Source: Gemmatimonadota bacterium
GTDB taxonomy: Bacteria > Gemmatimonadota > Gemmatimonadetes > Palauibacterales > Palauibacteraceae
Assembly (NCBI GenBank): GCA_048060725.1
Contig: JBGMQU010000003.1
Span: forward strand, 527 to 64,526
Direction of reading: 5' to 3'
DNA: 64,000 bases
Shown here: in pieces, positions 1 through 64,000 of the stretch
Layout: each line of letters opens with the position of its first letter
Numbering within the stretch: position 1 is the first letter of the stretch
The notes under the pieces: generated by a model
Database searches by the model: none
The model's input: only the letters and a program-made list of their open reading frames with translations
Told to the model about the DNA's origin: nothing
Made by a program: the position numbers and the translations under genes

Positions 1-463
1 GCAGGGTTCGAATCCAATTCCGGGGGGCGAGAGAGAGGGCGACGTCGCGGCCGTCACGAATCACGTGTATGAACCGCGCCTTCGGCAGGTCGCGCGCGAT
101 CCGCCCCAGGAAGAGGGCATGCGCGGGAGTCGTTTCTGTCCACCCGGGTCGGCCCTGTGCCTCTGCGGTAGCCCGCATGACGATCTCGAGAAAAGCCCCG
201 GGGGTGACCCCGTTTTCGAGGAGTGGCGTGAGAAGTTGATCGGCCGGAACTCCGGTCCGACGATGGTATTCGCTCGCCAGCCAAGCCTCCGCGAGCCTTC
301 GACGAGCCCGCGGCCGCCGCGGGGAGCCGTAGCGCGCAACGAAGAGATCGTAGAGGTGGGTTTCCGCTCGATAGTTCGCGAAACAACCGCTGGACATCAA
401 GAGATGACCCAGCCACGTCGTTCCCGAACGGGGACAGCCCACCACAAAGACGGGGTTAGTCAC
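1..463 (-). CDS. Sulfotransferase family protein (partial; 3' end lies beyond the left window edge)
   Basis: This frame is missing from the ORF track because it has no stop inside the window. Hand translation of the minus strand from GTG at 463 gives VTNPVFVVGCPRSGTTWLGHLL...ARFIHVIRDGRDVALSLAPRNW. PRSGTT matches the 5'-phosphosulfate-binding loop of PAPS-dependent sulfotransferases, and RDGRDVxxS matches the 3'-phosphate-binding motif. An AGAGGA Shine-Dalgarno-like sequence lies just upstream of the GTG. Confidence 0.8.
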   Translation of the reverse strand, partial: MTNPVFVVGCPRSGTTWLGHLLMSSGCFANYRAETHLYDLFVARYGSPRRPRARRRLAEAWLASEYHRRTGVPADQLLTPLLENGVTPGAFLEIVMRATAEAQGRPGWTETTPAHALFLGRIARDLPKARFIHVIRDGRDVALSLAPRNWIRTL

Positions 464-855
464 GGATCCTCTGTTCCGGGCCCAATTGTTGCCATGCTCC
501 CACACTTGTGCGGTAACTGTCCAGCACGAAGAACGGGGCTCGAATGCGTCGGTTCGACGGCGCCCCGTATTCCAGGCGAACACGGGGCGGGGCCGCCAGA
601 CAACCTGCAGTATCGCGCGGCAAGGAACGTGCTTGGTGACTATGTTGCGTGGCACGATCGGTGTGCCGGGCGAGGATTGGGAGTGGGTTAGAGACGGGGC
701 GGGAAGCGTTGATCGCAAAAGCCGATAGTCCAGAGCCTCCGGTAGGCGCTTTGCGAGCGACGGGGACGGGTGTCTCAGGAGTCATGGGACGACCCTGGTC
801 CCGGCGTCGTCCCCAACGGCTTCCGCCTCAAGCCGTCCCCTCGGGCTCGCCCTTG

Positions 856-2199
856 ATGGCTCGGCTCCACCGCCTCGAGTTCGGCGCCTACTGGCGGTTT
901 TTTCTAAAGCAGCCCCCATCGTTCTGGCTCATTTCGTTCTATCTGCTCTTCGAGTACGTGCGGCCGCAGAGCATCTATCCTTCGCTCGACGTGCTTCCTT
1001 GGTCTCAAACATTCCTGATCGGGTGCGCGGCGGCGGTCCTCGCCGAAGGGAGGCTGTTCAAGTCGTTCGACAGTTCCGACGCCTGGCTGGTGGTATTCAC
1101 GGCCGTTCTGATCGCCTCCAGCTTCACGGCCTACTTTCCCGACGAATCGTTTGCGGAACTGCAGTCCTACCTCAACTGGGTCTTGATTTTCGTGTTGATC
1201 ACCCGGTCTGTGGACAGCGAGGGGAAGTTCTTCTTCTTCTATTTTCTGTTTCTACTGTTTAGCCTGAAGATGTCCCAGCACGCCAGTCGCTCCTGGTTTG
1301 GCGCCGGGCTGCAATTCCGCAGTTGGGGGGCGACAGGTGCCCCGGGGTTCTTCCAGAATTCGGGCGAGATGGCAATCCAGATGACCATCTTCCTCCCGCT
1401 CTCCATCTACTTCGCCCAGGCATTGAAGCCCCATCTGTCGGGTCTCACGAAGAAGTGGAAGTACTGGATGGTTCTGGCGGTCCCGTTGTCCGCAGTTTTC
1501 GCGCTCCTCGCATCCTCCTCGCGTGGCGGCCAGCTGGGCGGGCTGGCCGTGGGAGCCTGGATGTTGTTCAGGAGCAAGGCGCGGGTCCGCGGTTTCCTTG
1601 CGGCGATCTTCATTGCCGGTGCGGTGTTTCTGCTTCTCCCGGAGGAGCAGCGCGCACGGTTTGAAGAGATGGGGAGCGACGAGACGTCTGAAACGCGTAT
1701 CTACCACTGGAAAAACGGAATCAAGATCGCCAACGCCCACCCGGTCCTCGGCGTCGGTTATGCTAACTGGCTTCCCTACTACTACAAGGTTGGCTACACC
1801 ACGGGTCGGGGCAGTCAACTCTCGCACAACATCTTTATCCAGGCCGGAGCGGAGCTGGGATACGCGGGGCTTGCAGCATTCCTGACGTTAATCTTCATGA
1901 CGTTCCGGATGAATGCTCATACGAGGCGGCGCGTCGGTCAACTGCCCGACGGTAGGACCCTGTATCTCATGGCGCTCGGGCTTGACGCCGGGCTCGTGGG
2001 GTTCCTCGTGAGCGGCTCGTTCGTAACCGTGCTCTACTATCCGTACTTCTGGATCAACTATGCGATGACGGCCGCGCTCTACAAGGTTGTGCGCGGACGG
2101 TCGCGCGGAACCCGGGGGGGTGCCCGGTCGGTCCCCCGCGGGACGAGGCCCGTCGGATCGCGCGCCTCCCGCCAGATCGCCGACGCGCCCTCCGGATAG
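856..2199 (+). CDS. O-antigen ligase/polymerase family membrane protein (Wzy_C-type)
   Basis: The protein is polytopic and hydrophobic. SSSRGGQLGGLAVGAWMLF and HNIFIQAGAELGYAGLAAFL resemble the Wzy_C/O-antigen ligase domain. The start is uncertain: the track ORF starts at 649, and I chose the ATG at 856 (MARLHRLEFGAYW) just before the first TM segment. The C-terminal tail is R/G-rich. Confidence 0.75.
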   Translation: MARLHRLEFGAYWRFFLKQPPSFWLISFYLLFEYVRPQSIYPSLDVLPWSQTFLIGCAAAVLAEGRLFKSFDSSDAWLVVFTAVLIASSFTAYFPDESFAELQSYLNWVLIFVLITRSVDSEGKFFFFYFLFLLFSLKMSQHASRSWFGAGLQFRSWGATGAPGFFQNSGEMAIQMTIFLPLSIYFAQALKPHLSGLTKKWKYWMVLAVPLSAVFALLASSSRGGQLGGLAVGAWMLFRSKARVRGFLAAIFIAGAVFLLLPEEQRARFEEMGSDETSETRIYHWKNGIKIANAHPVLGVGYANWLPYYYKVGYTTGRGSQLSHNIFIQAGAELGYAGLAAFLTLIFMTFRMNAHTRRRVGQLPDGRTLYLMALGLDAGLVGFLVSGSFVTVLYYPYFWINYAMTAALYKVVRGRSRGTRGGARSVPRGTRPVGSRASRQIADAPSG

Positions 2200-2205
2200 A
2201 CGTCC

Positions 2206-3339
2206 TTGAGACCGACGCCGGTCCTCCACGTCATCGATACCGGCGGTCCCGGCGGCGCCGAGACCGTCTACCTGGATCTCCTTTGCGGGCTCCACCGAGA
2301 TCGTTGGGAGCCGATTGCGGTCGTTCCCGAGCGCGATTGGCTCTGGGAGGCTCTCGAGAACAGAGGGATCGAGCCGGTGCTCCTCAGGGGAACGCGATCC
2401 TTCGATTTCGCCTACCTGTCGAGACTACGTTCTCTGGCACGTTCGCGCCGCGTGGCCCTGCTCCAGACACACCTGCTGGGCTCCGCGGTCTACGGCGCGG
2501 CGGTGGGGCGACTGCTTCGGATACCGCAGGTATCCACGTTCCACGGAACGGTCGATATTTCGGCGTCCGACCGCCACCTGCGGGCGAAGCTGTGGATCCT
2601 GGATCGTGCGTCGACGCGACTGGTCTTCGTATCGCAGTCGCTCCAGCGGCACTTTGAAACGATCTCGGGTCACGGCCCTGCGGCCGCCCGGGTGATCCAC
2701 AACGGCATCGATCTCGAGACGTTCCGGCCCGGGTCGGAGCCGGAGCTGAGGGCAGACTTCGGGGTGGGCCAGGAGGAGATCCTGCTCGGGGCGATCGGCA
2801 ACGTTCGACCTGCGAAGGACTACCCGACGCTGCTGCGGGCGCTCGCCGAACTGGCGAAACGCGGCATCCACCCCCGCTGTATAATCGTCGGCCAGCCTTC
2901 CGGGTCTCTGGGCGGTGATCTGCTCGCCCTTCGCGCGGCACTCGGGCTCGAAAAAACCGTCGAATTCATCGGTTTCAGATCCGACATCGACCGGGTACTG
3001 CAGGCGCTCGATGCTCTCGTGATCAGCTCATCCTCGGAGGGGTTCTCGCTCACGGCCGTCCAGGCCCTGGCGACCGGTACGCCGGTCGTATCGACGCGGT
3101 GCGGGGGGCCCGAGGAGATTCTGGAGCACGACGTCACGGGCGTGCTCGTACCGGCCGGGTCTCCCTCTGCGCTCGCCGACGGGATCGAGCGGATTTGCTC
3201 GGATCGGGCGCTTCGGGCCCGACTCTCATCCGGCGGGCGCAGGGTGGCGGAGTCGCGGTTCTCCCTCCACATGATGATCGAGGGATACGAACGTCTTTAC
3301 CACGAGTTGTCCGAGGGTCGAAGGGGGGCGCGCGCATGA
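2206..3339 (+). CDS. Glycosyltransferase family 4 (GT-B)
   Basis: The N-terminus VLHVIDTGGPGGAETV and the C-terminal SSSEGFSLTAVQALATGTPVVSTRCGGPEEIL (E-x7-E region) are typical of GT4 enzymes. Confidence 0.85.
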   Translation: MRPTPVLHVIDTGGPGGAETVYLDLLCGLHRDRWEPIAVVPERDWLWEALENRGIEPVLLRGTRSFDFAYLSRLRSLARSRRVALLQTHLLGSAVYGAAVGRLLRIPQVSTFHGTVDISASDRHLRAKLWILDRASTRLVFVSQSLQRHFETISGHGPAAARVIHNGIDLETFRPGSEPELRADFGVGQEEILLGAIGNVRPAKDYPTLLRALAELAKRGIHPRCIIVGQPSGSLGGDLLALRAALGLEKTVEFIGFRSDIDRVLQALDALVISSSSEGFSLTAVQALATGTPVVSTRCGGPEEILEHDVTGVLVPAGSPSALADGIERICSDRALRARLSSGGRRVAESRFSLHMMIEGYERLYHELSEGRRGARA

Positions 3340-4541
3340 GTCCGTCTGTGCTGATCACCTGCGGTGAGCAGCGCTCGGCGCTCTCGATCGTCAGGTCGCT
3401 GGGGCGCGCGGGCTTCCGAGTACGCGTGTGCTCGTCGCGGGCGCCTTCCCTCGCCGGGGCCTCACGGTTCGCAGATGAGGAGCACGTCGTTCCGGACCCC
3501 GTAATCCGACCCGAGGCGTTTGCCGTCGCCCTCACGGGACTGATCGAGAAGTTGCGGCCTGACCTCGTGATCCCGGTTACGGAGGCGGCCCTGTTGGCTT
3601 CGCTGAGTATCGAGACCGGCCGGTCCGGGACGAAATTCCCGTTCCCGGATCTCGAACGCTTCGCCGCGGTTTGTGACAAGACCCGCGTGTTCGAGGCCGC
3701 ACGCGCCGAGGGCATTTCCGTGCCGCGCGAGGTGGTGCTGAACCGTCGTTCGGACCTGGCCGGTGCCTTCGTCGACATCTCCTTCCCGGTGGTGATCAAA
3801 CCGGCGCGTTCCGTCTCGGGCAACTCGGTCGAACGCAGCAAGCATGTGGTACTCCACGCGACCGATTCCGCGGCCCTGTCGGCAGCAGTCGATCTGCTTC
3901 CAGATGAAGCGTTCCCGGTGCATGTTCAGCAGCGGATCGTCGGTCCGGGGATCGGCGTGTTTCTGTTGCGCTGGGAGGGTAGGACGCTCGCGGAGTTCGC
4001 TCACCGTCGGATTCGGGAGAAACCGCCCTCCGGTGGGGTCAGCGTGCTTTGCGAAAGCGTGGAGGTTGATCCCGATCTGCTGGACGCCTCGCTGCGTCTG
4101 CTCGCGCGGTTCGAATGGGAGGGGGTCGCGATGGTGGAGTACAAGCGTGACGCCGCCACGGGCCGGGCCTATTTGATGGAGATCAATGGCCGATTCTGGG
4201 GCTCGCTCGAGCTCGCCGTGAAGTCCGGCGTCGACTTTCCGCGGCAGCTGGCCGCCGCCGCGCTCGGGAACGCCGTCGAGCCCATTGGGCGATACCGCGT
4301 GGGCGTACGGAACCGGTGGGTATGGGGAGATGTCGACCACCTCATCATGAGGCTCCGCCGGTCTGCGGCTCAGTTGTCGTTGCCCCACGGAGCACCCGGA
4401 AGGGTGCGCGTCGTGATCGACTTCTTCCTCGCCTTCCTGTGGGCCCGGCCCGAGGTCTTCCAAATTTCCGATCCCGCTCCGGCATGGCGCGAGACCCGGG
4501 ACTGGTTTGCAGCGCTCGGCGGCTCCGGGAGGGGCCCATGA
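3336..4541 (+). CDS. ATP-grasp domain protein
   Basis: The track ORF 3099..4541 carries an R-rich N-terminal extension. The ATG at 3336 overlaps the upstream stop (ATGA). The sequence SPSVLITCGEQRSALSIVRSLGRAGFRVRV...FPVVIKPARS...GVAMVEYK...YLMEINGRFWGS has the pre-ATP-grasp plus ATP-grasp pattern. Confidence 0.75.
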   Translation: MSPSVLITCGEQRSALSIVRSLGRAGFRVRVCSSRAPSLAGASRFADEEHVVPDPVIRPEAFAVALTGLIEKLRPDLVIPVTEAALLASLSIETGRSGTKFPFPDLERFAAVCDKTRVFEAARAEGISVPREVVLNRRSDLAGAFVDISFPVVIKPARSVSGNSVERSKHVVLHATDSAALSAAVDLLPDEAFPVHVQQRIVGPGIGVFLLRWEGRTLAEFAHRRIREKPPSGGVSVLCESVEVDPDLLDASLRLLARFEWEGVAMVEYKRDAATGRAYLMEINGRFWGSLELAVKSGVDFPRQLAAAALGNAVEPIGRYRVGVRNRWVWGDVDHLIMRLRRSAAQLSLPHGAPGRVRVVIDFFLAFLWARPEVFQISDPAPAWRETRDWFAALGGSGRGP

Positions 4542-5164
4542 GATCGGCGGACCGCATGGTGGCGCTCCGTTACCCGGTGCAGCGTGCGTGGGCCCGTTTT
4601 AAGACCCGCTACCTTCTCGATTACACGTTCGTCCACATCAACAAGACCGGTGGAAGCAGCATCGAGCAGGCCCTCGGCATGCCGTTTCAGCACCGTACCG
4701 CTCTCGAGCTTCGGGAGCTGATCGGAGATGCAGCGTGGGATCGGCGATTCTCGTTCGCCTTCGTACGGAACCCCTGGGACAAGGCGGTTTCCCACTATCA
4801 CTACCGGGTGAAGACGGGGCAGATGGGACTCGGCGACACCCCGGTACCGTTCGACGAGTGGGTAATCCGCGCATACGGGGAACACGATCCGGCCTACTAT
4901 GATCAGCCGCGTATGTTCATGCCGCAGTACCAATGGCTGTCGGGTCCTTCAGGCAATTCGATGGTTGACTTCGTGGGTCGATTCGAGCGGCTGCACGACG
5001 ATTTCGCCGAGGTGTGCAGGCGAATCGACGTCGATGCCTCGCTCCCTCATCTCAAGAAATCGAAGCACCGTGACTACAGGGATCTGTATTCGACGGAGTG
5101 TCGGGACGTGATCGCGCGCGTGTTCGAGGGCGACCTCGAGCGGTATGACTACGAGTTCGGATGA
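4538..5164 (+). CDS. Sulfotransferase family 2-like protein
   Basis: The ATG at 4538 overlaps the upstream stop (ATGA). FVHINKTGGSSIEQAL matches the HIPKTGGTS-type motif, and FAFVRNPWDKAVSHYHY matches the FVRNPWDRxxS-type motif of sulfotransferase family 2. Confidence 0.75.
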   Translation: MRSADRMVALRYPVQRAWARFKTRYLLDYTFVHINKTGGSSIEQALGMPFQHRTALELRELIGDAAWDRRFSFAFVRNPWDKAVSHYHYRVKTGQMGLGDTPVPFDEWVIRAYGEHDPAYYDQPRMFMPQYQWLSGPSGNSMVDFVGRFERLHDDFAEVCRRIDVDASLPHLKKSKHRDYRDLYSTECRDVIARVFEGDLERYDYEFG

Positions 5165-6348
5165 GTACGAAACCGCCTCCGACGCTCCTGTGCTCTGCGA
5201 ACTTCCCGGCCGGCGCTGGATATGCGTGGGACTTCATCGAGAGCCTCTATGCGGGCGTCGCCGACCGACTCGCCGAGCGAGGAGTGCGCACATTCGTGGC
5301 GTACCCCGGCATGAAGGAGCCGCCGGGCCCCCTGGAGGGAGCCGCCGCGGAAGCAATCGATCGGGAGTTCCGCGTGGGCCCCGATGGTGGTACGTCCCGG
5401 GCCTGCGCCCTGGTTCGGGAATTGGGAGCCACGGTGCTCTACATGGCCGACCGACCCGCCTGGCACCCTGGATACGCGGCCCTGCGTCGCGCTGGCGTCC
5501 ACAGCATCATCGTGCACGATCACACATCCGGGACGCGTTCTCGCCCGCGAGGTGCCAGGAGAATGCTCAAGCGGATCCGTAGCGGGCTGCCGGGCACGCT
5601 GGCCGATCGTGTGATCGCGGTGAGCGACTTCGTCGCGCGCCGAAAGATAGAGGTCGACCTCGTTCCCGCCGACAGAGTCCTGCGGGTCTGGAATTCCATC
5701 GAAGTGGACGTCGAACCGGGGACGTCCGCCGACGCCGCGGTCGCCGCGGTGCGACAGGAACTGGCGATCGAGACGGCTCGACCGATTGTCCTGGCCGCGT
5801 GCCGTGCCTCGAAACACAAAGGAATCCACCACCTGCTCCGGGCGTTCGACCGTCTTGAACGTGATCCGGAGCGTCCGGAGAATCGCCCCGCGCTCGTCTA
5901 TGCAGGTGACGGGCCCGATTTCGCCGATCTGCGGTCGCTTCGTGAACGTCTTGACTACGGCTCCGACGTCCACCTTCTCGGGTATCGTGCGGACGTGCCA
6001 ACCTTGATCGAGGCGGCCGCCGTGTGTGTCGTGCCGTCGGTCTGGGCTGAAGCGTTCGGCCTCGCGGCGCTGGAACCGATGGCGCTTCGGCGCCCTGTTG
6101 TCGCGTCCGAGGTAGGCGGACTCCCAGAAGTCGTCGTCGACGGCGAGACCGGCGTGCTGGTTCCCCCCGGAGACGAACGGGCGCTGTCGACGGCCCTGGG
6201 GGCCTTACTCGCCGATCCGGGCGCTCGCCATCGGATGGGCGAAGCCGGGCGACGGCGGGTTTTCGAACGGTTCGAGCGCAGAGCCCAACTCGATCGACTG
6301 GCCGAGGTGATCGCTCAGCAGTTTCCCACGGGGGTCCTCGATCCATGA
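5161..6348 (+). CDS. Glycosyltransferase family 4
   Basis: The start overlaps the upstream stop (ATGA). VPSVWAEAFGLAALEPMALRRPVVASEVGGLPEVVVDGETGVLVPPGD is a classic GT4 C-terminal domain. Confidence 0.85.
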   Translation: MSTKPPPTLLCSANFPAGAGYAWDFIESLYAGVADRLAERGVRTFVAYPGMKEPPGPLEGAAAEAIDREFRVGPDGGTSRACALVRELGATVLYMADRPAWHPGYAALRRAGVHSIIVHDHTSGTRSRPRGARRMLKRIRSGLPGTLADRVIAVSDFVARRKIEVDLVPADRVLRVWNSIEVDVEPGTSADAAVAAVRQELAIETARPIVLAACRASKHKGIHHLLRAFDRLERDPERPENRPALVYAGDGPDFADLRSLRERLDYGSDVHLLGYRADVPTLIEAAAVCVVPSVWAEAFGLAALEPMALRRPVVASEVGGLPEVVVDGETGVLVPPGDERALSTALGALLADPGARHRMGEAGRRRVFERFERRAQLDRLAEVIAQQFPTGVLDP

Positions 6349-7256
6349 GCGCACGCTCGTTGATCAAGCGCCTCGCCGAGTCGGCCACGACAACCCTTGG
6401 GGTGGTGCGCGCCTCGGAGCGGGCCAACCGCCACGGAGTCGCGGTGCTGTCCTATCACAACATCGTCCCGGAGGGCGAGGCGTCGATCGGCGATGTCTCG
6501 CTCCATCTCCCGGTTCGAACGTTTCGGGAACATCTGGACTGTCTCCAGGCCCACTACCGGGTCGTGGGGCTCGACCGGCTGGGCGACCCGCATGATGGGA
6601 CAGCGCCTCGGGTGGCGATCACCTTTGACGACGCGTACTGCGGTGCCGTGGTTACGGGGCTGGCCGAGCTGGCCCGTCGGCGCCTCCCCGCCACGGTGTT
6701 CGTATCCGCCGGATTGCTCGATCGCCGCTCGTTCTGGTGGGATCGGCTGTCGGATGAGGAGGGGCGCATTCCCATCGGACGGCGCGATCACGCGCTGTGG
6801 CATCTGGCCGGTGCGGACCAGGCGGTCCGCGAGTGGATGGCGGACGAGGGGATGCGAGAGAGGGAGATTCCCGAACATGCCCTTTCGGCGACACGCGCGG
6901 AGCTGTCGAGTGCTATCGCGGTGTCGGACGTGACGATCGGGGCACACGGGTGGGATCACCTCAATATGGCCGCGCTGTCTGCCGCGCAGCTCGCGCAAGA
7001 ATGTGCGAAGCCGGCCGAGTCGCTACGCGGCGACTGGACTTCATACCGCCCGTGGGTCGCTTACCCTTATGGTTTGTCGTCCGACACCGTCGTCGCTGCC
7101 GCGGCGGATCACTATCGGCTGGGGTTCCGAATCGATGGCGGACTCGCGCGCGTGGAGGAGATCGCGGATCGACCGCTAGCCGTGGCGCGGATCAACGTCC
7201 CTGCGGGGCTCTCTGCGCGCGGGCTTCGACTCCGAGTGTCGGGGTTGCGGACGTGA
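6345..7256 (+). CDS. Polysaccharide deacetylase (NodB/CE4-like)
   Basis: The start overlaps the upstream stop (ATGA). VAVLSYHNIV, VAITFDDAY (TFDD motif) and IGAHGWDH (His motif) fit the CE4 deacetylase pattern. Confidence 0.75.
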   Translation: MSARSLIKRLAESATTTLGVVRASERANRHGVAVLSYHNIVPEGEASIGDVSLHLPVRTFREHLDCLQAHYRVVGLDRLGDPHDGTAPRVAITFDDAYCGAVVTGLAELARRRLPATVFVSAGLLDRRSFWWDRLSDEEGRIPIGRRDHALWHLAGADQAVREWMADEGMREREIPEHALSATRAELSSAIAVSDVTIGAHGWDHLNMAALSAAQLAQECAKPAESLRGDWTSYRPWVAYPYGLSSDTVVAAAADHYRLGFRIDGGLARVEEIADRPLAVARINVPAGLSARGLRLRVSGLRT

Positions 7257-7261
7257 TCCGA

Positions 7262-8731
7262 TCACTGACGCCGGAGACGACCGAGCGCGTGGGCCGGGAA
7301 CGCTCGGACGATCCTGCGCTCATCTTCGCTGAGCACGAGCGCGTAGAGTCCGACCGCGCCCAGCGCCGCGAGGGCTGTCGATACGCCGATGGAGGCCACG
7401 AGCGCTCCGGTCGGCAGGAGGAGCTTGAGGGTGAACGGGACCGCGAGTACGAGGTAGATGAGCGCGATGCGGCGCCAACCGTACTCGAAGCGATGAACAC
7501 GTTGCCCTACGGCGAGCACGATCAGGAATCGCAGCGCATAGGCGATCAGAGTCGCATACGCGGCTCCGTACATCCCGTAGCGAGGGATGAGGGCGAAGTT
7601 GAGAGCGAGCACCATCGCGCCGACGAGGAGCGCCAGGCGACCCATGATCTTCGTCCGCTCCGTGATCAACATGCTGAGGTTCGGGAACGAGACGAGGTGA
7701 TAGAGGATCTGGGCCCCCACCATGATCGGTATGAGGTTGGCTGCCTCGTGGAACCCGGGACGCCGCGCCATGATTCGGATGAGATCTCCCGCGAACAGAG
7801 CGATCACGAGCGCCATGAACCCCAGAACGATGTTGAGATATCTGAACAGCCGACGGATCGTGGCCAGACCATCGGGCCTCCGCGCGACCTCGAAGCGTTG
7901 CGGCCCCCACACGAGTTGAAATGGTCGGAAACCAAACGCGTGCAGGAGCATGGTGAAGCGAAACGCGAGCGAGTACACGCCGACGGCGGCGTCACCCGAG
8001 AAGATCCGAAGAAAATAACGATCGGAGAATACGATCAGGAAGTTGGACAGCGTCCACGGCACGAGGGGGGCACCGAAACGGGCAAGGGCGCGCGCGTTCG
8101 CCCGGACGAACCTGGTCCCGACCTCTCGGAATTGATGGACCAGGAGTCCGGTGGCGAACAGCATCCCCGTGATGAGGCTGGAGTACAACACGCCCAGGAT
8201 TCCCAGATCCTGAAACACGACGAAGTAGACGTTGAGGCCGAGCGCGACGATCAGCCGGACGACGTTGGTCAGCGCGAAGACGCCGGAACGTTGACGCGCT
8301 CGCATATGGAGCAGCGGGATCGATTCGGCCGACTGGAGAAAATAGATCACGAAGAACAGGCGGAAGTACTGGGCGTCGCCGTTCTCGCCGAGCACCACGG
8401 AAGAGAGAACGGGTGCCGCCAGGGCACCGGAGATCGCCAGGACGCCCGTGAAGGCCATCAGCATGAGCGACGCGGTGCTGATCACCCCATTCTTGTCCGC
8501 CTGCGTCTCGGCGTCGGTGTAGAACTTGTACACGGCGCCAGCCACGCCGGCGCTTGCGATCGTACCGAGGAAATCGACGGTGAGGGTCAGGAGTTGGAGC
8601 GTGCCGTAGTCACCCTCGGTGAGGTACGACGTGTAGATGGGCAGCATGATAAAGCCCGCGAGGCGGCCTACGGCGATGCCTGCGCCGTACACCACCGCGT
8701 GTCGTCCGAGCGTGCGTATTTCGCTTGCCAA
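7262..8731 (-). CDS. wzx: Oligosaccharide/polysaccharide flippase (Wzx, MOP superfamily)
   Basis: This 489-aa protein has roughly 12-14 hydrophobic segments. The N-terminus AVVYGAGIAVGRLAGFIMLPIYTSYLTEGDYG is typical of the polysaccharide biosynthesis protein family. Confidence 0.8.
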   Translation of the reverse strand: MASEIRTLGRHAVVYGAGIAVGRLAGFIMLPIYTSYLTEGDYGTLQLLTLTVDFLGTIASAGVAGAVYKFYTDAETQADKNGVISTASLMLMAFTGVLAISGALAAPVLSSVVLGENGDAQYFRLFFVIYFLQSAESIPLLHMRARQRSGVFALTNVVRLIVALGLNVYFVVFQDLGILGVLYSSLITGMLFATGLLVHQFREVGTRFVRANARALARFGAPLVPWTLSNFLIVFSDRYFLRIFSGDAAVGVYSLAFRFTMLLHAFGFRPFQLVWGPQRFEVARRPDGLATIRRLFRYLNIVLGFMALVIALFAGDLIRIMARRPGFHEAANLIPIMVGAQILYHLVSFPNLSMLITERTKIMGRLALLVGAMVLALNFALIPRYGMYGAAYATLIAYALRFLIVLAVGQRVHRFEYGWRRIALIYLVLAVPFTLKLLLPTGALVASIGVSTALAALGAVGLYALVLSEDERRIVRAFPAHALGRLRRQ

Positions 8732-8850
8732 CGGCTCCCTCGTCGCCTAACGGTCCATCTGCCAACGTCTTGCACAGGACGGGATCAAGACCCGTGCCGT
8801 CATGGGGCCAGCCGGAAGATCGCGGACCGGTCGCACTCCGGTCCAGTGTG

Positions 8851-9957
8851 ATGCGGATTCTCCACACTCTGGCGCCGGCGCCCGTGGGCGGGCTCGAGCG
8901 GGTGGTGCAGATGCTGGCAAAGGCTCAGAGCGCGGCCGGACACGACGTCGCCGTTCTCGGCGTCGTCTCGCCAACCCGGGATTCGCACCCCTTCTTCGCG
9001 GCGTTTGACGATTCCGCAGTCGACGCACGACCGCTCGTCGTGCCCGATCGCGAATGGATCCGGGAGCTTCGGGCGCTGGCGACCGAGTTGCGGAGGTGGC
9101 GGCCCGAGATCGTGCATACACACGGCTACCGATCCGATGTTCTGATGGGGCGGACGGCCCGCCGAGCCGGCGTTCCAACCGTTGCGACCGCCCACGGTTT
9201 CATCGGCGGCGGGCTGAAGAACCGCCTCTACGAGTGGCTGCAGACGGCATCCTATCGGCGTGGGACGCACGCTATCGCGGTCTCACGCCCGCTAGGGGAA
9301 GAGTTGGTACGGCGGGGGGTGCCGGCGAGCCGGCTGCACCTGGTCCCCAACGCCTGGGCGCCCGATGGCTCGTTTCTCGAACGAGAGGCGGCGCGGCGCG
9401 CCCTGGGCCTCGACGGGCCGGGCCCGATCGTCGGTTGGGTCGGTCGGGTGAGCCGGGAGAAGGGCGCGGATGTCGCGGTTGAAGCTCTGACTCACCTCCC
9501 GGACGTGCGGCTCTCGATCGTGGGAGACGGAGCGATGCGGGGGGAACTGGAGCAGTGCGCGAAGGAGCAGGGAACGACCGACCGCATCCGTTGGCACGGG
9601 TGGCGTTCACGAGCGGACCTGATGCTTCGGGCGTTCGACGTCCTGGTCCTGAGCTCACGCACCGAGGGCACCCCCATCATCGTGCTCGAGGCCCTTGCGG
9701 CAGGGGTGCCGCTCGTGGTCACACGGGTGGGCGGCGTTCCGGATGTCGTTCGACACGATCGGGAAGCTCTGCTCGTCCCTTCGGAGGATCCGGTCGAGCT
9801 GGCCCGGGCCGTGCAGGCCTGCCTTGACGACCCCACCTCTGCCCGTGCGAGGGTCGCCAGAGGGCGGTCGCGGGTCGAAACAGAATTTGGAGTGGACAGT
9901 TGGGTCGCCCGTCACGAACGCGTGTACGAGGCGGCCAACGGAAAGGGGGGGGCGTGA
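8851..9957 (+). CDS. Glycosyltransferase family 4
   Basis: I chose the ATG at 8851 (MRILHTLAPAPVGGLERVV), which is typical of a GT4 N-terminus; the track ORF starts at 8725. The C-terminal LSSRTEGTPIIVLEALAAGVPLVVTRVGGVPDVV also fits GT4. Confidence 0.85.
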   Translation: MRILHTLAPAPVGGLERVVQMLAKAQSAAGHDVAVLGVVSPTRDSHPFFAAFDDSAVDARPLVVPDREWIRELRALATELRRWRPEIVHTHGYRSDVLMGRTARRAGVPTVATAHGFIGGGLKNRLYEWLQTASYRRGTHAIAVSRPLGEELVRRGVPASRLHLVPNAWAPDGSFLEREAARRALGLDGPGPIVGWVGRVSREKGADVAVEALTHLPDVRLSIVGDGAMRGELEQCAKEQGTTDRIRWHGWRSRADLMLRAFDVLVLSSRTEGTPIIVLEALAAGVPLVVTRVGGVPDVVRHDREALLVPSEDPVELARAVQACLDDPTSARARVARGRSRVETEFGVDSWVARHERVYEAANGKGGA

Positions 9958-11135
9958 GCCCGACGAGCATCGGCGTTGTTCTGGTGGCGATCCCGTTCGG
10001 GATGCTCGGCTATGCCTACGTCCTCTATCCAATGATCTTGCGCGCCCTGGCCGCCGCGAGGTCGAGCCACACGACCACGGAAGCGCCCGCTGAGTGGCCA
10101 ATGATCAGCGTGTCGCTTCCCGCGTACAACGAGGAGGAGGCGATCGCGGGGGCCCTCGACGCGCTTCTCGCCGCGGACTATCCGGCGGATCGTAGACAGA
10201 TCCTTGTCACCTCCGATGCGTCGGATGACCGAACCGATGAGATCGTGCGATCGTATGCCGATCGCGGCGTCGAATTGTTGCGCCTCGAAACTCGCGGCGG
10301 CAAGACGGCGGCGGAGAATGCCGCAGCCGAGCACCTTCGCGGCGCGATCGTAATCAACACCGATGCCTCCATACGGATTCCAGAACGGTCACTGAAGCCG
10401 CTCGTCGCGGCCCTGGCGGATTCGACCGTCGGCGTTGCGTCGGGGCGCGACATCAGCGTCGGTGCCGAGGGCACCGAGGCGGGCGCTGGCGAGACCGGTT
10501 ACGTGGGGTACGAGATGTGGGTGCGGTCGCTCGAAAGCGATCTCGGCTCGATCATCGGTGCCAGCGGGTGCTACTACGCGACCCGTCGTGATCTTCATGT
10601 CCTCCCGGTCCCCGACAACCTGAGTCGCGACTTTGCAGCCGTCCTCAAGGCGCGGGTGCACGGGTATCGGTCGGTCCACGTACCCGACGGCATTTGCCTG
10701 GTCCCCCGGACCGGATCCGCAGGGGTCGAGTATCGTCGAAAGGTCCGGACGATGGCCAGAGGGCTCGGTACGCTGTGGCACTACCGGACCTTGATGAACC
10801 CGCTCCGATACGGCGGGTTCGCGATCAAGCTTATCAGCCACAAGCTGTGTCGGTGGCTGGTGCCACCGTTGCTGCTCGTGGGTGCGATCGGCATCGGGTT
10901 TCTCGCTGTGGACCACGTCTGGGCCCGGGTAACGCTGGGGCTCGGTGTGGGTGGGCTCGGCCTGACCGGGTTGGTGGTCTGGTGGCCCGCTGACCGGCGG
11001 CCCCTGCCGCGCGCCGTCAACCTGTTCGGCTTCGCCGTTTCCGCGAACCTGGCCGCGATCGCAGCGTGGACAAAGGCGTTGAAAGAGGGAGGTGGCTCGG
11101 CCGTCTGGGAACCGACGAGACGGGACGCGGTCTAG
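9954..11135 (+). CDS. Glycosyltransferase family 2 (membrane-anchored, processive-type architecture)
   Basis: The GTG at 9954 overlaps the upstream stop (GTGA). An N-terminal TM segment is followed by ISVSLPAYNEEEAI...VTSDASDDRT...INTDAS (GT-A DxD region), then C-terminal TM helices. Confidence 0.8.
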   Translation: MSPTSIGVVLVAIPFGMLGYAYVLYPMILRALAAARSSHTTTEAPAEWPMISVSLPAYNEEEAIAGALDALLAADYPADRRQILVTSDASDDRTDEIVRSYADRGVELLRLETRGGKTAAENAAAEHLRGAIVINTDASIRIPERSLKPLVAALADSTVGVASGRDISVGAEGTEAGAGETGYVGYEMWVRSLESDLGSIIGASGCYYATRRDLHVLPVPDNLSRDFAAVLKARVHGYRSVHVPDGICLVPRTGSAGVEYRRKVRTMARGLGTLWHYRTLMNPLRYGGFAIKLISHKLCRWLVPPLLLVGAIGIGFLAVDHVWARVTLGLGVGGLGLTGLVVWWPADRRPLPRAVNLFGFAVSANLAAIAAWTKALKEGGGSAVWEPTRRDAV

Positions 11136-11962
11136 TCGAGCACTTCGTAGCCGAACCGTTCGAGCGTCGGACCGGCGATCGCGCTGATCTCCGCGCGCTC
11201 ATCGGCGCTGAGTCTGTCGATGCTCTCCTGGTTCATATCACGGATGGTGCCGCTCCGCTCGTGGATATCCCACGCCCTTTCTGTGTCGATGCCGTCGGCC
11301 GAGGGGCCCATGAACTCGAGGATGCGGGCGATCTCGACCGTGGGGTCCGCCGTGAGCGCCTCGTAAGTGACCCATAACACTCGGTCCAGATGTTCGGCGT
11401 CTTCGGCCAGGATCTCGTTGGAGCGAGCCCATTGGCGTGCGCAGTCCGCGAGTGGCCATCCTTCCTTAAGGTGGTGCGGCTCTGCCTTGCGGCGGATTCC
11501 TTCGGCTACCGCATAGCCGTTTCGAACGAGTGCGACGAAAGACGCGCCCTCGAAGTTCGCCTGGAGCCATCGGGTTCTGGCGGCGTTGGGGGGCGATTTC
11601 TCGAGAAAGACGGGTCGGGACCGGTCAAGCCGCATCGCCCATTCACGTTTGACCCGGTCTGCATCAGGTCCCGTGTCGGCCTCGTTCAACCGGAAGAGGT
11701 CCTCCCGCATCGTCCACATGCGGGGCACGTGGAGTTCGTAGTCCGCCGCGAACTGGTCCGTGAGGAACTGCCCTTCCTTCGGCAGCGCCGAAATCTCCGG
11801 GTGCGTCGCGAGGATGCTGCTCAGGAGAGTCGTCCCCGAATTGTAGCAGCCGACGAGAAACACCCAGTGCTTGCCCGTGGGCAAGGGTGTGAGTGCGATC
11901 TTCACTTCGCGGTGGATCCCACGCATCGAATCTTCCAGGGTCTTTCGCAGGTACCCCGTCAT
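11132..11962 (-). CDS. Sulfotransferase family protein
   Basis: HWVFLVGCYNSGTTLLSSILATHP is a 5'-PSB-like loop and FVALVRNGYAVAEGIRRK is 3'-PB-like. The stop codon overlaps the stop of the convergent GT2 gene (CTAG at 11132-11135). Confidence 0.75.
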   Translation of the reverse strand: MTGYLRKTLEDSMRGIHREVKIALTPLPTGKHWVFLVGCYNSGTTLLSSILATHPEISALPKEGQFLTDQFAADYELHVPRMWTMREDLFRLNEADTGPDADRVKREWAMRLDRSRPVFLEKSPPNAARTRWLQANFEGASFVALVRNGYAVAEGIRRKAEPHHLKEGWPLADCARQWARSNEILAEDAEHLDRVLWVTYEALTADPTVEIARILEFMGPSADGIDTERAWDIHERSGTIRDMNQESIDRLSADERAEISAIAGPTLERFGYEVLD

Positions 11963-12153
11963 CCGTCCTCCACACCCGGGTGGCGCCCGGCTGGATCGCG
12001 CCGGACTCGCTAGAGTCTGTCAGCCGAGGCAAGTTAGACGGGGCCACAGGGCAGTTCCAGCCCGGCCCCCGCATCGCGGGCAAGGAACCTGCAAGCATGC
12101 GACCAGCGCGGGTGGACCGCGGGGCAGTCGCGGGGGAAAGCCGAGGAGCTACG

Positions 12154-13113
12154 GTGAACGGTGAGTTCGGGAAATCCACGACGGTGTTCATCGTCGGGTG
12201 TCCGCGAAGCGGGACGACCTGGATTCAGCTGTTGCTGGCCCATCATCCGCTCGTGGCCACGGCTCCCGAGACGCAGATCTTCGCGTACTATCTCGAGTCG
12301 TTCAAGAAGCAATGGTTGTGGGAACAGGAGGGCGCCGGTGGCAAGCGGCACGGGGGTGCCGGGCTCAACCGCCTTCTGTCCGAGGAGGAGTTCGACGACC
12401 TCTGTCGTGAGACGGCCAACTTCGTGCTCGAGAAGATCGCGAGCCGGAACCCGGATGGCCGGGTGGTCGTCGAGAAGAGCCCGAGACACGCCCTCCAGGC
12501 CGCCTGGATCTCTCGACTGCTCCCCGACGCCCGCTTCCTTCATGTGGTCCGCGACCCGCGCGACACGGCCGCGTCGCTGCTGGCGGCGGGTGCGAGCTGG
12601 GCCCCCTGGGCCCCCCGGAACCCGACAGGTGCGGGGAAGCTATGGCTCGAGTGCGTCGAGGGCGCGCGCCAGGTCGGCGGGGACGACGTCACGTACCGTG
12701 AACTGAGATACGAGGACGTGCGGAAGGATCCTGTGGTCGCCGTGCAGGGCGTATTCGACTGGTTGGGGCTACCTGACGACCGAGAACTCTGCGAGCACGC
12801 GGTCGAGCAGTGCCGTCTCGACCGGCTTCAGGAGAACGTCTCCGGGGATTCGTTGCCGATCCCCAATCGAAAGTCTCCAATCGGTTTCTTCAGGCGAGGG
12901 GTGGTCGGCGGGTGGCAGGACGAGTTGTCCGGATGGAAGGTGCGAGTGATCGAGGACATCTGCGGCCCGTTGATGGACGAATATGGATACGAACGGGCCG
13001 CGACCTCGAGTAGCTTCCCCATCGCCACGGTGCGAAGAGGTCTCCACGAGGGTCTGACCAGGCTTCACGGCGGGCTCGACTGGCGGATCAAGCGGCTCAT
13101 CCGCCGCATCTAG
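12154..13113 (+). CDS. Sulfotransferase family protein
   Basis: The GTG at 12154 is preceded by GAGGAG at 12143-12148. The track start at 11893 would overlap the divergent gene. VFIVGCPRSGTTWIQLLLAHHP is the 5'-PSB loop and RFLHVVRDPRDTAASL is the 3'-PB motif. Confidence 0.8.
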   Translation: MNGEFGKSTTVFIVGCPRSGTTWIQLLLAHHPLVATAPETQIFAYYLESFKKQWLWEQEGAGGKRHGGAGLNRLLSEEEFDDLCRETANFVLEKIASRNPDGRVVVEKSPRHALQAAWISRLLPDARFLHVVRDPRDTAASLLAAGASWAPWAPRNPTGAGKLWLECVEGARQVGGDDVTYRELRYEDVRKDPVVAVQGVFDWLGLPDDRELCEHAVEQCRLDRLQENVSGDSLPIPNRKSPIGFFRRGVVGGWQDELSGWKVRVIEDICGPLMDEYGYERAATSSSFPIATVRRGLHEGLTRLHGGLDWRIKRLIRRI

Positions 13114-13156
13114 GATCGACCGCGTTCGGCGCGATCCGCGTACCTCATGGATGCAG

Positions 13157-13194
13157 GAAGGGCCGGGCCCCCTCGCGGGGAAAACCGGCCCTTC
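13157..13194. terminator. Bidirectional hairpin between convergent genes
   Basis: There is a perfect 10-bp inverted repeat, GAAGGGCCGG (13157-13166) and CCGGCCCTTC (13185-13194). It encloses a GC-rich inner CCCC/GGGG repeat. The hairpin sits between the stops at 13113 (+) and 13234 (-). There is no clear U-tract. Confidence 0.5.
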
Positions 13195-13233
13195 AGACGT
13201 GCCCGTCCGTCTATGTGCCGCTATCTCTCGTTC

Positions 13234-15729
13234 CTATACGGCGTCCGCGTAGTAGTAGTGGACGTAGTACTCGTAGTCCGGAGCCGACTTCGGCAGCGCG
13301 TTGAGCACGGCCCCAACGATCGGGAGGTCCACGTTTCCGAGCGCATTGAGCTTCGCCTTCGCCAGATCTTCGGTGGTTGTCCCGGCGCGCAGCACCACGA
13401 CGACCTTGTTCACGAGCGATCCGAGGAGCAGCACGTCAGCTCCTGCGGCGAGCGGTGGGCCGTCCATGACGACCACGTCATACTCTTCACGCATTTGATC
13501 GAGCAGGCCGCGCATACCGGCACTCTCGAGCAGGTCCGCGTTGAATCCGCCCGGCGCACCGCGCGCGAGCAGGGTCAGGTTCTCGATCGACGTTTCCTGG
13601 CGAATCTCATCCAGTGTCGCCCGGTCCATCAAGAAGTCGGTCAGCCCCGGCGAACGGTTGAGGTTGAACATCTCCTGGGCGCGTCCGCGTCGCGTGTCAC
13701 CGTCGAGCAACAGGGTCCGGTACCCGGCCGTCGCGTACGAAATCGCGAGGTTGGCCGAGACCATCGACTTGCCCTCTCGTGGCGCCGGGCTGGTAATCAG
13801 CATCACGCCGCCCGGGTTGCCGTCTACGTGTGCGATCTGCGTGCGGAGTCCGCGGAAGGACTCGACGGCGATCGCCGCAGCGGGGCTCGCGGGGTCGGGC
13901 GTAGCTTCGAGCCGCGGCACGACTGCGAGCACGGGCAGGCCGAGCGCGCCCGTAACCTGGTCAGGTGAATGGATCCGGCGGTCGAACCGATCGAAGACGA
14001 CAACGCCGGCCACGCCGATGCCGAGACCGAGCAACGCGAAGAGGGCGATCACTCCACCCGGCTTCTCGCCACGCGGCGACGGGTCGGGCCATGCCGGATT
14101 GAGGATAGTGATCCCCGGCCCGCTGGTCGCCTCGGCCAACTCCGCCTCCTTGAGACGCGAAAGAAGCACCGAGTTGAGACCGGCAGCCTGCTGGACCTCA
14201 CGCTGCAGGCGGGCCGTCTGAATCGTTCGCTGCGGGATCTCCCGAAGCTGAACGCCCTGATTGGCGATCTGCCGATTGAGGAGGTCGACCTGGTTCTGGA
14301 TTTCGGAGCCGAGGCGCGCGAGGGCGGCCGGGATGATCGAACGTTCGAGCTCGTTCATCAGCTGTGTGGCCTGGACGACCTCGGGAGCCACCTCCGTATA
14401 CGTCGACAACAACGTGCGCCGGTTCAGCCGCGCCTGATACAGCTGGTCGACGGCAGACTGGAGTTCCGGATATTGACCGGCCGACGGCAACATTCGGATG
14501 GCGAGAAGGTTCAGCGGTCGGCCCGCAGACAGGTCCGCCCGGATCCCCTCGATCTGCTGGTACTCGAGCTGCAGTTGGTCGGCGCGCAGCTTGTTGTTCG
14601 CGAAGGCGCTGAACATCGGATCCGGCGATCCGAGGGCGGTCGCGGTCCCGACCGATGTCTGGGCCGCGAACGGCTCCGTCGGCTCCGTGATCGCATCTAC
14701 GCGATGCGCCTGCAGGCTGAGTTCGGCCCGCTGTAACAGTGCACCCGTGAGGTCGGACTGTTCCTGAAGAAGTTCCACTTCGTCACGAATTTTTGTCGTC
14801 CTGAGCCGATCGGCCAAGTTGACGAACTCGGCGGTGATCGCATTCAGGATCTCAGCCGCCTCATAGGGGTCGTGCCAGACGAACTCCGCGGTGATGATGT
14901 CGGAGCGATTCCTGAACCCGGCGTCGAGTCGACCGGCGAGGTTGCGAACCGTGGCCTGGGCCGTGTTGATTCGGAAGCGGATCTCGGAGTCGGCCAGCGC
15001 CGAAAGATCGGGAGACCACGAGAAGCCAGCGGACGACCCGATCTCACCACCTCGCTGCCCCTGTTCGATCGCGTTCGACTCGCCTGCACGAGCGAGAGCC
15101 CATGATCCACCCGAGCCGACGGTGACCTCGTATTCGCCGGGAACCGATTCGTCCGATACGAGGAAGTGGTCGAAAAGCGAGCGCTCGGTATCACCGAGCA
15201 CGCGCAACTGAAGCCCGAGCTCTTCTACGACCGGTGAGAGAACCGCTCGACTGGAGAAAACATCGGTCCACCCGTCGACGGGCAGCACCGAACCCGCCTG
15301 GATGGGGCCAGTCTTCGTCGTACCGCCGTCCTCGATGGCCAGCGTCGTCGACGTCATATACTCTGGGGAGACGAGTTGAGACGCGCCCCATCCGACCCCG
15401 AGCCCGACAGCGACCGCCCCGAGCAGCCATAGCTTCTTCGTCCACAGCAATCGACCGAGCCGGCCGAGTTCCAGCCCCTCACCCTCGCCCTGGTTGATTG
15501 CATAGTCCGGGTAATAGTACGTGTGCGCAGGAGCTACCTGGCCCTGCTGCGGGTACGGTACCGGAACCGACCCCCCCACTCTATCGTCGTTGGTCAACGA
15601 TCTTCTCCATTCCCCCTCGAGTGCTCCGAACGACCCCGAAAACTGACTCTCCCCGCGCCGGAGGTCGTCGCCGCTCTTAGGAGCAAGACTGGTGCCGGGG
15701 ACCGCCGCTCCGATGTGCCCGTGGTTCAT
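13234..15729 (-). CDS. Polysaccharide co-polymerase / tyrosine autokinase (Wzc/GumC/EpsG-like)
   Basis: This 831-aa protein has two TM segments flanking a long coiled periplasmic region. The C-terminal kinase domain has Walker A (SPAPREGKS), Walker A' (LLLDGDTRRG) and Walker B (DVVVMDGPPL). The tail is tyrosine-rich (PDYEYYVHYYYADAV). Confidence 0.85.
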   Translation of the reverse strand: MNHGHIGAAVPGTSLAPKSGDDLRRGESQFSGSFGALEGEWRRSLTNDDRVGGSVPVPYPQQGQVAPAHTYYYPDYAINQGEGEGLELGRLGRLLWTKKLWLLGAVAVGLGVGWGASQLVSPEYMTSTTLAIEDGGTTKTGPIQAGSVLPVDGWTDVFSSRAVLSPVVEELGLQLRVLGDTERSLFDHFLVSDESVPGEYEVTVGSGGSWALARAGESNAIEQGQRGGEIGSSAGFSWSPDLSALADSEIRFRINTAQATVRNLAGRLDAGFRNRSDIITAEFVWHDPYEAAEILNAITAEFVNLADRLRTTKIRDEVELLQEQSDLTGALLQRAELSLQAHRVDAITEPTEPFAAQTSVGTATALGSPDPMFSAFANNKLRADQLQLEYQQIEGIRADLSAGRPLNLLAIRMLPSAGQYPELQSAVDQLYQARLNRRTLLSTYTEVAPEVVQATQLMNELERSIIPAALARLGSEIQNQVDLLNRQIANQGVQLREIPQRTIQTARLQREVQQAAGLNSVLLSRLKEAELAEATSGPGITILNPAWPDPSPRGEKPGGVIALFALLGLGIGVAGVVVFDRFDRRIHSPDQVTGALGLPVLAVVPRLEATPDPASPAAAIAVESFRGLRTQIAHVDGNPGGVMLITSPAPREGKSMVSANLAISYATAGYRTLLLDGDTRRGRAQEMFNLNRSPGLTDFLMDRATLDEIRQETSIENLTLLARGAPGGFNADLLESAGMRGLLDQMREEYDVVVMDGPPLAAGADVLLLGSLVNKVVVVLRAGTTTEDLAKAKLNALGNVDLPIVGAVLNALPKSAPDYEYYVHYYYADAV

Positions 15730-16188
15730 ACCCTTCGGGCCCCGTGATTACAGACCGACGATCGCGGTCGTTGCGCGCTTACAGCACTCTCCGCTCCCGT
15801 CTGTCCCGTGGCGGTGGCAGCGCTCATCGATACCACGACTATGTCCTCCCGGCCCTGAACGTTCCCTCGCGCGCTTTGCCGCGATCCGGAGCACTTCGCG
15901 CGACCCGATGGATTCGGGGCCGCGGCGACGCGACGGGACCCACCCGGGTGCTTCGGCGGCCTCCTAAGTCGCTCGCACGCAACTCTTAACGCCGAAACCG
16001 TTGCTTCTATGCCGCGATCGGGACGCGCGAGGTCGAGTGTCACGCGGCCAGAATCGCTCCGTCGGCCACTCCCGTGCGTAACGACAGCACCCGACGTTGT
16101 GACTCCGCCACACACCGCGGAGAGAAGCGATCGGCTCACCTGGGCTGGATTGCCCGACGACTTCGTATCCCGAAGATAGGCGCAGTTC

Positions 16189-16217
16189 TTGAACTTCGGG
16201 CACTCACACCGTATTGT
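16189..16217 (+). promoter_or_regulatory. Candidate sigma-70-type promoter upstream of the response-regulator gene
   Basis: TTGAAC (16189-16194), a 17-nt spacer and TATTGT (16212-16217). This is a sequence match only. Confidence 0.25.
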
Positions 16218-16539
16218 GCGAGCCCTTATTCGAGTGGGGTCGGGCACGGTGTTCAGGATTGGTTCGACGACTTGAGGGTCCCGAATCGTCACTGAATCCG
16301 TGTTCTGTTGCGTGAATGACGCAGTCGGGGGAGGGCCCGAAACGGGGTGTGGCGGATCCGCAATGATTCGGCGCGACCTCGGCGACGATCGCGGCAGCTT
16401 GCGGGGCGATCGAGCAATGCGCCACGGACATGCAGCCCGGAGAGATCCGACGGCCGCGGTGCCGCTGCGAGAGGCATCGGCACGAGAAGCGACAGGGGGA
16501 TCAGTGCGAATCGAAACGCCTGAATTGACGGACGAGGCT

Positions 16540-18045
16540 ATGGCCGACGGCCTGCCGGTCGATGATCTGGACGATTCTGGGTCCACGCTGCTCGGCCCGG
16601 AAGAGCGCGCCAGCATCCGCATCCTCGTGATCGACGACGAACAGAGCATCCTCGACAGCTGTGAGTCGGTGTTGGCCGCGGATGGTTACCAGTGCGAGTG
16701 TGAACGAAGAGCGGACGACGCGCTTCACCGCATCAAGAGCCAATCGTACGACATCGTTCTCATAGACCAGAGCATGCCGCAGGTGCACGGTCTCGACATC
16801 CTGGCCGAGGTACACCAGCGCTCGCCGGGAACCATCGCGATCATGATGACGGGGCACGCGACGACCGAGGCATCCATTCGCGCGATGAAGGCGGGGGCCT
16901 GGGAGTACGTTCCGAAGCCGTTCACCGCGACTCAGTTGCTCGTCGTCATCGGCCGCGCGGCATACACGCTCGTGCGGCAGCGGACGTTTTCCGACTCGTC
17001 CAGACGAGAGGGCGTGCTCGTGGACGGTCGAGTACGGATCCTCGGCGTGTCGTCCGCCATGCGTGAGGCAGTCCAGACGGCCATGAAGGTCGCGCGAACG
17101 GACGCTTCCGTATTCATCACGGGCGACAGCGGAACCGGCAAGGAGCTGATCGCCCAGTACATCCACAACGAAAGCCGTCGGTCACGGAAGGCCTTCGTGG
17201 CCGTGAACTGTGCGGCTCTCCCCGGCGAACTGCTCGAATCGGAGATGTTCGGGCATCGTCGCGGCGCGTTCACCGGAGCGGTTAGGGACAAACCCGGCCT
17301 TCTCGAGGTTGCCGACCAGGGCACGTTCTTCCTGGACGAACTCGGTGAGATGCCGATGCCGCTTCAGGCAAAGCTCCTGCGCGTCCTGCAGGACGGTGTC
17401 CTTCGCCGCGTGGGCAGCGAGAAGGACGACGCCGTCGTAGACGTCCGGTTCGTGTCGGCCACGAACCGTGAGCCGCAAATGGCCATCCGGGACGGCCAGC
17501 TGCGACAGGATCTGTACTTCCGCCTCCGCGTCGTTCCGGTTCATCTGCCGCCGCTTCGCGATCGCGCCGAAGACATTCCGGTCCTGATCAAACACTTCAT
17601 CGATCATTTCTGGCGTCGTCATCAGCTTCCGGGCGCCCTGCCGCCTCGACTTTCATCCGGCGCGTTGGAAGCGCTGGCGCGCTACGAGTGGCCCGGGAAC
17701 GTTCGCGAGCTGCAGAACGTCATCGAGCACCTTGTCGTAATGTCCGAGTCGAGCGAGATGATCGATCGTGATCGGCTGTCGATTCTGGAGAGCGGGGCTA
17801 CGATGGAGACGATGGGAAGTGCGGCGACGCCGAATTCGGTGGCATCGCTGATCGACTTCCACTCTCCCTTCCACGACGCGAAAGAGGCGTTGATCGGTCG
17901 GTTCGAGCGTGAGTACCTCGCTCAGGTCGTCGCTCGTACGCAGGGCAACATGTCCGAGGCTGCGCGACAGGCCGGCATCGATCGCACGACGCTCTACAGG
18001 CTGATGGACAAACACGAGTTGTCGAAGGACGCGTTCGTCCAGTAG
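16540..18045 (+). CDS. Sigma-54-dependent response regulator (NtrC-family enhancer-binding protein)
   Basis: The receiver domain is IRILVIDDEQSIL...LIDQSMP...IAIMMTGHA. The AAA+ domain has GDSGTGKE, the signature GAFTGA and FRLRVVPVHLPPLRDR. The C-terminal Fis-type HTH is GNMSEAARQAGIDRTTLYRLM. The start is ambiguous, with candidates from 16300 to 16540; I chose the ATG at 16540 (MADGLPV). Confidence 0.85.
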   Translation: MADGLPVDDLDDSGSTLLGPEERASIRILVIDDEQSILDSCESVLAADGYQCECERRADDALHRIKSQSYDIVLIDQSMPQVHGLDILAEVHQRSPGTIAIMMTGHATTEASIRAMKAGAWEYVPKPFTATQLLVVIGRAAYTLVRQRTFSDSSRREGVLVDGRVRILGVSSAMREAVQTAMKVARTDASVFITGDSGTGKELIAQYIHNESRRSRKAFVAVNCAALPGELLESEMFGHRRGAFTGAVRDKPGLLEVADQGTFFLDELGEMPMPLQAKLLRVLQDGVLRRVGSEKDDAVVDVRFVSATNREPQMAIRDGQLRQDLYFRLRVVPVHLPPLRDRAEDIPVLIKHFIDHFWRRHQLPGALPPRLSSGALEALARYEWPGNVRELQNVIEHLVVMSESSEMIDRDRLSILESGATMETMGSAATPNSVASLIDFHSPFHDAKEALIGRFEREYLAQVVARTQGNMSEAARQAGIDRTTLYRLMDKHELSKDAFVQ

Positions 18046-18073
18046 GGCGGACGGGACGAGGCCGGAGCCTACC

Positions 18074-19105
18074 GTGACGACGCCACCGCGCGTCTGGTTC
18101 GAAGTGAACGGCGAGTCGGATGCCGGAGCCGACATCCCGTGGGACCCGGAGCGGGTGCTCCACGGCGTGCCCGTGGAGGTCCAACCCATCGCGAGATGGT
18201 TGGAGGATCGGCTTCGGACCGAGTCGCCCATCCCGGCCGACTCGCCTCCGCCGGCGGAGTCACTGGAGGTGGTCGCGGCGGGCGTTCGCGCGGTGCGGGA
18301 GGCGATCGTCGAGAGCGGAGACCGGGGGACGCCGGCTCACCGGGTTCAGGCCCTGCACGCGCAACTCGACCGGGAGTTCGCCTTCCTGGTGCTCGGCATC
18401 CTGGATCGGCGAACGGAAGACTCGCGCTCGCTGCTCCGCGACGTATCGCACGACCTTCGCTCGCCGCTCAACTCGATTCTGTTTCTGGCCGATGCCCTCG
18501 CGACCGAACACTCCGGGGCCCTGAACGACGTGCAGCAGCGGCAGGTCGGGGTCCTGTATACCGCGGCGGTCTCGTTGGTGGGCCTGGTCAACGACCTGAT
18601 CGACGTCACCCGACTCGGCGACGCCGCGAGCATCGATGTGGCCTCGGATCCGTTCTCCGTCGAAGCGGTGCTGCAGGAGGTCGACCAGCTGGTCGGGCCG
18701 CTCGCGACCCACGGCGATGTCAAACTCGGCTTTCGACTGGAGACTCTGGGACCACGCCGCGGCGATCGACGCATCCTGACTCGGATCCTCATCAACCTCG
18801 TCTCCAACGCTGTGCACGTCACCGGTTCGGGGCATCCGGTCGAGGTCCGGGCGGTCGAACACGAAGGCGGGCTGAGAGTTACCGTGACGGATTCGGGTTC
18901 CGAGGGCGACGTCGAGCAACTGCGGGCCCGGCTGCGCGACTCTCCTTTCCCCGCGCCGGGGGCGCGCACGGAAGGGTGGACGCACGGGTTGGGTCTGGCG
19001 ATCTGCTCGCGGCTTGTCGACGCATCCAACGGCGCAGTATCGGTCGACGCGACGTCCGACGGCGGGTGCCGGTTTACGGTGGACCTTCCATTTCCGCGTG
19101 ACTGA
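18074..19105 (+). CDS. Sensor histidine kinase (no predicted TM segments)
   Basis: The H-box is DVSHDLRSPLNSILFLADAL. HATPase_c features are LINLVSNAV, VTDSGSE and GLGLAICSRLV. I see no hydrophobic helices in the N-terminal ~120 aa. Confidence 0.8.
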   Translation: MTTPPRVWFEVNGESDAGADIPWDPERVLHGVPVEVQPIARWLEDRLRTESPIPADSPPPAESLEVVAAGVRAVREAIVESGDRGTPAHRVQALHAQLDREFAFLVLGILDRRTEDSRSLLRDVSHDLRSPLNSILFLADALATEHSGALNDVQQRQVGVLYTAAVSLVGLVNDLIDVTRLGDAASIDVASDPFSVEAVLQEVDQLVGPLATHGDVKLGFRLETLGPRRGDRRILTRILINLVSNAVHVTGSGHPVEVRAVEHEGGLRVTVTDSGSEGDVEQLRARLRDSPFPAPGARTEGWTHGLGLAICSRLVDASNGAVSVDATSDGGCRFTVDLPFPRD

Positions 19106-19197
19106 GGTCCTCGACCCGGTCACCCCTTGAAACTTACGCCCCCTGTGTGGGAGTATGCAGGGAGCGGGCGAGACGATCGGCAACGACGGTGGAAGCG

Positions 19198-19560
19198 ATG
19201 AACGAGATCCTGAAGAAACAGATCTGGCGAAAGCTCGAGGCCCTTCCCGAAGAAAAGGTCTACGAGGTGCTGGACTTCATCGATTTCCTGGGTTCGGAAT
19301 ACGGTGACCGGTCCGCTGGGGAGCCGCCCGTTTTCCAGAAGTTTGCCGAGGGCGTCCAGAAGCAGATGCGGCGCGGCCGGGTGAATGCGACGGCGGTGAA
19401 CACGACCATGAAGGTGCTGGGTCGCGCCGACCGCGTGCTGGATTCCTTCCGGCAGGCTGGACGGGAGTTTCTTGCCGAGCTCGAAGCGGGCAAGGCGGAA
19501 CCGCCGCCGCCCGAAGAACCCGACGGACCTCCGGAGAGCCGGGAAATCATCGTCGAATAG
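19198..19560 (+). CDS. Hypothetical protein with a DUF2281-like N-terminus
   Basis: The ATG at 19198 gives MNEILKKQIWRKLEALPEEKVYEVLDFIDFL, which resembles the DUF2281/antitoxin-like N-terminal motif. The remainder is charged and Pro-rich. No partner toxin gene is adjacent. Confidence 0.5.
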   Translation: MNEILKKQIWRKLEALPEEKVYEVLDFIDFLGSEYGDRSAGEPPVFQKFAEGVQKQMRRGRVNATAVNTTMKVLGRADRVLDSFRQAGREFLAELEAGKAEPPPPEEPDGPPESREIIVE

Positions 19561-19698
19561 GCGGCACCCCGCCGCCGCTCCGCTCCCGACTGCGGCGGTC
19601 GAGGTGTCGCTCGACCACGTTGACTCGGAGCGGTCGGCCGTCTACCATGGCGAATGGAAGCCCACACTGAATTCGTAGCTGAAGACCGCTCGTCTGCC

Positions 19699-19714
19699 TG
19701 GCACGCACCCTGCC
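19699..19714 (+). promoter_or_regulatory. Candidate sigma-54 (-24/-12) promoter
   Basis: The sequence TGGCACGCACCCTGCC has GG at 19700-19701 and GC at 19712-19713, which is the correct GG-N10-GC spacing. The -24 element (C)TGGCACG is perfect, and the -12 element is CTGC rather than TTGC. It lies ~57 nt upstream of the guaB ATG. Confidence 0.3.
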
Positions 19715-19769
19715 CTGGACGCGCGGTTTTGTGCATCCCCACCCGTTCGCACTCCCTGGTGGCTCTCTG

Positions 19770-21224
19770 ATGGCCGGTTCCATTCGCGACACCCTGACCT
19801 TCGATGATGTCCTCCTCTCCCCGGCTCACGCCGTGGTTCACCCCTCCGAAGTCGACGTGTCGACGCGGCTGACCGCGGAGATCCACCTGGCCATCCCCCT
19901 GTTGTCCGCAGCGATGGACACCGTCACCGAGCACGAAATGGCGATCGCTCTGGCGCGCGAGGGCGGGATCGGTGTCATCCACAAGAACATGTCGATCGAC
20001 CGGCAGGTCCAACTCGTCGATCGAGTGAAGCGGTCCGAAAGCGGGATGATCCTGGATCCCATCACGCTCGGCCCTGATGCGACTCTGCGGGAGGCGCGTC
20101 ACCACATGGCGGAGTATTCGATCAGCGGCTTCCCCGTGGTGGACGGGGACGGCCGGTTGGTAGGTATCCTGACGAATCGCGACCTCGTGTTCGAAGTGGA
20201 TCTTTCCCGCCGCATCAGCGAAGTGATGACGTCGGAGGGGCTGGTCACCGCACCGCTCGGCACGTCGTTGGACGACGCGGAGGAGATCCTCCGACGCCAC
20301 AAGATCGAGAAGTTGCCGGTCGTGGATGGCGAGGGCCGACTGAAGGGGCTGATCACCGTCAAGGACATTTTCAAGCGCCGCCAGTTCCCCAACGCCACGA
20401 AGGATGATCACGGTCGACTTCGGACCGGTGCCGCGGTCGGTGCGGGCGATCGGGATCTCGAACGCGCCACCGCGCTCGCCGACGCGGGAGCGGACGTCCT
20501 CGTGGTCGATACGGCGCACGGGCACGCGCAGGCGGTTCTGGACGCCGTCGCCCGGGTCCGGGAGGCACTCCCCGATACGCCACTCATCGCCGGCAACATC
20601 GCTACCCGCGAAGGCGCGATGGCGCTGGTGGAGCGAGGGGTCGACGCGGTGAAGGTGGGGGTCGGGCCTGGTTCGATTTGCACGACACGCGTGGTCACCG
20701 GAGTCGGGATCCCTCAGGTGACCGCGATTCTCGACGCCGCGGATGGCGTGGACGGTCGAGTGCCGATCATTGCCGACGGGGGAATCAAATACACGGGCGA
20801 TGTGGTCAAGGCGCTGGCCGCCGGGGCGCATTGTTGCATGCTGGGGTCGATGTTCGCCGGGGTCGATGAGAGCCCGGGAGAGACGTTTCTTCTCGAAGGC
20901 AGGCGCTTCAAGGTGATCCGCGGGATGGGTTCGCTTTCTGCGATGGAGGCGGGCTCGGCCGACCGATACTTTCAGGAAGGGGCGAATGCGCGAAAGCTCG
21001 TTCCCGAAGGAATCGAGGGCAGGGTCCCGTACAAGGGCCCGGTCGCCGACACGGTTTTTCAGCTCGTCGGAGGCCTCCGCAGCGGCATGGGGTACTGTGG
21101 AGCCGCCACCATAAAAGAATTGCGCGAGAAGGCCCACTTCGTGCGAATCACATCGGGGGGTCTGAGGGAGTCCCATCCGCACGATGTGGTGATCACTCGC
21201 GAGGCGCCAAACTACTCCATGTAA
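19770..21224 (+). CDS. guaB: IMP dehydrogenase
   Basis: [21 protein letters not shown]..., tandem CBS domains, the catalytic loop [20 protein letters not shown], and [21 protein letters not shown] chose the ATG at 19770. Confidence 0.95.
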
Positions 21225-21368
21225 GGCGCGAGGTGCGCGGGACAGGGGAACTCGTTTGGTGACGGGGCGTTGACGGATGCAACGTGAAGAGGTGACCATC
21301 CGTCAGACATGGGATGGGAAACGTCCGGGTCCCCAACAGGTAGACCGATGGCAGGCAGGAGCGATGGA

Positions 21369-22907
21369 ATGACCGGAAGCCGAGCCCGAGCCAGCACCCA
21401 CGCGTTGTGTGTCGCGACCCTGGTCGTGTTCTCCGCCGCGTGTGCCACGCAGACCGAGCCTACGACCGGTCCCAACCCTGCCGACGCGACCGACGTGTCC
21501 GAGCTGGCGATGCCGGCGGACGAGAACGCGACCCGTACGGGTGCGCCATCAGAAATGGGCGAGGGAGAACTCGTCGGGACCGAAGTCGTCGTGCCGGATC
21601 CGATCGACCCCGAGCCTCCACCCGAAGAGTTCCGCGGGCCCACCGACGAGGAACTCGATCACGCCCTGCGCGGCCTCCTTGGTTCCGACCCCATCGGCAT
21701 CGTACGCGACCCCGATGACGTCGAGAACCGGTTGCCTCTCGAAATGAATGATCGGGTCGAAGCCTGGATCAACTATTTCGAGAACGTCATTCCTGAACGG
21801 TTCGGGCTCTACCTCGAGAGGAAGAGCCGGTTTGAGCCGATGATCCGCGAGAAGCTCGCGGAACACGGTATGCCGCAGGACCTTATCTATCTCTCGCTCA
21901 TCGAGAGCGGGATGAACGCGAATGCGTACAGCCGCGCGGCGGCGGTCGGTCTCTGGCAGTTCATTCGGGGAACGGGCCGCATGTACGATCTCGAAGTGTC
22001 CTTCTGGGTCGACGAGCGGCGTGATCCGGAAAAAGCGACCGACGCAGCGCTTCGGTATCTGTCGGATCTCCACGACCGCTTTGGATCGTGGTATCTGGCG
22101 GCCGCGGCCTACAATGGCGGGCCGGGTCGAGTGTCGCGTGGCCTCGCACGGACCGGCGGAGGCTCGTTCTGGGATCTCGCCGACCGGCGGCTGCTCCGCT
22201 CCGAGACCCGCAACTACGTTCCCAAGATCATCGCGGCCGCCATTATCGGACACCACCCGGAGCGATACGGCTTCGTGGGGCTCGTACCCGAGAAGCCAGT
22301 GGTCTACGAGGTCGTCTTCGTACCGGACGCCACGAGTTTCGATGTGCTGGCGGAAGCGGCCGGGACCGACGAGCAGACGATCAGGGACCTCAACCCTCAG
22401 TACCCCCAGCGTGTGACGCCGCCCGGGCGGGGAGTGGACCTCAAGGTACCGTTGGGCGCCGCGGACGTCTTCGAGGTCGCCTACGCCGCGATTCCGGCGG
22501 ATGAGCGTGTGACGTGGACCTTCCATGTCGTGCAGCGCGGCCAGACGCTCGGTGGCATCGGTTCAAACTATGGCGTTTCAGTTGCCGCTTTGCGGGCGGC
22601 GAACGGGAACATCCACCCTCGCCGGCTCCAGATCGGCCAGCGGTTGGTGATCCCGAAACCGGCTCGTCCGGGCGGGACGTCCACGCGGACTGCCCCGTCT
22701 TCAGCGAGCGCCGGCGGTAACCAATCCGCGGTCGGCTCGGCGAGCCCTGGACGGGAGGGGGAGGGTCGAACCGTCGTCGTGCAGCGCGGTGACTCGCTGT
22801 GGACGATTGCCCGACGGTACGCGGTCTCGACCCAGGACTTGATGCGCTGGAACGGGCTCACGTCGACCGTGATCAAGGTCGGAGACCGACTCGAGGTCCG
22901 CGGGTAG
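21369..22907 (+). CDS. Lytic transglycosylase with LysM domains (MltD-like lipoprotein)
   Basis: The lipobox-like signal is LVVFSAAC. The SLT domain is YLSLIESGMNANAYSRAAAVGLWQF. Two C-terminal LysM repeats are present (VVQRGQTLGGIGSNYGVSVAAL... and VVQRGDSLWTIARRYAVSTQDL...). The start could instead be at 21309. Confidence 0.85.
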   Translation: MTGSRARASTHALCVATLVVFSAACATQTEPTTGPNPADATDVSELAMPADENATRTGAPSEMGEGELVGTEVVVPDPIDPEPPPEEFRGPTDEELDHALRGLLGSDPIGIVRDPDDVENRLPLEMNDRVEAWINYFENVIPERFGLYLERKSRFEPMIREKLAEHGMPQDLIYLSLIESGMNANAYSRAAAVGLWQFIRGTGRMYDLEVSFWVDERRDPEKATDAALRYLSDLHDRFGSWYLAAAAYNGGPGRVSRGLARTGGGSFWDLADRRLLRSETRNYVPKIIAAAIIGHHPERYGFVGLVPEKPVVYEVVFVPDATSFDVLAEAAGTDEQTIRDLNPQYPQRVTPPGRGVDLKVPLGAADVFEVAYAAIPADERVTWTFHVVQRGQTLGGIGSNYGVSVAALRAANGNIHPRRLQIGQRLVIPKPARPGGTSTRTAPSSASAGGNQSAVGSASPGREGEGRTVVVQRGDSLWTIARRYAVSTQDLMRWNGLTSTVIKVGDRLEVRG

Positions 22908-22909
22908 AA

Positions 22910-22927
22910 GGCTGTTGAACAACAGCC
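22910..22927 (+). terminator. Hairpin immediately after the mltD-like stop
   Basis: GGCTGTTG-AA-CAACAGCC is a perfect 8-bp inverted repeat starting 3 nt after the stop. There is no U-tract. Confidence 0.35.
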
Positions 22928-23195
22928 GCCCCTCTCGCCTGAGCCCCTCTCGCCGGACACGCTTCGGCAAAACGAGGCTTCACGCCGCAATCCACACTGG
23001 CATCTCTGCCACAGACGTCTCTGCGCCTCTGCTCGCCGTCACATAAACCATTTCGACAACAGCGCTTAGATCAAGTGTGGCTGGCGCCCGGACCCCGGTT
23101 CGGCCCTTGCACGTGCACGGGTCGACACATCGATAACCGGCGAACGAAGCATGCCGGGGGAAGGAAACCACCGCCAGGCGGACGCGACGACGGCG

Positions 23196-23912
23196 ATGCT
23201 GAGAGTCGACCTCCATTCACATACGTGTTACTCGCACGACGGCCACACGCCTCCGGACGTCCTGGTCGACCGTGCGCGCGAAGTCGGTCTCGACCGCATC
23301 GCGGTGACCGATCACGGAACCATCGAGGGCGCATTGCTCGCAAAGGAACGGGCGCCCATGCTCGTGATCGTCGGTGAAGAGATTCGCTGCGCCTGTCGGA
23401 CGGAACTGATCGGGCTCTTCCTTTCGGAACGAATCCCGCAGCGACTCTCGATCGACGAGACCGTTGCCCGGGTGCGCGCGCAGGGAGGCGTCGTCTACGC
23501 GCCCCACCCCTACGCATACGCTCGGCAGGCGCTCCGGCGTGCCCGACGGGCCCTGAAGAGGGCGGACGTCGTCGAGGCGGTGAACGCCCGAGCGTTTCTC
23601 CCCGGGTGGAACCGTGCCGCAACGCGCGCCGCGGCGGCTCGGGGCTTGCCCGCGGCGGCGGGGTCGGACGCGCACTTCGCGTTCGAAATCGGTCGAGCCT
23701 ACGCCGAGATGCCCGCCTTCGACGACGCGGTCGGATTTCGGGAGGCGGTCCAGCGTTCGATCCCGGTGCAGGTTCGGCTTTCGCACCCCGTACTGCATGT
23801 GGTGGGTTTCGCCATCGCGTGCCGCGGGATCGCCCTCGACCTGGCGGTGGCCGCCGGGCCGGCGGTACGAGTCCGTCAGGCGGGGATCACCGCGACGTCG
23901 ACGGGCGGCTGA
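23196..23912 (+). CDS. PHP-domain metal-dependent phosphoesterase
   Basis: MLRVDLHSHTCYSHDGHTPPDVLVDRAREVGLDRIAVTDHGTIEGA is a PHP N-terminal His motif, followed by VYAPHPY and GSDAH. The 3' end overlaps the convergent dehydrogenase gene by 37 nt. Confidence 0.75.
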   Translation: MLRVDLHSHTCYSHDGHTPPDVLVDRAREVGLDRIAVTDHGTIEGALLAKERAPMLVIVGEEIRCACRTELIGLFLSERIPQRLSIDETVARVRAQGGVVYAPHPYAYARQALRRARRALKRADVVEAVNARAFLPGWNRAATRAAAARGLPAAAGSDAHFAFEIGRAYAEMPAFDDAVGFREAVQRSIPVQVRLSHPVLHVVGFAIACRGIALDLAVAAGPAVRVRQAGITATSTGG

Positions 23913-25261
23913 TCCTCGCTCGACTCTTTCGAGCCGGTTCGCGGCGGACCTGCGATCGGGTACACGAGTCCGTTCCCCGCGCGTCCTGCGAGCCCGTTTC
24001 GCGGGTCGACGACGATCCCGGCGTGTTCGAGCACCATGTCGTAGTCGACGCCGGTATGGTCGCACGTGATCACCACGCAGTCGGCGCTCGCGACCGATGT
24101 GGCCGTGAGCTCGATCGACTCGAGAGTCGTCCCATCGTGCCTGAGTACGGGAACGTAGGGGTCGTGAAACTTCACGTCCGCGCCCATGTCCCGGAGAAGC
24201 TCGAGGATATCGAGGGCCGGGCTCTCTCTCGTGTCGCCGACATCTCGTTTGTACGCAACGCCGAGAAGGAGAATCCTGCTGCCGTTGACCGGCTTGCGCG
24301 CGCGGTTGAGCGCCTCGCCCACCCGCGATACGACATACCGGGGCATCTCCGCGTTGACCTCGGCGGCCAGTTCGATAAACCGGGTGCGGTACTCGAGCGT
24401 GCGCATCTTCCACGCGAGGTAATGTGGATCGATCGGAATGCAGTGCCCTCCCAGCCCCGGCCCGGGGGTGAACCGCATGTAGCCATACGGTTTGGTCGAC
24501 GCCGCATCCACGACCTCCCAGATGTCGATCCCGAGCCGGTCGCAGATCACCGCCATCTCGTTTACGAGCCCGATGTTCACGGCCCGGAACGTGTTCTCGA
24601 GAATCTTTGTCAGCTCGGCAGCCTCGGGCGAGGAGACCTCGACCACCTCGTCGATGACTCGTGCGTAGGCGGCCGTCGCGAGTTCGTGACATGCCGGCGT
24701 CAGTCCTCCGACGACCTTGGGCGTGTTCTTCAGGTGATACTCTTCGTTTCCAGGATCGACCCGCTCGGGACTGAAGGCGAGGAAGAAGTCCGATCCGGCT
24801 TCGAGGCCCGTAGCTTCGAGGCGCGGCTGGACGAGGTCGCGCGTCGTCCCCGGATAGGTCGTCGACTCCAGGATGATCAACTGACCCGGCCGGAGGGCCG
24901 CCTCGATCGCCTCGAGCCCTCGGACGATGTAGGAGACATCCGGGTCGCCCGTCTTCGATAGCGGGGTCGGGACACAGATGATGATGATGTCCATGTCGCG
25001 AAGATCGCCGAAGTCGGTCGTGGCTCGCAGCGAGCCGTCCCCGATGCGCGCGGCCACCGCTTCGGCGGAGATGTCGCCGATGTGGGACTCACCGCGGCTC
25101 ACCAGATCGACGACGTCCTGGTTGACGTCGAAGCCCACGGTCGAGTAGCCGGCGTCCGCGAAGGCGACGACGACGGGGAGCCCCACGTAACCGAGCCCGA
25201 GAACGCCGACCCTGGCCTCCCCGGACTCTATTCTGCTCTTCAGCGCCTGCTTGTGTCCCAC
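23876..25261 (-). CDS. Nucleotide-sugar dehydrogenase (UDP-N-acetyl-hexosamine / UDP-glucose 6-dehydrogenase family)
   Basis: VGVLGLGYVGLPVVVAFADAGYSTVGFD is the Rossmann fold. The sequence also includes GGHCIPIDPHYL, which contains the catalytic Cys, and the family's C-terminal UDP-binding domain. Confidence 0.9.
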   Translation of the reverse strand: MGHKQALKSRIESGEARVGVLGLGYVGLPVVVAFADAGYSTVGFDVNQDVVDLVSRGESHIGDISAEAVAARIGDGSLRATTDFGDLRDMDIIIICVPTPLSKTGDPDVSYIVRGLEAIEAALRPGQLIILESTTYPGTTRDLVQPRLEATGLEAGSDFFLAFSPERVDPGNEEYHLKNTPKVVGGLTPACHELATAAYARVIDEVVEVSSPEAAELTKILENTFRAVNIGLVNEMAVICDRLGIDIWEVVDAASTKPYGYMRFTPGPGLGGHCIPIDPHYLAWKMRTLEYRTRFIELAAEVNAEMPRYVVSRVGEALNRARKPVNGSRILLLGVAYKRDVGDTRESPALDILELLRDMGADVKFHDPYVPVLRHDGTTLESIELTATSVASADCVVITCDHTGVDYDMVLEHAGIVVDPRNGLAGRAGNGLVYPIAGPPRTGSKESSEDQPPVDVAVIPA

Positions 25262-25294
25262 GTCCCGGCCTCCTCGCCGCCCACGCGTGTTCTT

Positions 25295-25978
25295 CTACCT
25301 CAGGCGTCCTCCGAGGACGCGCGTGGCGTATCCGTTGGCCGGATCCTCACCGGCTGCCAGGACGTCCTGTACCGTACCCGGCCCGCGATTGTACGCGAGC
25401 AATGCAAGCCGCGTGCTCCCGTATCGATCGATCAGCAATCGGAGGTATCCGAAGCCCAACCGCAGGTTCGTGTCCATGTCGAACAGGTCCTCGCGGGTGA
25501 CCGACGGGTCCAGCCAACGCGCGGTCTGCGGTTGCACCTGTGACAGGCCGATCGAGCCGGCCGGACCGACGGCACCTCGCTTGAACGATGATTCGACTCG
25601 CACGAGGCGGAACGCGAGCCCGGCGTCGATCCCGGCGTCCACGGCGCCGTCGTAGATGCGCTCGGACAGCCGCCAGCCGATGTCGTAGCGGTCGGCGTAC
25701 CGTCGGATCGTGGCAGTCCGCTGGAGCCCCACCGAGCGGAGCGCCATTTCGCCGTTGGTGGCTCGAGACAACCCGCTTGTCAGGGGAGGAGCACGCAGAA
25801 TCCCGGCCTCGGCGTGCTCGAATCCGAGCGACGCGACAGCCGCCAGCACCGGCAGCGCGTGTGCGGCGGCGCGGGTTCGTCCGACACTGAGCTTGCGTAT
25901 TCCGCGAAGCCCGCGTGTGAACGTCTCTCGGGCGGCACGCGCCCGTTCCTTCCTCATCACAGTTTCCATCACACCCAT
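25295..25978 (-). CDS. Lytic transglycosylase (SLT domain protein)
   Basis: LVRVESSFKRGAVGPAGSIGLSQVQPQTARWL and ALLAYNRGPGTV are SLT family motifs. An N-terminal signal-like segment is present. Confidence 0.8.
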   Translation of the reverse strand: MGVMETVMRKERARAARETFTRGLRGIRKLSVGRTRAAAHALPVLAAVASLGFEHAEAGILRAPPLTSGLSRATNGEMALRSVGLQRTATIRRYADRYDIGWRLSERIYDGAVDAGIDAGLAFRLVRVESSFKRGAVGPAGSIGLSQVQPQTARWLDPSVTREDLFDMDTNLRLGFGYLRLLIDRYGSTRLALLAYNRGPGTVQDVLAAGEDPANGYATRVLGGRLR

Positions 25979-26003
25979 CTATATGTTAACGCTCGAGGCC
26001 GCG

Positions 26004-26585
26004 TCAATCGTGCTCTGACACCGTCCAACTGCCCGAACGTCCACCGTGTTTTTCGAGGAGACGAACCGGTCCGAGCTCCATCCCGCGATCGAGCGCCTTG
26101 CACATGTCGTACAGGGCGAGCAACCCGATCGCGACGCCCGTCATGGCTTCCATCTCCACGCCCGTTCGCCACTCCGCCGACACGGTCACCCGAACCCTCA
26201 GGCCGGGCAGCGTCTCGACGGCCTCAATGTCGACTTCGACACCATCGATGGGAATGGGGTGACAAAGCGGAATCAACGAGGCGGTCCGCTTCACCCCTTC
26301 GATCGCGGCAATCCGCGCGACCGCCAGAACCTCCCCTTTTTCCACCTGTCCCGCCTGTATCGCGGCCAGGGTCGCAACCTCCATCCTGAGTCGACCCTCG
26401 GCCACCGCGGTGCGGCGTGTCGGCGCTTTTTCCCCGACGTCCACCATTCGAACCTGACCGGACGAATCGATGTGCGTCAATTCCGGCACGCCCCGCCACC
26501 TTCCTCCTTGAACCCTCCCACCACGTGTCACTGGTACGGCGGCCAATATAACCCCGATGACACCCCCAGTTCCAGCGGGCGTCAA
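26004..26585 (-). CDS. moaC: Cyclic pyranopterin monophosphate synthase
   Basis: LTHIDSSGQVRMVDVGEKAPTRRTAVAEG...KRTASLIPLCHPIPIDGVEVD...EMEAMTGVAIGLLALYDMCKA. The N-terminus is ~30 aa longer than typical MoaC, so the true start may lie downstream. Confidence 0.9.
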   Translation of the reverse strand: MTPAGTGGVIGVILAAVPVTRGGRVQGGRWRGVPELTHIDSSGQVRMVDVGEKAPTRRTAVAEGRLRMEVATLAAIQAGQVEKGEVLAVARIAAIEGVKRTASLIPLCHPIPIDGVEVDIEAVETLPGLRVRVTVSAEWRTGVEMEAMTGVAIGLLALYDMCKALDRGMELGPVRLLEKHGGRSGSWTVSEHD

Positions 26586-26597
26586 CGCGCGACCGCG

Positions 26598-27731
26598 TCA
26601 GTGGCCTCCCAGAGCGGCACTCATGTCCGCAAGCAGCACCGATACGGTAGCTTGTGGATTCAGGTTTCTGTGGGCGTGTTCGCGGGCCGCCTCGACCGTC
26701 GCCAATGCTGCCAAAACGGCGGACTCCGAGAGGGGCCAGCGCTCGACGATCCGCGCGGACTTGCCGGCGTCGTGGACCAGCTCCGTAGCGCCGCTCGTGT
26801 AACAGAGTACGTCGCGGAGCCGCTCCTCCAGCTCCTCCAGCGCCGGCGCAAGAATCGACCGTGCCCCCTGCGCCGTGAACTGACTGGCCGCGGCATACCG
26901 GGCCCCGGGCTCACCACGCAGCGCCGCGGCAAGCAACCGGTCGGCGGTTGCCCCCGGCACATTGTCCTCACGGTCAGCCAGCGCGAGGGCCCGCCCAATC
27001 GATCCTTCCGCCCTGCGGGCGCCGCTGCGCGCTTCGTCTTTCGCGACACCCCGTGCGTCGATCAGGAAGCGCTCGACTTCCGCTTCCGCGAGCGGCGCGA
27101 CGCGCAGATTCGCGGTTCGAGACTGAATCGTGGGGAGGAGCGCGAAGGGCCGACTGGTGGTGAGGATGATATAGGCGAAGTCCGGCGGTTCCTCCAGGAG
27201 CTTGAGAAACGCGTTTGCCGCCTCCGGGCTCGCGCTCTGGGGGACCATCCGATCGGCTTCGGCGACGATGAACACGGCGATTCGACCCATGGCCGGCCGA
27301 CGCGATGCCTGCCGGCGAATGTTTTCGACGGCGGCGAGGTAGATTCCCGTGACCTCGCCGTCGTCCAGGCGCGCGCCCGGGTCGTCACGCAGCAGCGCCA
27401 GGCGGTCCTGCCGCTGGCCCTCGATCGTCTCCCGCAGCTTCTTTCGAGATCCGGCCCCCTTCGGCCGCGGCATCGGGAAGTAGTAATGGATGTCGGGGTG
27501 CTCGAGACGCGCGGCCATTCGACAACTCCGACAGTCTCCACACGGTGCGGGATCGCCTTCACAATGAAGGACAGCGGCCGTCCACAGCGCGACGGTCCGT
27601 TTGCCCACGCCCTCCGCTCCGTGGAGCAGAAGCGATTGCGGCAATCGTCGATTCGACACCGACGCGCGGATCCTGTCGAGCAGTTCCGCGTGTCCGTACA
27701 CAGCTGGCAGCCCGGCGTTCGGTCCGGTCAT
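26598..27731 (-). CDS. holB: DNA polymerase III subunit delta'
   Basis: The track ORF 26598..28877 is an artefactual extension. The ATG at 27731 overlaps the stop of the upstream gene (ATGA). LPQSLLLHGAEGVGKRTVALWTAAVLHCE...CGDCRSCRMAARLEHPD...AANAFLKLLEEPP fits delta'. Confidence 0.85.
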   Translation of the reverse strand: MTGPNAGLPAVYGHAELLDRIRASVSNRRLPQSLLLHGAEGVGKRTVALWTAAVLHCEGDPAPCGDCRSCRMAARLEHPDIHYYFPMPRPKGAGSRKKLRETIEGQRQDRLALLRDDPGARLDDGEVTGIYLAAVENIRRQASRRPAMGRIAVFIVAEADRMVPQSASPEAANAFLKLLEEPPDFAYIILTTSRPFALLPTIQSRTANLRVAPLAEAEVERFLIDARGVAKDEARSGARRAEGSIGRALALADREDNVPGATADRLLAAALRGEPGARYAAASQFTAQGARSILAPALEELEERLRDVLCYTSGATELVHDAGKSARIVERWPLSESAVLAALATVEAAREHAHRNLNPQATVSVLLADMSAALGGH

Positions 27732-28939
27732 CCCCGGTCGCGCAGCCAGCGTACGGGGTCGACCACGCGCGGACCTCCGGCGCTCGGCTCGTAGATCTGG
27801 AGTTCGATGTGCGGGGAATCGGCCTCCCCCCCGACTCGGCCAATCATCTGACCGAGCTGGACGGCCTGACCTTCGAGTACCGTGAGGCTCTGAAGTCGCG
27901 TGTACACCGAGTAGTACCCGCCGCCATGGTCCACGATCACCGTCTGGCCCGACGTGCGTGGGCCCGCGAACACGACGCTCCCCGCGTTGATGCTGCGGAC
28001 GGGAGTGCCCCGGGGCGCAGCGATGCCCACGCCTTCGCGGAAAATGGTTGTCGCTCCATCGCTCTGGGGTCCGAACCCGTACAGGATCTCGCCCTCCACC
28101 GGCCAATCGAGTCGACCCAGATCCGACGTCGTCAGCGTTGGCGTGCTGGAAATCCCCACGGTACGCTCGGCCTCGCGTCGCCGCGTCTCCAGCGTGGTGA
28201 TCATCCCGCGCAGTTGCTCCTCCTCGGCGGCGAGCTGCGTCAGTCGAGATTCGGTCTGCGATTGCTGGCTCGTGTAGTTGCGGAGCCGTCGCTGCCGCTG
28301 CTGCTCGAGCCGCGCGAGTTGGTCGAGCTCGGCCATCCGATCGTCGCGGGTTTGCTGAATTCGATCCGACTCTGTCGCGAGCTGGCCCCGCTGCACCTCG
28401 AGTTCCGTCTCGAGGTCCTGCACTTCCCGAACGAGGAGACGGTCGAACATCGAGATGTCGTGCAGATACCGATAGCGGTTGATGAGATTGGCGAAGGAAC
28501 GAGACGACAGCAGGACCTGAAACGTCGCGAGCGGTCCGCGCTTGTAGATCTCCCGCAGCCTGTGGCGGAGTACGGCCTTTCGAGCGGTCAGACGGTCCCG
28601 ATTGAGCAGCATGTCGCGCGTCATGATCGTCACCTGGTCGAGCAACGCACCGATCTGCACGTCGAGTTCGACCATCGCGCTCGCGGAGGCGGCGATCTGC
28701 CGCTCGATGTTCACGATCTCCGAGGAGACGTCGTGCACCTGGCCGCCGAGATCGTTCAGCTGGGTTTGAAGCGCCGAGCGCTCCCGGCGGATCTGGTCGA
28801 GTCGCCCCTGACTTTCCTGCAGCTGGCGAGAGATCTCTTCCGGATCCTGACCGATGGCGGCCGTGTGCGAGACACACGCTGCGACGGCCGCGAGCAACCA
28901 GGCGAAGCCAGCCCGGCGCCGAAGCCTTCTAGATCGCAT
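27728..28939 (-). CDS. M23 family peptidase, EnvC-like murein hydrolase activator
   Basis: A signal peptide is followed by a long coiled-coil region. The C-terminal LytM/M23 domain is LDWPVEGEILYGFG...GVGIAAPRGTPVRSINAGSVVFAG...GQTVIVDHGGGYYSVY. The gene sits directly downstream of ftsEX. Confidence 0.85.
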   Translation of the reverse strand: MRSRRLRRRAGFAWLLAAVAACVSHTAAIGQDPEEISRQLQESQGRLDQIRRERSALQTQLNDLGGQVHDVSSEIVNIERQIAASASAMVELDVQIGALLDQVTIMTRDMLLNRDRLTARKAVLRHRLREIYKRGPLATFQVLLSSRSFANLINRYRYLHDISMFDRLLVREVQDLETELEVQRGQLATESDRIQQTRDDRMAELDQLARLEQQRQRRLRNYTSQQSQTESRLTQLAAEEEQLRGMITTLETRRREAERTVGISSTPTLTTSDLGRLDWPVEGEILYGFGPQSDGATTIFREGVGIAAPRGTPVRSINAGSVVFAGPRTSGQTVIVDHGGGYYSVYTRLQSLTVLEGQAVQLGQMIGRVGGEADSPHIELQIYEPSAGGPRVVDPVRWLRDRG

Positions 28940-29801
28940 ACGCCTTCCCGAGTTCGCGCCGTACCGCCAGGACGGCGGCGAGCGCGCCCAGCACTGCCGC
29001 GGCTCCGATTCCGGCGACGATCCAGTGGTCGGGCAGCCACGCTATCGCCTCGAAGCCCGGAAAACGGGTCATGAACACCGAATATCCGAGCCGCGTGAAG
29101 GCGAGGGCGAGCAGCCCCCCGAGGAGCCCCGTGAAGAAACCTTCGACCAGGAAGGGGCGCTGGATGTAGCCTTCCGTGGCGCCGATGGTCTGCATTACCT
29201 CGATTTCCTCCGAGCGGGCGAGGATCGCCATCCGAACCGACGTGCCGATCAGTAACACGGCGACCAGAGCGAATGCACCGCCGAGGACTCCCGCGGCGCC
29301 CCCCACCATGCGTCGAATCGCGAAGAGTTGCTCGACCCAGCCCTCACCAAACCGGACATCCTCGATGAAGTCGTATCCGGAAAGACGCGCCGCGACCGTC
29401 TCGACCGCGTCGGGTCCCCGGAACCCTTCGGCGAGTCGCAGATGAAGGGAGGCAGGGAGGGGGTTCACCTCGAGGCCCTGATACACCTCGGAGAACTCGG
29501 ACAGATCCCGCCGTGCGGTTACGAGCGCCTCCGTCTTGGAAACGTACCGAACCTCTTCAATCTCGGGGTACGCCTCCATCTCACTGCGGGCGATCGCGAT
29601 TCTCTCCTCGCCGGCGTCCTCCAGCAAATATCCCACGACCTCCACGCGCCGCTCAACGTCGCCGATCGCGGCGCTGATGTTGTGGGCGCTCAGACTGAAC
29701 AACCCGAGGATCAACAGACTCAGCCCGATCGCACTGACCGACAACGCACTGAGCAGCGGCGATCGTCTGAAGCTCGCGAACGCCTCCCGGAATGGCCTCA
29801 T
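28929..29801 (-). CDS. ftsX: Cell division permease-like protein FtsX
   Basis: The 290-aa protein has the expected topology of one TM segment, a periplasmic domain and three TM segments. Its start overlaps the ftsE stop (ATGA). Confidence 0.85.
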   Translation of the reverse strand: MRPFREAFASFRRSPLLSALSVSAIGLSLLILGLFSLSAHNISAAIGDVERRVEVVGYLLEDAGEERIAIARSEMEAYPEIEEVRYVSKTEALVTARRDLSEFSEVYQGLEVNPLPASLHLRLAEGFRGPDAVETVAARLSGYDFIEDVRFGEGWVEQLFAIRRMVGGAAGVLGGAFALVAVLLIGTSVRMAILARSEEIEVMQTIGATEGYIQRPFLVEGFFTGLLGGLLALAFTRLGYSVFMTRFPGFEAIAWLPDHWIVAGIGAAAVLGALAAVLAVRRELGKAYAI

Positions 29802-30607
29802 CCGATCTCCTCCGGCAGCGGGGCCGGCGACGGTGTGTCGGTGGAAAGCGGGACGTCGGCGGCGGGGTCGGCCGGCGCATCTTCCTCGCGATCGACCTGC
29901 GCGGCGGTCCTGGCTTCGTCGACGGCCGCCTCCGCGCCAGCAGCCACGGAGTCGTACACGAGTTTTCCGTGCTCGAGCTCCAGTACGCGAATCTCGGGAT
30001 TGTGCTCGATGAGCTGGGCGTCGTGGGTCGCCATCACGATCGTCATCCCCAGCCGATTGACGGTTCGGAAGATCTGAAGCACGCCGTCGGCCGCCCGAGG
30101 ATCCAGGTTTCCAGTCGGCTCGTCGGCGAGGAGCACCAGCGGGTCGGTCGCCAGCGCACGGGCGATCACGACGCGCTGGCGCTCGCCTCCCGACAACTCT
30201 TCCGGCATCGACCGCGCCTTCGCGGCGAGACCGACTTCACTCAGCAATCGTTGTACTCGACCGTCGACCTCGCCGCGGGGCGTGCCGGTCACCTCGAGCG
30301 CGAACGCGACGTTCTCGCCCGCGGTCAGCCGATCGAGGAGTTTGAAGTCCTGAAAGACGTAGCCGACACGTCGGCGGAGATCCGGGACCTGACGCCGCCG
30401 GACCCGCGCCGAATTGTACCGCGATATCTGGACCTGCCCCTCGGTGGGACGGGTCTGGAAGTGAATCAACTGAAGCAGGGTGGTCTTTCCGGCCCCGGAG
30501 TGGCCCGTGAGGAAAACGAATTCGCCCTTCCGGATGTGGAACGTCACATCCTCGATGGCGGACCCCGTCTTCGGGTAGGTCTTCGTCACATTTCGAAAGC
30601 GGATCAT
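29798..30607 (-). CDS. ftsE: Cell division ATP-binding protein FtsE
   Basis: MIRFRNVTKTY, Walker A GHSGAGKTT, the signature LSGGERQRV and Walker B LLADEPTGNLD. A ~45-aa acidic, Pro-rich C-terminal extension is present. Confidence 0.9.
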   Translation of the reverse strand: MIRFRNVTKTYPKTGSAIEDVTFHIRKGEFVFLTGHSGAGKTTLLQLIHFQTRPTEGQVQISRYNSARVRRRQVPDLRRRVGYVFQDFKLLDRLTAGENVAFALEVTGTPRGEVDGRVQRLLSEVGLAAKARSMPEELSGGERQRVVIARALATDPLVLLADEPTGNLDPRAADGVLQIFRTVNRLGMTIVMATHDAQLIEHNPEIRVLELEHGKLVYDSVAAGAEAAVDEARTAAQVDREEDAPADPAADVPLSTDTPSPAPLPEEIG

Positions 30608-31572
30608 GGGGCGGTAACCGTCGTGTTGCAGAAACGGACGCAGAGATCCACCGCGGCCAACATGGCCCCGGGGTTTGCAAGGCCCGTCCCGGCGATGTCG
30701 AGGGCGGTACCGTGGTCCGGCGACGTGCGGGGGAACGGGAGACCCGCGGTAACGTTTACGCCGGTATCGCGCGCCACCGTCTTCAAGACGGCGAGCCCGA
30801 CGTCGTGATATGGAGTGACGACGAGGTCGGACGTTCCTTCGAGCGTGTGCCTGAACACCGTATCCGCCGGGAAAACGCCGAGAATCTCGACGTCTCCCGC
30901 CGCACCGATGCGGTCGATCGCCGGGTTGATCACCTCCGCCTCCTCATCTCCGAAGAGCCCCCCTTCGCCGGCGTGTGGATTCAAGCCCGCAAACGAAATC
31001 CGCGGTCGCGGGATCCCCCACCAGGTGCGGAGCGCCTCCACGGCGATCCTGGTGCGACGAACCACGAGTTCGATCGTGAGCGTGTCCGGGACGGAGCGCA
31101 ACGGCAGGTGCGCCGTCAAGAGCGCCATCCGTAACGGCCCGTTCAGCGGCGTGCTCTCGGCGGACATCATCATCGTGACGTCGCTCGTGCCGCTCAGGTC
31201 CTGGAGAAACTCGGTATGGCCCGGGTACGTGTAGCCGGCGGCGTGCAGAGCCGCTTTGCTGATCGGCGCCGTCACGATGCCGTCGAGCACGCCCGTGGAA
31301 ACGAGTTCGACCGCGCGCACGATCGCGGCAGCGGAAAGCTGGCCGGCGAGGCGGGCGCCACCGGAGGGTGTCCAGTCGCCGATGGTCTCCCACACACCGA
31401 GTCCGTCCAGGGCTGCCTCGTGCTCCGCCAGCCCCGTCGGTCCGATAATGCGGAAGTCGACCCCCGCGTCCTGCCGCTTGTCCAGCGCGGCGGCGCTGAC
31501 TTCAGGTCCGATCCCGCGCGGGTCACCCAGGGTGATCCCGATCCGCGGTCTGCTCGTCATCCTCCCAAACAC
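30604..31572 (-). CDS. pdxA: 4-hydroxythreonine-4-phosphate dehydrogenase
   Basis: IGITLGDPRGIGPEV...TAPISKAAL...YPGHTEFL...GLNPHAGEGG...DHGTALDIAG. Confidence 0.9.
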   Translation of the reverse strand: MFGRMTSRPRIGITLGDPRGIGPEVSAAALDKRQDAGVDFRIIGPTGLAEHEAALDGLGVWETIGDWTPSGGARLAGQLSAAAIVRAVELVSTGVLDGIVTAPISKAALHAAGYTYPGHTEFLQDLSGTSDVTMMMSAESTPLNGPLRMALLTAHLPLRSVPDTLTIELVVRRTRIAVEALRTWWGIPRPRISFAGLNPHAGEGGLFGDEEAEVINPAIDRIGAAGDVEILGVFPADTVFRHTLEGTSDLVVTPYHDVGLAVLKTVARDTGVNVTAGLPFPRTSPDHGTALDIAGTGLANPGAMLAAVDLCVRFCNTTVTAP

Positions 31573-31588
31573 CCCCCGACCCCGTTCG

Positions 31589-32977
31589 TCAGAGCTTGAT
31601 ATCGACGAAGGTGCGCGCGCGCATCTCGGCGAGAAGCACGTCGATCTGTTTCGAGACTCTGAGGTTCTGCCTGATTACATCTCGAAAATCGTCCAGCTCG
31701 ACCGGACCCTCCGGCCGATAGCGAAGCATGTGGATAATAACGTATTCGGTCGGTCCGCTGCGCTGAATCTCGAACGGGCCGTACACTTTGTCATCCTTCG
31801 GCGTGGCAATCGTAGCGACGTCAGCCGGTTTCAACTGACCCGTGAGCTGTTGGATGGGAATGTTGTCGAACCGAATCTGCTCCTTGGCGACCTCGGTGTT
31901 GGCCCTCTGCAAACGCTCGGGATCGACCCCGGCCCTCAGGCTGTCGGCCAACTCGCCGGCGAACGCCCGGGCCCTCTGGAAGTCATCCTCGTCCAGTTCG
32001 GGTTCGATGAGAATGTGCCGGATGAATCGCTCGCCCCCTCGAGAATTCTCGATCTTGATGATGTGAAGTCCGAAGCGAGTCGAAATTGGCCCGATCGTCT
32101 GGCCCGGCCTCGCCTGCCACGCCGCATCGGCGAATTCCTTGACGAGAGCGTCTCGCCTCATCCAGCCGAGTTCACCTCCTGCCTCTCGCGTACCATCGTC
32201 GTCGGAATAACGTCGAGCCACGACCGCGAAGTCTTCGCCGGCGTTGAGATCGAGGTTGATTCGAACCGCCCGCGCGATCGCGCTGTCGCGCGCCGCACCA
32301 TCCGGAAACGGGGTGATGATCAACTGGTTGAACGACACCATGGGTGGTCGGGTCTGACCCCCCGCCTGTTCGAGGAAATAGGCCTGGACCTCGGAATCGT
32401 TGATCACCACGGGCGGGAGGTCGGGTCGCTGTGCCAGGGATCCGCGAAAGACCTCGAGGAGGACCTCCGTCTCGGCGTTCGATCGCAGCATCTGGCGATA
32501 CTGCAGCATGTTCATGCCGGATTCCTCGACGACGTCAGCCAGCGCCTGATCGCTCGCAAATCCCTGTCTGGCCTGCTGGTAGTACTCCTCGGCCCGCTCC
32601 TCGACCTGCTCTTCGGGCGCCGACAGACCCCCTCGTTTCGCCTCCTGGAGCCAGATCACCAGGTCGGCCAGGGCGTTGACGACCTGACGTGCGACCTGTC
32701 CCCATTGGGGCGAGTCTTCCGGCGGAATCTGGGTGCCTTGCGCCTCGAGCCGGAACATCTCGTTACGGACATCCGAAAGGAGGATCGCGGTATCGCCGAC
32801 GATCGCGACGACACGGTCGACCTCCAGGACGTCGGCCGGCCACGGGGGCTCCAGGGCCGGTGGTTCCTGAAGCGCGGTTGCCGGCTGAGCAAATGCCGAC
32901 CCGAAGATCAACAGGAGCCCCGGCACCACACCGGCCTTGAACAGGCGGTCTGCCTGTCCCTCACAACCCACTCTCAT
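31589..32977 (-). CDS. surA: Periplasmic chaperone / peptidyl-prolyl isomerase, SurA-like
   Basis: A signal peptide is followed by a SurA_N-like region and a parvulin domain (GGELGWMRRDALVKEFADAAW...PISTRFGLHIIKIE). The gene is adjacent to pdxA, matching the surA-pdxA linkage in E. coli. Confidence 0.75.
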   Translation of the reverse strand: MRVGCEGQADRLFKAGVVPGLLLIFGSAFAQPATALQEPPALEPPWPADVLEVDRVVAIVGDTAILLSDVRNEMFRLEAQGTQIPPEDSPQWGQVARQVVNALADLVIWLQEAKRGGLSAPEEQVEERAEEYYQQARQGFASDQALADVVEESGMNMLQYRQMLRSNAETEVLLEVFRGSLAQRPDLPPVVINDSEVQAYFLEQAGGQTRPPMVSFNQLIITPFPDGAARDSAIARAVRINLDLNAGEDFAVVARRYSDDDGTREAGGELGWMRRDALVKEFADAAWQARPGQTIGPISTRFGLHIIKIENSRGGERFIRHILIEPELDEDDFQRARAFAGELADSLRAGVDPERLQRANTEVAKEQIRFDNIPIQQLTGQLKPADVATIATPKDDKVYGPFEIQRSGPTEYVIIHMLRYRPEGPVELDDFRDVIRQNLRVSKQIDVLLAEMRARTFVDIKL

Positions 32978-32980
32978 TCT

Positions 32981-35900
32981 TTACACTCCTCCTGCGGTCA
33001 CCGGGACCTGCTCCCCTCCCGCCCTCGCGAGGAGTCGCAACGCCTCGATCAGGGTGGGGAGCAGGGGCTCGGTGCCCGCTCGTTTCAACACCAAGGATAA
33101 CGGCTGAAGGCGTCGTACTTCAACGTCCAGTTGCCGGTCCGCGAACGCATGTCGGAGTAACCCCAACTGCGGCGTCGCGGCCGGCTCGAACGTCAACCTC
33201 GCATCGTTCTCGGAAGCCCGTATCCACGACGCTTCGACGGCGGACCCCAGAACGCGCAGTTCCGCCACATCGAGGAGCCGCGCGGCCTGATCCGGAAGCG
33301 GGCCGAACCGATCTCGAAGTTCGTCCCGGAGGTCGGCCACTTCCTGCCACTCAGTGAGACGCGAGAGGCGCCGATATAGATGCATCTTGTTTTCGGGTTC
33401 CCCCACATAGTCGTCCGGGAGAAGTGACTCTCCGTCGATCGCGACCCGAGCACTGCGGCGCTCCTCCCCCGGATCTCCGCGCAGACGACGCACCGTGCTC
33501 GAGACCAATCGCTGGTAGGTCTCGATTCCGACTGCCGTCGCGAACCCGCTCTGTTCGGCTCCCAACAGGTTACCCGCGCCGCGCAGCTCGAGATCCTTCA
33601 GGGCCACCTGGTATCCCGACCCGAGCGCCGTGTGGTGCTCGAGCACGCGGAGACGCTGCTCCGCGTCGCGCGAGACACTCGACGGAAGAATGAGATAGCA
33701 ATACGCCCGGCGGTGCGACCGGCCGACCCGGCCGCGTAGCTGGTACAACTGCGCCAACCCGAACCTGTCCGCGCGGTGCACGATGATCGTGTTCGCGTTC
33801 GGTACATCGAGTCCGTTCTCGATGATCGACGTACACACCATTACCTGAACATCTCCGTCCATCAGCCCGCGCATTACCCGCTCCAGCTCCCGTTCCGACA
33901 TCTGGCCGTGCGCAACCGAGATCTCGACCTCCGGAACCAGTCCGCGAACCCTCTCCGCGAGCGCTTCGATCGTCTCGACCCGGTCGTGGACGACGAACAC
34001 CTGGCCCCCTCGATCGAGTTCGCGCATGAGGGCGTCCTCGAGAACGAGGTCGTCCCACGGGAGGACGTGTGTGATGATGGGCATGCGGTTACGCGGCGGT
34101 GTTCGAATCAGCGAGAGATCCCGGATTCCGCCAAGCGCGAGGTGAAGCGTGCGGGGAATTGGCGTCGCCGTCAGGGTGAGGACGTCGACCGATTCCTTCA
34201 ACTCCTTGAGTCGCTCTTTTTGTTTCACTCCGAAGCGTTGTTCCTCGTCGACGATGAGCAACCCCAGGTCGGCGAAACGTACGTCCTTCGAAAGAAGCCG
34301 GTGGGTGCCGATCACGATGTCCACGTTCCCGCCCTCGATGCCCTCGACGATCTTCCGCTGGCTCCCGGGCGTCTGGAATCGGGACAGTCCCTCGATGCGG
34401 AGGGGGAAGCCGGCCAGACGCTCCCGGAACGTGTGGAGGTGCTGGTCCGCCAGGATCGTGGTCGGGGCCAGAATGGCCACCTGCGCTCCACCCTGCACCG
34501 CCATGAACGCCGCCCGGATCGCGATCTCGGTCTTTCCGAAGCCTACGTCGCCACAGACAAGCCGATCCATCGGTCGGGCCTCCTCGAGGTCCTTCCGGAC
34601 CGCGCGCCACGCCTCCAGCTGATCCGGAGTCTCATCATAAAGAAACGCCGACTCCATCTCGCGCTGCCATGCCGTGTCCGACCTGAACGCTCGTCCCGGC
34701 GCCAGTTGTCGCTTGGCGTACAGTTGCAGAAGCTCGACGGCGCTGGCCTCGATCGCCCCGACCGTTCTTCGTTTGAGCTGCTTCCACCGCTTGCCTCCCA
34801 GCTTGTGCACCGGCGGCGCCGACTCCAGGGTCTCACCGCCGGACGAGCTCCAGCGTTCGATGAGGTCGAGCCGATAGTGTGGCAGCTTCAACATCTCGCG
34901 ATCCGCATACTCGATCGCGAGCGTCTCGATCGTCTCGCCGCCGATCTCGACGCGCTCGATCCCGCGGTAGCGTCCGATCCCGTGGTCCATGTGGACCACA
35001 TAGTCGCCCGGCCGGATCGAGGCGATGGACTCGAGCGTCGCGGCTCCCCGGAAACGGGTACGCGCCCGACGGTAGGTCCGGCGAAAGATCTCGTGATCCG
35101 TCAGGATCAGCGCGGGGGCGGGGCCGCCGACCCGAAATCCGCCGCTGAGAGAACCGATTCCGAGGGTGATCCCCCCCGACAGACCCGGGCTGCCGCGCTC
35201 CGCCAGAATCTCTTCGAGTCGCTCGATCTGGCCGTCGTTGTCGCAGAGGATGGTCGGTCGCTCCCCCGCCCGGACGGAAGCCGTGAGCACCTGAACGAGC
35301 CGGCCCATGTCACGGTCGATCGGGGGGGGCGGTTCGATGGGTAGATCGGTGTCGGGTGCCTCGCCTTCCGGCATCACCTCGATCCGTCGGAGACGCTCGA
35401 TCCGCGTTTCCGATGCGTCGGGGGGCTCGACGAGCGCCTCGACTGGCGCGGCGTCGGGTCCGGCCCGGCCCCGCGCGTCGCGGACTTCATCCCACAACCT
35501 CGTGCGGGCCCCGCGCTCCGCCCCGGGATCGAGCCGAACGAGGAGTGTCGTTTCCGGTAGCATCTCGAGAAGGGATCGGGGCTCCGTCGCTTCCGCGCCC
35601 GGACTGAGATCGATGGGCAGGATGTCGCAGTTGTCGACGGTGTCCGTGGACCGCTGGGTCAGCGCGTCGAACGGTCGGATCGACTCGATCTGGTCGCCCC
35701 ACAACTCGATGCGCAGGGGCGCCGCGTGGCCGAACGGAAACACGTCGATCAGGCCCCCGCGGAGAGCGTAGTCTCCAACCTCTTTGACCGTACCCGTCCG
35801 TTCGAAGCCCATCCGGTCGAGTCGCTCCGCCAGGGGGTGGAGGCCCGGCGAGTCGCCGGTGGCCAGCGTGAGGACGAAGGACTCACCCGGCGTCACCGGG

Positions 35901-36367
35901 ACGGGAGTTCGCTCGGCGAGCGCTCGTCCTGTCGTCACGAGCATGGTCACCCGACCGGCCAGAAGGGCGCCCAGCGCGTCGACCCGCTGGGCGGCGATCT
36001 CGACATGTGGATCGGCGTCCTCGTATGGCAGCGTCTCTCGCTGTGGGAAGCACCGAGACCCTCTCCCGGACAGGCTCTGGACGTCGGCGTGTATCTCGTC
36101 GGCTCGCCCGGGCGTGGGCGCGACCACGACGACGGGAGTGCCGACGGCGGCGTCACGCAGCGCCGTCGCGAGGGCGGCGATGCCGGCGCCGGGGATGGGG
36201 GGGATGGATACACGTGCCCCCCCTCGTGAAAGCTTCGCGGGCAGATCCGCGTGTCTTACGAGTGCGGCGAACGTTCGATGAATCGCTTCGAAGCGCGAGA
36301 TGTCGCGTGACTCCGGTATTACGTGGCCCCGGTGTTCGCTTCGGCGTCCGGCTCGGCTCCCCTCCAC
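32981..36367 (-). CDS. mfd: Transcription-repair coupling factor
   Basis: The 1128-aa protein has a CarD-like domain (PGDYVVHMDHGIGRY), helicase motifs (LVCGDVGFGKTE, LLIVDEEQRFG) and a TRCF C-terminal domain. The GTG start at 36367 overlaps the upstream gene by 49 nt, and I found no alternative start nearby. Confidence 0.95.
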   Translation of the reverse strand: MEGSRAGRRSEHRGHVIPESRDISRFEAIHRTFAALVRHADLPAKLSRGGARVSIPPIPGAGIAALATALRDAAVGTPVVVVAPTPGRADEIHADVQSLSGRGSRCFPQRETLPYEDADPHVEIAAQRVDALGALLAGRVTMLVTTGRALAERTPVPVTPGESFVLTLATGDSPGLHPLAERLDRMGFERTGTVKEVGDYALRGGLIDVFPFGHAAPLRIELWGDQIESIRPFDALTQRSTDTVDNCDILPIDLSPGAEATEPRSLLEMLPETTLLVRLDPGAERGARTRLWDEVRDARGRAGPDAAPVEALVEPPDASETRIERLRRIEVMPEGEAPDTDLPIEPPPPIDRDMGRLVQVLTASVRAGERPTILCDNDGQIERLEEILAERGSPGLSGGITLGIGSLSGGFRVGGPAPALILTDHEIFRRTYRRARTRFRGAATLESIASIRPGDYVVHMDHGIGRYRGIERVEIGGETIETLAIEYADREMLKLPHYRLDLIERWSSSGGETLESAPPVHKLGGKRWKQLKRRTVGAIEASAVELLQLYAKRQLAPGRAFRSDTAWQREMESAFLYDETPDQLEAWRAVRKDLEEARPMDRLVCGDVGFGKTEIAIRAAFMAVQGGAQVAILAPTTILADQHLHTFRERLAGFPLRIEGLSRFQTPGSQRKIVEGIEGGNVDIVIGTHRLLSKDVRFADLGLLIVDEEQRFGVKQKERLKELKESVDVLTLTATPIPRTLHLALGGIRDLSLIRTPPRNRMPIITHVLPWDDLVLEDALMRELDRGGQVFVVHDRVETIEALAERVRGLVPEVEISVAHGQMSERELERVMRGLMDGDVQVMVCTSIIENGLDVPNANTIIVHRADRFGLAQLYQLRGRVGRSHRRAYCYLILPSSVSRDAEQRLRVLEHHTALGSGYQVALKDLELRGAGNLLGAEQSGFATAVGIETYQRLVSSTVRRLRGDPGEERRSARVAIDGESLLPDDYVGEPENKMHLYRRLSRLTEWQEVADLRDELRDRFGPLPDQAARLLDVAELRVLGSAVEASWIRASENDARLTFEPAATPQLGLLRHAFADRQLDVEVRRLQPLSLVLKRAGTEPLLPTLIEALRLLARAGGEQVPVTAGGV

Positions 36368-38331
36368 CCGCCGGTCCCGTTTGCGCGTTTTCGCGCGCGT
36401 CCAGGCGTGGCAAGGAACAACTCGAGCGCCGCGAGCGCCAGTGCGAGTCCGAGGAGCCAGGGAGCCATATCGCGCCCGCGACGCCCACGAAAGACCTCAT
36501 CCTGCCATTCCGCTGCTCCGGGCCCGCCAGTGAATACGGCCCTGCCCGGAAACATCTCCGCGAGCTCGCCGGCCGGGATGGCGGTCGGGTCGAGTTCGCG
36601 CTCGGGCACGTTGACCGCGAAATGGGCCACTCGAGGCCCGCCCACGGGGTCGCCTCCGTCAACCCGGTAGATGCCCGAACGCCCGGCCGTGAACCATCCA
36701 CCGCCCTCGACGGAGGACACGCTCTGGTCGGGGGCGGTCACGGTCCGCGCCCAGGGTGGCAACGTAAGCGGGACGCCCGCGTCGAAGTCCGATGTCGGCC
36801 ACCCCGAAAGGTGAGACCACCGGACCAGCAGCGCCTCGAGAAACGGCAGAATGGCGGGGTGAGTGGGGAGATCGCTGGCGCGGGGGACGAGCGGAGACGC
36901 GAGGAGCAACACGGTGCTCGCCCGTCCAGTCGTCCGGACGAGCCAGGGCTCGCCGTCCTCCGTGCGGAGCATCGCCGAGTCGGCACCGGCAGCGATGCCC
37001 GTTCGAGGGCGCAGAAGATAGCGGTCTCGCACCCGGATCCCGGCGAGCGAGAATCCCGCATCGGGTTCATCCAGGGCGAGGCTACCCCGTCCCGGATCGA
37101 TGCGGACCGTCCACCCGACGTCAAAACCGGTCAGCATCTGGTTGAATGCCGGCACGTCCACCGGATCGGCCGGCGGGAGCAATATCAGCGTGCCCTCGGC
37201 GTTGGTGGCGGCGCCCACTCCGCCCGATGGCACGCCTTCTATCACGGTGACCGTCCCCCCGGCCGTCGAGCTCAGCCGCCCTGCATCGCGCAGGGTCTCG
37301 ATGCCGATGCGCGCGAAGCTGGTGTCGGGGCCGACGAACGTGACCCCTGGTGGCACGACGACGTGAATCGAGAAGAAGCGGGTGTCGTCCGCACGCGCCC
37401 CCGCCGGGTCGACCTCCACCCGGCCCTCGTGGGTGCCGATCGTCAGTGCGGGGAGTCCGATCGTCGCGTCCGTACCCCACGTGGCGCGCGCCGCGCCGGC
37501 GATCCGCCCATCGAGCTGAAGACGGATCGAGGCTTCGTCGGAGTCGGGCGGGTTTGTCCCGGTATCGAACGCCCCGCCCGACCTGGTGGCACGCACGATC
37601 ACACCGTGGCCGATTCCCGACGAAACGGTGGTGCCACCCGTCAGTTGAACCTCCGCGACGGCGTCATTCGGCCCGTCGGGTGGGGGCGGGACGTACGCAA
37701 CCAGCGCGGCGGCGTCCTCTCCCGTAACGGTGGCGTCGAACGCTCCACGTTGAAGATCGGAGATCAGCTGGACCTCACGCCGCCGCTGGCCGTCCGCCGG
37801 GAGCGCAGACGACGCCCGTACGACCACGTCGCGCAGATCCGCGCCGCCGTCGGAAAGCTCGATGAGCCGGAGCGCCTCTGCGGCCCGGACTCCACCTACC
37901 CCTGCAGCGACCGGATCGCCGATCGATGGGAACACCCACACCCGATCCTCCGGGCGCGTGTACTCGAGTGACTCGCGGGCCCGATCGAGCAGATGCTCGA
38001 AAAGGGTCCGGTCGCCGACCAGCCGGCCCGTACTCGCGGAATTGTCGATGACCAGCGCCAGGTCGGTCGGGTCGTGGTCGGCGGCTCCGCCTCGACCCAG
38101 GAGAGGGCCGGCGGCGGCGAGCGCCAGCGCGATCAGCAGGCCGACTCGGGTGGCCAGAAGCAGGATATCGGATGCGGCGAGCGACCGGGACCTCGCGTCT
38201 TCTGCGCTGGTCAGGTAGCGCAGCGCCGGGAACGCCACGCGGCGGTCGGTCCGGCGGCGTCGCAGGTGAAGAATGAGCGGGACGATCGCGGCGAGACCGA
38301 GTGCGATCGCCCAGGCGTGAAGAAAGCTCAT
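36319..38331 (-). CDS. BatA-N-terminal (double-TM) domain protein, 670 aa
   Basis: MSFLHAWAIALGLAAIVPLILHLRRRR...AFPALRYL...LLLATRVGLLIALALAAAGP matches the N-terminal double-transmembrane 'aerotolerance' Bat-type domain. A vWA-like segment (LALVIDNSASTG) follows, then a long extracytoplasmic region and a C-terminal TM segment. Confidence 0.7.
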   Translation of the reverse strand: MSFLHAWAIALGLAAIVPLILHLRRRRTDRRVAFPALRYLTSAEDARSRSLAASDILLLATRVGLLIALALAAAGPLLGRGGAADHDPTDLALVIDNSASTGRLVGDRTLFEHLLDRARESLEYTRPEDRVWVFPSIGDPVAAGVGGVRAAEALRLIELSDGGADLRDVVVRASSALPADGQRRREVQLISDLQRGAFDATVTGEDAAALVAYVPPPPDGPNDAVAEVQLTGGTTVSSGIGHGVIVRATRSGGAFDTGTNPPDSDEASIRLQLDGRIAGAARATWGTDATIGLPALTIGTHEGRVEVDPAGARADDTRFFSIHVVVPPGVTFVGPDTSFARIGIETLRDAGRLSSTAGGTVTVIEGVPSGGVGAATNAEGTLILLPPADPVDVPAFNQMLTGFDVGWTVRIDPGRGSLALDEPDAGFSLAGIRVRDRYLLRPRTGIAAGADSAMLRTEDGEPWLVRTTGRASTVLLLASPLVPRASDLPTHPAILPFLEALLVRWSHLSGWPTSDFDAGVPLTLPPWARTVTAPDQSVSSVEGGGWFTAGRSGIYRVDGGDPVGGPRVAHFAVNVPERELDPTAIPAGELAEMFPGRAVFTGGPGAAEWQDEVFRGRRGRDMAPWLLGLALALAALELFLATPGRARKRANGTGGWRGAEPDAEANTGAT

Positions 38332-39272
38332 CCGAGACGCGTCCGCTTACGCAGGAACCTGCGGAGCGCGAGTCCCAGGGGCGTATCGGTCGTAACGAAC
38401 GCGTATTCCGCACCCACCCGCATGGCTTCGCGCCGCCACCCGGCGATCGCCGCCTCCACCGCGTCACGATACTGCCGTCTCAGCGCCGCGGAATTCGTTC
38501 CCAGCTCTTCGCCCGTTTCCGGATCGAAGAACACCGCTTCGCCTGCAGCGGGAAGCTCCAGCTCGCCGGGATCCATGACATGGAAGATCAGCACCTCGTG
38601 CCCTCGGTGACGCAGATAACGGAGCGACGTGCGGGTCGTTTCCGGATCCACGAGCAGATCGGAGATCAGGATGACGAGGCCGCGACGCTGGAGTCGTTGC
38701 GCGACATCCTTGAGTGCGCTCCCCGCCTCGGTCCGGCCATCGGCCTCCAGCGACTCCAGCTTTCCCAGGAAGCGCCGCCAGTGCAGTCGGGTGGTGCGAG
38801 GCGCGAGATGCGCCCGCACACGTTCGTCGAAGGCAATGAGCCCGGTCGCGTCGCCCTGCTGCATGAGGAGGAGCGACAGCGAAGCCGCCAACAGACGTGC
38901 GTACGCGAGCTTCGTCGGATACCGCTCCGGGTCCGAAACCCAGTCCATGGACTTGCTCACGTCGAGGAGCATGTAGGCGCGGAGGTTGGTCTCCTCCTCG
39001 AACTGCTTGATAAACAGCCGATCGGACCGGGCGTATACCTTCCAGTCGAGGAACTTGATGTCGTCGCCGAGGTTATAGGGGCGGTTCTCGGCAAACTCGG
39101 CCGAGAAACCCCGGAAGGGCGAGCGGTGGAGCCCGATGAGAAACCCCTCTACGACCCCGCGGGCCATGAGTTCCAGGTGCTCGAGCCCGGCGATCTCGCG
39201 AGGACTGGCGAGGTCGAGGCGCTGTCGCGTGGCCTCGATCGGAGTTTGCAAGCTTGCGGTCGGTTCGTTCAC
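38328..39272 (-). CDS. DUF58 domain protein (vWA-like, usually MoxR-associated)
   Basis: HRSPFRGFSAEFAENRPYNLGDDIKFLDWKVYARSD...YMLLDVSKSM is the DUF58 pattern. The downstream gene's start overlaps this gene's stop (ATGA). Confidence 0.8.
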   Translation of the reverse strand: MNEPTASLQTPIEATRQRLDLASPREIAGLEHLELMARGVVEGFLIGLHRSPFRGFSAEFAENRPYNLGDDIKFLDWKVYARSDRLFIKQFEEETNLRAYMLLDVSKSMDWVSDPERYPTKLAYARLLAASLSLLLMQQGDATGLIAFDERVRAHLAPRTTRLHWRRFLGKLESLEADGRTEAGSALKDVAQRLQRRGLVILISDLLVDPETTRTSLRYLRHRGHEVLIFHVMDPGELELPAAGEAVFFDPETGEELGTNSAALRRQYRDAVEAAIAGWRREAMRVGAEYAFVTTDTPLGLALRRFLRKRTRLG

Positions 39273-39297
39273 AGGGAAAGACTAGCCGACGCTGACA

Positions 39298-40818
39298 GTG
39301 GTCGCCAACAGGAGAACCTCCGTGCAGAAGACTCCCTCTCGCGTTTACCGGATCGCCGGTCTGTCTCTCGTGCTCGCGTCGGTCGCGTGCTCGCAACCGG
39401 GCGGCGAGCTGTCCGCCCAGACCGATCCGACCGCGGCCGCCGAAGCCGCCGCGACAATCACGATCGAAGATCTCCAGTCACGGATCGGAGCCCTCGCAGA
39501 TGACTCGATGCGAGGCCGCGACACCCCGAGCCCCGAGCTCGAAAAGGCGGCCCGGCACATCGGGCGCCAGTTTCGTGAGTTCGGGCTCGAGCCGATCGAC
39601 GGCGACTCGTATCTGCAGACGTATCCGCTCACCCTCACGGCGCCGGGGCCCGCGTCTGCCCAGACCGTCGTCATCGATGGCCCCGGAGGAGGTGCGATTC
39701 CGGCCGAGGCGATGATCGCGGTGCCCGGCGGCCGCCTGGGGTCCGTCGACGGCCCGGTCGTGGTCACCACTGCCGCCGATCGGTCCGCACTGGGTGGCGA
39801 CGTCGCCGTGCTGCACGTGACCCAGGACGGCATGCAGGCGGCCCTGGGCGCCGTACGGGGGATTCTGGATCGCGGTGCCGGGGGTCTGCTGCTCTCCGTC
39901 GACGCGCCGGATTTCTACCTGCAGGGCCTGAGGCGTTTCTTCGACCGCGAGCAGCTTTCCGTCGGAGTCGTTGACGAGTTGCTGGCTCCCGTGGTGCTGG
40001 TCTCGCACGCCGCGTTGCCTGAGGGGCTTCAGGCGGCGATCGGGTCATCCGGGTCCACGACCGGGTATGCGGCGACCGTGACGACGAGCGCGAGCATCCG
40101 CGAAACTCTGGCGTTCAACACGATCGGCTGGATCGAGGGATCGGACCCCGATTTGCGCGACGAGTACGTGGTGTTCTCCGCGCATATGGACCACGTCGGC
40201 GTGGGCGAGCCCGTAGACGGAGATTCGATCTACAACGGAGCGGACGACGACGCGTCGGGTACGGCCGCCGTCATCGAGCTCGCCGAGGCCTTCGCTTCGA
40301 TGGAAACTCCGCCGCGCCGTTCCCTCGTGTTCCTCCTCGTGAGCGGAGAAGAAAAGGGCCTTCTCGGTTCAGAGTGGTACGCGGAGCACCCCGTATTTCC
40401 GCTGGAGTCCACGGTCGCGAACCTGAACATCGACATGATCGGTCGGAACTGGCAGGACACGGTGGTCGCCATCGGTCGAGACGAGAGTTCACTCGGCGAG
40501 ACGCTGGAGGACGTGGTCGCGGATCGCACGGAACTCGGGTTGACCATGATCGACGATCCGTGGCCGGAGGAGCGTTTCTACTTCCGCTCAGACCATTACA
40601 ATTTCGCGCGCAACGGCGTCCCTATCCTCTTCTTTTTCACCGGCACGCATGCGGACTATCACGGGCTACGGGACGAACCGGACCGCATTCTCTACGACAA
40701 GACGTCGCGCATCGCCCGGCTGATTTTCTATCTCGGCCTCGAGATCGCGGATGCGGACGGGCGGCCCGTTTGGGATCAGGCTGCCTATCGGCGGGTCGTT
40801 CAGGAGGGAGGCCGTTGA
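39298..40818 (+). CDS. M28 family metallopeptidase with PA domain (lipoprotein)
   Basis: The lipobox is LASVAC. M28 motifs are VVFSAHMDHVG, GADDDASGTAAVIELA, SGEEKGLLGS and SDHYNF. Confidence 0.85.
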   Translation: MVANRRTSVQKTPSRVYRIAGLSLVLASVACSQPGGELSAQTDPTAAAEAAATITIEDLQSRIGALADDSMRGRDTPSPELEKAARHIGRQFREFGLEPIDGDSYLQTYPLTLTAPGPASAQTVVIDGPGGGAIPAEAMIAVPGGRLGSVDGPVVVTTAADRSALGGDVAVLHVTQDGMQAALGAVRGILDRGAGGLLLSVDAPDFYLQGLRRFFDREQLSVGVVDELLAPVVLVSHAALPEGLQAAIGSSGSTTGYAATVTTSASIRETLAFNTIGWIEGSDPDLRDEYVVFSAHMDHVGVGEPVDGDSIYNGADDDASGTAAVIELAEAFASMETPPRRSLVFLLVSGEEKGLLGSEWYAEHPVFPLESTVANLNIDMIGRNWQDTVVAIGRDESSLGETLEDVVADRTELGLTMIDDPWPEERFYFRSDHYNFARNGVPILFFFTGTHADYHGLRDEPDRILYDKTSRIARLIFYLGLEIADADGRPVWDQAAYRRVVQEGGR

Positions 40819-40904
40819 GGGTTCGGCACGATAGATTGTATCGGTGCGGGGGGACCACACGGCGGGTTCGCCCCGGTTCATCAAACAGCACCGAGGGTAT
40901 AGCG

Positions 40905-41387
40905 ATGTCAGAGAATCAACAGCAGCCATACGTCATCGTCGAGCGGCACGGGTCGGGGCTCATCGCGTTCGTCATGGGCGCGATGGTCGGGGCGGTGACC
41001 GCCCTGCTTCTCGCGCCGAAGAGCGGAGAGGAAACGCAACGGGGTCTGCGCGACGGAGCAAGACGCGTTCGAGAAGACGCGGGCACGCGGATCGGCGAGT
41101 TGCGGGGCAGCGTGGAGGAAGGATACGAGAAGGCTCGCTCCGAGATCGGAGATCGCGTCGAGTCGGCCCGTGACACGGTTCGCGACCGGCGTCACCGGGC
41201 GGAGGAGGCCCTGAAGGCCGGAAAGGACGCGGCGAGTCAGGCCCGCACCGATCTCGAGCAGCGAGTTGCCGAATCCAAGGCCGCCTACAGGGCCGCACTC
41301 GACGGTGCGACCGACGTGGAGCCTGATGACGGGGAAGAAGCGGCAGTAGAAGCAGGAGGGCCGGACGAGGACTCGGAGGCCTCGTAG
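40905..41387 (+). CDS. YtxH domain protein
   Basis: The ATG at 40905 gives GLIAFVMGAMVGAVTALLLAPKSGEETQRGLRDGA, which is the YtxH motif. An Ala- and charge-rich helical tail follows. Confidence 0.75.
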   Translation: MSENQQQPYVIVERHGSGLIAFVMGAMVGAVTALLLAPKSGEETQRGLRDGARRVREDAGTRIGELRGSVEEGYEKARSEIGDRVESARDTVRDRRHRAEEALKAGKDAASQARTDLEQRVAESKAAYRAALDGATDVEPDDGEEAAVEAGGPDEDSEAS

Positions 41388-41415
41388 CTCCGCACTTCGC
41401 CAGGGCGACTGAACG

Positions 41416-42285
41416 GTGAGGGCCGAACCTCACCCGGTACGGTCGTTCGTCGCTCGGGTATACACGCGTGCTGCGGACGACCGGATTTTCTTTCTGGCGT
41501 CGGGGGTCACGTTCAGCGTGGTGCTCGCCGCGATTCCGTTTCTGCTCTTGCTGATCGCGGTTCCGACGTGGCTGCTGGGCGCCGAGTCCGGAGATTTCCG
41601 AGACCAGACCCTGATCTACCTGTGGCGGATCTTTCCCGTCGACGCGCCGGCGGTAAAGGAAGATCTCCGCCAGCAGTTGGACGTGGTCCTCGACAGCGCC
41701 GGTTCGATCGGGCTCATCAGCGGCATCGTGTTCGTCTGGCTCTCGACCAGGTTGTTCGGTGCACTCAGAACCGCGCTCAGCATCGTGTTCGACATGGAGG
41801 AGACACAGAGCGTAATACTCGGGAAGCTGCTCGATCTCCGTCTCGTTGCCGTCAGTTCGCTTCTTCTGGTCGCCAATTTCGCCCTCACGATCTGGCTGAA
41901 CGTCAACCGACGGCTACTCCCCGGTGGCGGAACGCTCGATCTGCCATTTGGCCAGGAGTTCACCGCCTTCGCCACGGCGCTGGTGACCGTGTTCGTGATG
42001 TTCCTGCTGATCTATCGATTCGTGCCCGCCCGACGTCTCAAATGGCGTTCCGCGGCCGTCGCGGCCGCCGTCGCGGCCGTCTCGTTCGAAGTGTTGAAGT
42101 TCGCCTTCGGCCGCTATATCGCAGCGTACTCGAACGTATCGTCGATCTTCTTTACGTTCACAACGCTCGTCGTTCTGGTGCTGGCCGTGTACTACGCGTC
42201 GATCCTCTTTCTGGTCGGCGGCGAAGTCGCGCAGACGCTTCGCGTCCACCGCCTGATCCGGCGACAGAGGGAGATCTTCCAGTGA
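41416..42285 (+). CDS. YihY/BrkB family membrane protein
   Basis: The 289-aa polytopic protein has [20 protein letters not shown] near the N-terminus and YGAxxxLVVLLLWxY-like [21 protein letters not shown] near the C-terminus. Confidence 0.8.
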
Positions 42286-42345
42286 ACGGCCGCCCGACCT
42301 TAGATTCGCTGTCCGACGACGTGGCCGTAGAGGGGAGGGGCAGGG

Positions 42346-42816
42346 GTGGCTGAAGACGAGGGCATCAAGATCGTCGCGCGCAACAGAAAGGCGCGTCACG
42401 AGTATGAGATCCTCGAGGAGTACGAGGCCGGTCTCGTGCTGAAGGGCGCGGAAGTGAAGTCTCTGCGGAACGGCCAGGCCAGTTTTGCCGATTCGTTCGG
42501 ACGCGTCCAGAACGGTGAGTTCTGGCTGCACAGCCTTCACATTCCGCCGTACGAGAACGCGTCGGTCGATACGCTTGATCCCGTTCGCCCGCGAAAGCTG
42601 CTCTTGCACAGGAGAGAGATAGACCGGCTACGCGCGAAAACGGAGGAGGCCGGCCTGACGCTGGTGCCGCTCGACATCCACTTTCGCGGGGGTCGGGCCA
42701 AGATCCAGATGGGGCTGGCGAGAGGAAAAAAGCGATACGATCGGCGAGAGGACCTGAAGAAGAAGGCGATGAAACGCGATGCGGACAGGGCGGTCACGGA
42801 CGCGCTGCGTCGGTGA
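42346..42816 (+). CDS. smpB: SsrA-binding protein
   Basis: IVARNRKARHEYEILEEYEAGLVLKGAEVKSLR...HIPPYE...RPRKLLLHRREI. Confidence 0.95.
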   Translation: MAEDEGIKIVARNRKARHEYEILEEYEAGLVLKGAEVKSLRNGQASFADSFGRVQNGEFWLHSLHIPPYENASVDTLDPVRPRKLLLHRREIDRLRAKTEEAGLTLVPLDIHFRGGRAKIQMGLARGKKRYDRREDLKKKAMKRDADRAVTDALRR

Positions 42817-42835
42817 TGCGCGCCGGGGAGGGGAC

Positions 42836-43987
42836 GTGAAGGGCGGGGCGTGGCTGGTCGCTCTCGTGCTGGCGGTCGGGCCGACAGACGCGCTCGCACA
42901 GGCCCAACCCGAGCGTGTCGAGGCCGAGGTCGGGGGGCGTCGAGCGGGACTGCGGGTCTCGAGCCACCAGGCGTACCCCGTGGTCAACGGCGGCGAACTC
43001 GTCTCCGCCGTGCTCGATGCGGGGACGGTGTCTGGATCTTTCCTCAGGGCCCGACTCGGGTCCGCCGAGCTCGTCCTGGAGGCGGGATCGCCCTTCTTCC
43101 AATATGGAAACCGGGCGTTTCAACTCGCGAATGCGCCGTATTTGTGGGGCGGAGCCTTCTGGATTCCTGTCGAATTCGTGACCGATTGGCTGCCTACATA
43201 TGCAGGAGGCCCCACCTCCGTCACCACGATCGTAGAGGACGAAATGGCCCGTCGCGTCGACCCGACGGTGCCGTGGCACGTGGTGATAGACGCGGGCCAC
43301 GGCGGGCGCGATCCGGGCACGCTCGGGGATCGGTCCCGTGAGAAGGACATCGTACTCGCGATCAGCCGTGCACTGCGCGATGAACTGAGAGCGACCGGCA
43401 CGATCGAGCCTGCGATGACGCGCGATACCGATGTCTACGTTCCGCATGACGATCGGTCGGCTTTCGCGGTGGAGCAGGGGGGTGACCTGTTCGTATCGAT
43501 CCACGCGAATTCGGTCCCATCGGCCAGTTCGGCTCGGGGCTTCGAGACGTACTTCCTCGGGCCGGCCCGCTCGGAAGAGGCCAGAAGGGTCGCGCTCCGC
43601 GAGAATCGGACGCCCGACGTCGGAGGGGCGCACGCCGGGTCCATCGACGATCGTCTCTTCATCCTCACCGGTCTCGACCGTACGGAGAACATCTCGGAGT
43701 CGCGTCGATTCGCGGGTTTCGTCCAGAATGCTCTGCGGGAAGCCAGGGGGGCCGGCGTGCCCGACCGCGGAGTGAAACAGGGTCCGTGGTGGGTGTTGCT
43801 GGGGGCGTTGGCCCGGATGCCGTCGGTAATCATCGAGGTGGGATTCGTGAGCAACCCGCGCGAGGAGGCGTACCTGGCCAGCGTGGAGGGACAGCGGGAG
43901 GTGGCGCGGGCGATCGCGCGGGCCATCGTGTCGTACCGGGAGGATGTGATACGAAGATTCTCCGGTCAGGAAGGAGCGGGGCGCTGA
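42836..43987 (+). CDS. N-acetylmuramoyl-L-alanine amidase (Amidase_3) with AMIN-like N-terminal domain
   Basis: I chose the GTG at 42836, preceded by a GGGGAGGGG SD-like sequence. A signal peptide is present. VVIDAGHGGRDPG...EKDIVLAI...FVSIHANS...ETYF...VIIEVGFVSNPRE fits Amidase_3. Confidence 0.85.
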   Translation: MKGGAWLVALVLAVGPTDALAQAQPERVEAEVGGRRAGLRVSSHQAYPVVNGGELVSAVLDAGTVSGSFLRARLGSAELVLEAGSPFFQYGNRAFQLANAPYLWGGAFWIPVEFVTDWLPTYAGGPTSVTTIVEDEMARRVDPTVPWHVVIDAGHGGRDPGTLGDRSREKDIVLAISRALRDELRATGTIEPAMTRDTDVYVPHDDRSAFAVEQGGDLFVSIHANSVPSASSARGFETYFLGPARSEEARRVALRENRTPDVGGAHAGSIDDRLFILTGLDRTENISESRRFAGFVQNALREARGAGVPDRGVKQGPWWVLLGALARMPSVIIEVGFVSNPREEAYLASVEGQREVARAIARAIVSYREDVIRRFSGQEGAGR

Positions 43988-43992
43988 CGCCG

Positions 43993-44775
43993 ATGACGCG
44001 CCCGGTACGTGACGAAGCGGAGTTGGTCTCCTCCCGCCGTGTGGCGCGTGACACATGGTGGCAGGAATACCGGTCGCCCGAGATCGCGGCGGCGGCTCGC
44101 CCCGGTCAGTTCGTCATGCTGGGGCTCGGCCTCGATAAACCCGGTACGTGGTTGCTCCCGCGGCCGTTCAGCGTCGGCTGGCGCTCCGACGACGGGCGGA
44201 TCGGAATTCTGCTGCGGGTGTTCGGACGGGGGACGCGCGCGTTGTCGGGGCTCGTTCCCGGCGACCGGGCCCTCGTCCTCGGTCCGCTGGGGACCGCCTT
44301 CCAGGCCGAGCCGGACCGAATGACCGAGTGCGTGGCGGGGGGAGTCGGGCTGGCGCCGTTCATCTTCCTCGCCGCAGACCGGTTCGCCGGTGGGCACCCC
44401 ACCCGATTGATCTACGGCGAGCGCGACGCCGGGGCCGTCTTCGACATGGAGTTGCTCACGTCCCTCACGGGAGTGGAGCCGGAAATCTATACGGAAGACG
44501 GGTCAGCGGGACGGCAGGGCCGGGTCACGGCAGGGCTCGAAGCGACCTCGAACGCGACGATCTGTGCCTGCGGGCCCACCCCGATGCTCGTGGCGCTGGC
44601 CCGGTTCGCGAAGGAAAACGGCCGGGATCTCCAGGTCTCCGTCGAGGAGCACATGGGCTGTGGGATCGGAACATGTCAGGGGTGCGTCGTCCGGTCCGCG
44701 GAGGGGCGCTGGATGAAGGCCTGCATCGAAGGACCGGTGTTCCGCGCCCGCGACCTCGACTGGGGCGCCCCGTGA
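43993..44775 (+). CDS. pyrK: Dihydroorotate dehydrogenase (NAD+) electron-transfer subunit
   Basis: The ATG is at 43993. The protein has an FAD/NAD-binding fold (PGQFVMLG, RPFSV, GGVGLAPF) and a C-terminal 2Fe-2S motif, MGCGIGTCQGCVV...C. Confidence 0.85.
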   Translation: MTRPVRDEAELVSSRRVARDTWWQEYRSPEIAAAARPGQFVMLGLGLDKPGTWLLPRPFSVGWRSDDGRIGILLRVFGRGTRALSGLVPGDRALVLGPLGTAFQAEPDRMTECVAGGVGLAPFIFLAADRFAGGHPTRLIYGERDAGAVFDMELLTSLTGVEPEIYTEDGSAGRQGRVTAGLEATSNATICACGPTPMLVALARFAKENGRDLQVSVEEHMGCGIGTCQGCVVRSAEGRWMKACIEGPVFRARDLDWGAP

Positions 44776-44786
44776 CCGGCCCGATC

Positions 44787-45704
44787 ATGGCCCAGACGCT
44801 GTTCGGCGTCGAGATCGCCAGCCCGGTCTTTCTGGCGTCGGGCACGTGCGGGTACGGTCAGGAGTATGCGGACCTGATTCCGCTCGACGAAATCGGGGGA
44901 ATCTTCACGAAAGCCGTGAGCATCGAACCCCGCACGGGGAATCCCCCGCACCGCGTCGCCGAGACGCCGGGCGGGATGATCAATGCGATCGGCCTCGAAA
45001 ACGTCGGTCTCGACCGATTCATTTCCGAGAAGCTCGTGTGGCTTCGCGAGCACCTGACGCGAGCGCACGTGTTCGTCAACGTGGTCGGCCGAACCGCGGA
45101 CGAGTATGCGGCCGTCGTGTCCGGCCTCGACCCGCACGACGGGTTCCTGGGGTTCGAGATCAACGTGTCCTGCCCCAACGTGACGGGCGGCACGATGTTC
45201 GGTACCGACGAGTCGGCGCTCGCCGATCTGGTCGCTCGCCTCCGTAAGGAGACCGATCGTCCGCTGGTGATCAAGCTCACACCGAACGTGGCCGACGTCG
45301 GTGTCTTCGCGCGAATCTGCGAGGAGCAGGGGGCCGATGGGCTGAGCGCGATCAACACGTTCCCCGGCATGCTCATCGACACGGCGTCGCGTCGCCCGGT
45401 GATCGGCAATCGGTCGGGCGGTGTGAGCGGCCCCGCGATTCTCCCCATGGGCGTCTATGCGACGTGGCGTGCGCGGCAGGTGACCAAGATCCCGATCATC
45501 GGGATCGGAGGGATTCGAAACGGAGACGATGCGGTCCAGTACCTGCTGGCCGGGGCCGCCCTGGTGCAGGTCGGGACGGCGTCCTTCGTCGACCCTGACG
45601 CCGCCGTCACTACACACGCGGGGATACGGGACTATCTCGAGACCCACCGCGTGGCCCGGCTGGAGGATCTCGTAGGAACACTGATCGACCAACCTCCCGC
45701 ATGA
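44787..45704 (+). CDS. pyrD: Dihydroorotate dehydrogenase catalytic subunit (class 1B)
   Basis: The ATG at 44787 gives LFGVEIASPVFLASGTCGYG...GMINAIGLENVGLD...INVSCPNV...IKLTPNV...GLSAINT...GGVSGPAI...IIGIGGI. Confidence 0.9.
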   Translation: MAQTLFGVEIASPVFLASGTCGYGQEYADLIPLDEIGGIFTKAVSIEPRTGNPPHRVAETPGGMINAIGLENVGLDRFISEKLVWLREHLTRAHVFVNVVGRTADEYAAVVSGLDPHDGFLGFEINVSCPNVTGGTMFGTDESALADLVARLRKETDRPLVIKLTPNVADVGVFARICEEQGADGLSAINTFPGMLIDTASRRPVIGNRSGGVSGPAILPMGVYATWRARQVTKIPIIGIGGIRNGDDAVQYLLAGAALVQVGTASFVDPDAAVTTHAGIRDYLETHRVARLEDLVGTLIDQPPA

Positions 45705-47200
45705 CCGGGACCCGCGGGCTGGTGGATCGCGCGTCCGCCCTGTTCGAGGAATGGCGGGGCAGCGCCCCCGATGACGTCTCCCCGGTTGCCGGAGACGGTT
45801 CGGCTCGACGGTACTGGCGCCTGACCGGTCCGGACGGTGCCACCGCGCTCGGCGCGTACGGTCCCGATCGGGATGAGAACCGGGCCTTTGTAGCGTTTTC
45901 CCGCACGTTTCGGGAGATCGGCCTGCGCGTCCCCGAGCTTTACGCCGTCGACGAGGCGAGCGGTGTATGGCTGCTGGAGGACCTCGGCGACCGGACCCTG
46001 TTCGAGATGCTTCGGATGGCGCGCGAGCCTTATGATGACCGGTTTCCGGAGACGATGCTCCCCATCTATCGTCGCGTGCTCGAGGAGTTGCCGCGTTTCC
46101 AGGTGTTGGGTGGGCAGTCGATCGACTTCCGGATCGCCTATCCACGGGCGGCGTTCGACCGCCAGTCGATCCTCTGGGACCTCAACTATTTCAAATACCA
46201 TTTTCTCAAGCTCGCGCATCTCCCGTTCAACGAGGCGAAGCTGGAAAAGGACTTCGGCCGGCTCGCCCGCTTCCTGCTGACAGCCGAGACCGGGCACTTC
46301 CTCTACCGGGACTTCCAGTCGAGGAACGTGATGGTGCGCGACGGCGCCGACGGCCCGGAGCCGTGGTTCATCGACTATCAGGGAGGGCGGCGCGGCGCGC
46401 TCCAGTATGACGTCGCGTCGTTGCTGTACGATGCGAAGGTCAACCTGGACGATGGACTGCGAGCCCACCTGCTCGACCACTATCTCGAGGCGCTCGCTTC
46501 GCACCACGCGATCGATCGGTCGGCTTTTCTCGAGACCTGGCCGGGATACGTCCTCGTCAGGATTCTCCAGGCGCTCGGGGCGTACGGATACCGCGGCTTT
46601 TTCGAGCGAAAACCACGGTTCCTGCAGAGCGTCCCATACGCGGCGAAGAACCTGGCGGGCCTTCTGGACGCGGGGTTGCCGCTGAATGTCCCTGAGCTCG
46701 AGACGGCGCTCACGCGGATCGTCGAACGTTGGGGAGAGTCTGTCTCCACGGATACGGTGGACGATACGCTCACCGTGTCGACTGGCAGCTTCAGGTTTTC
46801 GGGCGGGTACCCCCAGGATACGAGCGGGCACGGTGGCGGCTACGTCTTCGATTGTCGCGGACTGACCAACCCGGGGCGGGAGGAGGAGTATCGGCGTCTC
46901 ACGGGGCTCGATCGACGCACGATCTCGTTTCTCGAGGGACGGCCGGAGGTAGAGGCTTTCTGGGATCGGGTGCGGACGCTCGTCGATGCGCACGTAGTGG
47001 AGTACCGCGAGCGCGGGTTCTCCCACCTCAGCGTGTACTTCGGCTGTACGGGCGGGCAGCACCGGTCGGTGTACTTCGCGGAGCGGCTTGCGGCTCATTT
47101 GCGAGACGTGTGTCCGGATGTGGGGGTGAACGTGGTGCACCGGGAGAGCGCGGATTGGCCCCGACCCCGGGGGAGTGAGGGGCGGCCGTGCAGGCAATGA
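45701..47200 (+). CDS. AmgK-like amino-sugar (MurNAc/GlcNAc) anomeric kinase fused to a RapZ-C-terminal-like domain
   Basis: Residues ~1-340 form an APH-fold kinase with AGDGSARRYWR and LYRDFQSRNVMV, which match the AmgK signatures GDASxRRYxR and HRDxxSRNLM as I recall them. Residues ~372-499 read SFRFSGGYPQD...YVFDCRGLTNP...LTGLD...VYFGCTGGQHRSVYFAERLA. This aligns with the E. coli RapZ C-terminal domain ([24 protein letters not shown]...MTGLD...IGCTGGKHRSVYIAEQLA). The start overlaps the pyrD stop (ATGA). Confidence 0.75.
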   Translation: MTGTRGLVDRASALFEEWRGSAPDDVSPVAGDGSARRYWRLTGPDGATALGAYGPDRDENRAFVAFSRTFREIGLRVPELYAVDEASGVWLLEDLGDRTLFEMLRMAREPYDDRFPETMLPIYRRVLEELPRFQVLGGQSIDFRIAYPRAAFDRQSILWDLNYFKYHFLKLAHLPFNEAKLEKDFGRLARFLLTAETGHFLYRDFQSRNVMVRDGADGPEPWFIDYQGGRRGALQYDVASLLYDAKVNLDDGLRAHLLDHYLEALASHHAIDRSAFLETWPGYVLVRILQALGAYGYRGFFERKPRFLQSVPYAAKNLAGLLDAGLPLNVPELETALTRIVERWGESVSTDTVDDTLTVSTGSFRFSGGYPQDTSGHGGGYVFDCRGLTNPGREEEYRRLTGLDRRTISFLEGRPEVEAFWDRVRTLVDAHVVEYRERGFSHLSVYFGCTGGQHRSVYFAERLAAHLRDVCPDVGVNVVHRESADWPRPRGSEGRPCRQ

Positions 47201-47943
47201 TCCTCGCCGCAGGCGAAGGGCGGCGGTTGCGCCCGGTCACCGATCACACGCCCAAGGCCCTGGTGGATGTGGGGGGTGCCACCGCGTTGGAGCGGGTTGC
47301 CGCGGCGCTGGCCGCGGCAGGTGTGGATCACCTCATCGTCAACGCGCACCACTTCGCGGACGAAGTCGAACGGGCGGCGCTCGAGCTCGTCCGGCCGGGA
47401 CTGCGGGTCACCGTGTCGCGCGAGGACCACGAGTCTGCCTCGGCCCTCGAGACGGGCGGAGCGCTGGCGTTCGCCCGGGAGAGGTTCGATGGAAACGCAC
47501 CGTTTTTCCTGCACAACGCAGATGTGCTGACCGACCTGGATCTCGCCGCGGTCTACGATTCCCACGTTCGAGGTGTGATCGACGACGGTCGCCTCGCGAC
47601 CCTCGTCGTAACTCGACGCGAGACCACTCGGCCTTTGCGTGCCGACGAACTCGGGATCTACGGGCGCGCCAACCGCACGGAAGGGTGGGATGTGGCTTAC
47701 CGACAGCCGGTCGGACCGACGCTCGAGGTCGGGTTCTCCGGAATTCACGTGTTGTCTCCGGGGATCCTGCGGCATTTCACGGCGGGCGGGGCGTACTCGA
47801 TCATCGATGTGTACATGAGGCTCGTGGCGGCCGGCGACGTCATCGCATGCTACGACGCGACCGACTCGTCGTGGTATGACATCGGGACCCCGGACCGGCT
47901 TGCCGACGCCCGAGCCGTCTTTCAAGAGGAGGCAAGCGAGTGA
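47188..47943 (+). CDS. murU: N-acetylmuramate alpha-1-phosphate uridylyltransferase-like nucleotidyltransferase
   Basis: MQAMILAAGEGRRLRPVTDHTPKALVDVGG parallels the MurU/NTP-transferase N-terminus MKAMILAAGKGERMRPLT. The gene directly follows the AmgK-like gene. Confidence 0.75.
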   Translation: MQAMILAAGEGRRLRPVTDHTPKALVDVGGATALERVAAALAAAGVDHLIVNAHHFADEVERAALELVRPGLRVTVSREDHESASALETGGALAFARERFDGNAPFFLHNADVLTDLDLAAVYDSHVRGVIDDGRLATLVVTRRETTRPLRADELGIYGRANRTEGWDVAYRQPVGPTLEVGFSGIHVLSPGILRHFTAGGAYSIIDVYMRLVAAGDVIACYDATDSSWYDIGTPDRLADARAVFQEEASE

Positions 47944-48965
47944 AGGCGATCAGGATTCGCGAACCGGGGGGGGCGGAGGTCCTCGAGCTGGTGGACGTCG
48001 AGGCCCCCGTGGCCTCGGCGGGCGAGGCGCTCGTGCGGGTGCGGGCCGCCGGCCTGAACCGGGCCGACCTCCTTCAGCGGGCAGGGCACTATCCCGCGCC
48101 GCCAGGCGTCCCCGCGGACATCCCCGGCCTCGAGTTCGCCGGCGAGCTCGTCGATTTTGGCCCCGAAGCCGGTCGGGTCGGCGAGACGGCCGCGCGAGCG
48201 GCGTTCGGCCCCGGGGCCGCCGTGATGGGGATCGTGGGCGGCGGTGCGTACGCCGAGTACCTGACCGTTCCGGTCGAGCACCTCATGCAGGCCCCCGCCT
48301 CGCTATCCATCACGGAAGCCGGCGGCATCCCCGAGGTCTTCCTGACGGCGAGCGACGCGCTCTTCTCGAGGGGCAAACTGGTGGCCGGGGATCGGGTGCT
48401 GATTCACTCCGCCGGCGGAGGGGTCGGGAGCGCGGCTCTACAGCTTGCCGCCGCGGCCGGTGCTTCCGGAGTGTGCGGCACCGCGTCGGGCCCCAAACTC
48501 GGACTCCTCCGCGCGCGCGATCTCCGACTGGACCTGGGTGTGGACTACACGCGGGACGATTTTGCCGACGCGGTCCGCGAGTGGACCGGAGGCGCGGGCG
48601 TCGACGTGATTCTCGATACGGTGGGTGCTCCGTACTGGCAGCAGAACGTGTCGAGCCTCGCCTCGCTCGGCCGTCTCGTGATCGTCGGGGTGATGGGCGG
48701 GTCTACCGTCGAGGTCGATCTTCGCGCCCTGATGGCCCGGCGGGCGAGCGTGATCGGTACCGTGCTTCGGGCGCGCTCGATCGACGAGAAGGCCGCGGTC
48801 ACCAGGCTGTTCGCGGAACGGTTCCTCCGGCTGTTCGATGAAACTCCCGCCGGACTGCGCCCGATCATCGATCGAACCGTCCCTCTCTCGGACGCCGCCG
48901 AAGCCCATCGCTACATGGAATCAAACCGCTCCTTCGGAAAGATCGTACTGGAAGTCGAAGGGTAG
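47940..48965 (+). CDS. NAD(P)H:quinone oxidoreductase (MDR superfamily, PIG3-like)
   Basis: MKAIRIREPGGAEVLELVDVEAP...GLNRADLLQRAGHYPAPPG...PGLEFAG...LIHSAGGGVGSAALQLA. The start overlaps the upstream stop (GTGA). Confidence 0.85.
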   Translation: MKAIRIREPGGAEVLELVDVEAPVASAGEALVRVRAAGLNRADLLQRAGHYPAPPGVPADIPGLEFAGELVDFGPEAGRVGETAARAAFGPGAAVMGIVGGGAYAEYLTVPVEHLMQAPASLSITEAGGIPEVFLTASDALFSRGKLVAGDRVLIHSAGGGVGSAALQLAAAAGASGVCGTASGPKLGLLRARDLRLDLGVDYTRDDFADAVREWTGGAGVDVILDTVGAPYWQQNVSSLASLGRLVIVGVMGGSTVEVDLRALMARRASVIGTVLRARSIDEKAAVTRLFAERFLRLFDETPAGLRPIIDRTVPLSDAAEAHRYMESNRSFGKIVLEVEG

Positions 48966-49032
48966 ACGCAGTGCGCGTTGGCCGTCGATCGGCGACGCCG
49001 TATCATCCACGGCCCACGAACAGGAGAGCGGG

Positions 49033-49734
49033 ATGGAGGCATGGGTCGGCACCAGCGGGTACAGCTACAAAGCGTGGAAAGGATCGTTCTATCCGGAAGA
49101 CCTTCCGAACAAGGACATGCTGTCGTTCTACGGTTCGAAGCTGACGGCCGTGGAGATCAACCACACGTTCTACCGGATGCCGAGCGCGAGCGTGCTGGAG
49201 AAGTGGGCGGAGACGGTCCCCGACGGGTTCCGCTTCGTGCTCAAGGCCTCGCGCCGGATCACGCACTTCAAGCGTCTAAAGGATGTCGAGGAAGAGACCG
49301 AGTACTTCGTTCGAACCGCGTCCGCGCTGGCCGACCGGGCAGGCGTGATTCTGTATCAACTGCCCCCGAACTTCAAACGAGATGACGAACGATTGACCGA
49401 CTTCATCGAGCAATTGCCGAACCCCGACCGCTCCGCCTTCGAGTTCCGGCACGAAACCTGGTTCGCCGACGCCGTTTTCGAGATTCTCGGCAGCCGGAAC
49501 GCCGCGCTCTGCCTCGCGGAAACGGACGAAGGAAACGATCCGCCACCCGTCGCGACGGCAGACTGGGTGTACATCCGTCTTCGGAAAACCGCGTACGCGG
49601 AACCGGACCTGGAGACCTGGGTCGAGCGGCTGGACGGATTCGACTGTCGGGAGGCCTACGTGTTCTTCAGGCATGAAGACGCCGGAGTCGGGCCGGCCCT
49701 CGCGGGACGCTTCACGCAGATGCTGACCTCATGA
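49033..49734 (+). CDS. DUF72 (YecE-like) protein
   Basis: The ATG at 49033 gives VGTSGYSYKAWKGSFYPEDL...FYGSKLTAVEINHTFYRMPS...FVLKASRRITH...LYQLPPNF. Confidence 0.85.
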   Translation: MEAWVGTSGYSYKAWKGSFYPEDLPNKDMLSFYGSKLTAVEINHTFYRMPSASVLEKWAETVPDGFRFVLKASRRITHFKRLKDVEEETEYFVRTASALADRAGVILYQLPPNFKRDDERLTDFIEQLPNPDRSAFEFRHETWFADAVFEILGSRNAALCLAETDEGNDPPPVATADWVYIRLRKTAYAEPDLETWVERLDGFDCREAYVFFRHEDAGVGPALAGRFTQMLTS

Positions 49735-50525
49735 GGAAGGTGGTCGGCCAGCTCATCCTGGTCACCGTGCTGATGTGGTTACTCAGCAACCAGATGCCGC
49801 GTCTCTACGCCGAATTCGCGCTCGTTCCAGCCCTGGTGCTGCAGAAACCGTGGACGCTCATCACGTACCAGTTTCTTCACGACCGGTCGGGGCTCGGCCA
49901 TATTTTCTTCAACATGTTGGGCCTGTTTTTCTTCGGTCCGCGCCTGGAGGAACGGCTGGGCGGTCGGCATTTTCTCGGGCTCTACCTGGTCAGCGGAGTC
50001 GTCGGGGCGATTGTTCACATCCTGTTTAGTGCGCTACCGATCTCCGACGGCGGGCTCGCGGTTCCGATGGTCGGAGCGTCCGCAGCCGTGTACGGCGTTC
50101 TCCTCGGGTACGCCCGGTTCTGGCCCAAGGACAAGATTCTTATCTGGTTCATCATACCGATCGAGATCAGGACCGCGGTCATCGGTCTGACGCTGATCTC
50201 GCTGTGGTTCGGGCTGGGTTCCGGCGGCGGCAACGTCGCCTACTTCGCCCATCTCGGAGGGTTTCTGGGCGGCTGGCTCTATCTGAGGTGGATGGAGCAC
50301 CGATCCCCCGCCCGGCAGTTCCAGCGCAAGATCGACGGCCCCGCTGGTCGTATGGGAGATCGACAGCTAAAGGATCGCTGGGAGGCCATCGACGCAGAAC
50401 GGCTCCACGAGGTCAATCGGCAGGAGTACGACCGCATCGCGCAGCAGGTGGACGACGCGGGCTGGAACAGTCTGACCGACCGGCAAAAGACCTTTGTTGA
50501 GCGTTTTGGAGGAGGCGGCCGCTAA
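49731..50525 (+). CDS. Rhomboid family intramembrane serine protease
   Basis: Six TM segments are present, with HIFFNMLGLFFFG, catalytic GASAAVYG and AHLGGFLGG. The start overlaps the upstream stop (ATGA). Confidence 0.85.
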   Translation: MRKVVGQLILVTVLMWLLSNQMPRLYAEFALVPALVLQKPWTLITYQFLHDRSGLGHIFFNMLGLFFFGPRLEERLGGRHFLGLYLVSGVVGAIVHILFSALPISDGGLAVPMVGASAAVYGVLLGYARFWPKDKILIWFIIPIEIRTAVIGLTLISLWFGLGSGGGNVAYFAHLGGFLGGWLYLRWMEHRSPARQFQRKIDGPAGRMGDRQLKDRWEAIDAERLHEVNRQEYDRIAQQVDDAGWNSLTDRQKTFVERFGGGGR

Positions 50526-50540
50526 CGTCCCGGCGCGTCC

Positions 50541-52496
50541 CTAGCCTGTGGCCCCCGCGGTGACCGCCGGGTCCGCGTCGGCCACAGCGGACGTCTCCGC
50601 CGACGCCGCGTCGGGCTCGATCGAACGGACTGATTCCAACGCCGCTTTCTGCAGACCTACGATGCCGCGCTCCAGCCACTCGTAGTCGCCCCCCATGATG
50701 TCCTGAGCGATTCGGTAGTCGTGCGTGTCGTGGTTCGACCGAATGTGCCGGAACAACTCGCCGATCCGTCGCCGGGATGAAACCGCGAAGGAGTCGGCGA
50801 GACGCGCCGCTTCCTCTGCCCCTTCGTGCCCCTTCCGTTTCATCATGTCGGCCTTGAGCACCGTCGCGGAAATCGCGAACAGCTCGGCGCAGATGTCGAC
50901 GCACCGGAACAACAAACCCTGACGCTTCTCGAGCGCACCGCCGTGTCGGACCATCAGGTGGAAGATCGTGCGGGCCAGCCTTCGACTGGTTCGCTCGACA
51001 TAACGCAGGTGCTTCGCGGCGGGGCCGAATCGCGAGTACTTCGGCGGCAGGCTCCACCCCAGCCAGCGCGTCGGATACCACCATCCGTAGAAGAGCGCGG
51101 CCCCGGGGAGCGCCTTGAGCTTGGCTCCGAACCCGAGCGTCGGATCGACGAGGTCGCCCGCGATCTGGAGGTGCTTGTCCACCGCCTCACGAGCGATGAA
51201 CAGACGCATGATCTCGCTCGACCCCTCGAAGATCCGGTTGATCCGGAAGTCACGCAGCCACCGTTCGACCGCGATGGGTGCTTCGCCACGTGCCGCCAGC
51301 GAATCGGCGGTCTCGTAACCGCGCCCGCCCCGCACCTGGAGCGCGTCATCGGTCACGCTCCACCCCGTCTCCGTGTTCCAGAGCTTGGCGACGGCCGCTT
51401 CGAGTCGGATGTCGTACCCGCCCCGGTCGGCCATCGTCTGCGTCAGATCGGCAATCGCCGACATGGCCCAGGTGCGAGCCGCGATCGAAGTCAGGTAGTG
51501 CGCGATCGTCTCGTGCTTCCCGATGGGCACACCCCACTGCACACGACTGGCAGCCCATTCGCGGCAGACTTCGAGCGCCGCCTGACAACCGCCCACGGCG
51601 GATGCGGGAATCGTCAGACGACCCGTATTCAATGTCACAAGGGCCAGCTTGAGGCCTCGCCCCTCCTTCCACAGGAGGTTCTTTTTCGGGACGCGGACGT
51701 TGGTGAACCGGATGACCCCGTTCTCCAGCGCCCGGAGACCCATGAAGTGACAGCGGATGACGACCTCGACGCCCGGCCAGTCTCGCTCGACGATGAACGC
51801 CGAAATCTTTCCGGAATCGGGATGCTTCGCCATCACGACATAAAGTTCGGCGAGCGTCCCGTTCGTAATCCAGAGCTTGTCGCCGTTGAGGATGTAGTGC
51901 TCCCCGTCTTCCGTGATCTCGGCCGTCGTCGCGAGCCGGGCGGGATCACTGCCTACATCAGATTCGGTCAGGGCGAATGCGCTGATGGCACCCTTCGCGA
52001 GGCGGGGGAGAAACTCTTTCTTCTGCTCTTCCGTCCCGAACGTCTTCAGCGGCTGCCCGAGGCCGATCGACTGATGGGCGGACAGCAGAGCGACGAGGTT
52101 CCCGTCGACGCTGCCGACCATTCGCATCGCGTTCGCGTACTCGGTCTGATTGAAGCCGAGGCCCCCGTACTCCTGCGGTACCTTGATCCCGAACGCCCCG
52201 CGGTCCGCGAGCGCCCGTACGATTTCCGGCGGGATCTGTCCTTCGCGATCGATGGCGTCGGAGTCGACTTCATCACGGAGAAACGTCCGGAGTTCCTCGG
52301 TCCAGTCCCGGGCCCGATCGGAGAGAAAATCTTCGGGGTCCGGGTACGGATCGATCGCGTCGAGCCGGAAGTTCCCGAGGAACAGATTCCGGACGAACGT
52401 GCGGCCCGTCCAGTCCTTTTCTCGCGCGTCCTCCGCGACTTGTCGGGCTTCCGCCTCGGTCACGTGCGTGCCGCCCTGCTGGTCCGTCTGCGACAT
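50541..52496 (-). CDS. Acyl-CoA dehydrogenase, long form with C-terminal extension domain
   Basis: ACAD N, M and C domains are present ([32 protein letters not shown]), plus a ~200-aa C-terminal domain. I chose the ATG at 52496, which has an AGAGGG SD-like sequence upstream. The track start at 52619 would add a 41-aa AT-rich, atypical extension. Confidence 0.85.
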
Positions 52497-52801
52497 TGGG
52501 CCCTCTATATGTGAAGCGTTGATGCCATAAAGATCATAAAGATAAGGATGTTTGAAGAAATACGGCAGGTCGCGGTAACGATACCTACGCGACCAATCCC
52601 GAATCCAGGGTTTCAACACCCCTTCGTGTGTCTTGCCGAAGGTTGCAGGGATCGTACCCGTCCAATGCCTGCGTGGCCTGCTCCCAAACGTACCGCGCCC
52701 GCTTGAACACGGTCAACGCGACCCCGGTGTTGGAAGCCCCGTCACGGGCGACTTTTCGACCCGGTTCGCCCGCACGTTCGGGACATTTCGTCCCGGGCCC
52801 C

Positions 52802-54445
52802 TCACGGGCCCGACCCCCGCCGGAGGCGGGGCAGCGCCTGACGGACCTCGGCTCGGGTGAGTCCGAGCAGCGATGCGTGCTCCACCAGCGCATCCAGGTC
52901 CACGGGGTATGCGCCAGCTCGGCTCGGGTCCGCCAGACCCGCGACGTTTCGGGGGGCGATCAGAGCCGCGACCACGTCGTTCGGAACGGGGCAGACGTCG
53001 CGTCGCCCTCGGTGCCCGTCGTCGTGTCCGCGCGCCAGCCTGCTCGATGCCGCGCGGATGGCCCCCCGAATCACGGGATCCGTGGCGCCCAGGAACCCGA
53101 TATCGACCCAGCCTCCGGGTTCCGGCGCCGGACAGAGCCGCTGCCAGGCCTCGGAGTAGCTGGCGGCTGCGAAATACAGGTGCGTCCACGCCCTGAACGC
53201 CTCGAAGTCGCCCCTGAGACGAACCGCGGATCCGGTGAGGGCCATGATCGTCTCCGCTTCGGTCCTCAGCAGTTCGCCGTAGCCTTCGACGGCCGCCTCG
53301 GTCGGCCACTCGCCAGAATCGGGAGCCAGGATGCCGGCAAGTCGCTCGACCGCCGCCAGGCTCCACGCGATCCCGGTCGAGAACATCGGGCTGGCGAAGC
53401 AGAAGGTATGCGGAAGGAGGGCGAGTCCGGGCGCCGTCGCGCGGTCGAGAAGCCGCTGTAGACGTTTCGAAGAGCCGATCGGCCGTACCGTACGTGCGTC
53501 GGCGAACTGCTCACGAAGCGTCGGATACCGTTCGATGAGCCGCGACCACGAGTCTTCGGGGTCCATCGCCAGTATCGCGGCGGCCTCGGGGTGTTCGCGG
53601 TCGACCAGAAAGCCCGCGCTGACCAGGCCGTCATCGAACGGGAGCACGTACATCCAGCCCTCCTCGAGGAGGTGGTGGATGGCGGCGCGTTCTTCGGGAT
53701 AGGGTGCCGGCGGGAGAACCGCGCCGCCCGCTTCGGCGATCGCGGCAAACGAACCGACGGCCTCGAAATGGCCGAACACGAGACCCGTGTTCGGTGGTCT
53801 CGCCGCTCCCTTCGGGGCGGAATCCGGCCGCGAAGCCACGACGTCGATGCGGTTACCGATCGGAAGGTGTCGCGCCGCGAACCCACCGGCGCCCGAGGCA
53901 TCGACGAGGAATTCCGCGTCCAGCCGCAGGCGCCTGCCCCCTCTACGTCCCTCGACGCGCCAGCGGTCTCCCATCCGTTCGAGTCCGTCGAGCTCGCAGC
54001 GATCGATGTACTCGACGCCCTCGTCGACGGCCCGGGCCACGAGGTGCGCGTCGATGTCGGCGCGCAGCCAATGAGCGTCGGCGATCTCGTCGTCGGGGCT
54101 CGCCGCCACGAGCAACCGTCGGGCGTTGTACGCGTCGTTCGCGAAGGGTTGATCGCCGGAGTGCGCGTAGAACGTGAATCCCCGCTTCAGGCCCCGTCGC
54201 AGACCGGGCAGTTCGCGTCCCCACCGCCCGTAGGCGGCCAGGGCCGCCAGATCCGGGAGGCGGTAGTCACGCGCGAGCCGCTCGAGACAAAGGGCCGCCA
54301 GCGGAGTCGACGACTCACCGATCGCGAATCGCGGGTGCGTCCCGCGTTCCAGGAGCGTGACCCGCCGACCGCGCGACGCGAGCAAGCGGGCGAGGATGGT
54401 CCCCGCGAAGCCGGACCCGACGACGATGACGGTTCGCGCATCCAT
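52802..54445 (-). CDS. FAD-dependent oxidoreductase, flavin-halogenase-like fold
   Basis: VIVVGSGFAGTILARLLASRGRRVTLLERG is a GxGxxG Rossmann fold, and FAIGESSTP is present. EGWMYVLPF occupies the position of the halogenase WxWxIP motif but is degenerate. The protein is 547 aa. Confidence 0.65.
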   Translation of the reverse strand: MDARTVIVVGSGFAGTILARLLASRGRRVTLLERGTHPRFAIGESSTPLAALCLERLARDYRLPDLAALAAYGRWGRELPGLRRGLKRGFTFYAHSGDQPFANDAYNARRLLVAASPDDEIADAHWLRADIDAHLVARAVDEGVEYIDRCELDGLERMGDRWRVEGRRGGRRLRLDAEFLVDASGAGGFAARHLPIGNRIDVVASRPDSAPKGAARPPNTGLVFGHFEAVGSFAAIAEAGGAVLPPAPYPEERAAIHHLLEEGWMYVLPFDDGLVSAGFLVDREHPEAAAILAMDPEDSWSRLIERYPTLREQFADARTVRPIGSSKRLQRLLDRATAPGLALLPHTFCFASPMFSTGIAWSLAAVERLAGILAPDSGEWPTEAAVEGYGELLRTEAETIMALTGSAVRLRGDFEAFRAWTHLYFAAASYSEAWQRLCPAPEPGGWVDIGFLGATDPVIRGAIRAASSRLARGHDDGHRGRRDVCPVPNDVVAALIAPRNVAGLADPSRAGAYPVDLDALVEHASLLGLTRAEVRQALPRLRRGSGP

Positions 54446-54452
54446 CCCGCCC

Positions 54453-55412
54453 TCAGTCGCGGCAGTCGCAGGGGACGCGCGCCCCGAGGACTTGCTGCAG
54501 ATTCGCTGCGCTCAGCCGCTCGACGCGCCGAACGGCGCAGCGGGCGCAGGTCGACAGGCGATCGGCGTCCCACAGGTCGGCGTCCACGATCATGATCTCC
54601 CCGACCTCCTCGAGCGCGAGTTCGAGGGCATCCTCGAGATGTCGGAGCCTGACCGGTCTCAGGTCGCCTCGTGTCGCGAGGTCGTCGAGGATCCCGTTGC
54701 CGCGCCGGAGCGGGATCAGCGACAGTCGCTCGACCCCGAGGTCGGCGGCGAACCGCGCGGAACGCACGGCCCACTTCGCGAACTCGCTGGGGGGCACCCA
54801 CGGGAGCCCGACGAGCACGAATGCTCGCGTCCCGATGTCGCGTTCGCGTGCCCACTCGACGGCATCTTCGAAATCGGCGAGCTCCATCCCCTTGTTGAGT
54901 CGCGGAAACACGACCGGGTGGACCGTCTCGAGCCCCATGGCAATCTCGAGACGCCCCTCGAGGGCGTGTGCCAGCACGGCGGCTCGTTCCCCGACGAGGC
55001 GCGCGTGCGTTTCCACGGTGACCCGCGCGAACCGCTCACAGAGGCGCACGAGCGCCGCATCGTCGGACGGAGGTGCCGCCCGCGCGTCGAAAAAGTTGCT
55101 CGCGTTGTACAGTTTCAGTGCATCGGCTCTGCCGATGGGTTCTGCGCCCCGGTCCGCCTCCTCGAGGGCGAGCGCCAGCTGGGTGGGCAGCGCCCCGGGA
55201 GGGGTCGGGCCATCGAGCGTGTGTCTCCAGAGGTCACAGAACAGGCAGGTGAACGGGCACTCGGCGCCGGCCAGGAATACCGTCAGAACCCGACGCCATT
55301 CTGTCCTCACCCCCCGCTCGATGTCCCACCGCTGGCCGATGGGACGGGCGGGGTCCACCGGTTCCCGGGCCGGGCGGAGCGCGCGAATCTCGCGGGTCCC
55401 GGGGCTCCTCAC
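54453..55412 (-). CDS. Radical SAM protein
   Basis: FLAGAECPFTCLFCDLW contains the CxxxCxxC cluster motif near the N-terminus of a ~319-aa TIM-barrel-sized protein. A C-terminal Cys cluster is also present (STCARCAVRR...VPCDC). The gene lies 7 nt upstream of the flavoprotein gene. Confidence 0.7.
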   Translation of the reverse strand: MRSPGTREIRALRPAREPVDPARPIGQRWDIERGVRTEWRRVLTVFLAGAECPFTCLFCDLWRHTLDGPTPPGALPTQLALALEEADRGAEPIGRADALKLYNASNFFDARAAPPSDDAALVRLCERFARVTVETHARLVGERAAVLAHALEGRLEIAMGLETVHPVVFPRLNKGMELADFEDAVEWARERDIGTRAFVLVGLPWVPPSEFAKWAVRSARFAADLGVERLSLIPLRRGNGILDDLATRGDLRPVRLRHLEDALELALEEVGEIMIVDADLWDADRLSTCARCAVRRVERLSAANLQQVLGARVPCDCRD

Positions 55413-55425
55413 CCGGGCATTCCGA

Positions 55426-56748
55426 TCATGCGTGGAGCGACTGAAAGTGCCGGCGATACCGCGTCTCGCTCGTGAACAGATCGACGGTCACCTCCTCGTC
55501 CGCCGCCCCGTGCTGGAAGCGCCGCTTCGGGAACACGGGCATCTCGATCCCCGTGATTTGTCGGAACCCGCTCGCGACCACCTCTCCCTTGAGGCGGTAC
55601 AGCGCTTCGTGGGAGCCCCGCGTGAGTTCGCGGAAGGGAATCGCTTCAGACACGCCGATCACGCGAGGTGACGAGAGAGGGGAGAATTGACGGAAGCCAT
55701 GGAGTCGGGCCGGCGCATACCCGCGCACGCAGCCCCGGCTCAAGCCGCCCGAGTACGTGAGCGAGTGCTTGATCGCGTCGACTCCCCACCCTTCGTGATA
55801 CAGCATGCGGTTGTTCACGACGCTGCGGATGGTGAGCTCCGGGTTTTCCTCGATCGGATAGTCCTTCAGGTTCTCGTCGCCCCCGTCTCCGTCGATCAGG
55901 TACTTCCAGGCAGGATAGCGATCCCGGATGCCCTGCAGGAGCGCGAGCGCGACCGCCGCGCACTCGACGTCGAGGGCCTTGTAGTCCTCGATCACCTCGA
56001 CGGCGCGAAGCGGTTTCACGGCGGTGCGGGACACTTCGATCGGTTCGCCCAGCATCTCGAGTCCCGTCGCGGACAGGAACCGACGGGCCTGATCTGCGTC
56101 GTCCCCCCCGCCGTCGACCGACAGCGTGAACGCCTTCAATCTCGATGGCGACTGCCCGAGATCGAGCAGTGCACGGTAGGTCGCGAGGAGCACCGCCCCG
56201 CTGTCGACTCCTCCGGAAAACAACACGCCCAGCGGCTCGTCGATGGGGATCGACTCGATCGTGTCTCTCACCTCCGCGAACAGCGCCCCAACGTACGCCC
56301 GCCCAATCGCGTCAACGTCGGCGGGGAGCGTTTCGCGGGGCGGGTCGAAGAACCTGCGATACACCGGGTTGGGATCGGGGCACCCGACGAGCCGGATTTC
56401 CGTCACGTGGTGGGCCGGCACCATACGCGTATACGACGGGTGGAACTGATCCGCGTAGCCCGCATCCATGAGCACGTCGCGGATGGCATCGATGCGATCG
56501 GAAACGACCAGCATGGGGCCGTCCGTCTCCTTCGCGAGGAAATACCGGAGCGGCCGGTCGAGGCTTCGGGCCAGCCGGACGACTTCGCCGTCGCGGGCGT
56601 ACAGCGCGAAGGAACCCTCGATGTCGAGTACCGCCCCGGGGTCTGCCGACAGTAGCCGGGCCCTGGCCTCGTCGAGCTCGAGACCCCGAATGGCCTGGGC
56701 TTCGGGCGAGATCGCATCGACGATGCGTGCAATGGTCGTTTCGTACAT
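55426..56748 (-). CDS. Asparagine synthetase B / beta-lactam synthetase-like ATP-dependent amidoligase lacking the Ntn Cys
   Basis: The PP-loop is GVLFSGGVDSGAVL. The N-terminal ~170 aa resemble a degenerate GATase-II domain (SFALYARDGEVVRLARSLDRPLRYF). The protein starts MYETT, so there is no Cys2 nucleophile. The gene lies 13 nt upstream of the radical SAM gene. Confidence 0.7.
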   Translation of the reverse strand: MYETTIARIVDAISPEAQAIRGLELDEARARLLSADPGAVLDIEGSFALYARDGEVVRLARSLDRPLRYFLAKETDGPMLVVSDRIDAIRDVLMDAGYADQFHPSYTRMVPAHHVTEIRLVGCPDPNPVYRRFFDPPRETLPADVDAIGRAYVGALFAEVRDTIESIPIDEPLGVLFSGGVDSGAVLLATYRALLDLGQSPSRLKAFTLSVDGGGDDADQARRFLSATGLEMLGEPIEVSRTAVKPLRAVEVIEDYKALDVECAAVALALLQGIRDRYPAWKYLIDGDGGDENLKDYPIEENPELTIRSVVNNRMLYHEGWGVDAIKHSLTYSGGLSRGCVRGYAPARLHGFRQFSPLSSPRVIGVSEAIPFRELTRGSHEALYRLKGEVVASGFRQITGIEMPVFPKRRFQHGAADEEVTVDLFTSETRYRRHFQSLHA

Positions 56749-57014
56749 ACGTGCGTGCCCCTCCTCGTCATCCGAGTCATCCGACGGGTTTCGCGTGCCT
56801 GCGCCCAGGATGCTGTTGAAAACCCCTGGTCGGTCACGTTATGACGCCGTAGCCCCGGATCCAACTGCTGTACCGGCGAGGCGTCCGCGAAGGAAGGGGA
56901 GAGGCCCCGTCGTCCGGAGCATGAATGGGTGACCGCCGCATCGCGGAGTCTCGTTCCGCGGAGCGCGCAGAAATGTGCGACGGCCACCCGTGTCGGCGTT
57001 TCGGTCGTAGCCTT

Positions 57015-57380
57015 CTAAGGCACGGGGATCAGGTTCGCATCGAGCGAGACCGGGATCACGTGGCACTCGTCGGCCGTGACCGTGATGTTTTCGGCGGTCC
57101 AGGTCATGAACCCTTCCTTCGTGATCGTGATGTCGTAGGTCCCGGCTCGCTCGCCCGCGCCGACCAACGTTTCCGGCGAGAACACCATCATGGTGTCCAC
57201 GAACGACCCCTCGACCGCGAGCCCGAACGCCCCCTCGGCGGCCGGCGTCCCGGAACCGTCGAGGACCGCAATCGAGAGTCCGTATCGAAACTCTAACGTG
57301 CAGGCCACTGCCGTCGGCTCGCTACACGCTACCAGGCCCGCGGCGAGCACAGAGATTCCGGCAATCATCGAACGTCTCAT
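57015..57380 (-). CDS. Small lipoprotein, function unknown
   Basis: The signal plus lipobox is MRRSMIAGISVLAAGLVAC. The remainder is beta-rich (GTYDITITKEGFMTW), reminiscent of carboxypeptidase-regulatory-like folds. Confidence 0.55.
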   Translation of the reverse strand: MRRSMIAGISVLAAGLVACSEPTAVACTLEFRYGLSIAVLDGSGTPAAEGAFGLAVEGSFVDTMMVFSPETLVGAGERAGTYDITITKEGFMTWTAENITVTADECHVIPVSLDANLIPVP

Positions 57381-57553
57381 CTATCCGCGCCTCCCGGTTC
57401 GTTCGTCCGGGGCAGAGGCGTGTCCGGCCGGAGCCGGCTGATCTTCGGTCGTCAGAGAAGGAACGTGCGGGCACGTCGCGGTCTGACACCCAGCGGGCCG
57501 GACGGGGCCTGCACGCCCGGGCCCGCCGGGTGTGGCGCTTCGGAGGTTTGTCT

Positions 57554-60500
57554 TCAGCTCGTGGCGCGGGCCGGCGTCCGGATGATCACGCCGGGCACCC
57601 CCTTTTCGCGCAACAGCTGGTTGAATTCCGCGACATCCGAATCGATGATCTGCTCGAGCGCATCGAGGTGTACGCCGAGGGCCGCCCGCAGGTCGTCCGC
57701 GCGCTCCGCGGCGCCGGCGTTCGGCCGATCGTACGTGGACCGGATGTAGCCGTAGAGCGCGGCGATCTGATTGTCGAGCATCGGCGGGAAGTTGAGCGGA
57801 TCCTGCCCGGACTCGTTCTTCGTCTGGAAGAGCTCTTCCTCGACGGCGGTCAGTTTCTCTCCCGTGTCTTCGGCCATCGTCTCGAACTCGTCACCGAAGC
57901 CGGCGTCCTTCGCCGTCTTCGCCACGTCCGTCATCTGATCGCGGATGGAGCGGATTTCGCGGACGGCGTCGTGCGACTCTTCCAGCATGGCCCGGACACG
58001 AACCATCAGATCGTGCTGAGCCTGCAGGTCCGCTGTCGAGACTTCGCCGGCCACGCGTGGATCGATTGCCACGTCGAGGGGCCGGGTCTGCGAGACGTCA
58101 CCCGTGGAAAGCCGGACCTCGTACTCGCCGGGAACCGCGGGAACCCGACCCGTGAAGCCCCAGATCTGCGCTCCGTCCACGATGTCGGGGCCCTCCTCCT
58201 GGAAGTTCCAGATCACTCGATTGAGGCCGGCCTCCGCGTCGAGGCGATCCGGGCTCCAATCGGGCGACCGGCCGATCGCCGCCTTCGCCTCGTCATCCCA
58301 GCTCTCCGGTTCGGTCGAGTAGACGCGTACCGTTCGTCCCGTGCGGTCGACGATCTCGAGGCTCAGAGGGTCGTCCGGATCCTCCGCCAGCTGGAAGTAG
58401 ATTGCCGCCCCGTTGGGGAAGACCCCCTGAGCGCGAACGGATGGCCCGGGCGTGTAGAGATGCAGCGGAGCGGAAGCGGTGGCGGCCGTCATCTGCCGAA
58501 CCGGTGTGATGTCGTCCAGGATCCAGAACGACCGGCCCTGCGTCGCCACCACGAGGTCGCCCCGGTGTATGCGCATGTCGGTGACGGGAGTGACGGGGAG
58601 ATCCAGCCGGAACGACTGCCACATCCCGCCGTCGTCGAAGCTGACGTACATGCCGTTCTCGGTGCCGGCGAACAGGAGCCCCTGTCGGACGGGATCTTCG
58701 CGGACGACCCGTACGAAGTGGCCGTCCTCGATACCGGCCGTACCCAGCCGGGTCCACGTTTCGCCGTAGTCGTCGGTCTGGAAGATGTAGGACCCGACGT
58801 CCTGCATCCGGTACCGGTAGGCGACGACGAGCGCCCGTCCGGCGCCGTGGGCCGACAGATCGATCATGTTCACGGTCGAGAACTCGGGGAGTCCGGGCGG
58901 CGTCACGTTTGCCCAGTTCGCGCCATCGTCACGAGAGACGTGGACGAGTCCGTCGTCCGAGCCGGCCCAAAGCACACCGCGCTCGTGGGGCGACTCCTCG
59001 AACGCGAAGATGGTCCCGTAGACCTCGACACCGGTGTTGTCCCAGGTGATTCGGCCGCCGGCCCAGTCCTGCTTGGTCGTGTCGTTTCTGGTCAGGTCGG
59101 GGCTGATGGTCTCCCAGGAGTATCCGCCGTCGGTCGTGCGGTTCACGAACTGAGACGTGTGGTAGACTACGTCCGGGTCGTGGGGTGAGATCCGGATCGG
59201 CGCGTTCCATTGGAAGCGGTGACGCAAGGTTCTGGGCGCCTGTCCGAGTTGCAGTTCCGGGTAGATGAGGATTTGCCGGACGTCCCCGGTGGCCCGGTTT
59301 ACGCGATTGATGTTCCCGCCGTAGCAGCCGGCGTACGTGACCATCGGGTCGCGCGGATCGATCGCGATGTGGCCGCTCTCGCACCCGCCGACCGCAGCCC
59401 AGTATTGGCTCGGCTGAACCGCGGGCATCCCGCGGCTCGGCACCATGATCGTCGAGTTGTCCTGCTGCGACCCGTACACACGATAAGGGAACTGGTCGTC
59501 CACGAAGACCCGGTAGATCTCAGCCGTCGTCTGGTTGTAGTAGGTCGACCACGACTCGGCCCCGGTCGTGGTTACCTGACCGCCCCCATCGTCCGCCACG
59601 ACCTGAAAGTCGGGGTCATCGTAGTTGATCCAGAGGTCATGGACGTCGCCGTGGGGCACTCCGTAGCTCTGCCAGGTCGTGCCGCCGTCGATCGACTTGA
59701 AGTATCCGGTGTTGAGCGCGTACACGGTGTTCTCGTCGACCGGGTCGGCGTAGATGTGCGTGTAGTACCACGCCCGTTGCTGGAGTTTGCGCTCGCGATT
59801 GACCCGCTTCCACGTGTCGCCGCCGTCGTCGGAGCGATACACGCCGCCCGCGTCATCCGGCGCCTCGATCAGCACCCACACCCGGTCGGGGTTCGCCCGC
59901 GACACGGTGACCGCCGCCTTGCCGACCAGCCCGGTGGGGAGTCCGCCCTCCAGCCGCTCCCAACTGTCGCCGGAGTCCGTCGAGCGGAAGATCCCGCTCT
60001 CCTCGGACCCCGAGATCGTGGTCCATGGCTTTCGTTCCGCCCGCCATGCCGCGGCGAAGATGACCCGAGGGTTCCCGGGGTTGATCGCGAGATCCACGAC
60101 CCCGGTCGAGTCCGAAATAAAGAGGACCCGATCCCAGGTGTCGCCGCCATCGAGCGTGCGGTATACGCCCCGTTCGGGGTTCGGCCCGAACGGATCGCCG
60201 AGCGCGGCCACGAAGGCGACGTCGGGGTCGTCCGGGTGGACCTCGATGCGGCCGATCTGGCCGGCGTTCGGGAGGCCGACGTGACTCCACGAGTCACCCC
60301 CGTCGGTGCTTCGATACACTCCGACGCCTTTCGACACGTTGCCCCGGATGCAGGCTGACCCCGTGCCGACGTAGATGACGTTCGCATCGCTGTCCGCGAC
60401 GTCGATGGCCCCGATCGACCCCGTGGAGAAAAAGTCATCCGAGACGTTGGTCCAGTTCAGGCCGGCGTCGCTCGTCTTCCAGACTCCGCCCCCGGTGGCC

Positions 60501-60709
60501 CCCATGAAGAACGTGAGCGGTTTTTCCGTGATGCCGGCCACGGCAGTGCTGCGCCCGCCGCGCGGTGGACCGATGGACCGATACGAAAGATCGCCGAATG
60601 CGGACTCATCGAACGCCGCTCCCTCCTGCGCGGTCGCCGCGCCAGGGGCCAGAACGCCGAAGGTCAGGACGGCGAGGAGCGCCGCTACGGGGGTGGGCGT
60701 GGTGCGCAT
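57554..60709 (-). CDS. BNR/Asp-box repeat, sortilin(VPS10)-like secreted protein
   Basis: The 1051-aa protein has a signal peptide and repeated S-x-D-x-G-x-T-W Asp-box motifs (TSDAGLNWT, STDGGDSWS, TLDGGDTWD, STDSGDSWE, SDDGGDTWK, SIDGGTTWQ, TTDGGYSWE, SRDDGANWA, TDDYGETWT). Confidence 0.85.
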   Translation of the reverse strand: MRTTPTPVAALLAVLTFGVLAPGAATAQEGAAFDESAFGDLSYRSIGPPRGGRSTAVAGITEKPLTFFMGATGGGVWKTSDAGLNWTNVSDDFFSTGSIGAIDVADSDANVIYVGTGSACIRGNVSKGVGVYRSTDGGDSWSHVGLPNAGQIGRIEVHPDDPDVAFVAALGDPFGPNPERGVYRTLDGGDTWDRVLFISDSTGVVDLAINPGNPRVIFAAAWRAERKPWTTISGSEESGIFRSTDSGDSWERLEGGLPTGLVGKAAVTVSRANPDRVWVLIEAPDDAGGVYRSDDGGDTWKRVNRERKLQQRAWYYTHIYADPVDENTVYALNTGYFKSIDGGTTWQSYGVPHGDVHDLWINYDDPDFQVVADDGGGQVTTTGAESWSTYYNQTTAEIYRVFVDDQFPYRVYGSQQDNSTIMVPSRGMPAVQPSQYWAAVGGCESGHIAIDPRDPMVTYAGCYGGNINRVNRATGDVRQILIYPELQLGQAPRTLRHRFQWNAPIRISPHDPDVVYHTSQFVNRTTDGGYSWETISPDLTRNDTTKQDWAGGRITWDNTGVEVYGTIFAFEESPHERGVLWAGSDDGLVHVSRDDGANWANVTPPGLPEFSTVNMIDLSAHGAGRALVVAYRYRMQDVGSYIFQTDDYGETWTRLGTAGIEDGHFVRVVREDPVRQGLLFAGTENGMYVSFDDGGMWQSFRLDLPVTPVTDMRIHRGDLVVATQGRSFWILDDITPVRQMTAATASAPLHLYTPGPSVRAQGVFPNGAAIYFQLAEDPDDPLSLEIVDRTGRTVRVYSTEPESWDDEAKAAIGRSPDWSPDRLDAEAGLNRVIWNFQEEGPDIVDGAQIWGFTGRVPAVPGEYEVRLSTGDVSQTRPLDVAIDPRVAGEVSTADLQAQHDLMVRVRAMLEESHDAVREIRSIRDQMTDVAKTAKDAGFGDEFETMAEDTGEKLTAVEEELFQTKNESGQDPLNFPPMLDNQIAALYGYIRSTYDRPNAGAAERADDLRAALGVHLDALEQIIDSDVAEFNQLLREKGVPGVIIRTPARATS

Positions 60710-60798
60710 GTGCTTCTCCTGAGACGCTGCTGAAAAAAAGACTGGCAGGTCACGTTACGGCGGCGCGGCCCCGCATCCAAGGCATACAGCGGGGTGGT

Positions 60799-61224
60799 TC
60801 AGGGCCGAGCCCTGGACAGAGAGTCGTACCACCTTGAGCGGATCTCCTCGATCAGGTCCTCGCGCTCCGTTCGGATTCGTCGCACAACGTCCGGGGGCGC
60901 CGCCGTTTCGGGGTCGTGGATCGCTCCCCACAGGATCATCTCGATCAGGATCGGGAGCGTATCGAGACCCTTCTCGGTCAGGCCGTACTCGTATCGCTTC
61001 CTATCGCCGGGGTCGCGGGTCCTGGTGAGCAACCCCGCGGCCTCCAGTCGTTCGAGCCGGTCGGCCAGGATGTTCGTGGAGATCCCTTCACCAGCGTCGA
61101 GGAACTCGCCGTAGTACCGCCGGCCCCCGAACAGGATGTCCCGGAGCACCAGCAGGCTCCAGCGATCGCCGAACAACTCCAGCGAAACGGAGACGGGACA
61201 CCCCGACCTTCTGCCTTTTCTCAT
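60799..61224 (-). CDS. HxlR family transcriptional regulator
   Basis: CPVSVSLELFGDRWSLLVLRDILFGGRRYYGEF...ISTNILADRLERLEAAGLL. It is divergent from the DinB-family gene. Confidence 0.85.
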   Translation of the reverse strand: MRKGRRSGCPVSVSLELFGDRWSLLVLRDILFGGRRYYGEFLDAGEGISTNILADRLERLEAAGLLTRTRDPGDRKRYEYGLTEKGLDTLPILIEMILWGAIHDPETAAPPDVVRRIRTEREDLIEEIRSRWYDSLSRARP

Positions 61225-61334
61225 GTCGACAACCTACGCTACTTGCAAAACGCAAGCAAACAACGTACGGTGGGCTTCGGCTCGGTGGACCCGAGCCCCT
61301 CGCATGAAGAACAGACTCGCAACGGAGGCGAAGA

Positions 61335-61844
61335 ATGAACAGCCCGAAGATGGCCTCGATGCTTGCCGAGCTCGAGCAGGAGGAGGCCGCGACGCTCCGC
61401 ATGCTGGAGCGCGTCCCCGCGGACAAGCTGGAGTGGCGCCCCCACCCGAAGTCGATGACGCTCGGGCAGCTCGCTCTCCATACCGCCGGCACGATCGGCG
61501 ACATCAGCAACTTCCTCGAACTCGAGGGGTTCGACGTGAACGACGCGGACTTCGAAGCCGCCCAACCGGCGTCCATCGACGAAATCCTGGAGAAGTTCGA
61601 AACTGCGCAGGCGATGGCGCGCGAACGGTTCGCGGCCTTGAGCGACGACCAGGCGGCGGCGCCCTGGACTCTGTCGAAGGGCGACACCGAGATCTTCACG
61701 ATTCCGAAGGCCTGGCTCGCTCGATCGCTCATGATGAACCACCTGTACCACCATCGCGGTCAGCTGTCCGTATACCTCCGTCTTCTCGATGTGCCCGTGC
61801 CTGTCACGTACGGACGGAGCGCCGACGAAGACGCCTTTGCGTAG
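61335..61844 (+). CDS. DinB family protein
   Basis: The 169-aa protein reads LEQEEAATLRMLERVPADKLEWRPHPKSMTLGQLALH...MNHLYHHRGQLSVYLRLL, which fits the DinB four-helix pattern with His residues. Confidence 0.8.
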   Translation: MNSPKMASMLAELEQEEAATLRMLERVPADKLEWRPHPKSMTLGQLALHTAGTIGDISNFLELEGFDVNDADFEAAQPASIDEILEKFETAQAMARERFAALSDDQAAAPWTLSKGDTEIFTIPKAWLARSLMMNHLYHHRGQLSVYLRLLDVPVPVTYGRSADEDAFA

Positions 61845-61882
61845 CACGATTCGGAGATCAGGCGAGGCACCGGCACGGCGTC

Positions 61883-62407
61883 CTACGAGGTGATCAGGTC
61901 GAGGATGTCATCGATGGCGCCCTCAGCAATCTGTTCCAGTTCGGCAGGGGAGCGGTTCTGGATCGGGTGCGGAACCCAGACGATCCCCGGCTCGAACCCG
62001 AGCGACCGCGACTGCTTGGCCGCCGCGTCCCGGAACTCCGTCGTCACGACGAAGCAGCCCGGTACGCCCCGGTCATCGAGCGCCTTCAGGTCGTGCAGAC
62101 CGCACGACGTGCAGGATCCTCAGTCGGCGAGTGCCTGGACGACGGCGTGCGCCTCCGTCGCGATCCGCTGGAGGATGTCGGGGGAGGCGGTCCGCGCGTT
62201 CGTGGGTTTCCTCGATCGGATCGTGTCGACGCCGCGCGCGGTCAACCGCATCTCGAGATAGTCGAGGAACTCCTCACTGCGCGCCTTCCCGATCCCCTGG
62301 AGGGCGACGACCTTGCCGACAAGGCTGGCCGGCGGGGCCCTTCGGGGCCGGACGACAGGTTCCGTCTCGGCCGTAGGGTCGCACAGCACATTGACCGCGT
62401 CGTTCAT
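61883..62407 (-). CDS. Selenoprotein with U-G-S-C redox motif (UGA-recoded; 174 aa, Sec at residue 96)
   Basis: The track ORF ends at TGA 62120-62122, but the same frame stays open for 78 more G/C3-rich codons to TAG 61883-61885. Hand translation gives MNDAVNVL...EAHAVVQALAD-U-GSCTSCGLHDLKALDDRGVPGCFVVTTEFRDAAAKQSRSLGFEPGIVWVPHPIQNRSPAELEQIAEGAIDDILDLITS. A SECIS-like hairpin lies 11 nt downstream of the UGA. The ATG at 62407 overlaps the stop of the upstream gene (ATGA). I recall a curated family named 'UGSC family (seleno)protein', and this should be verified. Confidence 0.8.
62090..62108 (-). promoter_or_regulatory. Bacterial SECIS element (apical stem-loop)
   Basis: The minus-strand RNA reads UGA-GGAUCCUGCAC-GUCGUGC-GGUCU-GCACGAC, a perfect 7-bp stem with a GGUCU loop. 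Numbering the U of UGA as +1, the loop spans +22 to +26, with G at +23 and U at +24. This is the same geometry and GGUC loop as the E. coli fdhF SECIS, as I recall it. Confidence 0.75.
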
Positions 62408-63855
62408 GTCCGGATCTCCCTCGTTACCGGATGCGAATGCTCGTGAGCCCGCCCGCCCGGCCAGCCGGGCAGGATCGCCGAGAACAGCCCTGCAGGCCCG
62501 CCCGCCCGGGCGATCAGCAGGCCGTCTGGGGGGAACTTCGGGATCATGTCGTCCGCCCGCGAGGCCGGCATGCCCTCCCCGACGCCGCCCGCGCCCTCGA
62601 TGAGATCCCGGCCCGGCCGGGTGGTCGCGTCGGTCAGCGCACGGGTGATCCGGGTCCGATCCCAGCCGGCGTCCCGGAAGATCGCGTAGTGCTCCGGCGA
62701 GAGCAGGAGCAGCGTGAACGCCCATTCGCAGAGCTTCGGGTGGCCGACCGACACGAGGCTCATCGCGAGAGACCGCACCAGTTCTTCGGGGGTGCGGGAC
62801 TGCTGGTCCACGAACCCCTGCACGCCCTCTCCCTGGAACAGCGTGACCGCGTTACGGCCCGGGGCGACGCCGCGCGACGTGGCGAGCGGCTCCCACTCCG
62901 GGTCGGACTCGTCTTCGGCGAAACACTGCGTGAACTTGCTCGCCGAGCCGAACGTCGCCCGGTCGATGCCGCCCGGCCTCCCGCCGCCGACGTTCTGGAC
63001 GATGAGGTTCAGCGCGCGACCGATTGTGGCGTTCGCCCGATTCCCCTGGCCGAGGACGTTGATTCCGGAGTTCATGCCGAGTCGACGGGCCATGGGGCCG
63101 TTCACGATGATGACCGGGGTGCTGAAGCAGGTGCTGCACAGAATCGCGTGGAGCGTGAAGCCCGGTTCCAGCGCCGCCTCCACGATTCCCAGGAGGAGCG
63201 GCATGTACTCCGGCCTGCAGCCGGCCATCACCGCGTTGATCGCCACCTTTTCGACGGTGCACTCCACGAGATCGGGCGGGATCTTCCCCACCATCTCCTC
63301 TGCCGGACGGGGCGTGCCCCCGAGCATCCGCACGATTCGCTCCGGCGTGGGGGGGACCACCGGGAGCCCATCCGTCCACCCCCGGTCGAAACAGGTTTCC
63401 ATCGGGTCGGTGAACTCCGGGACGTGAATGAGGCGGGAGCTGAGGCCGGTGTCCCCGTAGCGGACCAGAAGGGTCTCCGGAACTCCCGGCTCCACGGATT
63501 TTGAACCGCACCCAGGCCGATGCTTCGGGAGTCCCTCGCCGAGACCGTCGATCTCCGTCAGCCGCTCCCAATCGGCGCGGTTCCACCCGACGACCCGATC
63601 GATTTCGTCTCCGTCCACGAACCGAATCAGCGTCGGGACGGTCTCGATTCGCAGGCGAAAGGAGTGCTCGAGCGATCGGTCATCGATTACCCCGTCGACG
63701 TCCGGGGGGAATCCCGGATCGTCCTGGCTGTACACGACGATCTCGGCGTCGGCGGTGCTCAGCCGGTGAAGGACCGGCCCGACGAGCCGGCAGGCGGGGC
63801 AGTCCTCCTTCACCACCGCGACGAGCCCGGTTCGCAGAGGGTCGGAACCCCTCAC
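62404..63855 (-). CDS. Thioredoxin-fold (CPAC) domain fused to a ~380-aa domain of unknown function
   Basis: The GTG at 63855 lies 5 nt after the upstream stop; the track start at 63972 would overlap the upstream gene. The N-terminus LVAVVKEDCPACRLVGPVLHRL...VPTLIRFVDGDE is thioredoxin-like with a CxxC motif. The large C-terminal domain is Cys-containing and I cannot name it (CFDRGWTDGLPVVPPT..., AILCSTCFSTPVIIVNGP...). Confidence 0.7.
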   Translation of the reverse strand: MRGSDPLRTGLVAVVKEDCPACRLVGPVLHRLSTADAEIVVYSQDDPGFPPDVDGVIDDRSLEHSFRLRIETVPTLIRFVDGDEIDRVVGWNRADWERLTEIDGLGEGLPKHRPGCGSKSVEPGVPETLLVRYGDTGLSSRLIHVPEFTDPMETCFDRGWTDGLPVVPPTPERIVRMLGGTPRPAEEMVGKIPPDLVECTVEKVAINAVMAGCRPEYMPLLLGIVEAALEPGFTLHAILCSTCFSTPVIIVNGPMARRLGMNSGINVLGQGNRANATIGRALNLIVQNVGGGRPGGIDRATFGSASKFTQCFAEDESDPEWEPLATSRGVAPGRNAVTLFQGEGVQGFVDQQSRTPEELVRSLAMSLVSVGHPKLCEWAFTLLLLSPEHYAIFRDAGWDRTRITRALTDATTRPGRDLIEGAGGVGEGMPASRADDMIPKFPPDGLLIARAGGPAGLFSAILPGWPGGRAHEHSHPVTREIRT

Positions 63856-63859
63856 CTGC

Positions 63860-64000
63860 CTACCCGCTCCCCGGAGCCGCCTCGAGACGGTAGGCGACGA
63901 CCCAGGTGACGTCGAACTCCCCCACCTCGAAGGCCCACACGCGGTCGCCGGAAGCGGCAACGAGCTTCGCATGGTCCGGGGCCCGGAGCTCGCCGAGGTA
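63860..64000 (-). CDS. Hypothetical protein (partial; 5' end beyond the right window edge)
   Basis: Hand translation of the open minus-strand frame gives ...YLGELRAPDHAKLVAASGDRVWAFEVGEFDVTWVVAYRLEAAPGSG, ending at TAG 63860-63862. Codons are G/C3-rich. I do not recognise a family. Confidence 0.4.
   Translation of the reverse strand, partial: YLGELRAPDHAKLVAASGDRVWAFEVGEFDVTWVVAYRLEAAPGSG

Follow-up and report, generated by a model that had tools for sequence, protein, structure and literature searches.

An in-frame UGA in a Gemmatimonadota genome very probably encodes selenocysteine in a full-length UGSC-family protein

Whether a TGA ends a gene or specifies one of its residues is the question raised by a minus-strand reading frame in the 64,000-nucleotide stretch of Gemmatimonadota DNA analysed here (the window). 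The first-pass annotation had noted that the open reading frame (ORF) stops at the TGA at 62120-62122, that the frame nevertheless continues for 78 further codons without a stop to a TAG at 61883, and that the TGA sits in the motif D-U-G-S-C-T-S-C. Our reading of the sequence gives the same coordinates: 95 sense codons lead from ATG to TGA and 78 more from TGA to TAG in a single frame, residues 95-102 spell this motif, and the product around the selenocysteine (Sec) codon is ...AVVQALAD-U-GSCTSCGLHDL.... A purine-rich stretch, GAGGGAG, lies immediately 5' of the ATG at 62407-62405. We conclude with high confidence that the UGA is read as Sec and that the product is a full-length, 174-aa selenoprotein of the UGSC family. 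The features of the gene are as follows.

61883..62407, minus strand: gene of the UGSC-family protein, very probably a selenoprotein, 174 aa (ATG 62407-62405; Sec-UGA at codon 96; stop TAG 61885-61883)
62120..62122, minus strand: the very probable Sec-UGA codon (residue U96), at a column that is TGA in 79 of 80 related loci
62102..62122, minus strand: redox motif U96-G-S-C99-T-S-C102 (UxxCxxC), near-invariant in 58 sequences

The length of the open frame is not what carries this conclusion. With a GC content of 66% in the window, two of the five other frames are also free of stops over the same 75 codons, so an open frame past a TGA is weak evidence alone. That long open frames arise by chance at this composition speaks for the reading in which the TGA is a real stop; the protein would then have 95 residues, and the 78 downstream codons would belong either to an untranslated remnant (a pseudogene) or to a second, small gene with its start at GTG 62047. 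That reading can also point to stop usage, as TGA is the commonest ordinary stop in the window and ends about 28 of its 45 coding-like ORFs, including the gene directly upstream (the partner gene, described below). The same usage excludes a genome-wide reassignment of UGA. What raises the read-through frame above chance is its codon-position signature: GC at codon positions 1/2/3 is 0.67/0.47/0.86 past the TGA and 0.69/0.49/0.88 ahead of it, and both halves have the pattern of the other genes in the window, which agrees with the earlier remark that the third positions are as G/C-rich as those of real genes. No competing gene occupies the interval, as had also been said, for the plus-strand ORFs that overlap 61883..62407 are antisense mirrors and a DinB-family gene ends at 61844. 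A scan of the window for in-frame TGA codons with a coding signature on both sides returned this TGA and one other, which lies antisense to a BatA gene.

The protein searches, run on the 174-aa sequence with U replaced by C, place the product in a known family over its full length. The Pfam model PF24696 (UGSC), whose gathering score is 25, matches with 107.2 bits from residue 8 to residue 173 (profile positions 2-171 of 172), and the NCBIfam model NF041046, 'UGSC family (seleno)protein', with 111.8 bits (E 2.7e-32), residues 31-172 covering positions 2-146 of 147. The first-pass annotation had named a family of exactly this kind and had proposed profile and protein searches as a check; the name was right and the searches gave a full-length UGSC match. 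The score is below the equivalog cutoff of NF041046 (125 bits), and the protein is therefore a clear homolog that falls short of the naming threshold.

A homolog search covering 5.8 billion proteins returned two classes of relatives. The first consists of full-length proteins of 171-198 aa, 47-60% identical to the query over 88-99% of its length, with Cys in the motif D-C-G-S-C-T-S-C. The second is closer in sequence (54-79% identity) and shorter (95-111 aa), its members ending exactly at ...ALAD or ...ALSD; many of these are Gemmatimonadota sequences that carry the annotation 'hypothetical protein'. An exact look-up of the 95-aa product found no record. Taken at face value, closest relatives of 95-111 aa would favour a real stop. 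They are, however, the expected picture if gene callers stop at the Sec codon, and it had been anticipated that such callers would deliver a 95-aa fragment. All 57 full-length homologs that were aligned with the query have Cys at the U96 column, and these Cys forms are single uninterrupted proteins, which argues against the real-stop reading. Across the 58 sequences C/U96, G97, S98, C99, T100 and S101 are invariant and C102 is nearly so, and the C-terminal half is conserved in the full-length Cys homologs (for example VPHPxQNR). The window protein thus has what marks a UGSC member, namely [U/C]-G-S-C at the aligned column together with the conserved C-terminal half.

The strongest test of read-through comes from DNA of related loci. 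Scanning GTDB at one genome per species yielded 80 loci with tblastn alignments running across the TGA, over residues 1-174; by their record titles they belong to Gemmatimonadota, Alphaproteobacteria (Reyranella and others), Acidobacteriota and other groups. The aligned column is TGA in 79 of the 80 and TGT in the remaining one (L070), and between 78 and 95 open codons follow each TGA. With three further Cys-form loci (L081-L083), four Cys forms are available as DNA, and all have TGT or TGC at the column, giving the Sec/Cys pairing expected of a bacterial selenoprotein gene. The residues after the motif also differ between the two forms, being C-[G/S]-L-H-D in Sec forms and C-S-T-H-D in Cys forms. 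Amino-acid identity to three of the loci (L001, L002 and L004) is 76-83% over 75 codons downstream of the TGA, compared with 67-75% over 85 codons upstream, and nucleotide differences from the window at codon positions 1/2/3 number 1560/1199/3072 downstream and 2206/1880/4001 upstream. The region past the TGA is as conserved as the region before it and has the same excess of third-position differences, from which it follows that it is translated in the UGSC frame. The outcomes named beforehand as speaking against read-through, homologs that terminate at residue 95 and a column with neither Cys nor Sec, were not what we found: Cys or TGA occupies the column and the 78 C-terminal residues are conserved.

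These comparisons leave very little room for a real stop. Genomes from several phyla (again by record titles) share the TGA and the open frame behind it, 79 of 80 in all; the substitution pattern and codon-position GC downstream are of the coding type, and the 24 codons between the TGA and GTG 62047 (GSCTSCGLHDL...), which a separate small gene would leave untranslated, are among the most conserved of the protein. We regard termination at this TGA as extremely unlikely. Another way to dispose of the TGA would be to take it as a sequencing or assembly error for a Cys codon, since a single base separates TGA from TGC or TGT. The chance of this is practically negligible, as 79 assemblies made independently, some from isolates and some being complete long-read MAG chromosomes, agree on the TGA, and this codon co-varies both with the hairpin described next and with the G/S-L versus S-T residues that follow the motif.

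If the UGA is a Sec codon, a signal for its decoding would be looked for just downstream, and the first-pass annotation had described a canonical-looking bacterial SECIS at that place. The hairpin has the following parts.

62083..62115, minus strand: SECIS-type hairpin inside the coding sequence, 33 nt, minimum free energy (MFE) -15.6 kcal/mol
62090-62108, minus strand: upper stem of 7 bp, GUCGUGC/GCACGAC, closing the GGUCU loop
62097-62101, minus strand: apical loop GGUCU, 5 nt, starting 18 nt past the UGA
62083-62088 and 62110-62115, minus strand: lower stem, present in the window and not conserved across the family

The bacterial SECIS consensus, as summarised in PMC13188914, has an apical loop with 3-9 nt on an upper stem with 4-16 bp, G at loop position 1 or 2 with G or U next after it, a spacing of 16-37 nt from the UGA and an MFE of at most -7.5 kcal/mol. 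The window hairpin lies within this consensus on all four counts (5-nt loop and 7-bp stem, G-G-U, 18 nt, -15.6 kcal/mol), and the description as canonical-looking was apt. Against shuffled sequences the 33-nt hairpin has a z of -2.82, 3 of 200 shuffles folding as well, while a 66-nt stretch folds no better than shuffles (z -0.43), so that only the hairpin stands out. Its 26-nt core has an MFE of -12.5 kcal/mol in the window. An Rfam scan of the whole window matched no family; Rfam may be without a suitable bacterial SECIS model.

Conservation of the hairpin follows the Sec codon closely. The 6-bp core is paired in all 62 distinct sequences, with G26 and U27 of the loop invariant, and the family loop consensus is R-G-U-Y-U, to which the window contributes G-G-U-C-U. 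Compensatory pairs occur at 21-33 (GC in 50 sequences, GU in 8, AU in 4) and at 24-30 (CG in 61, UA in 1), and the covariation score is reached by 2 of 500 shuffles. We consider this covariation supportive rather than decisive, because the independent events are few and the sites that vary are wobble positions, paired with one another, in conserved codons. Every one of the 80 Sec forms has the core motif UC[GA]UG[CU]-[AG]GU[CU]U-[GA]CA[CU]GA, and their core MFEs run from -7.0 to -12.5. It is a different matter in the four Cys forms, all of which have lost the loop motif; in three of them the stem is gone as well (core MFEs -6.5, -2.4 and -1.1), and the fourth (L082, -10.7) still folds into a stable stem, now closed by an AGCAC loop, which may be a SECIS relic.

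The hairpin bears directly on a further reading, that the UGA is read through as some other amino acid, either as Cys by a tRNA(Sec)-like or suppressor tRNA or as Trp or Gly through an altered code. Some bacteria do carry Cys-charged tRNA(Sec)-like tRNAs, which lends this reading some substance, and the window yielded neither sel genes nor a tRNA-Sec. ARAGORN detected no tRNA gene in the 64 kb, hence no tRNA-Sec, and no tRNA-Sec near UGSC in 60 related loci; Pfam profiles found no SelA, SelB or SelD among the 34 window ORFs scanned, and tblastn with approximate E. coli SelD and SelA queries gave no match in the window or in loci L001-L080. Nevertheless, only Sec forms strictly retain a SelB-type hairpin that has the consensus G[G/U] loop at the consensus distance from the UGA, and UGSC is already established as a selenoprotein family. 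For Trp or Gly in particular, the homologs have Cys at the column and never either of these residues, and an altered code would not accord with a window in which most genes, the partner included, end in TGA. We judge insertion of an amino acid other than Sec very unlikely. With decoding as Sec as the preferred reading, the strict joint conservation of UGA and hairpin suggests that the genome possesses a Sec machinery, and SelB and tRNA(Sec) would presumably take part in decoding the UGSC gene.

For the structure of the protein we relied on an AlphaFold model of a Cys homolog, P0008, which is 60% identical to the window protein and was modelled from a 57-sequence alignment. The model (pLDDT 91.0, pTM 0.84) consists of five beta-alpha units. 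The Cys in the place of U96 opens helix 3 at its N-terminal end, and the remaining two Cys of the motif follow on this helix, one turn and two turns after it. Foldseek matched it to flavodoxin 5lji_A (E 4.6e-5, TM 0.41/0.50), and its top PDB matches are generic flavodoxin-like domains, namely flavodoxins, the flavodoxin domains of flavodiiron proteins and TIR domains. A profile built from the UGSC alignment gave only chance-level matches to PDB sequences (best E 0.076). UGSC is accordingly predicted, on the basis of this model, to be a small flavodoxin-like alpha/beta domain with five parallel beta-alpha units. A Trx-like fold was suggested for UGSC in 2008 (PLoS Genet 2008, PMC2398784), and the first-pass annotation had likened the motif to the CxxC centre of the thioredoxin fold. 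The analogy holds for the motif but does not extend to the fold: the P0008 model is flavodoxin-like and the 50 PDB matches listed for it include no thioredoxin, so a thioredoxin fold for UGSC is unsupported.

A thioredoxin fold is found next door, in the gene that ends where UGSC begins.

62404..63972, minus strand: partner gene; maximal ORF of 522 aa, start probably GTG 63855 by homology, giving 483 aa

The TGA stop of the partner overlaps the UGSC ATG in the sequence ATGA (62404-62407). In 79 of the 80 loci the gene next to UGSC on its upstream side is a partner homolog (56-81% identity), and the one remaining locus is cut by a contig end; the same order with the 4-nt overlap recurs in the three further Cys-form loci. 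Clustering of ORFs within about 9 kb of the related loci showed the partner to be the sole universally conserved neighbour. Other neighbours are lineage-specific (alpha/beta hydrolase, MscS, LysR, GST, GntR, TctC, BKACE, class-V aminotransferase), and no pathway theme emerged from the UGSC neighbourhoods apart from the partner. Apparent fusions of UGSC with the partner in some loci were discarded, as the long upstream ORFs lie in another frame than the partner and are GC-rich artefacts.

Homologs of the partner form at least 8000 clusters under the name 'thioredoxin family protein', and no Pfam domain is assigned to them. Its AlphaFold model (pLDDT 81.6) combines an N-terminal thioredoxin fold, with an invariant CPxC that reads C-P-A-C here, and a C-terminal domain of about 370 aa with invariant cysteines C116, C199 and C213 (numbering of the 483-aa form). 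In Foldseek only the N-terminal domain matches PDB entries, these being thioredoxins, and for the domain of about 370 aa no PDB match reached significance. When 36 partner homologs were scanned against Pfam and NCBIfam at relaxed thresholds, thioredoxin-like matches in the N-terminal part were again the only ones. A likeness of the partner to class I fumarate hydratase was too weak to be retained (E 2e-3, TM 0.24/0.35, rmsd 14).

A second clue to function comes from the selenoprotein B subunits of the glycine reductase type. When the 58 UGSC members were scanned against NCBIfam at relaxed thresholds, 56 matched GrdF of sarcosine reductase, 55 TIGR01917, 44 GrdH of betaine reductase and 38 TIGR01918 (which includes PrdB). 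The matches fall at profile positions of about 323-398 of 431-435, that is, over some 55-70 residues around Sec, and the best one to TIGR01917 (glycine reductase selenoprotein B) has an E of 9.2e-6. The scores are far below the family cutoffs (13.8 bits against 602.2, with only positions 334-398 of 431 covered), and Pfam GRDB did not match UGSC. U96 is placed near model position 347-350, which we take to be close to the Sec of GrdB, so that by profile coordinates the two selenocysteines would align. The motif points the same way. The first-pass annotation had described it as UxxC, which is present but incomplete, for the full arrangement is U96-x-x-C99-x-x-C102, the UxxCxxC common to GrdB, GrdF and GrdH (PMC13188914, PMC6778437). 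UGSC is accordingly not a GrdB, but its Sec-bearing region is probably a remote GrdB homolog. The lineages that carry UGSC are mostly aerobic or facultative rather than amino-acid-fermenting anaerobes, and no GrdA, GrdC, GrdE or PrdA gene was seen in the annotated UGSC neighbourhoods.

Sequence and comparison thus establish a conserved Sec-UGA, a conserved hairpin of the SECIS type, translation of the C-terminal half and a constant pairing of two genes; SelB-dependent insertion and a joint redox enzyme go beyond them. The hairpin in the 14 codons after the UGA very probably acts as a bacterial SECIS, presumably by recruiting SelB-GTP-Sec-tRNA(Sec), and with the UGA at 62120-62122 decoded as selenocysteine, 78 more codons are translated to give the 174-aa protein. 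UGSC and its partner would be co-transcribed and, given the ATGA overlap, probably translationally coupled. In the product, U96, C99 and C102 are predicted to lie on the N-terminal turns of one helix, from where the selenol of U96 could attack either a substrate or some oxidised group on the large domain of the partner. C99 might then resolve the adduct as a selenenylsulfide, and the thioredoxin domain of the partner might re-reduce it. That UGSC and its partner form one redox enzyme working through such a relay of selenol, C99 and thioredoxin is a tentative proposal, to which we give somewhat less than even chances. A more specific form of it, which we consider doubtful but worth stating, is a two-subunit selenoenzyme whose Sec subunit is an offshoot of the Sec domain of glycine/proline reductase 'protein B', and which works in aerobic or facultative bacteria (Gemmatimonadota, Reyranella and other Alphaproteobacteria, Acidobacteriota) with the thioredoxin domain as a built-in reductant.

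The UGSC family itself is not new. [quoted passage not shown] Reviews of 2022 and 2026 list it as still uncharacterised, in keeping with the earlier remark that no experimental characterisation was known. In the literature examined we found no mention of the linkage with the partner, of the flavodoxin-like fold or of the GrdB-like Sec region, and these three points add modestly to what has been published. For annotation, the locus should be given as one 174-aa selenoprotein rather than as a 95-aa hypothetical protein. Scores in the Gemmatimonadota branch lie a little under the NCBIfam cutoff, and all its public relatives are cut at the Sec codon. This points to a systematic error in annotation, which could be mended by a somewhat less strict model or by a gene caller that takes SECIS elements into account. 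As to function, the constant thioredoxin-domain partner, the flavodoxin-like fold and the GrdB-like Sec region offer experimental handles, and Reyranella aquatilis and Hyphomonas neptunium are cultured carriers in which they could be put to use.

In comparison with known systems, there are clear likenesses and clear differences. With GrdB, GrdF, GrdH and PrdB (TIGR01917, NF040794, NF040795 and TIGR01918) UGSC shares UxxCxxC and a weak but systematic profile similarity near Sec, whereas GrdB has about 430 aa, of which the 174-aa UGSC lacks the roughly 330 N-terminal residues. As in the thioredoxin-fold selenoproteins with UxxC or CxxU (Trx-, Prx-, Grx- and SelW-like), Sec takes the place of the first Cys of a CxxC-type motif at the N-terminus of a helix; unlike them, UGSC is predicted to be flavodoxin-like, and the thioredoxin fold is found in the partner protein instead. 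The hairpin resembles SECIS elements of the fdhF type (the bSECISearch consensus) in lying within the coding sequence right after the UGA, in its 5-nt G-G-U loop and 7-bp upper stem, in its 18-nt spacing between UGA and loop and in an MFE below -7.5 kcal/mol, and differs from them in matching no curated covariance model and in a lower stem that, although present in the window, is not family-wide. From the UGSC family as known (PF24696, NF041046), the Gemmatimonadota-type branch is set apart by a score under the NF041046 cutoff and by public relatives that are truncated hypothetical proteins. It agrees with that family in its full-length match, the motif U/C-G-S-C-T-S-C, the conserved C-terminal half and a SECIS directly past the UGA; and as in the Global Ocean Sampling data, where UGSC was reported as one of the most abundant families of selenoproteins (255 sequences with Sec, 21 with Cys; PLoS Genet 2008, PMC2398784), Sec forms far outnumber Cys forms among the loci studied here.

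The only neighbour of the UGSC gene that is conserved universally, in the window and across the related loci L001-L083, is the partner gene directly upstream of it.

Window 62404-63972, minus strand: partner gene, 'thioredoxin family protein' of about 480 aa, found upstream of each UGSC match in L001-L083

The partner combines a thioredoxin CPxC domain with an unclassified domain of about 370 aa that carries invariant cysteines. In the window, as well as in the loci encoding Cys forms, its gene has a 4-nt overlap with the start of UGSC. This family comprises at least 8000 clusters and has no counterpart in Pfam, and a significant PDB match was not found for the large domain.

Other neighbours vary. 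A class-V aminotransferase gene lies directly 3' of UGSC in 16 Gemmatimonadota loci (L012 and 15 others of Palauibacter type); it is absent from the position immediately downstream of UGSC in the window, where the DinB-family gene and the HxlR regulator listed here come next.

L012 10514-11917: class-V aminotransferase (Pfam Aminotran_5), cysteine desulfurase / selenocysteine lyase type
Window 61335-61844: DinB-family gene, convergent, after UGSC
Window 60799-61224: HxlR regulator, after UGSC
Window 57554-60709, minus strand: secreted protein of 1051 aa with Sortilin/VPS10 and BNR repeats

The gene of this 1051-aa protein, which lies downstream of UGSC at a distance of about 1 kb, is not conserved beside UGSC in other genomes. 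Among the Cys-form loci, two of three (L081 and L082) have a divergent GntR/FCD-type regulator upstream of the partner-UGSC pair, a TctC-type binding protein adjoins the pair in L081, and genes for BKACE, a 3-hydroxyacyl-CoA dehydrogenase and an amino-acid permease lie near it in L083. These neighbours, which are not conserved, hint at small-molecule catabolism.

At the SECIS position, one Cys form retains a hairpin that is stable (-10.7 kcal/mol), unlike the other three, in which the stem is lost.

L082 6001-6534: Cys-form UGSC gene, with TGC

The loop of this hairpin reads AGCAC, as compared to RGUYU in the Sec forms, and the structure may remain from a Sec form that was recently converted to a Cys form.

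Elsewhere in the window lie a gene cluster and an operon.

Window 640-15747: surface-polysaccharide gene cluster with a Wzy-type O-antigen ligase/polymerase, GT4 and GT2 glycosyltransferases, a sulfotransferase, a Wzx-type flippase and an AAA_31 protein
Window 32981-39281, minus strand: BatA / DUF58 / VWA 'aerotolerance'-type operon

The AAA_31 protein may regulate chain length. Antisense to the BatA gene, the plus strand has a TGA at 37969 that is flanked on either side by coding-like sequence, probably an artefact that arises from GC-rich sequence.

In public databases, the Gemmatimonadota homologs of UGSC (P0057-P0095) are 'hypothetical proteins' of 95-111 aa that end at the Sec codon.

Window 62120-62407, minus strand: part of the UGSC gene up to the Sec codon

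Selenoprotein-aware annotation probably misses this Gemmatimonadota branch systematically; against the NCBIfam model NF041046, the UGSC protein of the window scores 111.8 bits, below the cutoff of 125.

Follow-up and report, generated by a model that had tools for sequence, protein, structure and literature searches.

The 'UGSC-containing' selenoprotein family was described by Zhang and Gladyshev in 2008, with 255 selenocysteine (Sec) forms against 21 cysteine (Cys) forms in the GOS data (PMC2398784). A 2026 review still counts UGSC as a known selenoprotein whose function is unknown (PMC13188914). So far as it is summarised in that review, the bacterial SECIS (bSECIS) model of Zhang and Gladyshev (2005) comprises an apical loop of 3-9 nt, an upper stem of 4-16 bp, a G within the first two loop nucleotides as part of the pattern N1-G-[G/U]-N-N2, N1 and N2 pairing, 16-37 nt between the UGA and the apical loop, and a minimum free energy (MFE) of -7.5 kcal/mol or lower (PMC13188914). 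For Escherichia coli fdhF the minimal element is a 17-nt stem-loop, nucleotides 15-31, lying 11 nt from the UGA, in which U17, G23 and U24 are critical (PMC8659212); the bulged U17 is reported to be essential for E. coli SelB.

A gene related to these systems is found on the minus strand of the window, i.e. the whole 64-kb stretch of DNA that was analysed, together with the codon on which its reading depends.

62407-61883, minus strand: UGSC-family selenoprotein gene, 174 codons plus stop, predicted Sec at codon 96 (by read-through translation)
62122-62120, minus strand: in-frame UGA, predicted Sec codon, the U of the U-G-S-C motif (by Cys/TGA alignment)

Translated through the UGA, the gene contains the motif ...ALAD-U-GSCTSC.... 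The product scores 107.2 bits against Pfam PF24696 'UGSC' (gathering cut-off 25; profile positions 2-171 of 172 covered) and, with U replaced by C for the search, 111.8 bits against NCBIfam NF041046 'UGSC family (seleno)protein' (E 2.7e-32; positions 2-146 of 147 covered). The latter score lies below the equivalog cut-off of 125 bits, and the family match is still unambiguous. The gene and the described family are alike in the U-G-S-C motif, in size (about 175 aa) and in the existence of both Sec and Cys forms, and Sec forms predominate here too (79 of the 80 best genome matches). No family-level difference is seen; the present copy comes from a Gemmatimonadota-like genome. Judged by profile and motif, the gene belongs to the already known UGSC selenoprotein family.

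In the alignment, the TGA occupies the place that the Cys of ...SDCGSCTSC... has in 80 Cys-codon loci, and 80 other loci have TGA there too. It could be a true stop, in a split or decaying gene or between two ORFs, the downstream part being untranslated. Gene callers do end these proteins at 95-106 aa, with many entries called 'hypothetical protein', and TGA is the commonest stop codon in the window, serving as the ordinary stop in 25 of the 43 predicted genes, including the adjacent partner gene. However, the frame remains open for 78 codons past the TGA in 81/81 TGA loci from several phyla, and full-length Cys homologues are contiguous proteins that align across the TGA. GC3 is 0.92 before the TGA and 0.88 after it. 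Moreover, G+57, G+66, T+81 and F+90 are invariant past the TGA and their third positions vary (0.7-1.6 bits), so the region downstream is translated. A true stop at this position is thus extremely improbable. Since TGA is an ordinary stop for 25 of the 43 genes, the genetic code is standard and not reassigned. The preferred reading of 62122-62120 is a Sec codon.

Homologues in the databases are of two kinds. Some are full-length, about 175 aa long, and contain ...SDCGSCTSCSTHDL...; the others are fragments of 95-106 aa whose last residues are exactly ...ALAD or ...ALSD. The fragment entries ending at the TGA are a systematic mis-annotation of the selenoprotein. They (P0057-P0095) are mostly from Gemmatimonadota and often labelled 'hypothetical protein'. 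Recognising the SECIS restores a 174-aa selenoprotein where annotation ends at 95-106 aa in this lineage.

Around the UGA the minus strand reads ...GCC GAC UGA GGA UCC UGC ACG UCG UGC GGU CUG CAC GAC CUG AAG.... With the U of the UGA (62122) numbered +1, the following parts can be distinguished.

62108-62090, minus strand: predicted SECIS upper stem-loop, +15 to +33 (by fold and orthologue conservation)
62108-62102, minus strand: 5' arm GUCGUGC, +15 to +21
62101-62097, minus strand: loop GGUCU, +22 to +26
62096-62090, minus strand: 3' arm GCACGAC, +27 to +33
62100 and 62099, minus strand: loop G23 and U24, presumed SelB contact (by invariance and fdhF numbering)
62115-62083, minus strand: lower interrupted stem, CCU/AGG plus CA/UG flanking the upper hairpin (by 40-nt fold)

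The initial annotation had claimed a perfect 7-bp stem, GUCGUGC-GGUCU-GCACGAC, 11 nt past the UGA, loop G and U at +23 and +24, and superposition on the coding sequence for T-S-C-G-L-H-D. All of this is borne out at 62108-62090: the gap to the stem is exactly 11 nt and that to the loop 18 nt (+4 to +21), G and U fall at 62100 and 62099, and the stem-loop encodes that peptide in the read-through translation. The fold asked for there also holds, as both the MFE and the centroid structures (RNAfold) contain the hairpin. Alone (19 nt) it has -10.5 kcal/mol and z = -3.0, 2 of 200 shuffles folding equally well; in a 40-nt context the values are -15.7 kcal/mol and z = -1.96, and in a 66-nt context z = -0.43, no better than shuffles. 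Pairing of G22 with U26 shrinks the apical loop from 5 nt to 3 nt. The lower stem is lineage-specific, RNAalifold across orthologues retaining the upper helix only.

In relation to the bSECIS model, the hairpin agrees on all four counts: a 7-bp stem bearing a 5-nt loop, the loop sequence G-G-U-C-U, an interval of 18 nt, and -10.5 kcal/mol. Two further features expected of a bSECIS are present as well, a UGA at a Cys-equivalent position and a structure kept in UGA orthologues and relaxed in Cys ones. There is no substantive difference from the consensus; the stem is unusually regular and uninterrupted, and is largely templated by S-C...H-D.

The E. coli comparator was a 46-nt fdhF SECIS, which has a 100% match annotated as fdhF in 5419 of 5426 complete genomes of the species. 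Loop and spacing match those of fdhF, as the initial annotation had it, and the resemblance as a whole is partial. Nucleotides 22-30 (GGUCUGCAC) are identical in the same numbering, and the stem start 11 nt past the UGA, the G23/U24 numbering and the layout of a lower interrupted stem with an upper hairpin are shared. The bulged U17 of fdhF, however, is absent: C17 here pairs with G31, and does so in 61/61 distinct sequences. The stem here is perfect and extends one pair further at its 5' side, and the host proteins are unrelated, a small UGSC protein as against formate dehydrogenase H. Lacking a bulged U17, the UGSC hairpin may not be accepted by E. coli SelB. It conforms to the general bSECIS type, not to the strict fdhF type.

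How far the single sequence argues for function depends on chance and on the encoded peptide. At 66% GC the window has 1383 TGA triplets and 124 hairpins with a perfect 7-bp stem, roughly one for every 1000 positions, and a perfect 7-bp hairpin at +13 to +18 after a TGA occurs at four other places.

21833, plus strand: TGA followed by a 7-bp hairpin
32257, plus strand: TGA followed by a 7-bp hairpin
47335/47330, minus strand: TGA followed by a 7-bp hairpin
42539, minus strand: TGA followed by a 7-bp hairpin

These four are probably chance or terminator-like structures of a GC-rich genome. The one at 42539 reads CCAGAAC-UCACC-GUUCUGG at +15 and has a loop without G-U. About 0.05 hairpins of the exact specification (7 bp, a 5-nt loop, GU as the second and third loop nucleotides) would be expected to follow a TGA in the window. 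A scan for further genes with an in-frame TGA gave 24 candidates in the window, among which 62122 alone stands out; the remainder were rejected, most of them being artefacts, antisense or in the same frame, that a genome of 66% GC produces.

Of the seven stem pairs, four (16-32, 17-31, 19-29 and 20-28) are dictated by the peptide, since in each a first or second codon position of the conserved Ser-Cys pairs with one of His-Asp. The loop and the three pairs that join wobble positions, 15-33, 18-30 and 21-27, are free to vary. The statement in the initial annotation that stem, loop and spacing together are unlikely by chance was therefore overstated, four pairs being peptide-forced and the significance of the single sequence marginal. 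From the window alone the hairpin is only moderately significant at most, and marginally so at the lower end. Because the 66-nt context does not separate it from shuffles (z -0.43) and similar hairpins follow TGA at four other places, the single-sequence argument is set aside and the comparative data carry the case.

Orthologues comprise 80 loci from genomes (79 TGA, 1 Cys) and 80 loci obtained from metagenomes with a Cys-form profile (79 Cys, 1 TGA). Adding the window brings the totals to 81 TGA genes, 77 of them distinct as 72-mers, and 80 Cys genes, of which 63 are distinct. The interval from the UGA to the loop is without indel in all 81 TGA loci. Among 61 distinct TGA sequences spanning +1 to +48, G23 and U24 are invariant and R22/U26 pair as AU in 37 and GU in 24. 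In the RNAalifold consensus, nucleotides 16-22 pair with 26-32 to form a helix of 7 bp, capped by a G-U-Y triloop. Pair 15-33 is an A.C mismatch in 21 of 77 TGA sequences and is not conserved, so the conserved element starts at +16.

A hairpin at this site might be a mere by-product of the conserved peptide T-S-C-x-x-H-D, with Sec inserted by way of something else or a different element. Ser UCN and Cys UGY codons are intrinsically complementary to His CAY and Asp GAY, and pairs 16-32, 17-31, 19-29 and 20-28 are formed in 100% of Cys-codon homologues as well. The 6-bp core (16-32 to 21-27) is retained by 17 of the 63 Cys forms (27%), about the level given by amino-acid-forced pairs plus chance, and in the Cys form L081 (865-890, plus strand) a 6-bp hairpin folds at the same place. 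That these Cys forms still make the hairpin is due to the intrinsic complementarity of Ser-Cys and His-Asp codons, and the S-C...H-D peptide may have made the site prone to acquire or keep a SECIS.

Against a by-product stand the positions that the peptide leaves free. Pair 18-30 is formed in 100% of the 77 distinct TGA forms (GC 61, GU 10, AU 6, never A-C) as against 51% of the 63 Cys forms, and pair 21-27 in 100% (C-G) as against 54%, i.e. about 52% in Cys forms for the wobble pairs. Pair R22-U26 is present in 100% of the TGA forms (AU 48, GU 29) and in 0/63 Cys forms. U24 and G27 are invariant in Sec forms and variable in Cys forms. The 6-bp core is intact in 77/77 TGA forms and 17/63 Cys forms (Fisher 4.5e-23), with mean hairpin energies of -9.8 and -4.1 kcal/mol, respectively. 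Neither of the two outcomes named beforehand as contrary to a SECIS was encountered: TGA orthologues devoid of the stem-loop do not occur, all 77 keeping the core and R22-U26, nor do the Cys orthologues as a class carry the identical hairpin, with the core in 17 of 63 and R22-U26 in none. The compensatory substitutions that had been looked for in TGA orthologues are present at pair 18-30, where the changes are 5 compensatory, 9 one-sided and 0 broken; compensatory change is confined to this one pair. When the 3' partner is slid by 1-3 columns as a register-shift control, pairing falls from 97% to 8-49%.

The loop itself differs in codons and in residues. Cys forms have Ser TCN/AGC/AGT followed by Thr ACN, and Sec forms have AGU/GGU followed by YUG, giving S-T and [G/S]-L, respectively, at the protein level. 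As [G/S]-L in place of S-T supplies U26 and G27, and thereby the loop and closing pair, an RNA requirement appears to be written into the peptide. Together with the entropy dip described below, which is seen in Sec forms only, these comparisons leave the by-product reading largely refuted and its probability very small.

Codon choice in Sec forms is restricted throughout the hairpin. Ser+16 is TCG or TCA only, Cys+19 is TGC only, and Leu+25 is limited to CUG and UUG. At codon +22 only AGU and GGU occur, AGC and GGC being absent even from GC-rich genomes; Cys forms use TCG, AGC, TCC, TCA and AGT at this codon. Outside the hairpin, Sec forms use all codons available (four at Gly+4, four at Ser+7 and both at Asp+46). 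Third-position entropy in Sec forms is 0-0.4 bits at +18, +21, +24, +27 and +33. The flanks in Sec forms have 1.2-1.8 bits and the corresponding sites of Cys forms 0.7-1.7 bits, and the dip over the hairpin is confined to TGA genes. This pattern indicates that the stem 16-22/26-32 presenting G23-U24 is kept by selection on synonymous sites plus two residues, and only in UGA genes.

Comparison with SECIS covariance models, proposed earlier as a check, was negative: at E<=10, Rfam models gave no SECIS or other plausible family across 61500-62800, the region around the hairpin, and at gathering score there was no match in the whole window. Two Rfam matches (a microRNA precursor and PhotoRC-I; E 2.5-3.1) were dismissed as chance-level and off the hairpin. 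The lack of a matching Rfam SECIS model would suit a different RNA role for the hairpin, such as translational pausing, mRNA stability or attenuation, in place of SelB binding. Such a role is nevertheless very improbable, given that the constraint is limited to UGA genes and that the distance from the UGA is fixed and the G-U loop invariant, as in the bSECIS model. In addition, there is no U-tract after the stem and no terminator-like site in the gene.

A neighbour-joining (NJ) tree with the SECIS-affected residues masked, combined with parsimony, places Sec and Cys forms in two clades separated by one transition. Multiple independent Sec/Cys switches, which could have served as replicated evidence, are thereby ruled out, and with one transition the contrast between classes is a single, unreplicated evolutionary comparison. 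The Sec clade has diverged to 43-60% amino-acid identity, with synonymous sites saturated outside the hairpin, and its control is the similarly deep Cys clade. The weight of the evidence, comparative in kind, is site-specific synonymous constraint inside the Sec clade.

A further helix, UGAGG (+1 to +5) with CCUCA (+33 to +37), would enclose the UGA. It is paired at 88.5% in Sec forms, without compensatory change, is partly to mostly amino-acid-forced, and is dropped by RNAalifold. In the window (62122-62086, minus strand) its G2/G36 position is mismatched.

Taken on orthologue conservation and on analogy with characterised elements, the hairpin +15 to +33 is very probably a bacterial SECIS directing Sec at the UGA 62122-62120. 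The initial annotation as a SECIS is thus supported by the core in 77/77 TGA against 17/63 Cys forms, by the wobble pairs and by agreement with the bSECIS model. In the proposed mechanism, the coding-region stem-loop would recruit SelB carrying Sec-tRNA(Sec) to the ribosome as the UGA is decoded. The C-terminal winged-helix domains of SelB would bind the G-U loop, by analogy with work on E. coli and Moorella SelB. With SelB-GTP-Sec-tRNA(Sec) tethered in this way, the UGA, which precedes the helix by 11-12 nt, could be read as Sec on entering the A site, which would yield a 174-residue UGSC selenoprotein in place of a 95-residue fragment. The 64-kb window contains no tRNA at all, and hence no tRNA-Sec, and no SelA, SelB or SelD domains are present among its 30 larger ORFs.

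The hairpin is a canonical SECIS in an already described family, a textbook example and not a discovery, and would not surprise a specialist; understanding of Sec decoding is unchanged by it. It does make a clean teaching example of RNA constraining protein, as the loop and closing pair need [G/S]-L and three synonymous sites are frozen. The consensus [G/A]UC[G/A]UGC-[G/A]GU[C/U]U-GCA[C/U]GA[C/U], with G23/U24 fixed, could be a precise annotation rule.

An AlphaFold model of a Cys-form UGSC protein (P0004, alignment A2; pLDDT 88.6, pTM 0.84) suggests a flavodoxin-like alpha/beta/alpha sandwich. Against the PDB the model has generic flavodoxin/TIR-like neighbours only (TM 0.4-0.5), and searches by sequence found no solved-structure relatives. 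A thioredoxin-like fold was proposed for the family by Zhang and Gladyshev in 2008 (PMC2398784); the predicted model differs in appearing flavodoxin-like instead. The UxxCxxC motif of GrdB (PMC13188914) is common to the GrdB/GrdF/PrdB reductase selenoproteins and UGSC, where it reads U-G-S-C-T-S-C. One weak local NCBIfam match to GrdF covers the Sec region (E 0.0066), and even at a threshold as loose as E<=5 the Pfam family of GrdB/PrdB is matched by 0/23 UGSC members. Homology with GrdB/PrdB, for which the motif and the one weak GrdF match are the only indications, is unsupported, and the likeness is a motif resemblance alone.

Directly upstream of the UGSC gene lies the partner gene, identified by synteny.

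62404-63855, minus strand: partner gene, N-terminal thioredoxin domain (CPAC) followed by about 370 aa of unmatched fold

Its start is uncertain, the longest ORF (522 codons) reaching 63972 and conservation beginning at about residue 47. The UGSC ATG (62407-62405) overlaps the TGA stop of the partner by 4 nt (ATGA), and the same overlap is found in two other genomes. In 153 of the 160 loci (L001-L160), with Sec and Cys forms alike, the partner immediately precedes UGSC, at 56-72% identity. Its family comprises at least 8000 database clusters, named only 'thioredoxin family protein', and is spread through Gemmatimonadota, Proteobacteria and other phyla. No Pfam family was matched by the partner gene. 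Structure matches identify the N-terminal ~130 residues as a thioredoxin fold, and the remaining 350-370 residues are poorly modelled, with no PDB match. UGSC and its translationally coupled partner might, tentatively, form a widespread two-protein redox system not yet characterised or described as a unit, although this is at present rather doubtful.

Downstream of UGSC the window carries a DinB gene (61335-61844, plus strand) and an HxlR gene (60799-61224, minus strand). In a 4.1-Mb Gemmatimonadota genome (L161 10667-11971, plus strand), the gene directly downstream of UGSC is a class-V aminotransferase (Aminotran_5), a family that includes NifS-type cysteine desulfurases.

Follow-up and report, generated by a model that had tools for sequence, protein, structure and literature searches.

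A thioredoxin-fold fusion protein and its UGSC-family selenoprotein partner: a putative thioredoxin-dependent two-subunit reductase

Results

Genes and features of the locus

At the end of the window, by which we mean the whole 64,000-nucleotide stretch of DNA that was analyzed, three ORFs are packed closely together on the minus strand, and within them lie the following features.

63860..64000, minus strand: upstream ORF, 3′ end only, no family match; adjacent to the module but outside it
62404..63855, minus strand: Trx-X fusion gene, 483 aa, GTG start and TGA stop (ORF and translation)
63541..63834, minus strand: thioredoxin-fold domain, approximately residues 8-105, with cis-Pro-like V73-P74-T75 (Foldseek; weak Pfam, TIGR and PDB sequence matches)
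63790..63801, minus strand: CPAC redox motif, residues 19-22, Cys19 and Cys22 (read from the sequence)
63502..63516, minus strand: linker P-G-C-G-S with Cys116, a proposed relay cysteine (invariant in the homologue alignment)
62407..63453, minus strand: domain X, approximately residues 135-483, 350 aa, probably catalytic (motifs, homologue clusters, AF2 model)
63217..63219, minus strand: codon of Cys213 (A-G-C), the sole cysteine invariant throughout the X superfamily
62404..62407, minus strand: ATGA stop/start overlap of the Trx-X and UGSC genes (read from the sequence)
61883..62407, minus strand: UGSC-family selenoprotein gene, 174 aa (PF24696 and NF041046 matches; UGSC downstream of Trx-X in relatives)
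62102..62122, minus strand: U-G-S-C-T-S-C motif, Sec codon TGA 62122-62120 = Sec96
62083..62115, minus strand: SECIS hairpin, core stem 62108-62090, loop GGUCU, start 14 nt after the first UGA base (predicted fold and covariation)

The upstream ORF terminates at TAG 63862-63860, the Trx-X ORF runs from GTG 63855 to TGA 62406-62404, and the UGSC ORF begins at an ATG (62407-62405) that overlaps the Trx-X stop, and ends at TAG 61885-61883. The initial annotation had placed the upstream end at 63860, a 5-nt gap after it and the ATGA at 62404-62407, all of which hold on the minus strand. A longer Trx-X ORF from an ATG at 63972 was rejected because homologues give it no support, and the start is taken to be the GTG. 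The same annotation had described three tightly packed genes: the packing is real, but only two of them belong together, since the upstream ORF is not conserved 5′ of Trx-X, even in an 89%-identical relative, and a three-gene module was rejected. That partial ORF had no family match in Pfam or NCBIfam profile searches. Full-length homologues of Trx-X number more than 8000 (62-89% identity). In the genome collection the gene was found in no fewer than 597 species, and a 4-nt overlap is also the commonest Trx-X/UGSC arrangement in related loci (26 loci). A search of the 64-kb window for Sec machinery found no tRNA genes and no SelB homologue.

The thioredoxin-fold domain and its linker

The N-terminal domain of the fusion is a divergent thioredoxin-like domain, not a canonical thioredoxin. 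Foldseek matched it to many thioredoxins with a probability of 1.00 and target TM-scores of 0.5-0.7, in agreement with the thioredoxin-like domain and CPAC site first noticed there, although by sequence the resemblance is weak: the Pfam, TIGR and PDB sequence matches span residues 12-93, and Pfam Thioredoxin_2 (PF13098; E 0.059, 14.2 bits, cut-off 27) and TIGR01068 (E 8.9e-4, 19.4 bits, curated cut-off 96.8) both score below their cut-offs. Across 41 homologues the two cysteines C19 and C22 are invariant, with CPTC and CETC occurring as active-site variants, as are V73, P74 and T75, and the alignment to thioredoxin suggests that P74 is the cis-Pro.

In the linker that follows, G115, C116, G117 and S118 are invariant in the homologue alignment. 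The PGCGS motif is also found directly after the Redoxin domain in two other proteins (P0131 and P0139) and is missing from stand-alone X. Cys116 was considered as a pyruvoyl-forming cleavage site of the PrdA/GrdE type, and this was set aside because PGCGS tracks the N-terminal Trx-fold domain instead, both stand-alone X and UGSC-X proteins lacking the motif.

Domain X

The remainder of the protein, domain X, carries the motifs W-x-D-G-L-P-V-x-P-P-T, A-V-M-A-G-C and G-Q-G-N-R-A-N-A-T-I-G-R. Asp162, Cys213, Asn275 and Arg280 are invariant, and Arg273, Glu314 and His389 nearly so, a set of polar residues that appears enzyme-like; Cys213 corresponds to the invariant column C89 of a 48-sequence alignment (A2) and is found in bacterial and archaeal X proteins. 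The initial annotation could fit this large Cys-containing domain to no family, and broader searches bear it out, bringing up neither a well-known enzyme family nor a solved structure: 48 diverse X sequences matched no Pfam or NCBIfam family, PDB sequence and profile searches gave no match for domain X or for UGSC, and Foldseek of the X model against PDB gave no match better than E 4e-3, with TM-scores of 0.13-0.25. Structure prediction of the 483-aa protein, which had been proposed as a check, gave a moderate AF2 model at full length (pLDDT 76.6), while domain X alone, modeled from a diverse alignment, reached a pLDDT of 92.8 and a pTM of 0.91. Toblerone-fold cyclic amide hydrolases, class I fumarase and SelD were each considered as relatives of X and, at E values of 4e-3 or above and TM-scores of 0.13-0.25, were not taken as homologous; homology to GrdE/PrdA or to N-terminal GrdB likewise found no support, as the 48 sequences showed no such match in Pfam or NCBIfam at E values up to 5. 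With 5379 clusters at 50% identity (E<=1e-3), X is a large superfamily that has neither a Pfam model nor a solved structure.

The UGSC selenoprotein and its decoding signal

The downstream ORF contains one in-frame TGA, read as Sec96 within D-U-G-S-C-T-S-C. Its product matches PF24696 at E 1.3e-30 (107.2 bits against a gathering threshold of 25, with 166 of 174 residues covered) and NF041046 at 111.8 bits, under the equivalog cut-off of 125, and UGSC proteins from other copies of this gene pair match the NF041046 / PF24696 family with E values down to 1.6e-48. The pattern D95-U/C96-G-S-C99-T-x-C102 is invariant in the UGSC alignment, and the Sec codon position is TGA in 73 and TGC in 8 of 81 related loci. 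The six core pairs of the SECIS form in approximately 100% of 73 distinct Sec-type sequences; the pairs covary (GC/GU/AU and CG/UA), and the GU of the loop never changes. Cys-type UGSC genes have a disrupted stem and no longer carry the loop GU. An Rfam search for a SECIS family returned no meaningful match. Separately, fusion selenoproteins are subject to a systematic annotation error, being truncated at the UGA.

Pairing and fusion of X with UGSC

Whether UGSC-family genes co-occur with the Trx fusion across phyla had been named in advance as a check on the pair, and they do so in both directions. UGSC is carried by 79 of 80 genomes chosen for Trx-X, directly downstream in 78, in a set that covers about ten phyla (Gemmatimonadota, Alpha-, Beta- and Gammaproteobacteria, Acidobacteriota, Chloroflexota, Nitrospirales, Hydrogenedentota, Acidimicrobiales and Eremiobacterota), and in the reverse test Trx-X lies upstream in 65 of 68 informative metagenome loci picked by UGSC alone. 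Fusions occur in both orders, UGSC-X and X-UGSC, in at least 20 of 150 representative clusters. The linkage is thus conserved in other genomes, X and UGSC being near-always adjacent or fused across bacteria and haloarchaea, and because of this they probably make up one thioredoxin-driven reductase.

Reductant modules

Where X has no thioredoxin domain, trxB or trxA is often found in the same operon, as in Arthrobacter (trxB-trxA-X-UGSC), Roseovarius (X-UGSC-trxB) and Variovorax (trxB-TctC-SDR-X-UGSC), and V. boronicumulans has a TrxR-like gene and TctC with a UGSC-X fusion. A TrxR gene is nearby at 2 of 81 fused loci, compared with 5 of about 11 unfused contexts inspected. The N-terminal partners to which X is fused are Trx, an FTR-B domain, and a Redoxin domain that bears a CxxC and is likewise followed by the PGCGS linker. 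Because the unfused operons carry trxB/trxA and X bears alternative reductant domains, we read the system as thioredoxin-fed. The initial annotation had suggested a thiol/selenol relay between the two proteins, and these operons, the Redoxin and FTR-B fusions and the remote GrdB homology described below support that idea, so that such a relay may well operate here.

Some branches of the superfamily would nevertheless suit a different function, in which X catalyzes a reaction without redox chemistry (for example as a hydrolase, isomerase or lyase), UGSC plays a structural or regulatory part, and the Trx domain is only a regulatory disulfide switch. A UGSC-X fusion of Vibrio europaeus has A-D-M-G-T-S in place of A-D-U-G-S-C and has lost both Sec and Cys, a distant stand-alone X without UGSC sits in an amidohydrolase/isochorismatase cluster, and the sole fold hints, very weak ones, come from cyclic amide hydrolases and class I fumarase; given that stand-alone X among amidohydrolases, X may in some branches carry out chemistry other than redox. 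We consider this explanation unlikely, however, as Sec, which is costly and nearly always catalytic, is kept in 73 of 81 genes together with a maintained SECIS, the UxxCxxC agrees with the Sec site in a family of selenoproteins that are catalytic, and dedicated trxB/trxA genes in the operons suggest a stoichiometric supply of electrons rather than regulation.

Gene neighborhoods

The neighborhoods of the fused form are heterogeneous (82 loci), and all-against-all clustering of neighbor ORFs gave no third conserved partner, no other gene being present in more than 10 of the 82 loci. Neighbors of a catabolic kind include family-III CoA transferases, a CoA ester lyase, TRAP/TTT transporters and LysR/IclR/GntR regulators. 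GrdE/PrdA and GrdA/C/D are not recurrent among the neighbors of Trx-X/UGSC loci.

That the fused form has no constant metabolic neighbors would suit a role in general antioxidant defense or thiol repair (as a peroxidase, disulfide reductase or sulfoxide-reductase-like enzyme, for example) in place of a catabolic one, and so would the Trx-fold and AhpC/TSA/Redoxin fusions of X, as well as the grouping of UxxC with redox proteins in selenoproteome surveys (PMC2398784). We nonetheless regard such a role as quite improbable: the Redoxin domains are of the CxxC kind and lack a peroxidatic motif, X is large and has the kinds of conserved residue (Asp, Asn, Arg, His and Glu) that typically line a small-molecule site, and the unfused operons lie beside transporters, CoA transferases, lyases and substrate-type regulators. 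A Paracoccus locus close to DsrE, TusA, a cysteine desulfurase and selB raises the further thought that the module traffics or detoxifies selenium, sulfur or a metalloid, with UxxCxxC as a putative binding site, and it is true that Cys-rich motifs can bind soft metals and that X has faint fold matches to selenophosphate synthetase. Yet neighbors of this sort were seen in 1 of about 100 loci examined, the SelD fold matches have TM-scores of 0.13-0.17, and ars and mer genes are not recurrent among the loci examined, which makes this the case to which we give very little credence.

Discussion

On balance, we judge it somewhat probable that Trx-X and UGSC are the subunits of a cytoplasmic, thioredoxin-dependent, two-subunit reductase. 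We infer a physical complex in which domain X would be the substrate-binding catalytic subunit, acting via its invariant residues, and UGSC would supply a selenol/thiol center, Sec96-x-x-Cys99-x-x-Cys102, related to selenoprotein B of the glycine, sarcosine, betaine and D-proline reductases. The selenolate would attack the bound substrate, Cys99 would resolve the adduct to a Se-S bond, and the reduced product would be released. The Se-S bond would then be re-reduced by the fused Trx domain (Cys19/Cys22) via Cys102, the linker Cys116 or both, and the Trx domain would in turn receive its electrons from NADPH-thioredoxin reductase. To judge from the surrounding genes, the putative substrate is a small organic acid or a derivative of one, possibly as a CoA thioester, and by analogy with the Grd/Prd systems the chemistry we favor would be reductive carbon-heteroatom cleavage beside an activated carboxyl.

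Between them, the obligate partner X, the Trx/TrxR supply and the homology to selenoprotein B turn an orphan, UGSC, into a testable two-subunit enzyme. In its broadest form the proposal is a tentative one, which may or may not prove right: X and UGSC would constitute an unrecognized class of thioredoxin-driven selenoenzymes, widespread in aerobic bacteria and haloarchaea, with a selenol center of the GrdB/PrdB type, a subunit of new fold and no pyruvoyl cofactor, and would reductively cleave an organic acid or acyl-CoA. If true, this would account for one of the most abundant aquatic selenoprotein families, one that has been an orphan since about 2005-2008. Cultured hosts are Reyranella aquatilis, Marinobacter lacisalsi, Elioraea rosea, Arthrobacter sp. 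ERGS1:01 and Roseovarius sp. THAF8.

Comparison with known systems

In Trx-MsrA/B fusions such as PilB, a Trx domain is fused to a reductase. Like these Trx-fused reductases, Trx-X has an N-terminal Trx fold with a CxxC and a cis-Pro loop, joined to the enzyme that it would be expected to reduce, and its unfused relatives use separate TrxA/TrxB; unlike them, its enzyme domain X matches no known kind. The Trx domain differs from thioredoxin in that CPAC, CPTC or CETC replaces WCGPC, in its sub-cut-off scores, and in the extra invariant linker Cys (PGCGS).

The selenoprotein B family offers a second comparison. GrdB proteins bear a UxxCxxC motif, the grd operons encode a partner catalytic subunit next door, and the electrons come from the thioredoxin system. 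When 20 UGSC sequences were compared around the Sec, 18 matched the GrdB model (TIGR01917; best E 3e-5), 16 the GrdF model (best E 1.7e-5), and 8 each TIGR01918 and GrdH. The matches to GrdB and GrdF are local only (model positions ~323-398) and far under the family cut-offs, the UGSC of the window scoring 13.8 bits against TIGR01917 (cut-off 602) and 15.1 against GrdF (cut-off 800). From the match coordinates, the UGSC Sec appears to align with that of GrdB. UGSC is remotely homologous to the part of selenoprotein B around the Sec. With GrdB/F/H and PrdB, UGSC shares weak but consistent similarity near the Sec, an adjacent partner gene and a thioredoxin link. In PrdB the Sec attacks a substrate held by the partner subunit (PMC11229817). 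UGSC is, however, 174 aa in length compared with ~435 aa for GrdB, and no similarity could be detected between X and GrdE/PrdA, the pyruvoyl proenzymes that act as partners in the Grd/Prd systems, nor are there GrdA, GrdC or GrdD genes. A pyruvoyl-forming site is not conserved across X either, and therefore the Stickland analogy is limited to the selenoprotein subunit. The hosts differ as well: Grd/Prd belong to Stickland fermenters, whereas X/UGSC is found in aerobic Gemmatimonadota, Proteobacteria, Actinomycetota and haloarchaea.

A further comparison is with the UGSC family itself (PF24696 / NF041046; the Zhang and Gladyshev surveys), with which the downstream gene shares its length, U-G-S-C, the in-frame UGA and the SECIS. 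By abundance UGSC ranked within the top five selenoprotein families of the GOS samples, with 255 sequences (PMC2398784), and it is one of the most abundant in marine and freshwater metagenomes. It has been treated as a stand-alone protein of unassigned function and presumed Trx-like fold (PMC1976440, PMC13188914), and is listed in a 2026 review with selenoproteins of largely uncharacterized function (PMC13188914). The 2008 GOS selenoproteome paper noted a fusion of UGSC to 'Unknown_1', a conserved Cys-containing domain, in aquatic organisms (PMC2398784, Fig. S1A), and gave no gene pairing, thioredoxin links or GrdB relation for either. 'Unknown_1' is probably domain X, and apart from that 2008 remark the X/UGSC system appears to be undescribed. 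Unlike the stand-alone UGSC of the literature, then, the UGSC described here has X as its obligate partner, either paired or fused, and is related to selenoprotein B.

Gene layout in the window

Re-reading the open reading frames (ORFs) placed four features, at coordinates that agree throughout with the initial annotation:

63860, minus strand: TAG ending the upstream ORF
63855-62404, minus strand: Trx-X gene, GTG to TGA, 483 aa
62407-61883, minus strand: UGSC selenoprotein gene, ATG to TAG, starting within an ATGA overlap
62122-62120, minus strand: in-frame TGA, the only one in the UGSC ORF

The window has a G+C content of 66%, and the nearest relatives of Trx-X belong to Gemmatimonadota, including a protein of GCA_039656375.1 (89% identity; locus L001) and others from Candidatus Palauibacter and Longimicrobiales. 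On the downstream side lie a DinB-family ORF (61335-61844, plus strand), a small ORF (60799-61224, minus strand) that by eye we take to be a candidate HxlR-type regulator, and a 1051-aa BNR/Sortilin-Vps10 protein (57554-60709, minus strand). By precomputed Pfam labels, the DinB and Sortilin genes keep the same order in L001.

A conserved two-gene unit

A scan with one genome per species found the Trx-X gene in at least 597 species, and linkage was analysed in the best 80 of these loci, from about ten phyla. UGSC is present in 79 of the 80, directly downstream on the same strand in 78, most commonly with a 4-nt overlap; at L044 it lies 4.9 kb away, and only L061 (Gammaproteobacteria MAG OZ241870.1) has no UGSC inside 6 kb on either side. 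Linkage is also conserved in reverse: among 80 metagenome loci picked by UGSC alone, 68 had enough upstream sequence, and Trx-X precedes UGSC in 65 of them. At two of the three exceptions an IS3-family transposase directly upstream of UGSC takes the place of Trx-X (L118:2-478, L156:419-1186), which probably reflects insertion or a break in the assembly.

The initial annotation had proposed a three-gene module, of which the Trx-X/UGSC pair stands; the upstream ORF, however, shows no conservation, not even in L001. Since clustering of all neighbour ORFs found no third gene common to more than 10 of 82 loci, the conserved unit is two genes. In L001 a different ORF, encoding a protein of about 435 aa with no Pfam match and a twin-arginine/lipobox-like N-terminus, lies upstream of Trx-X (L001:3053-4507); by eye, its stretch S-G-G-K-G-L-R-G-P-Q-S-S-G hints at a possible likeness to SelA/DgaE-type PLP enzymes. 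L001:3118-3165 retains a 16-aa remnant that shares 81% identity with the end of the upstream ORF in the window. The window's two genes are unexceptional representatives of a pair with very many members, well conserved but functionally undescribed.

The UGSC selenoprotein and its SECIS

The UGSC product matches Pfam UGSC (PF24696, E 1.3e-30) and scores 111.8 bits against NCBIfam NF041046, slightly below the equivalog cut-off of 125. Its UGA sits in the motif D-U-G-S-C-T-S-C, and a hairpin (stem GUCGUGC/GCACGAC, loop GGUCU) starts 14 nt past the first base of the UGA. Because the free energy of this hairpin is by itself ordinary for such G+C (z = -0.43), it was tested comparatively in 73 distinct Sec-type homologues. 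There the six core pairs are ~100% paired, the pair joining the Ser3 and His3 wobble positions varies without a single mismatch (GC 38, GU 27, AU 8; permutation p ~0.002), the closing pair is CG in 70 and UA in 3, and the loop is N-G-U-N-N throughout. Six of the seven distinct Cys-type (TGC) sequences have a disrupted closing pair, and in this type the loop GU is absent. The hairpin is a genuine bacterial SECIS; an Rfam search returned no matching family. After the motif, Sec-type genes encode S-C-[S/G/C]-[L/V/M]-H and Cys-type genes S-C-S-T-H (window 62090-62122; L001-L083), and since the Leu/Val/Met codon supplies the stem-closing G and one loop U, the RNA structure constrains the protein sequence.

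Trx-X and the domain X superfamily

As initially annotated, the N-terminus is thioredoxin-like: residues ~8-105 adopt a thioredoxin fold, which Foldseek matches to numerous thioredoxins (probability 1.00); sequence matches are weak and under curated cut-offs (Pfam, NCBIfam, PDB sequences). Across 41 homologues Cys19 and Cys22 (CPAC in the window, CPTC or CETC elsewhere), the V73-P74-T75 loop and an unusual linker motif, P-G-C116-G-S, are invariant. Domain X (350 residues) indeed fits no family, with no Pfam, NCBIfam or PDB-sequence match from the single sequence or a 48-sequence profile. Prediction from a diverse alignment gave a confident model of it (pLDDT 92.8, pTM 0.91), and the best PDB folds (cyclic amide hydrolases, class I fumarase, SelD; E 4e-3, TM ~0.2) were treated as no match. 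The superfamily comprises 5379 clusters at 50% identity (E<=1e-3) with only ten invariant columns, including the Asp of W-x-D-G-L-P, the single Cys of A-V-M-A-G-C (Cys213 in the window), and the Asn and Arg of G-x-G-x-R-A-N-A-T-I-G-R, a set that, judged from sequence, looks like an active site.

Domain X occurs alone (~350 aa), duplicated (~715 aa), or fused: to Trx; to an AhpC/TSA-Redoxin domain of the CxxC type that precedes the identical PGCGS linker (clusters P0131, P0139); to the catalytic FTR-B domain of ferredoxin:thioredoxin reductase, in which case a gene for a UGSC selenoprotein lies directly upstream (P0149); and to UGSC in both orders. Many database entries of 415-450 aa start with the post-Sec half of UGSC (P0203, P0221, P0226, P0250, P0257, P0193, P0222) or end with the pre-Sec half (P0144, P0248, P0261, P0263); these are UGSC(Sec)-X or X-UGSC(Sec) fusion selenoproteins cut at UGA by gene callers. 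A UGSC part was found by hmmsearch in at least 20 of the 150 best representative clusters, and in more by eye, which makes this a systematic annotation error.

A 561-aa UGSC-X fusion on Vibrio europaeus plasmid pVEu (L094:6401-8086) reads A-D-M-G-T-S, without Sec or Cys, and by its sequence is a putative redox-dead variant; it adjoins aconitase X, DUF126, enolase, AzlCD and a Rid-family gene. A distant stand-alone X (P0191, L090:7001-8047; 36% identity) has no UGSC nearby and may represent a non-redox branch. It lies among Amidohydro_2, Amidohydro_3 and isochorismatase genes with transposases on the flanks. Given the Vibrio fusion and this X among amidohydrolases, the chemistry of X is perhaps non-redox in some branches.

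Operons with unfused X

Arthrobacter sp. ERGS1:01 has trxB-trxA-X-UGSC, its thioredoxin carrying the canonical WCGPC; in Roseovarius sp. THAF8, X-UGSC-trxB is accompanied by LysR, a TRAP transporter and a CaiB-type CoA transferase; in Variovorax sp. SRS16 a CGSC protein comes after trxB-TctC-SDR-X; in V. boronicumulans a UGSC-X fusion occurs with TctC and a TrxR-like gene; and one metagenomic locus with a stand-alone X reads IclR, X, UGSC(Sec), CoA transferase, TrxR-sized flavoprotein. X is overlapped by a Sec-type UGSC in Paracoccus, where selB is 3 kb off. Haloarchaeal plasmids carry X-UGSC-X or UGSC-X beside CoA transferase, CoA ester lyase, RraA and TRAP genes, and since two have one UGSC between two X paralogues (L092:5366-8065, L101:3319-5981), the module reaches Archaea. 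Genes labelled phosphosulfolactate synthase near the pair in Arthrobacter and Natrinema (L096:3686-4474, L098:2853-3320) could hint at sulfonate metabolism or be coincidence. TrxR homologues lie near 2 of 81 fused loci versus 5 of ~11 unfused contexts inspected, a complementarity that would be expected were the fused Trx domain the electron entry point.

Proposed mechanism and comparison with known reductases

The dedicated thiol/selenol relay initially suggested is supported: gene pairing, fusions, motifs, SECIS and recruitment of Trx and TrxR are established, while we infer the X/UGSC complex, the electron path and the chemistry. Electrons would pass from NADPH through TrxR to C19/C22 of the Trx domain and then, by way of C116 and/or C102, reach the U96-C99 Se-S bond of UGSC, whose selenolate would act on a substrate that X binds near Cys213. 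Catabolic gene contexts suggest a small organic acid or acyl-CoA as substrate, and the reaction we favour, with modest confidence, would reductively cleave a bond between carbon and a heteroatom beside an activated carboxyl group.

Genome annotation calls the partner 'thioredoxin family protein' or 'hypothetical protein'. No paper on a UGSC partner, a thioredoxin link or a GrdB relation came up in full-text searches. UGSC figures in selenoproteome papers as a protein whose function is unknown (PMC1976440, PMC2398784, PMC9312934, PMC13188914), and the one of 2008 mentions its fusion to 'Unknown_1' (PMC2398784). There is a real chance that the Trx-X/UGSC system, a putative thioredoxin-dependent selenoprotein reductase, is a new enzyme class.

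UGSC sequences match models of the glycine reductase selenoprotein B (18 of 20, best E 3e-5), GrdF (16 of 20, best E 1.7e-5), generic selenoprotein B and GrdH (8 of 20 each), all locally around Sec (residues 69-123 of the window's UGSC protein, aligned to model positions 323-377). The grd operons draw electrons from the thioredoxin system. The D-proline reductase subunit PrdB uses its Sec to attack a substrate held by its partner PrdA (PMC11229817), and another study reportedly implicates GrdB-like proteins in fluoroacetate reductive defluorination (PMC10838667). However, X has no detectable similarity to GrdE/PrdA, no GrdA, GrdC or GrdD genes accompany X/UGSC, and the hosts are aerobes. X/UGSC therefore falls outside the Grd/Prd family, and the likeness remains one of analogy, in which the proposed system would likewise join thioredoxin to a small subunit bearing Sec and a larger one for the substrate.
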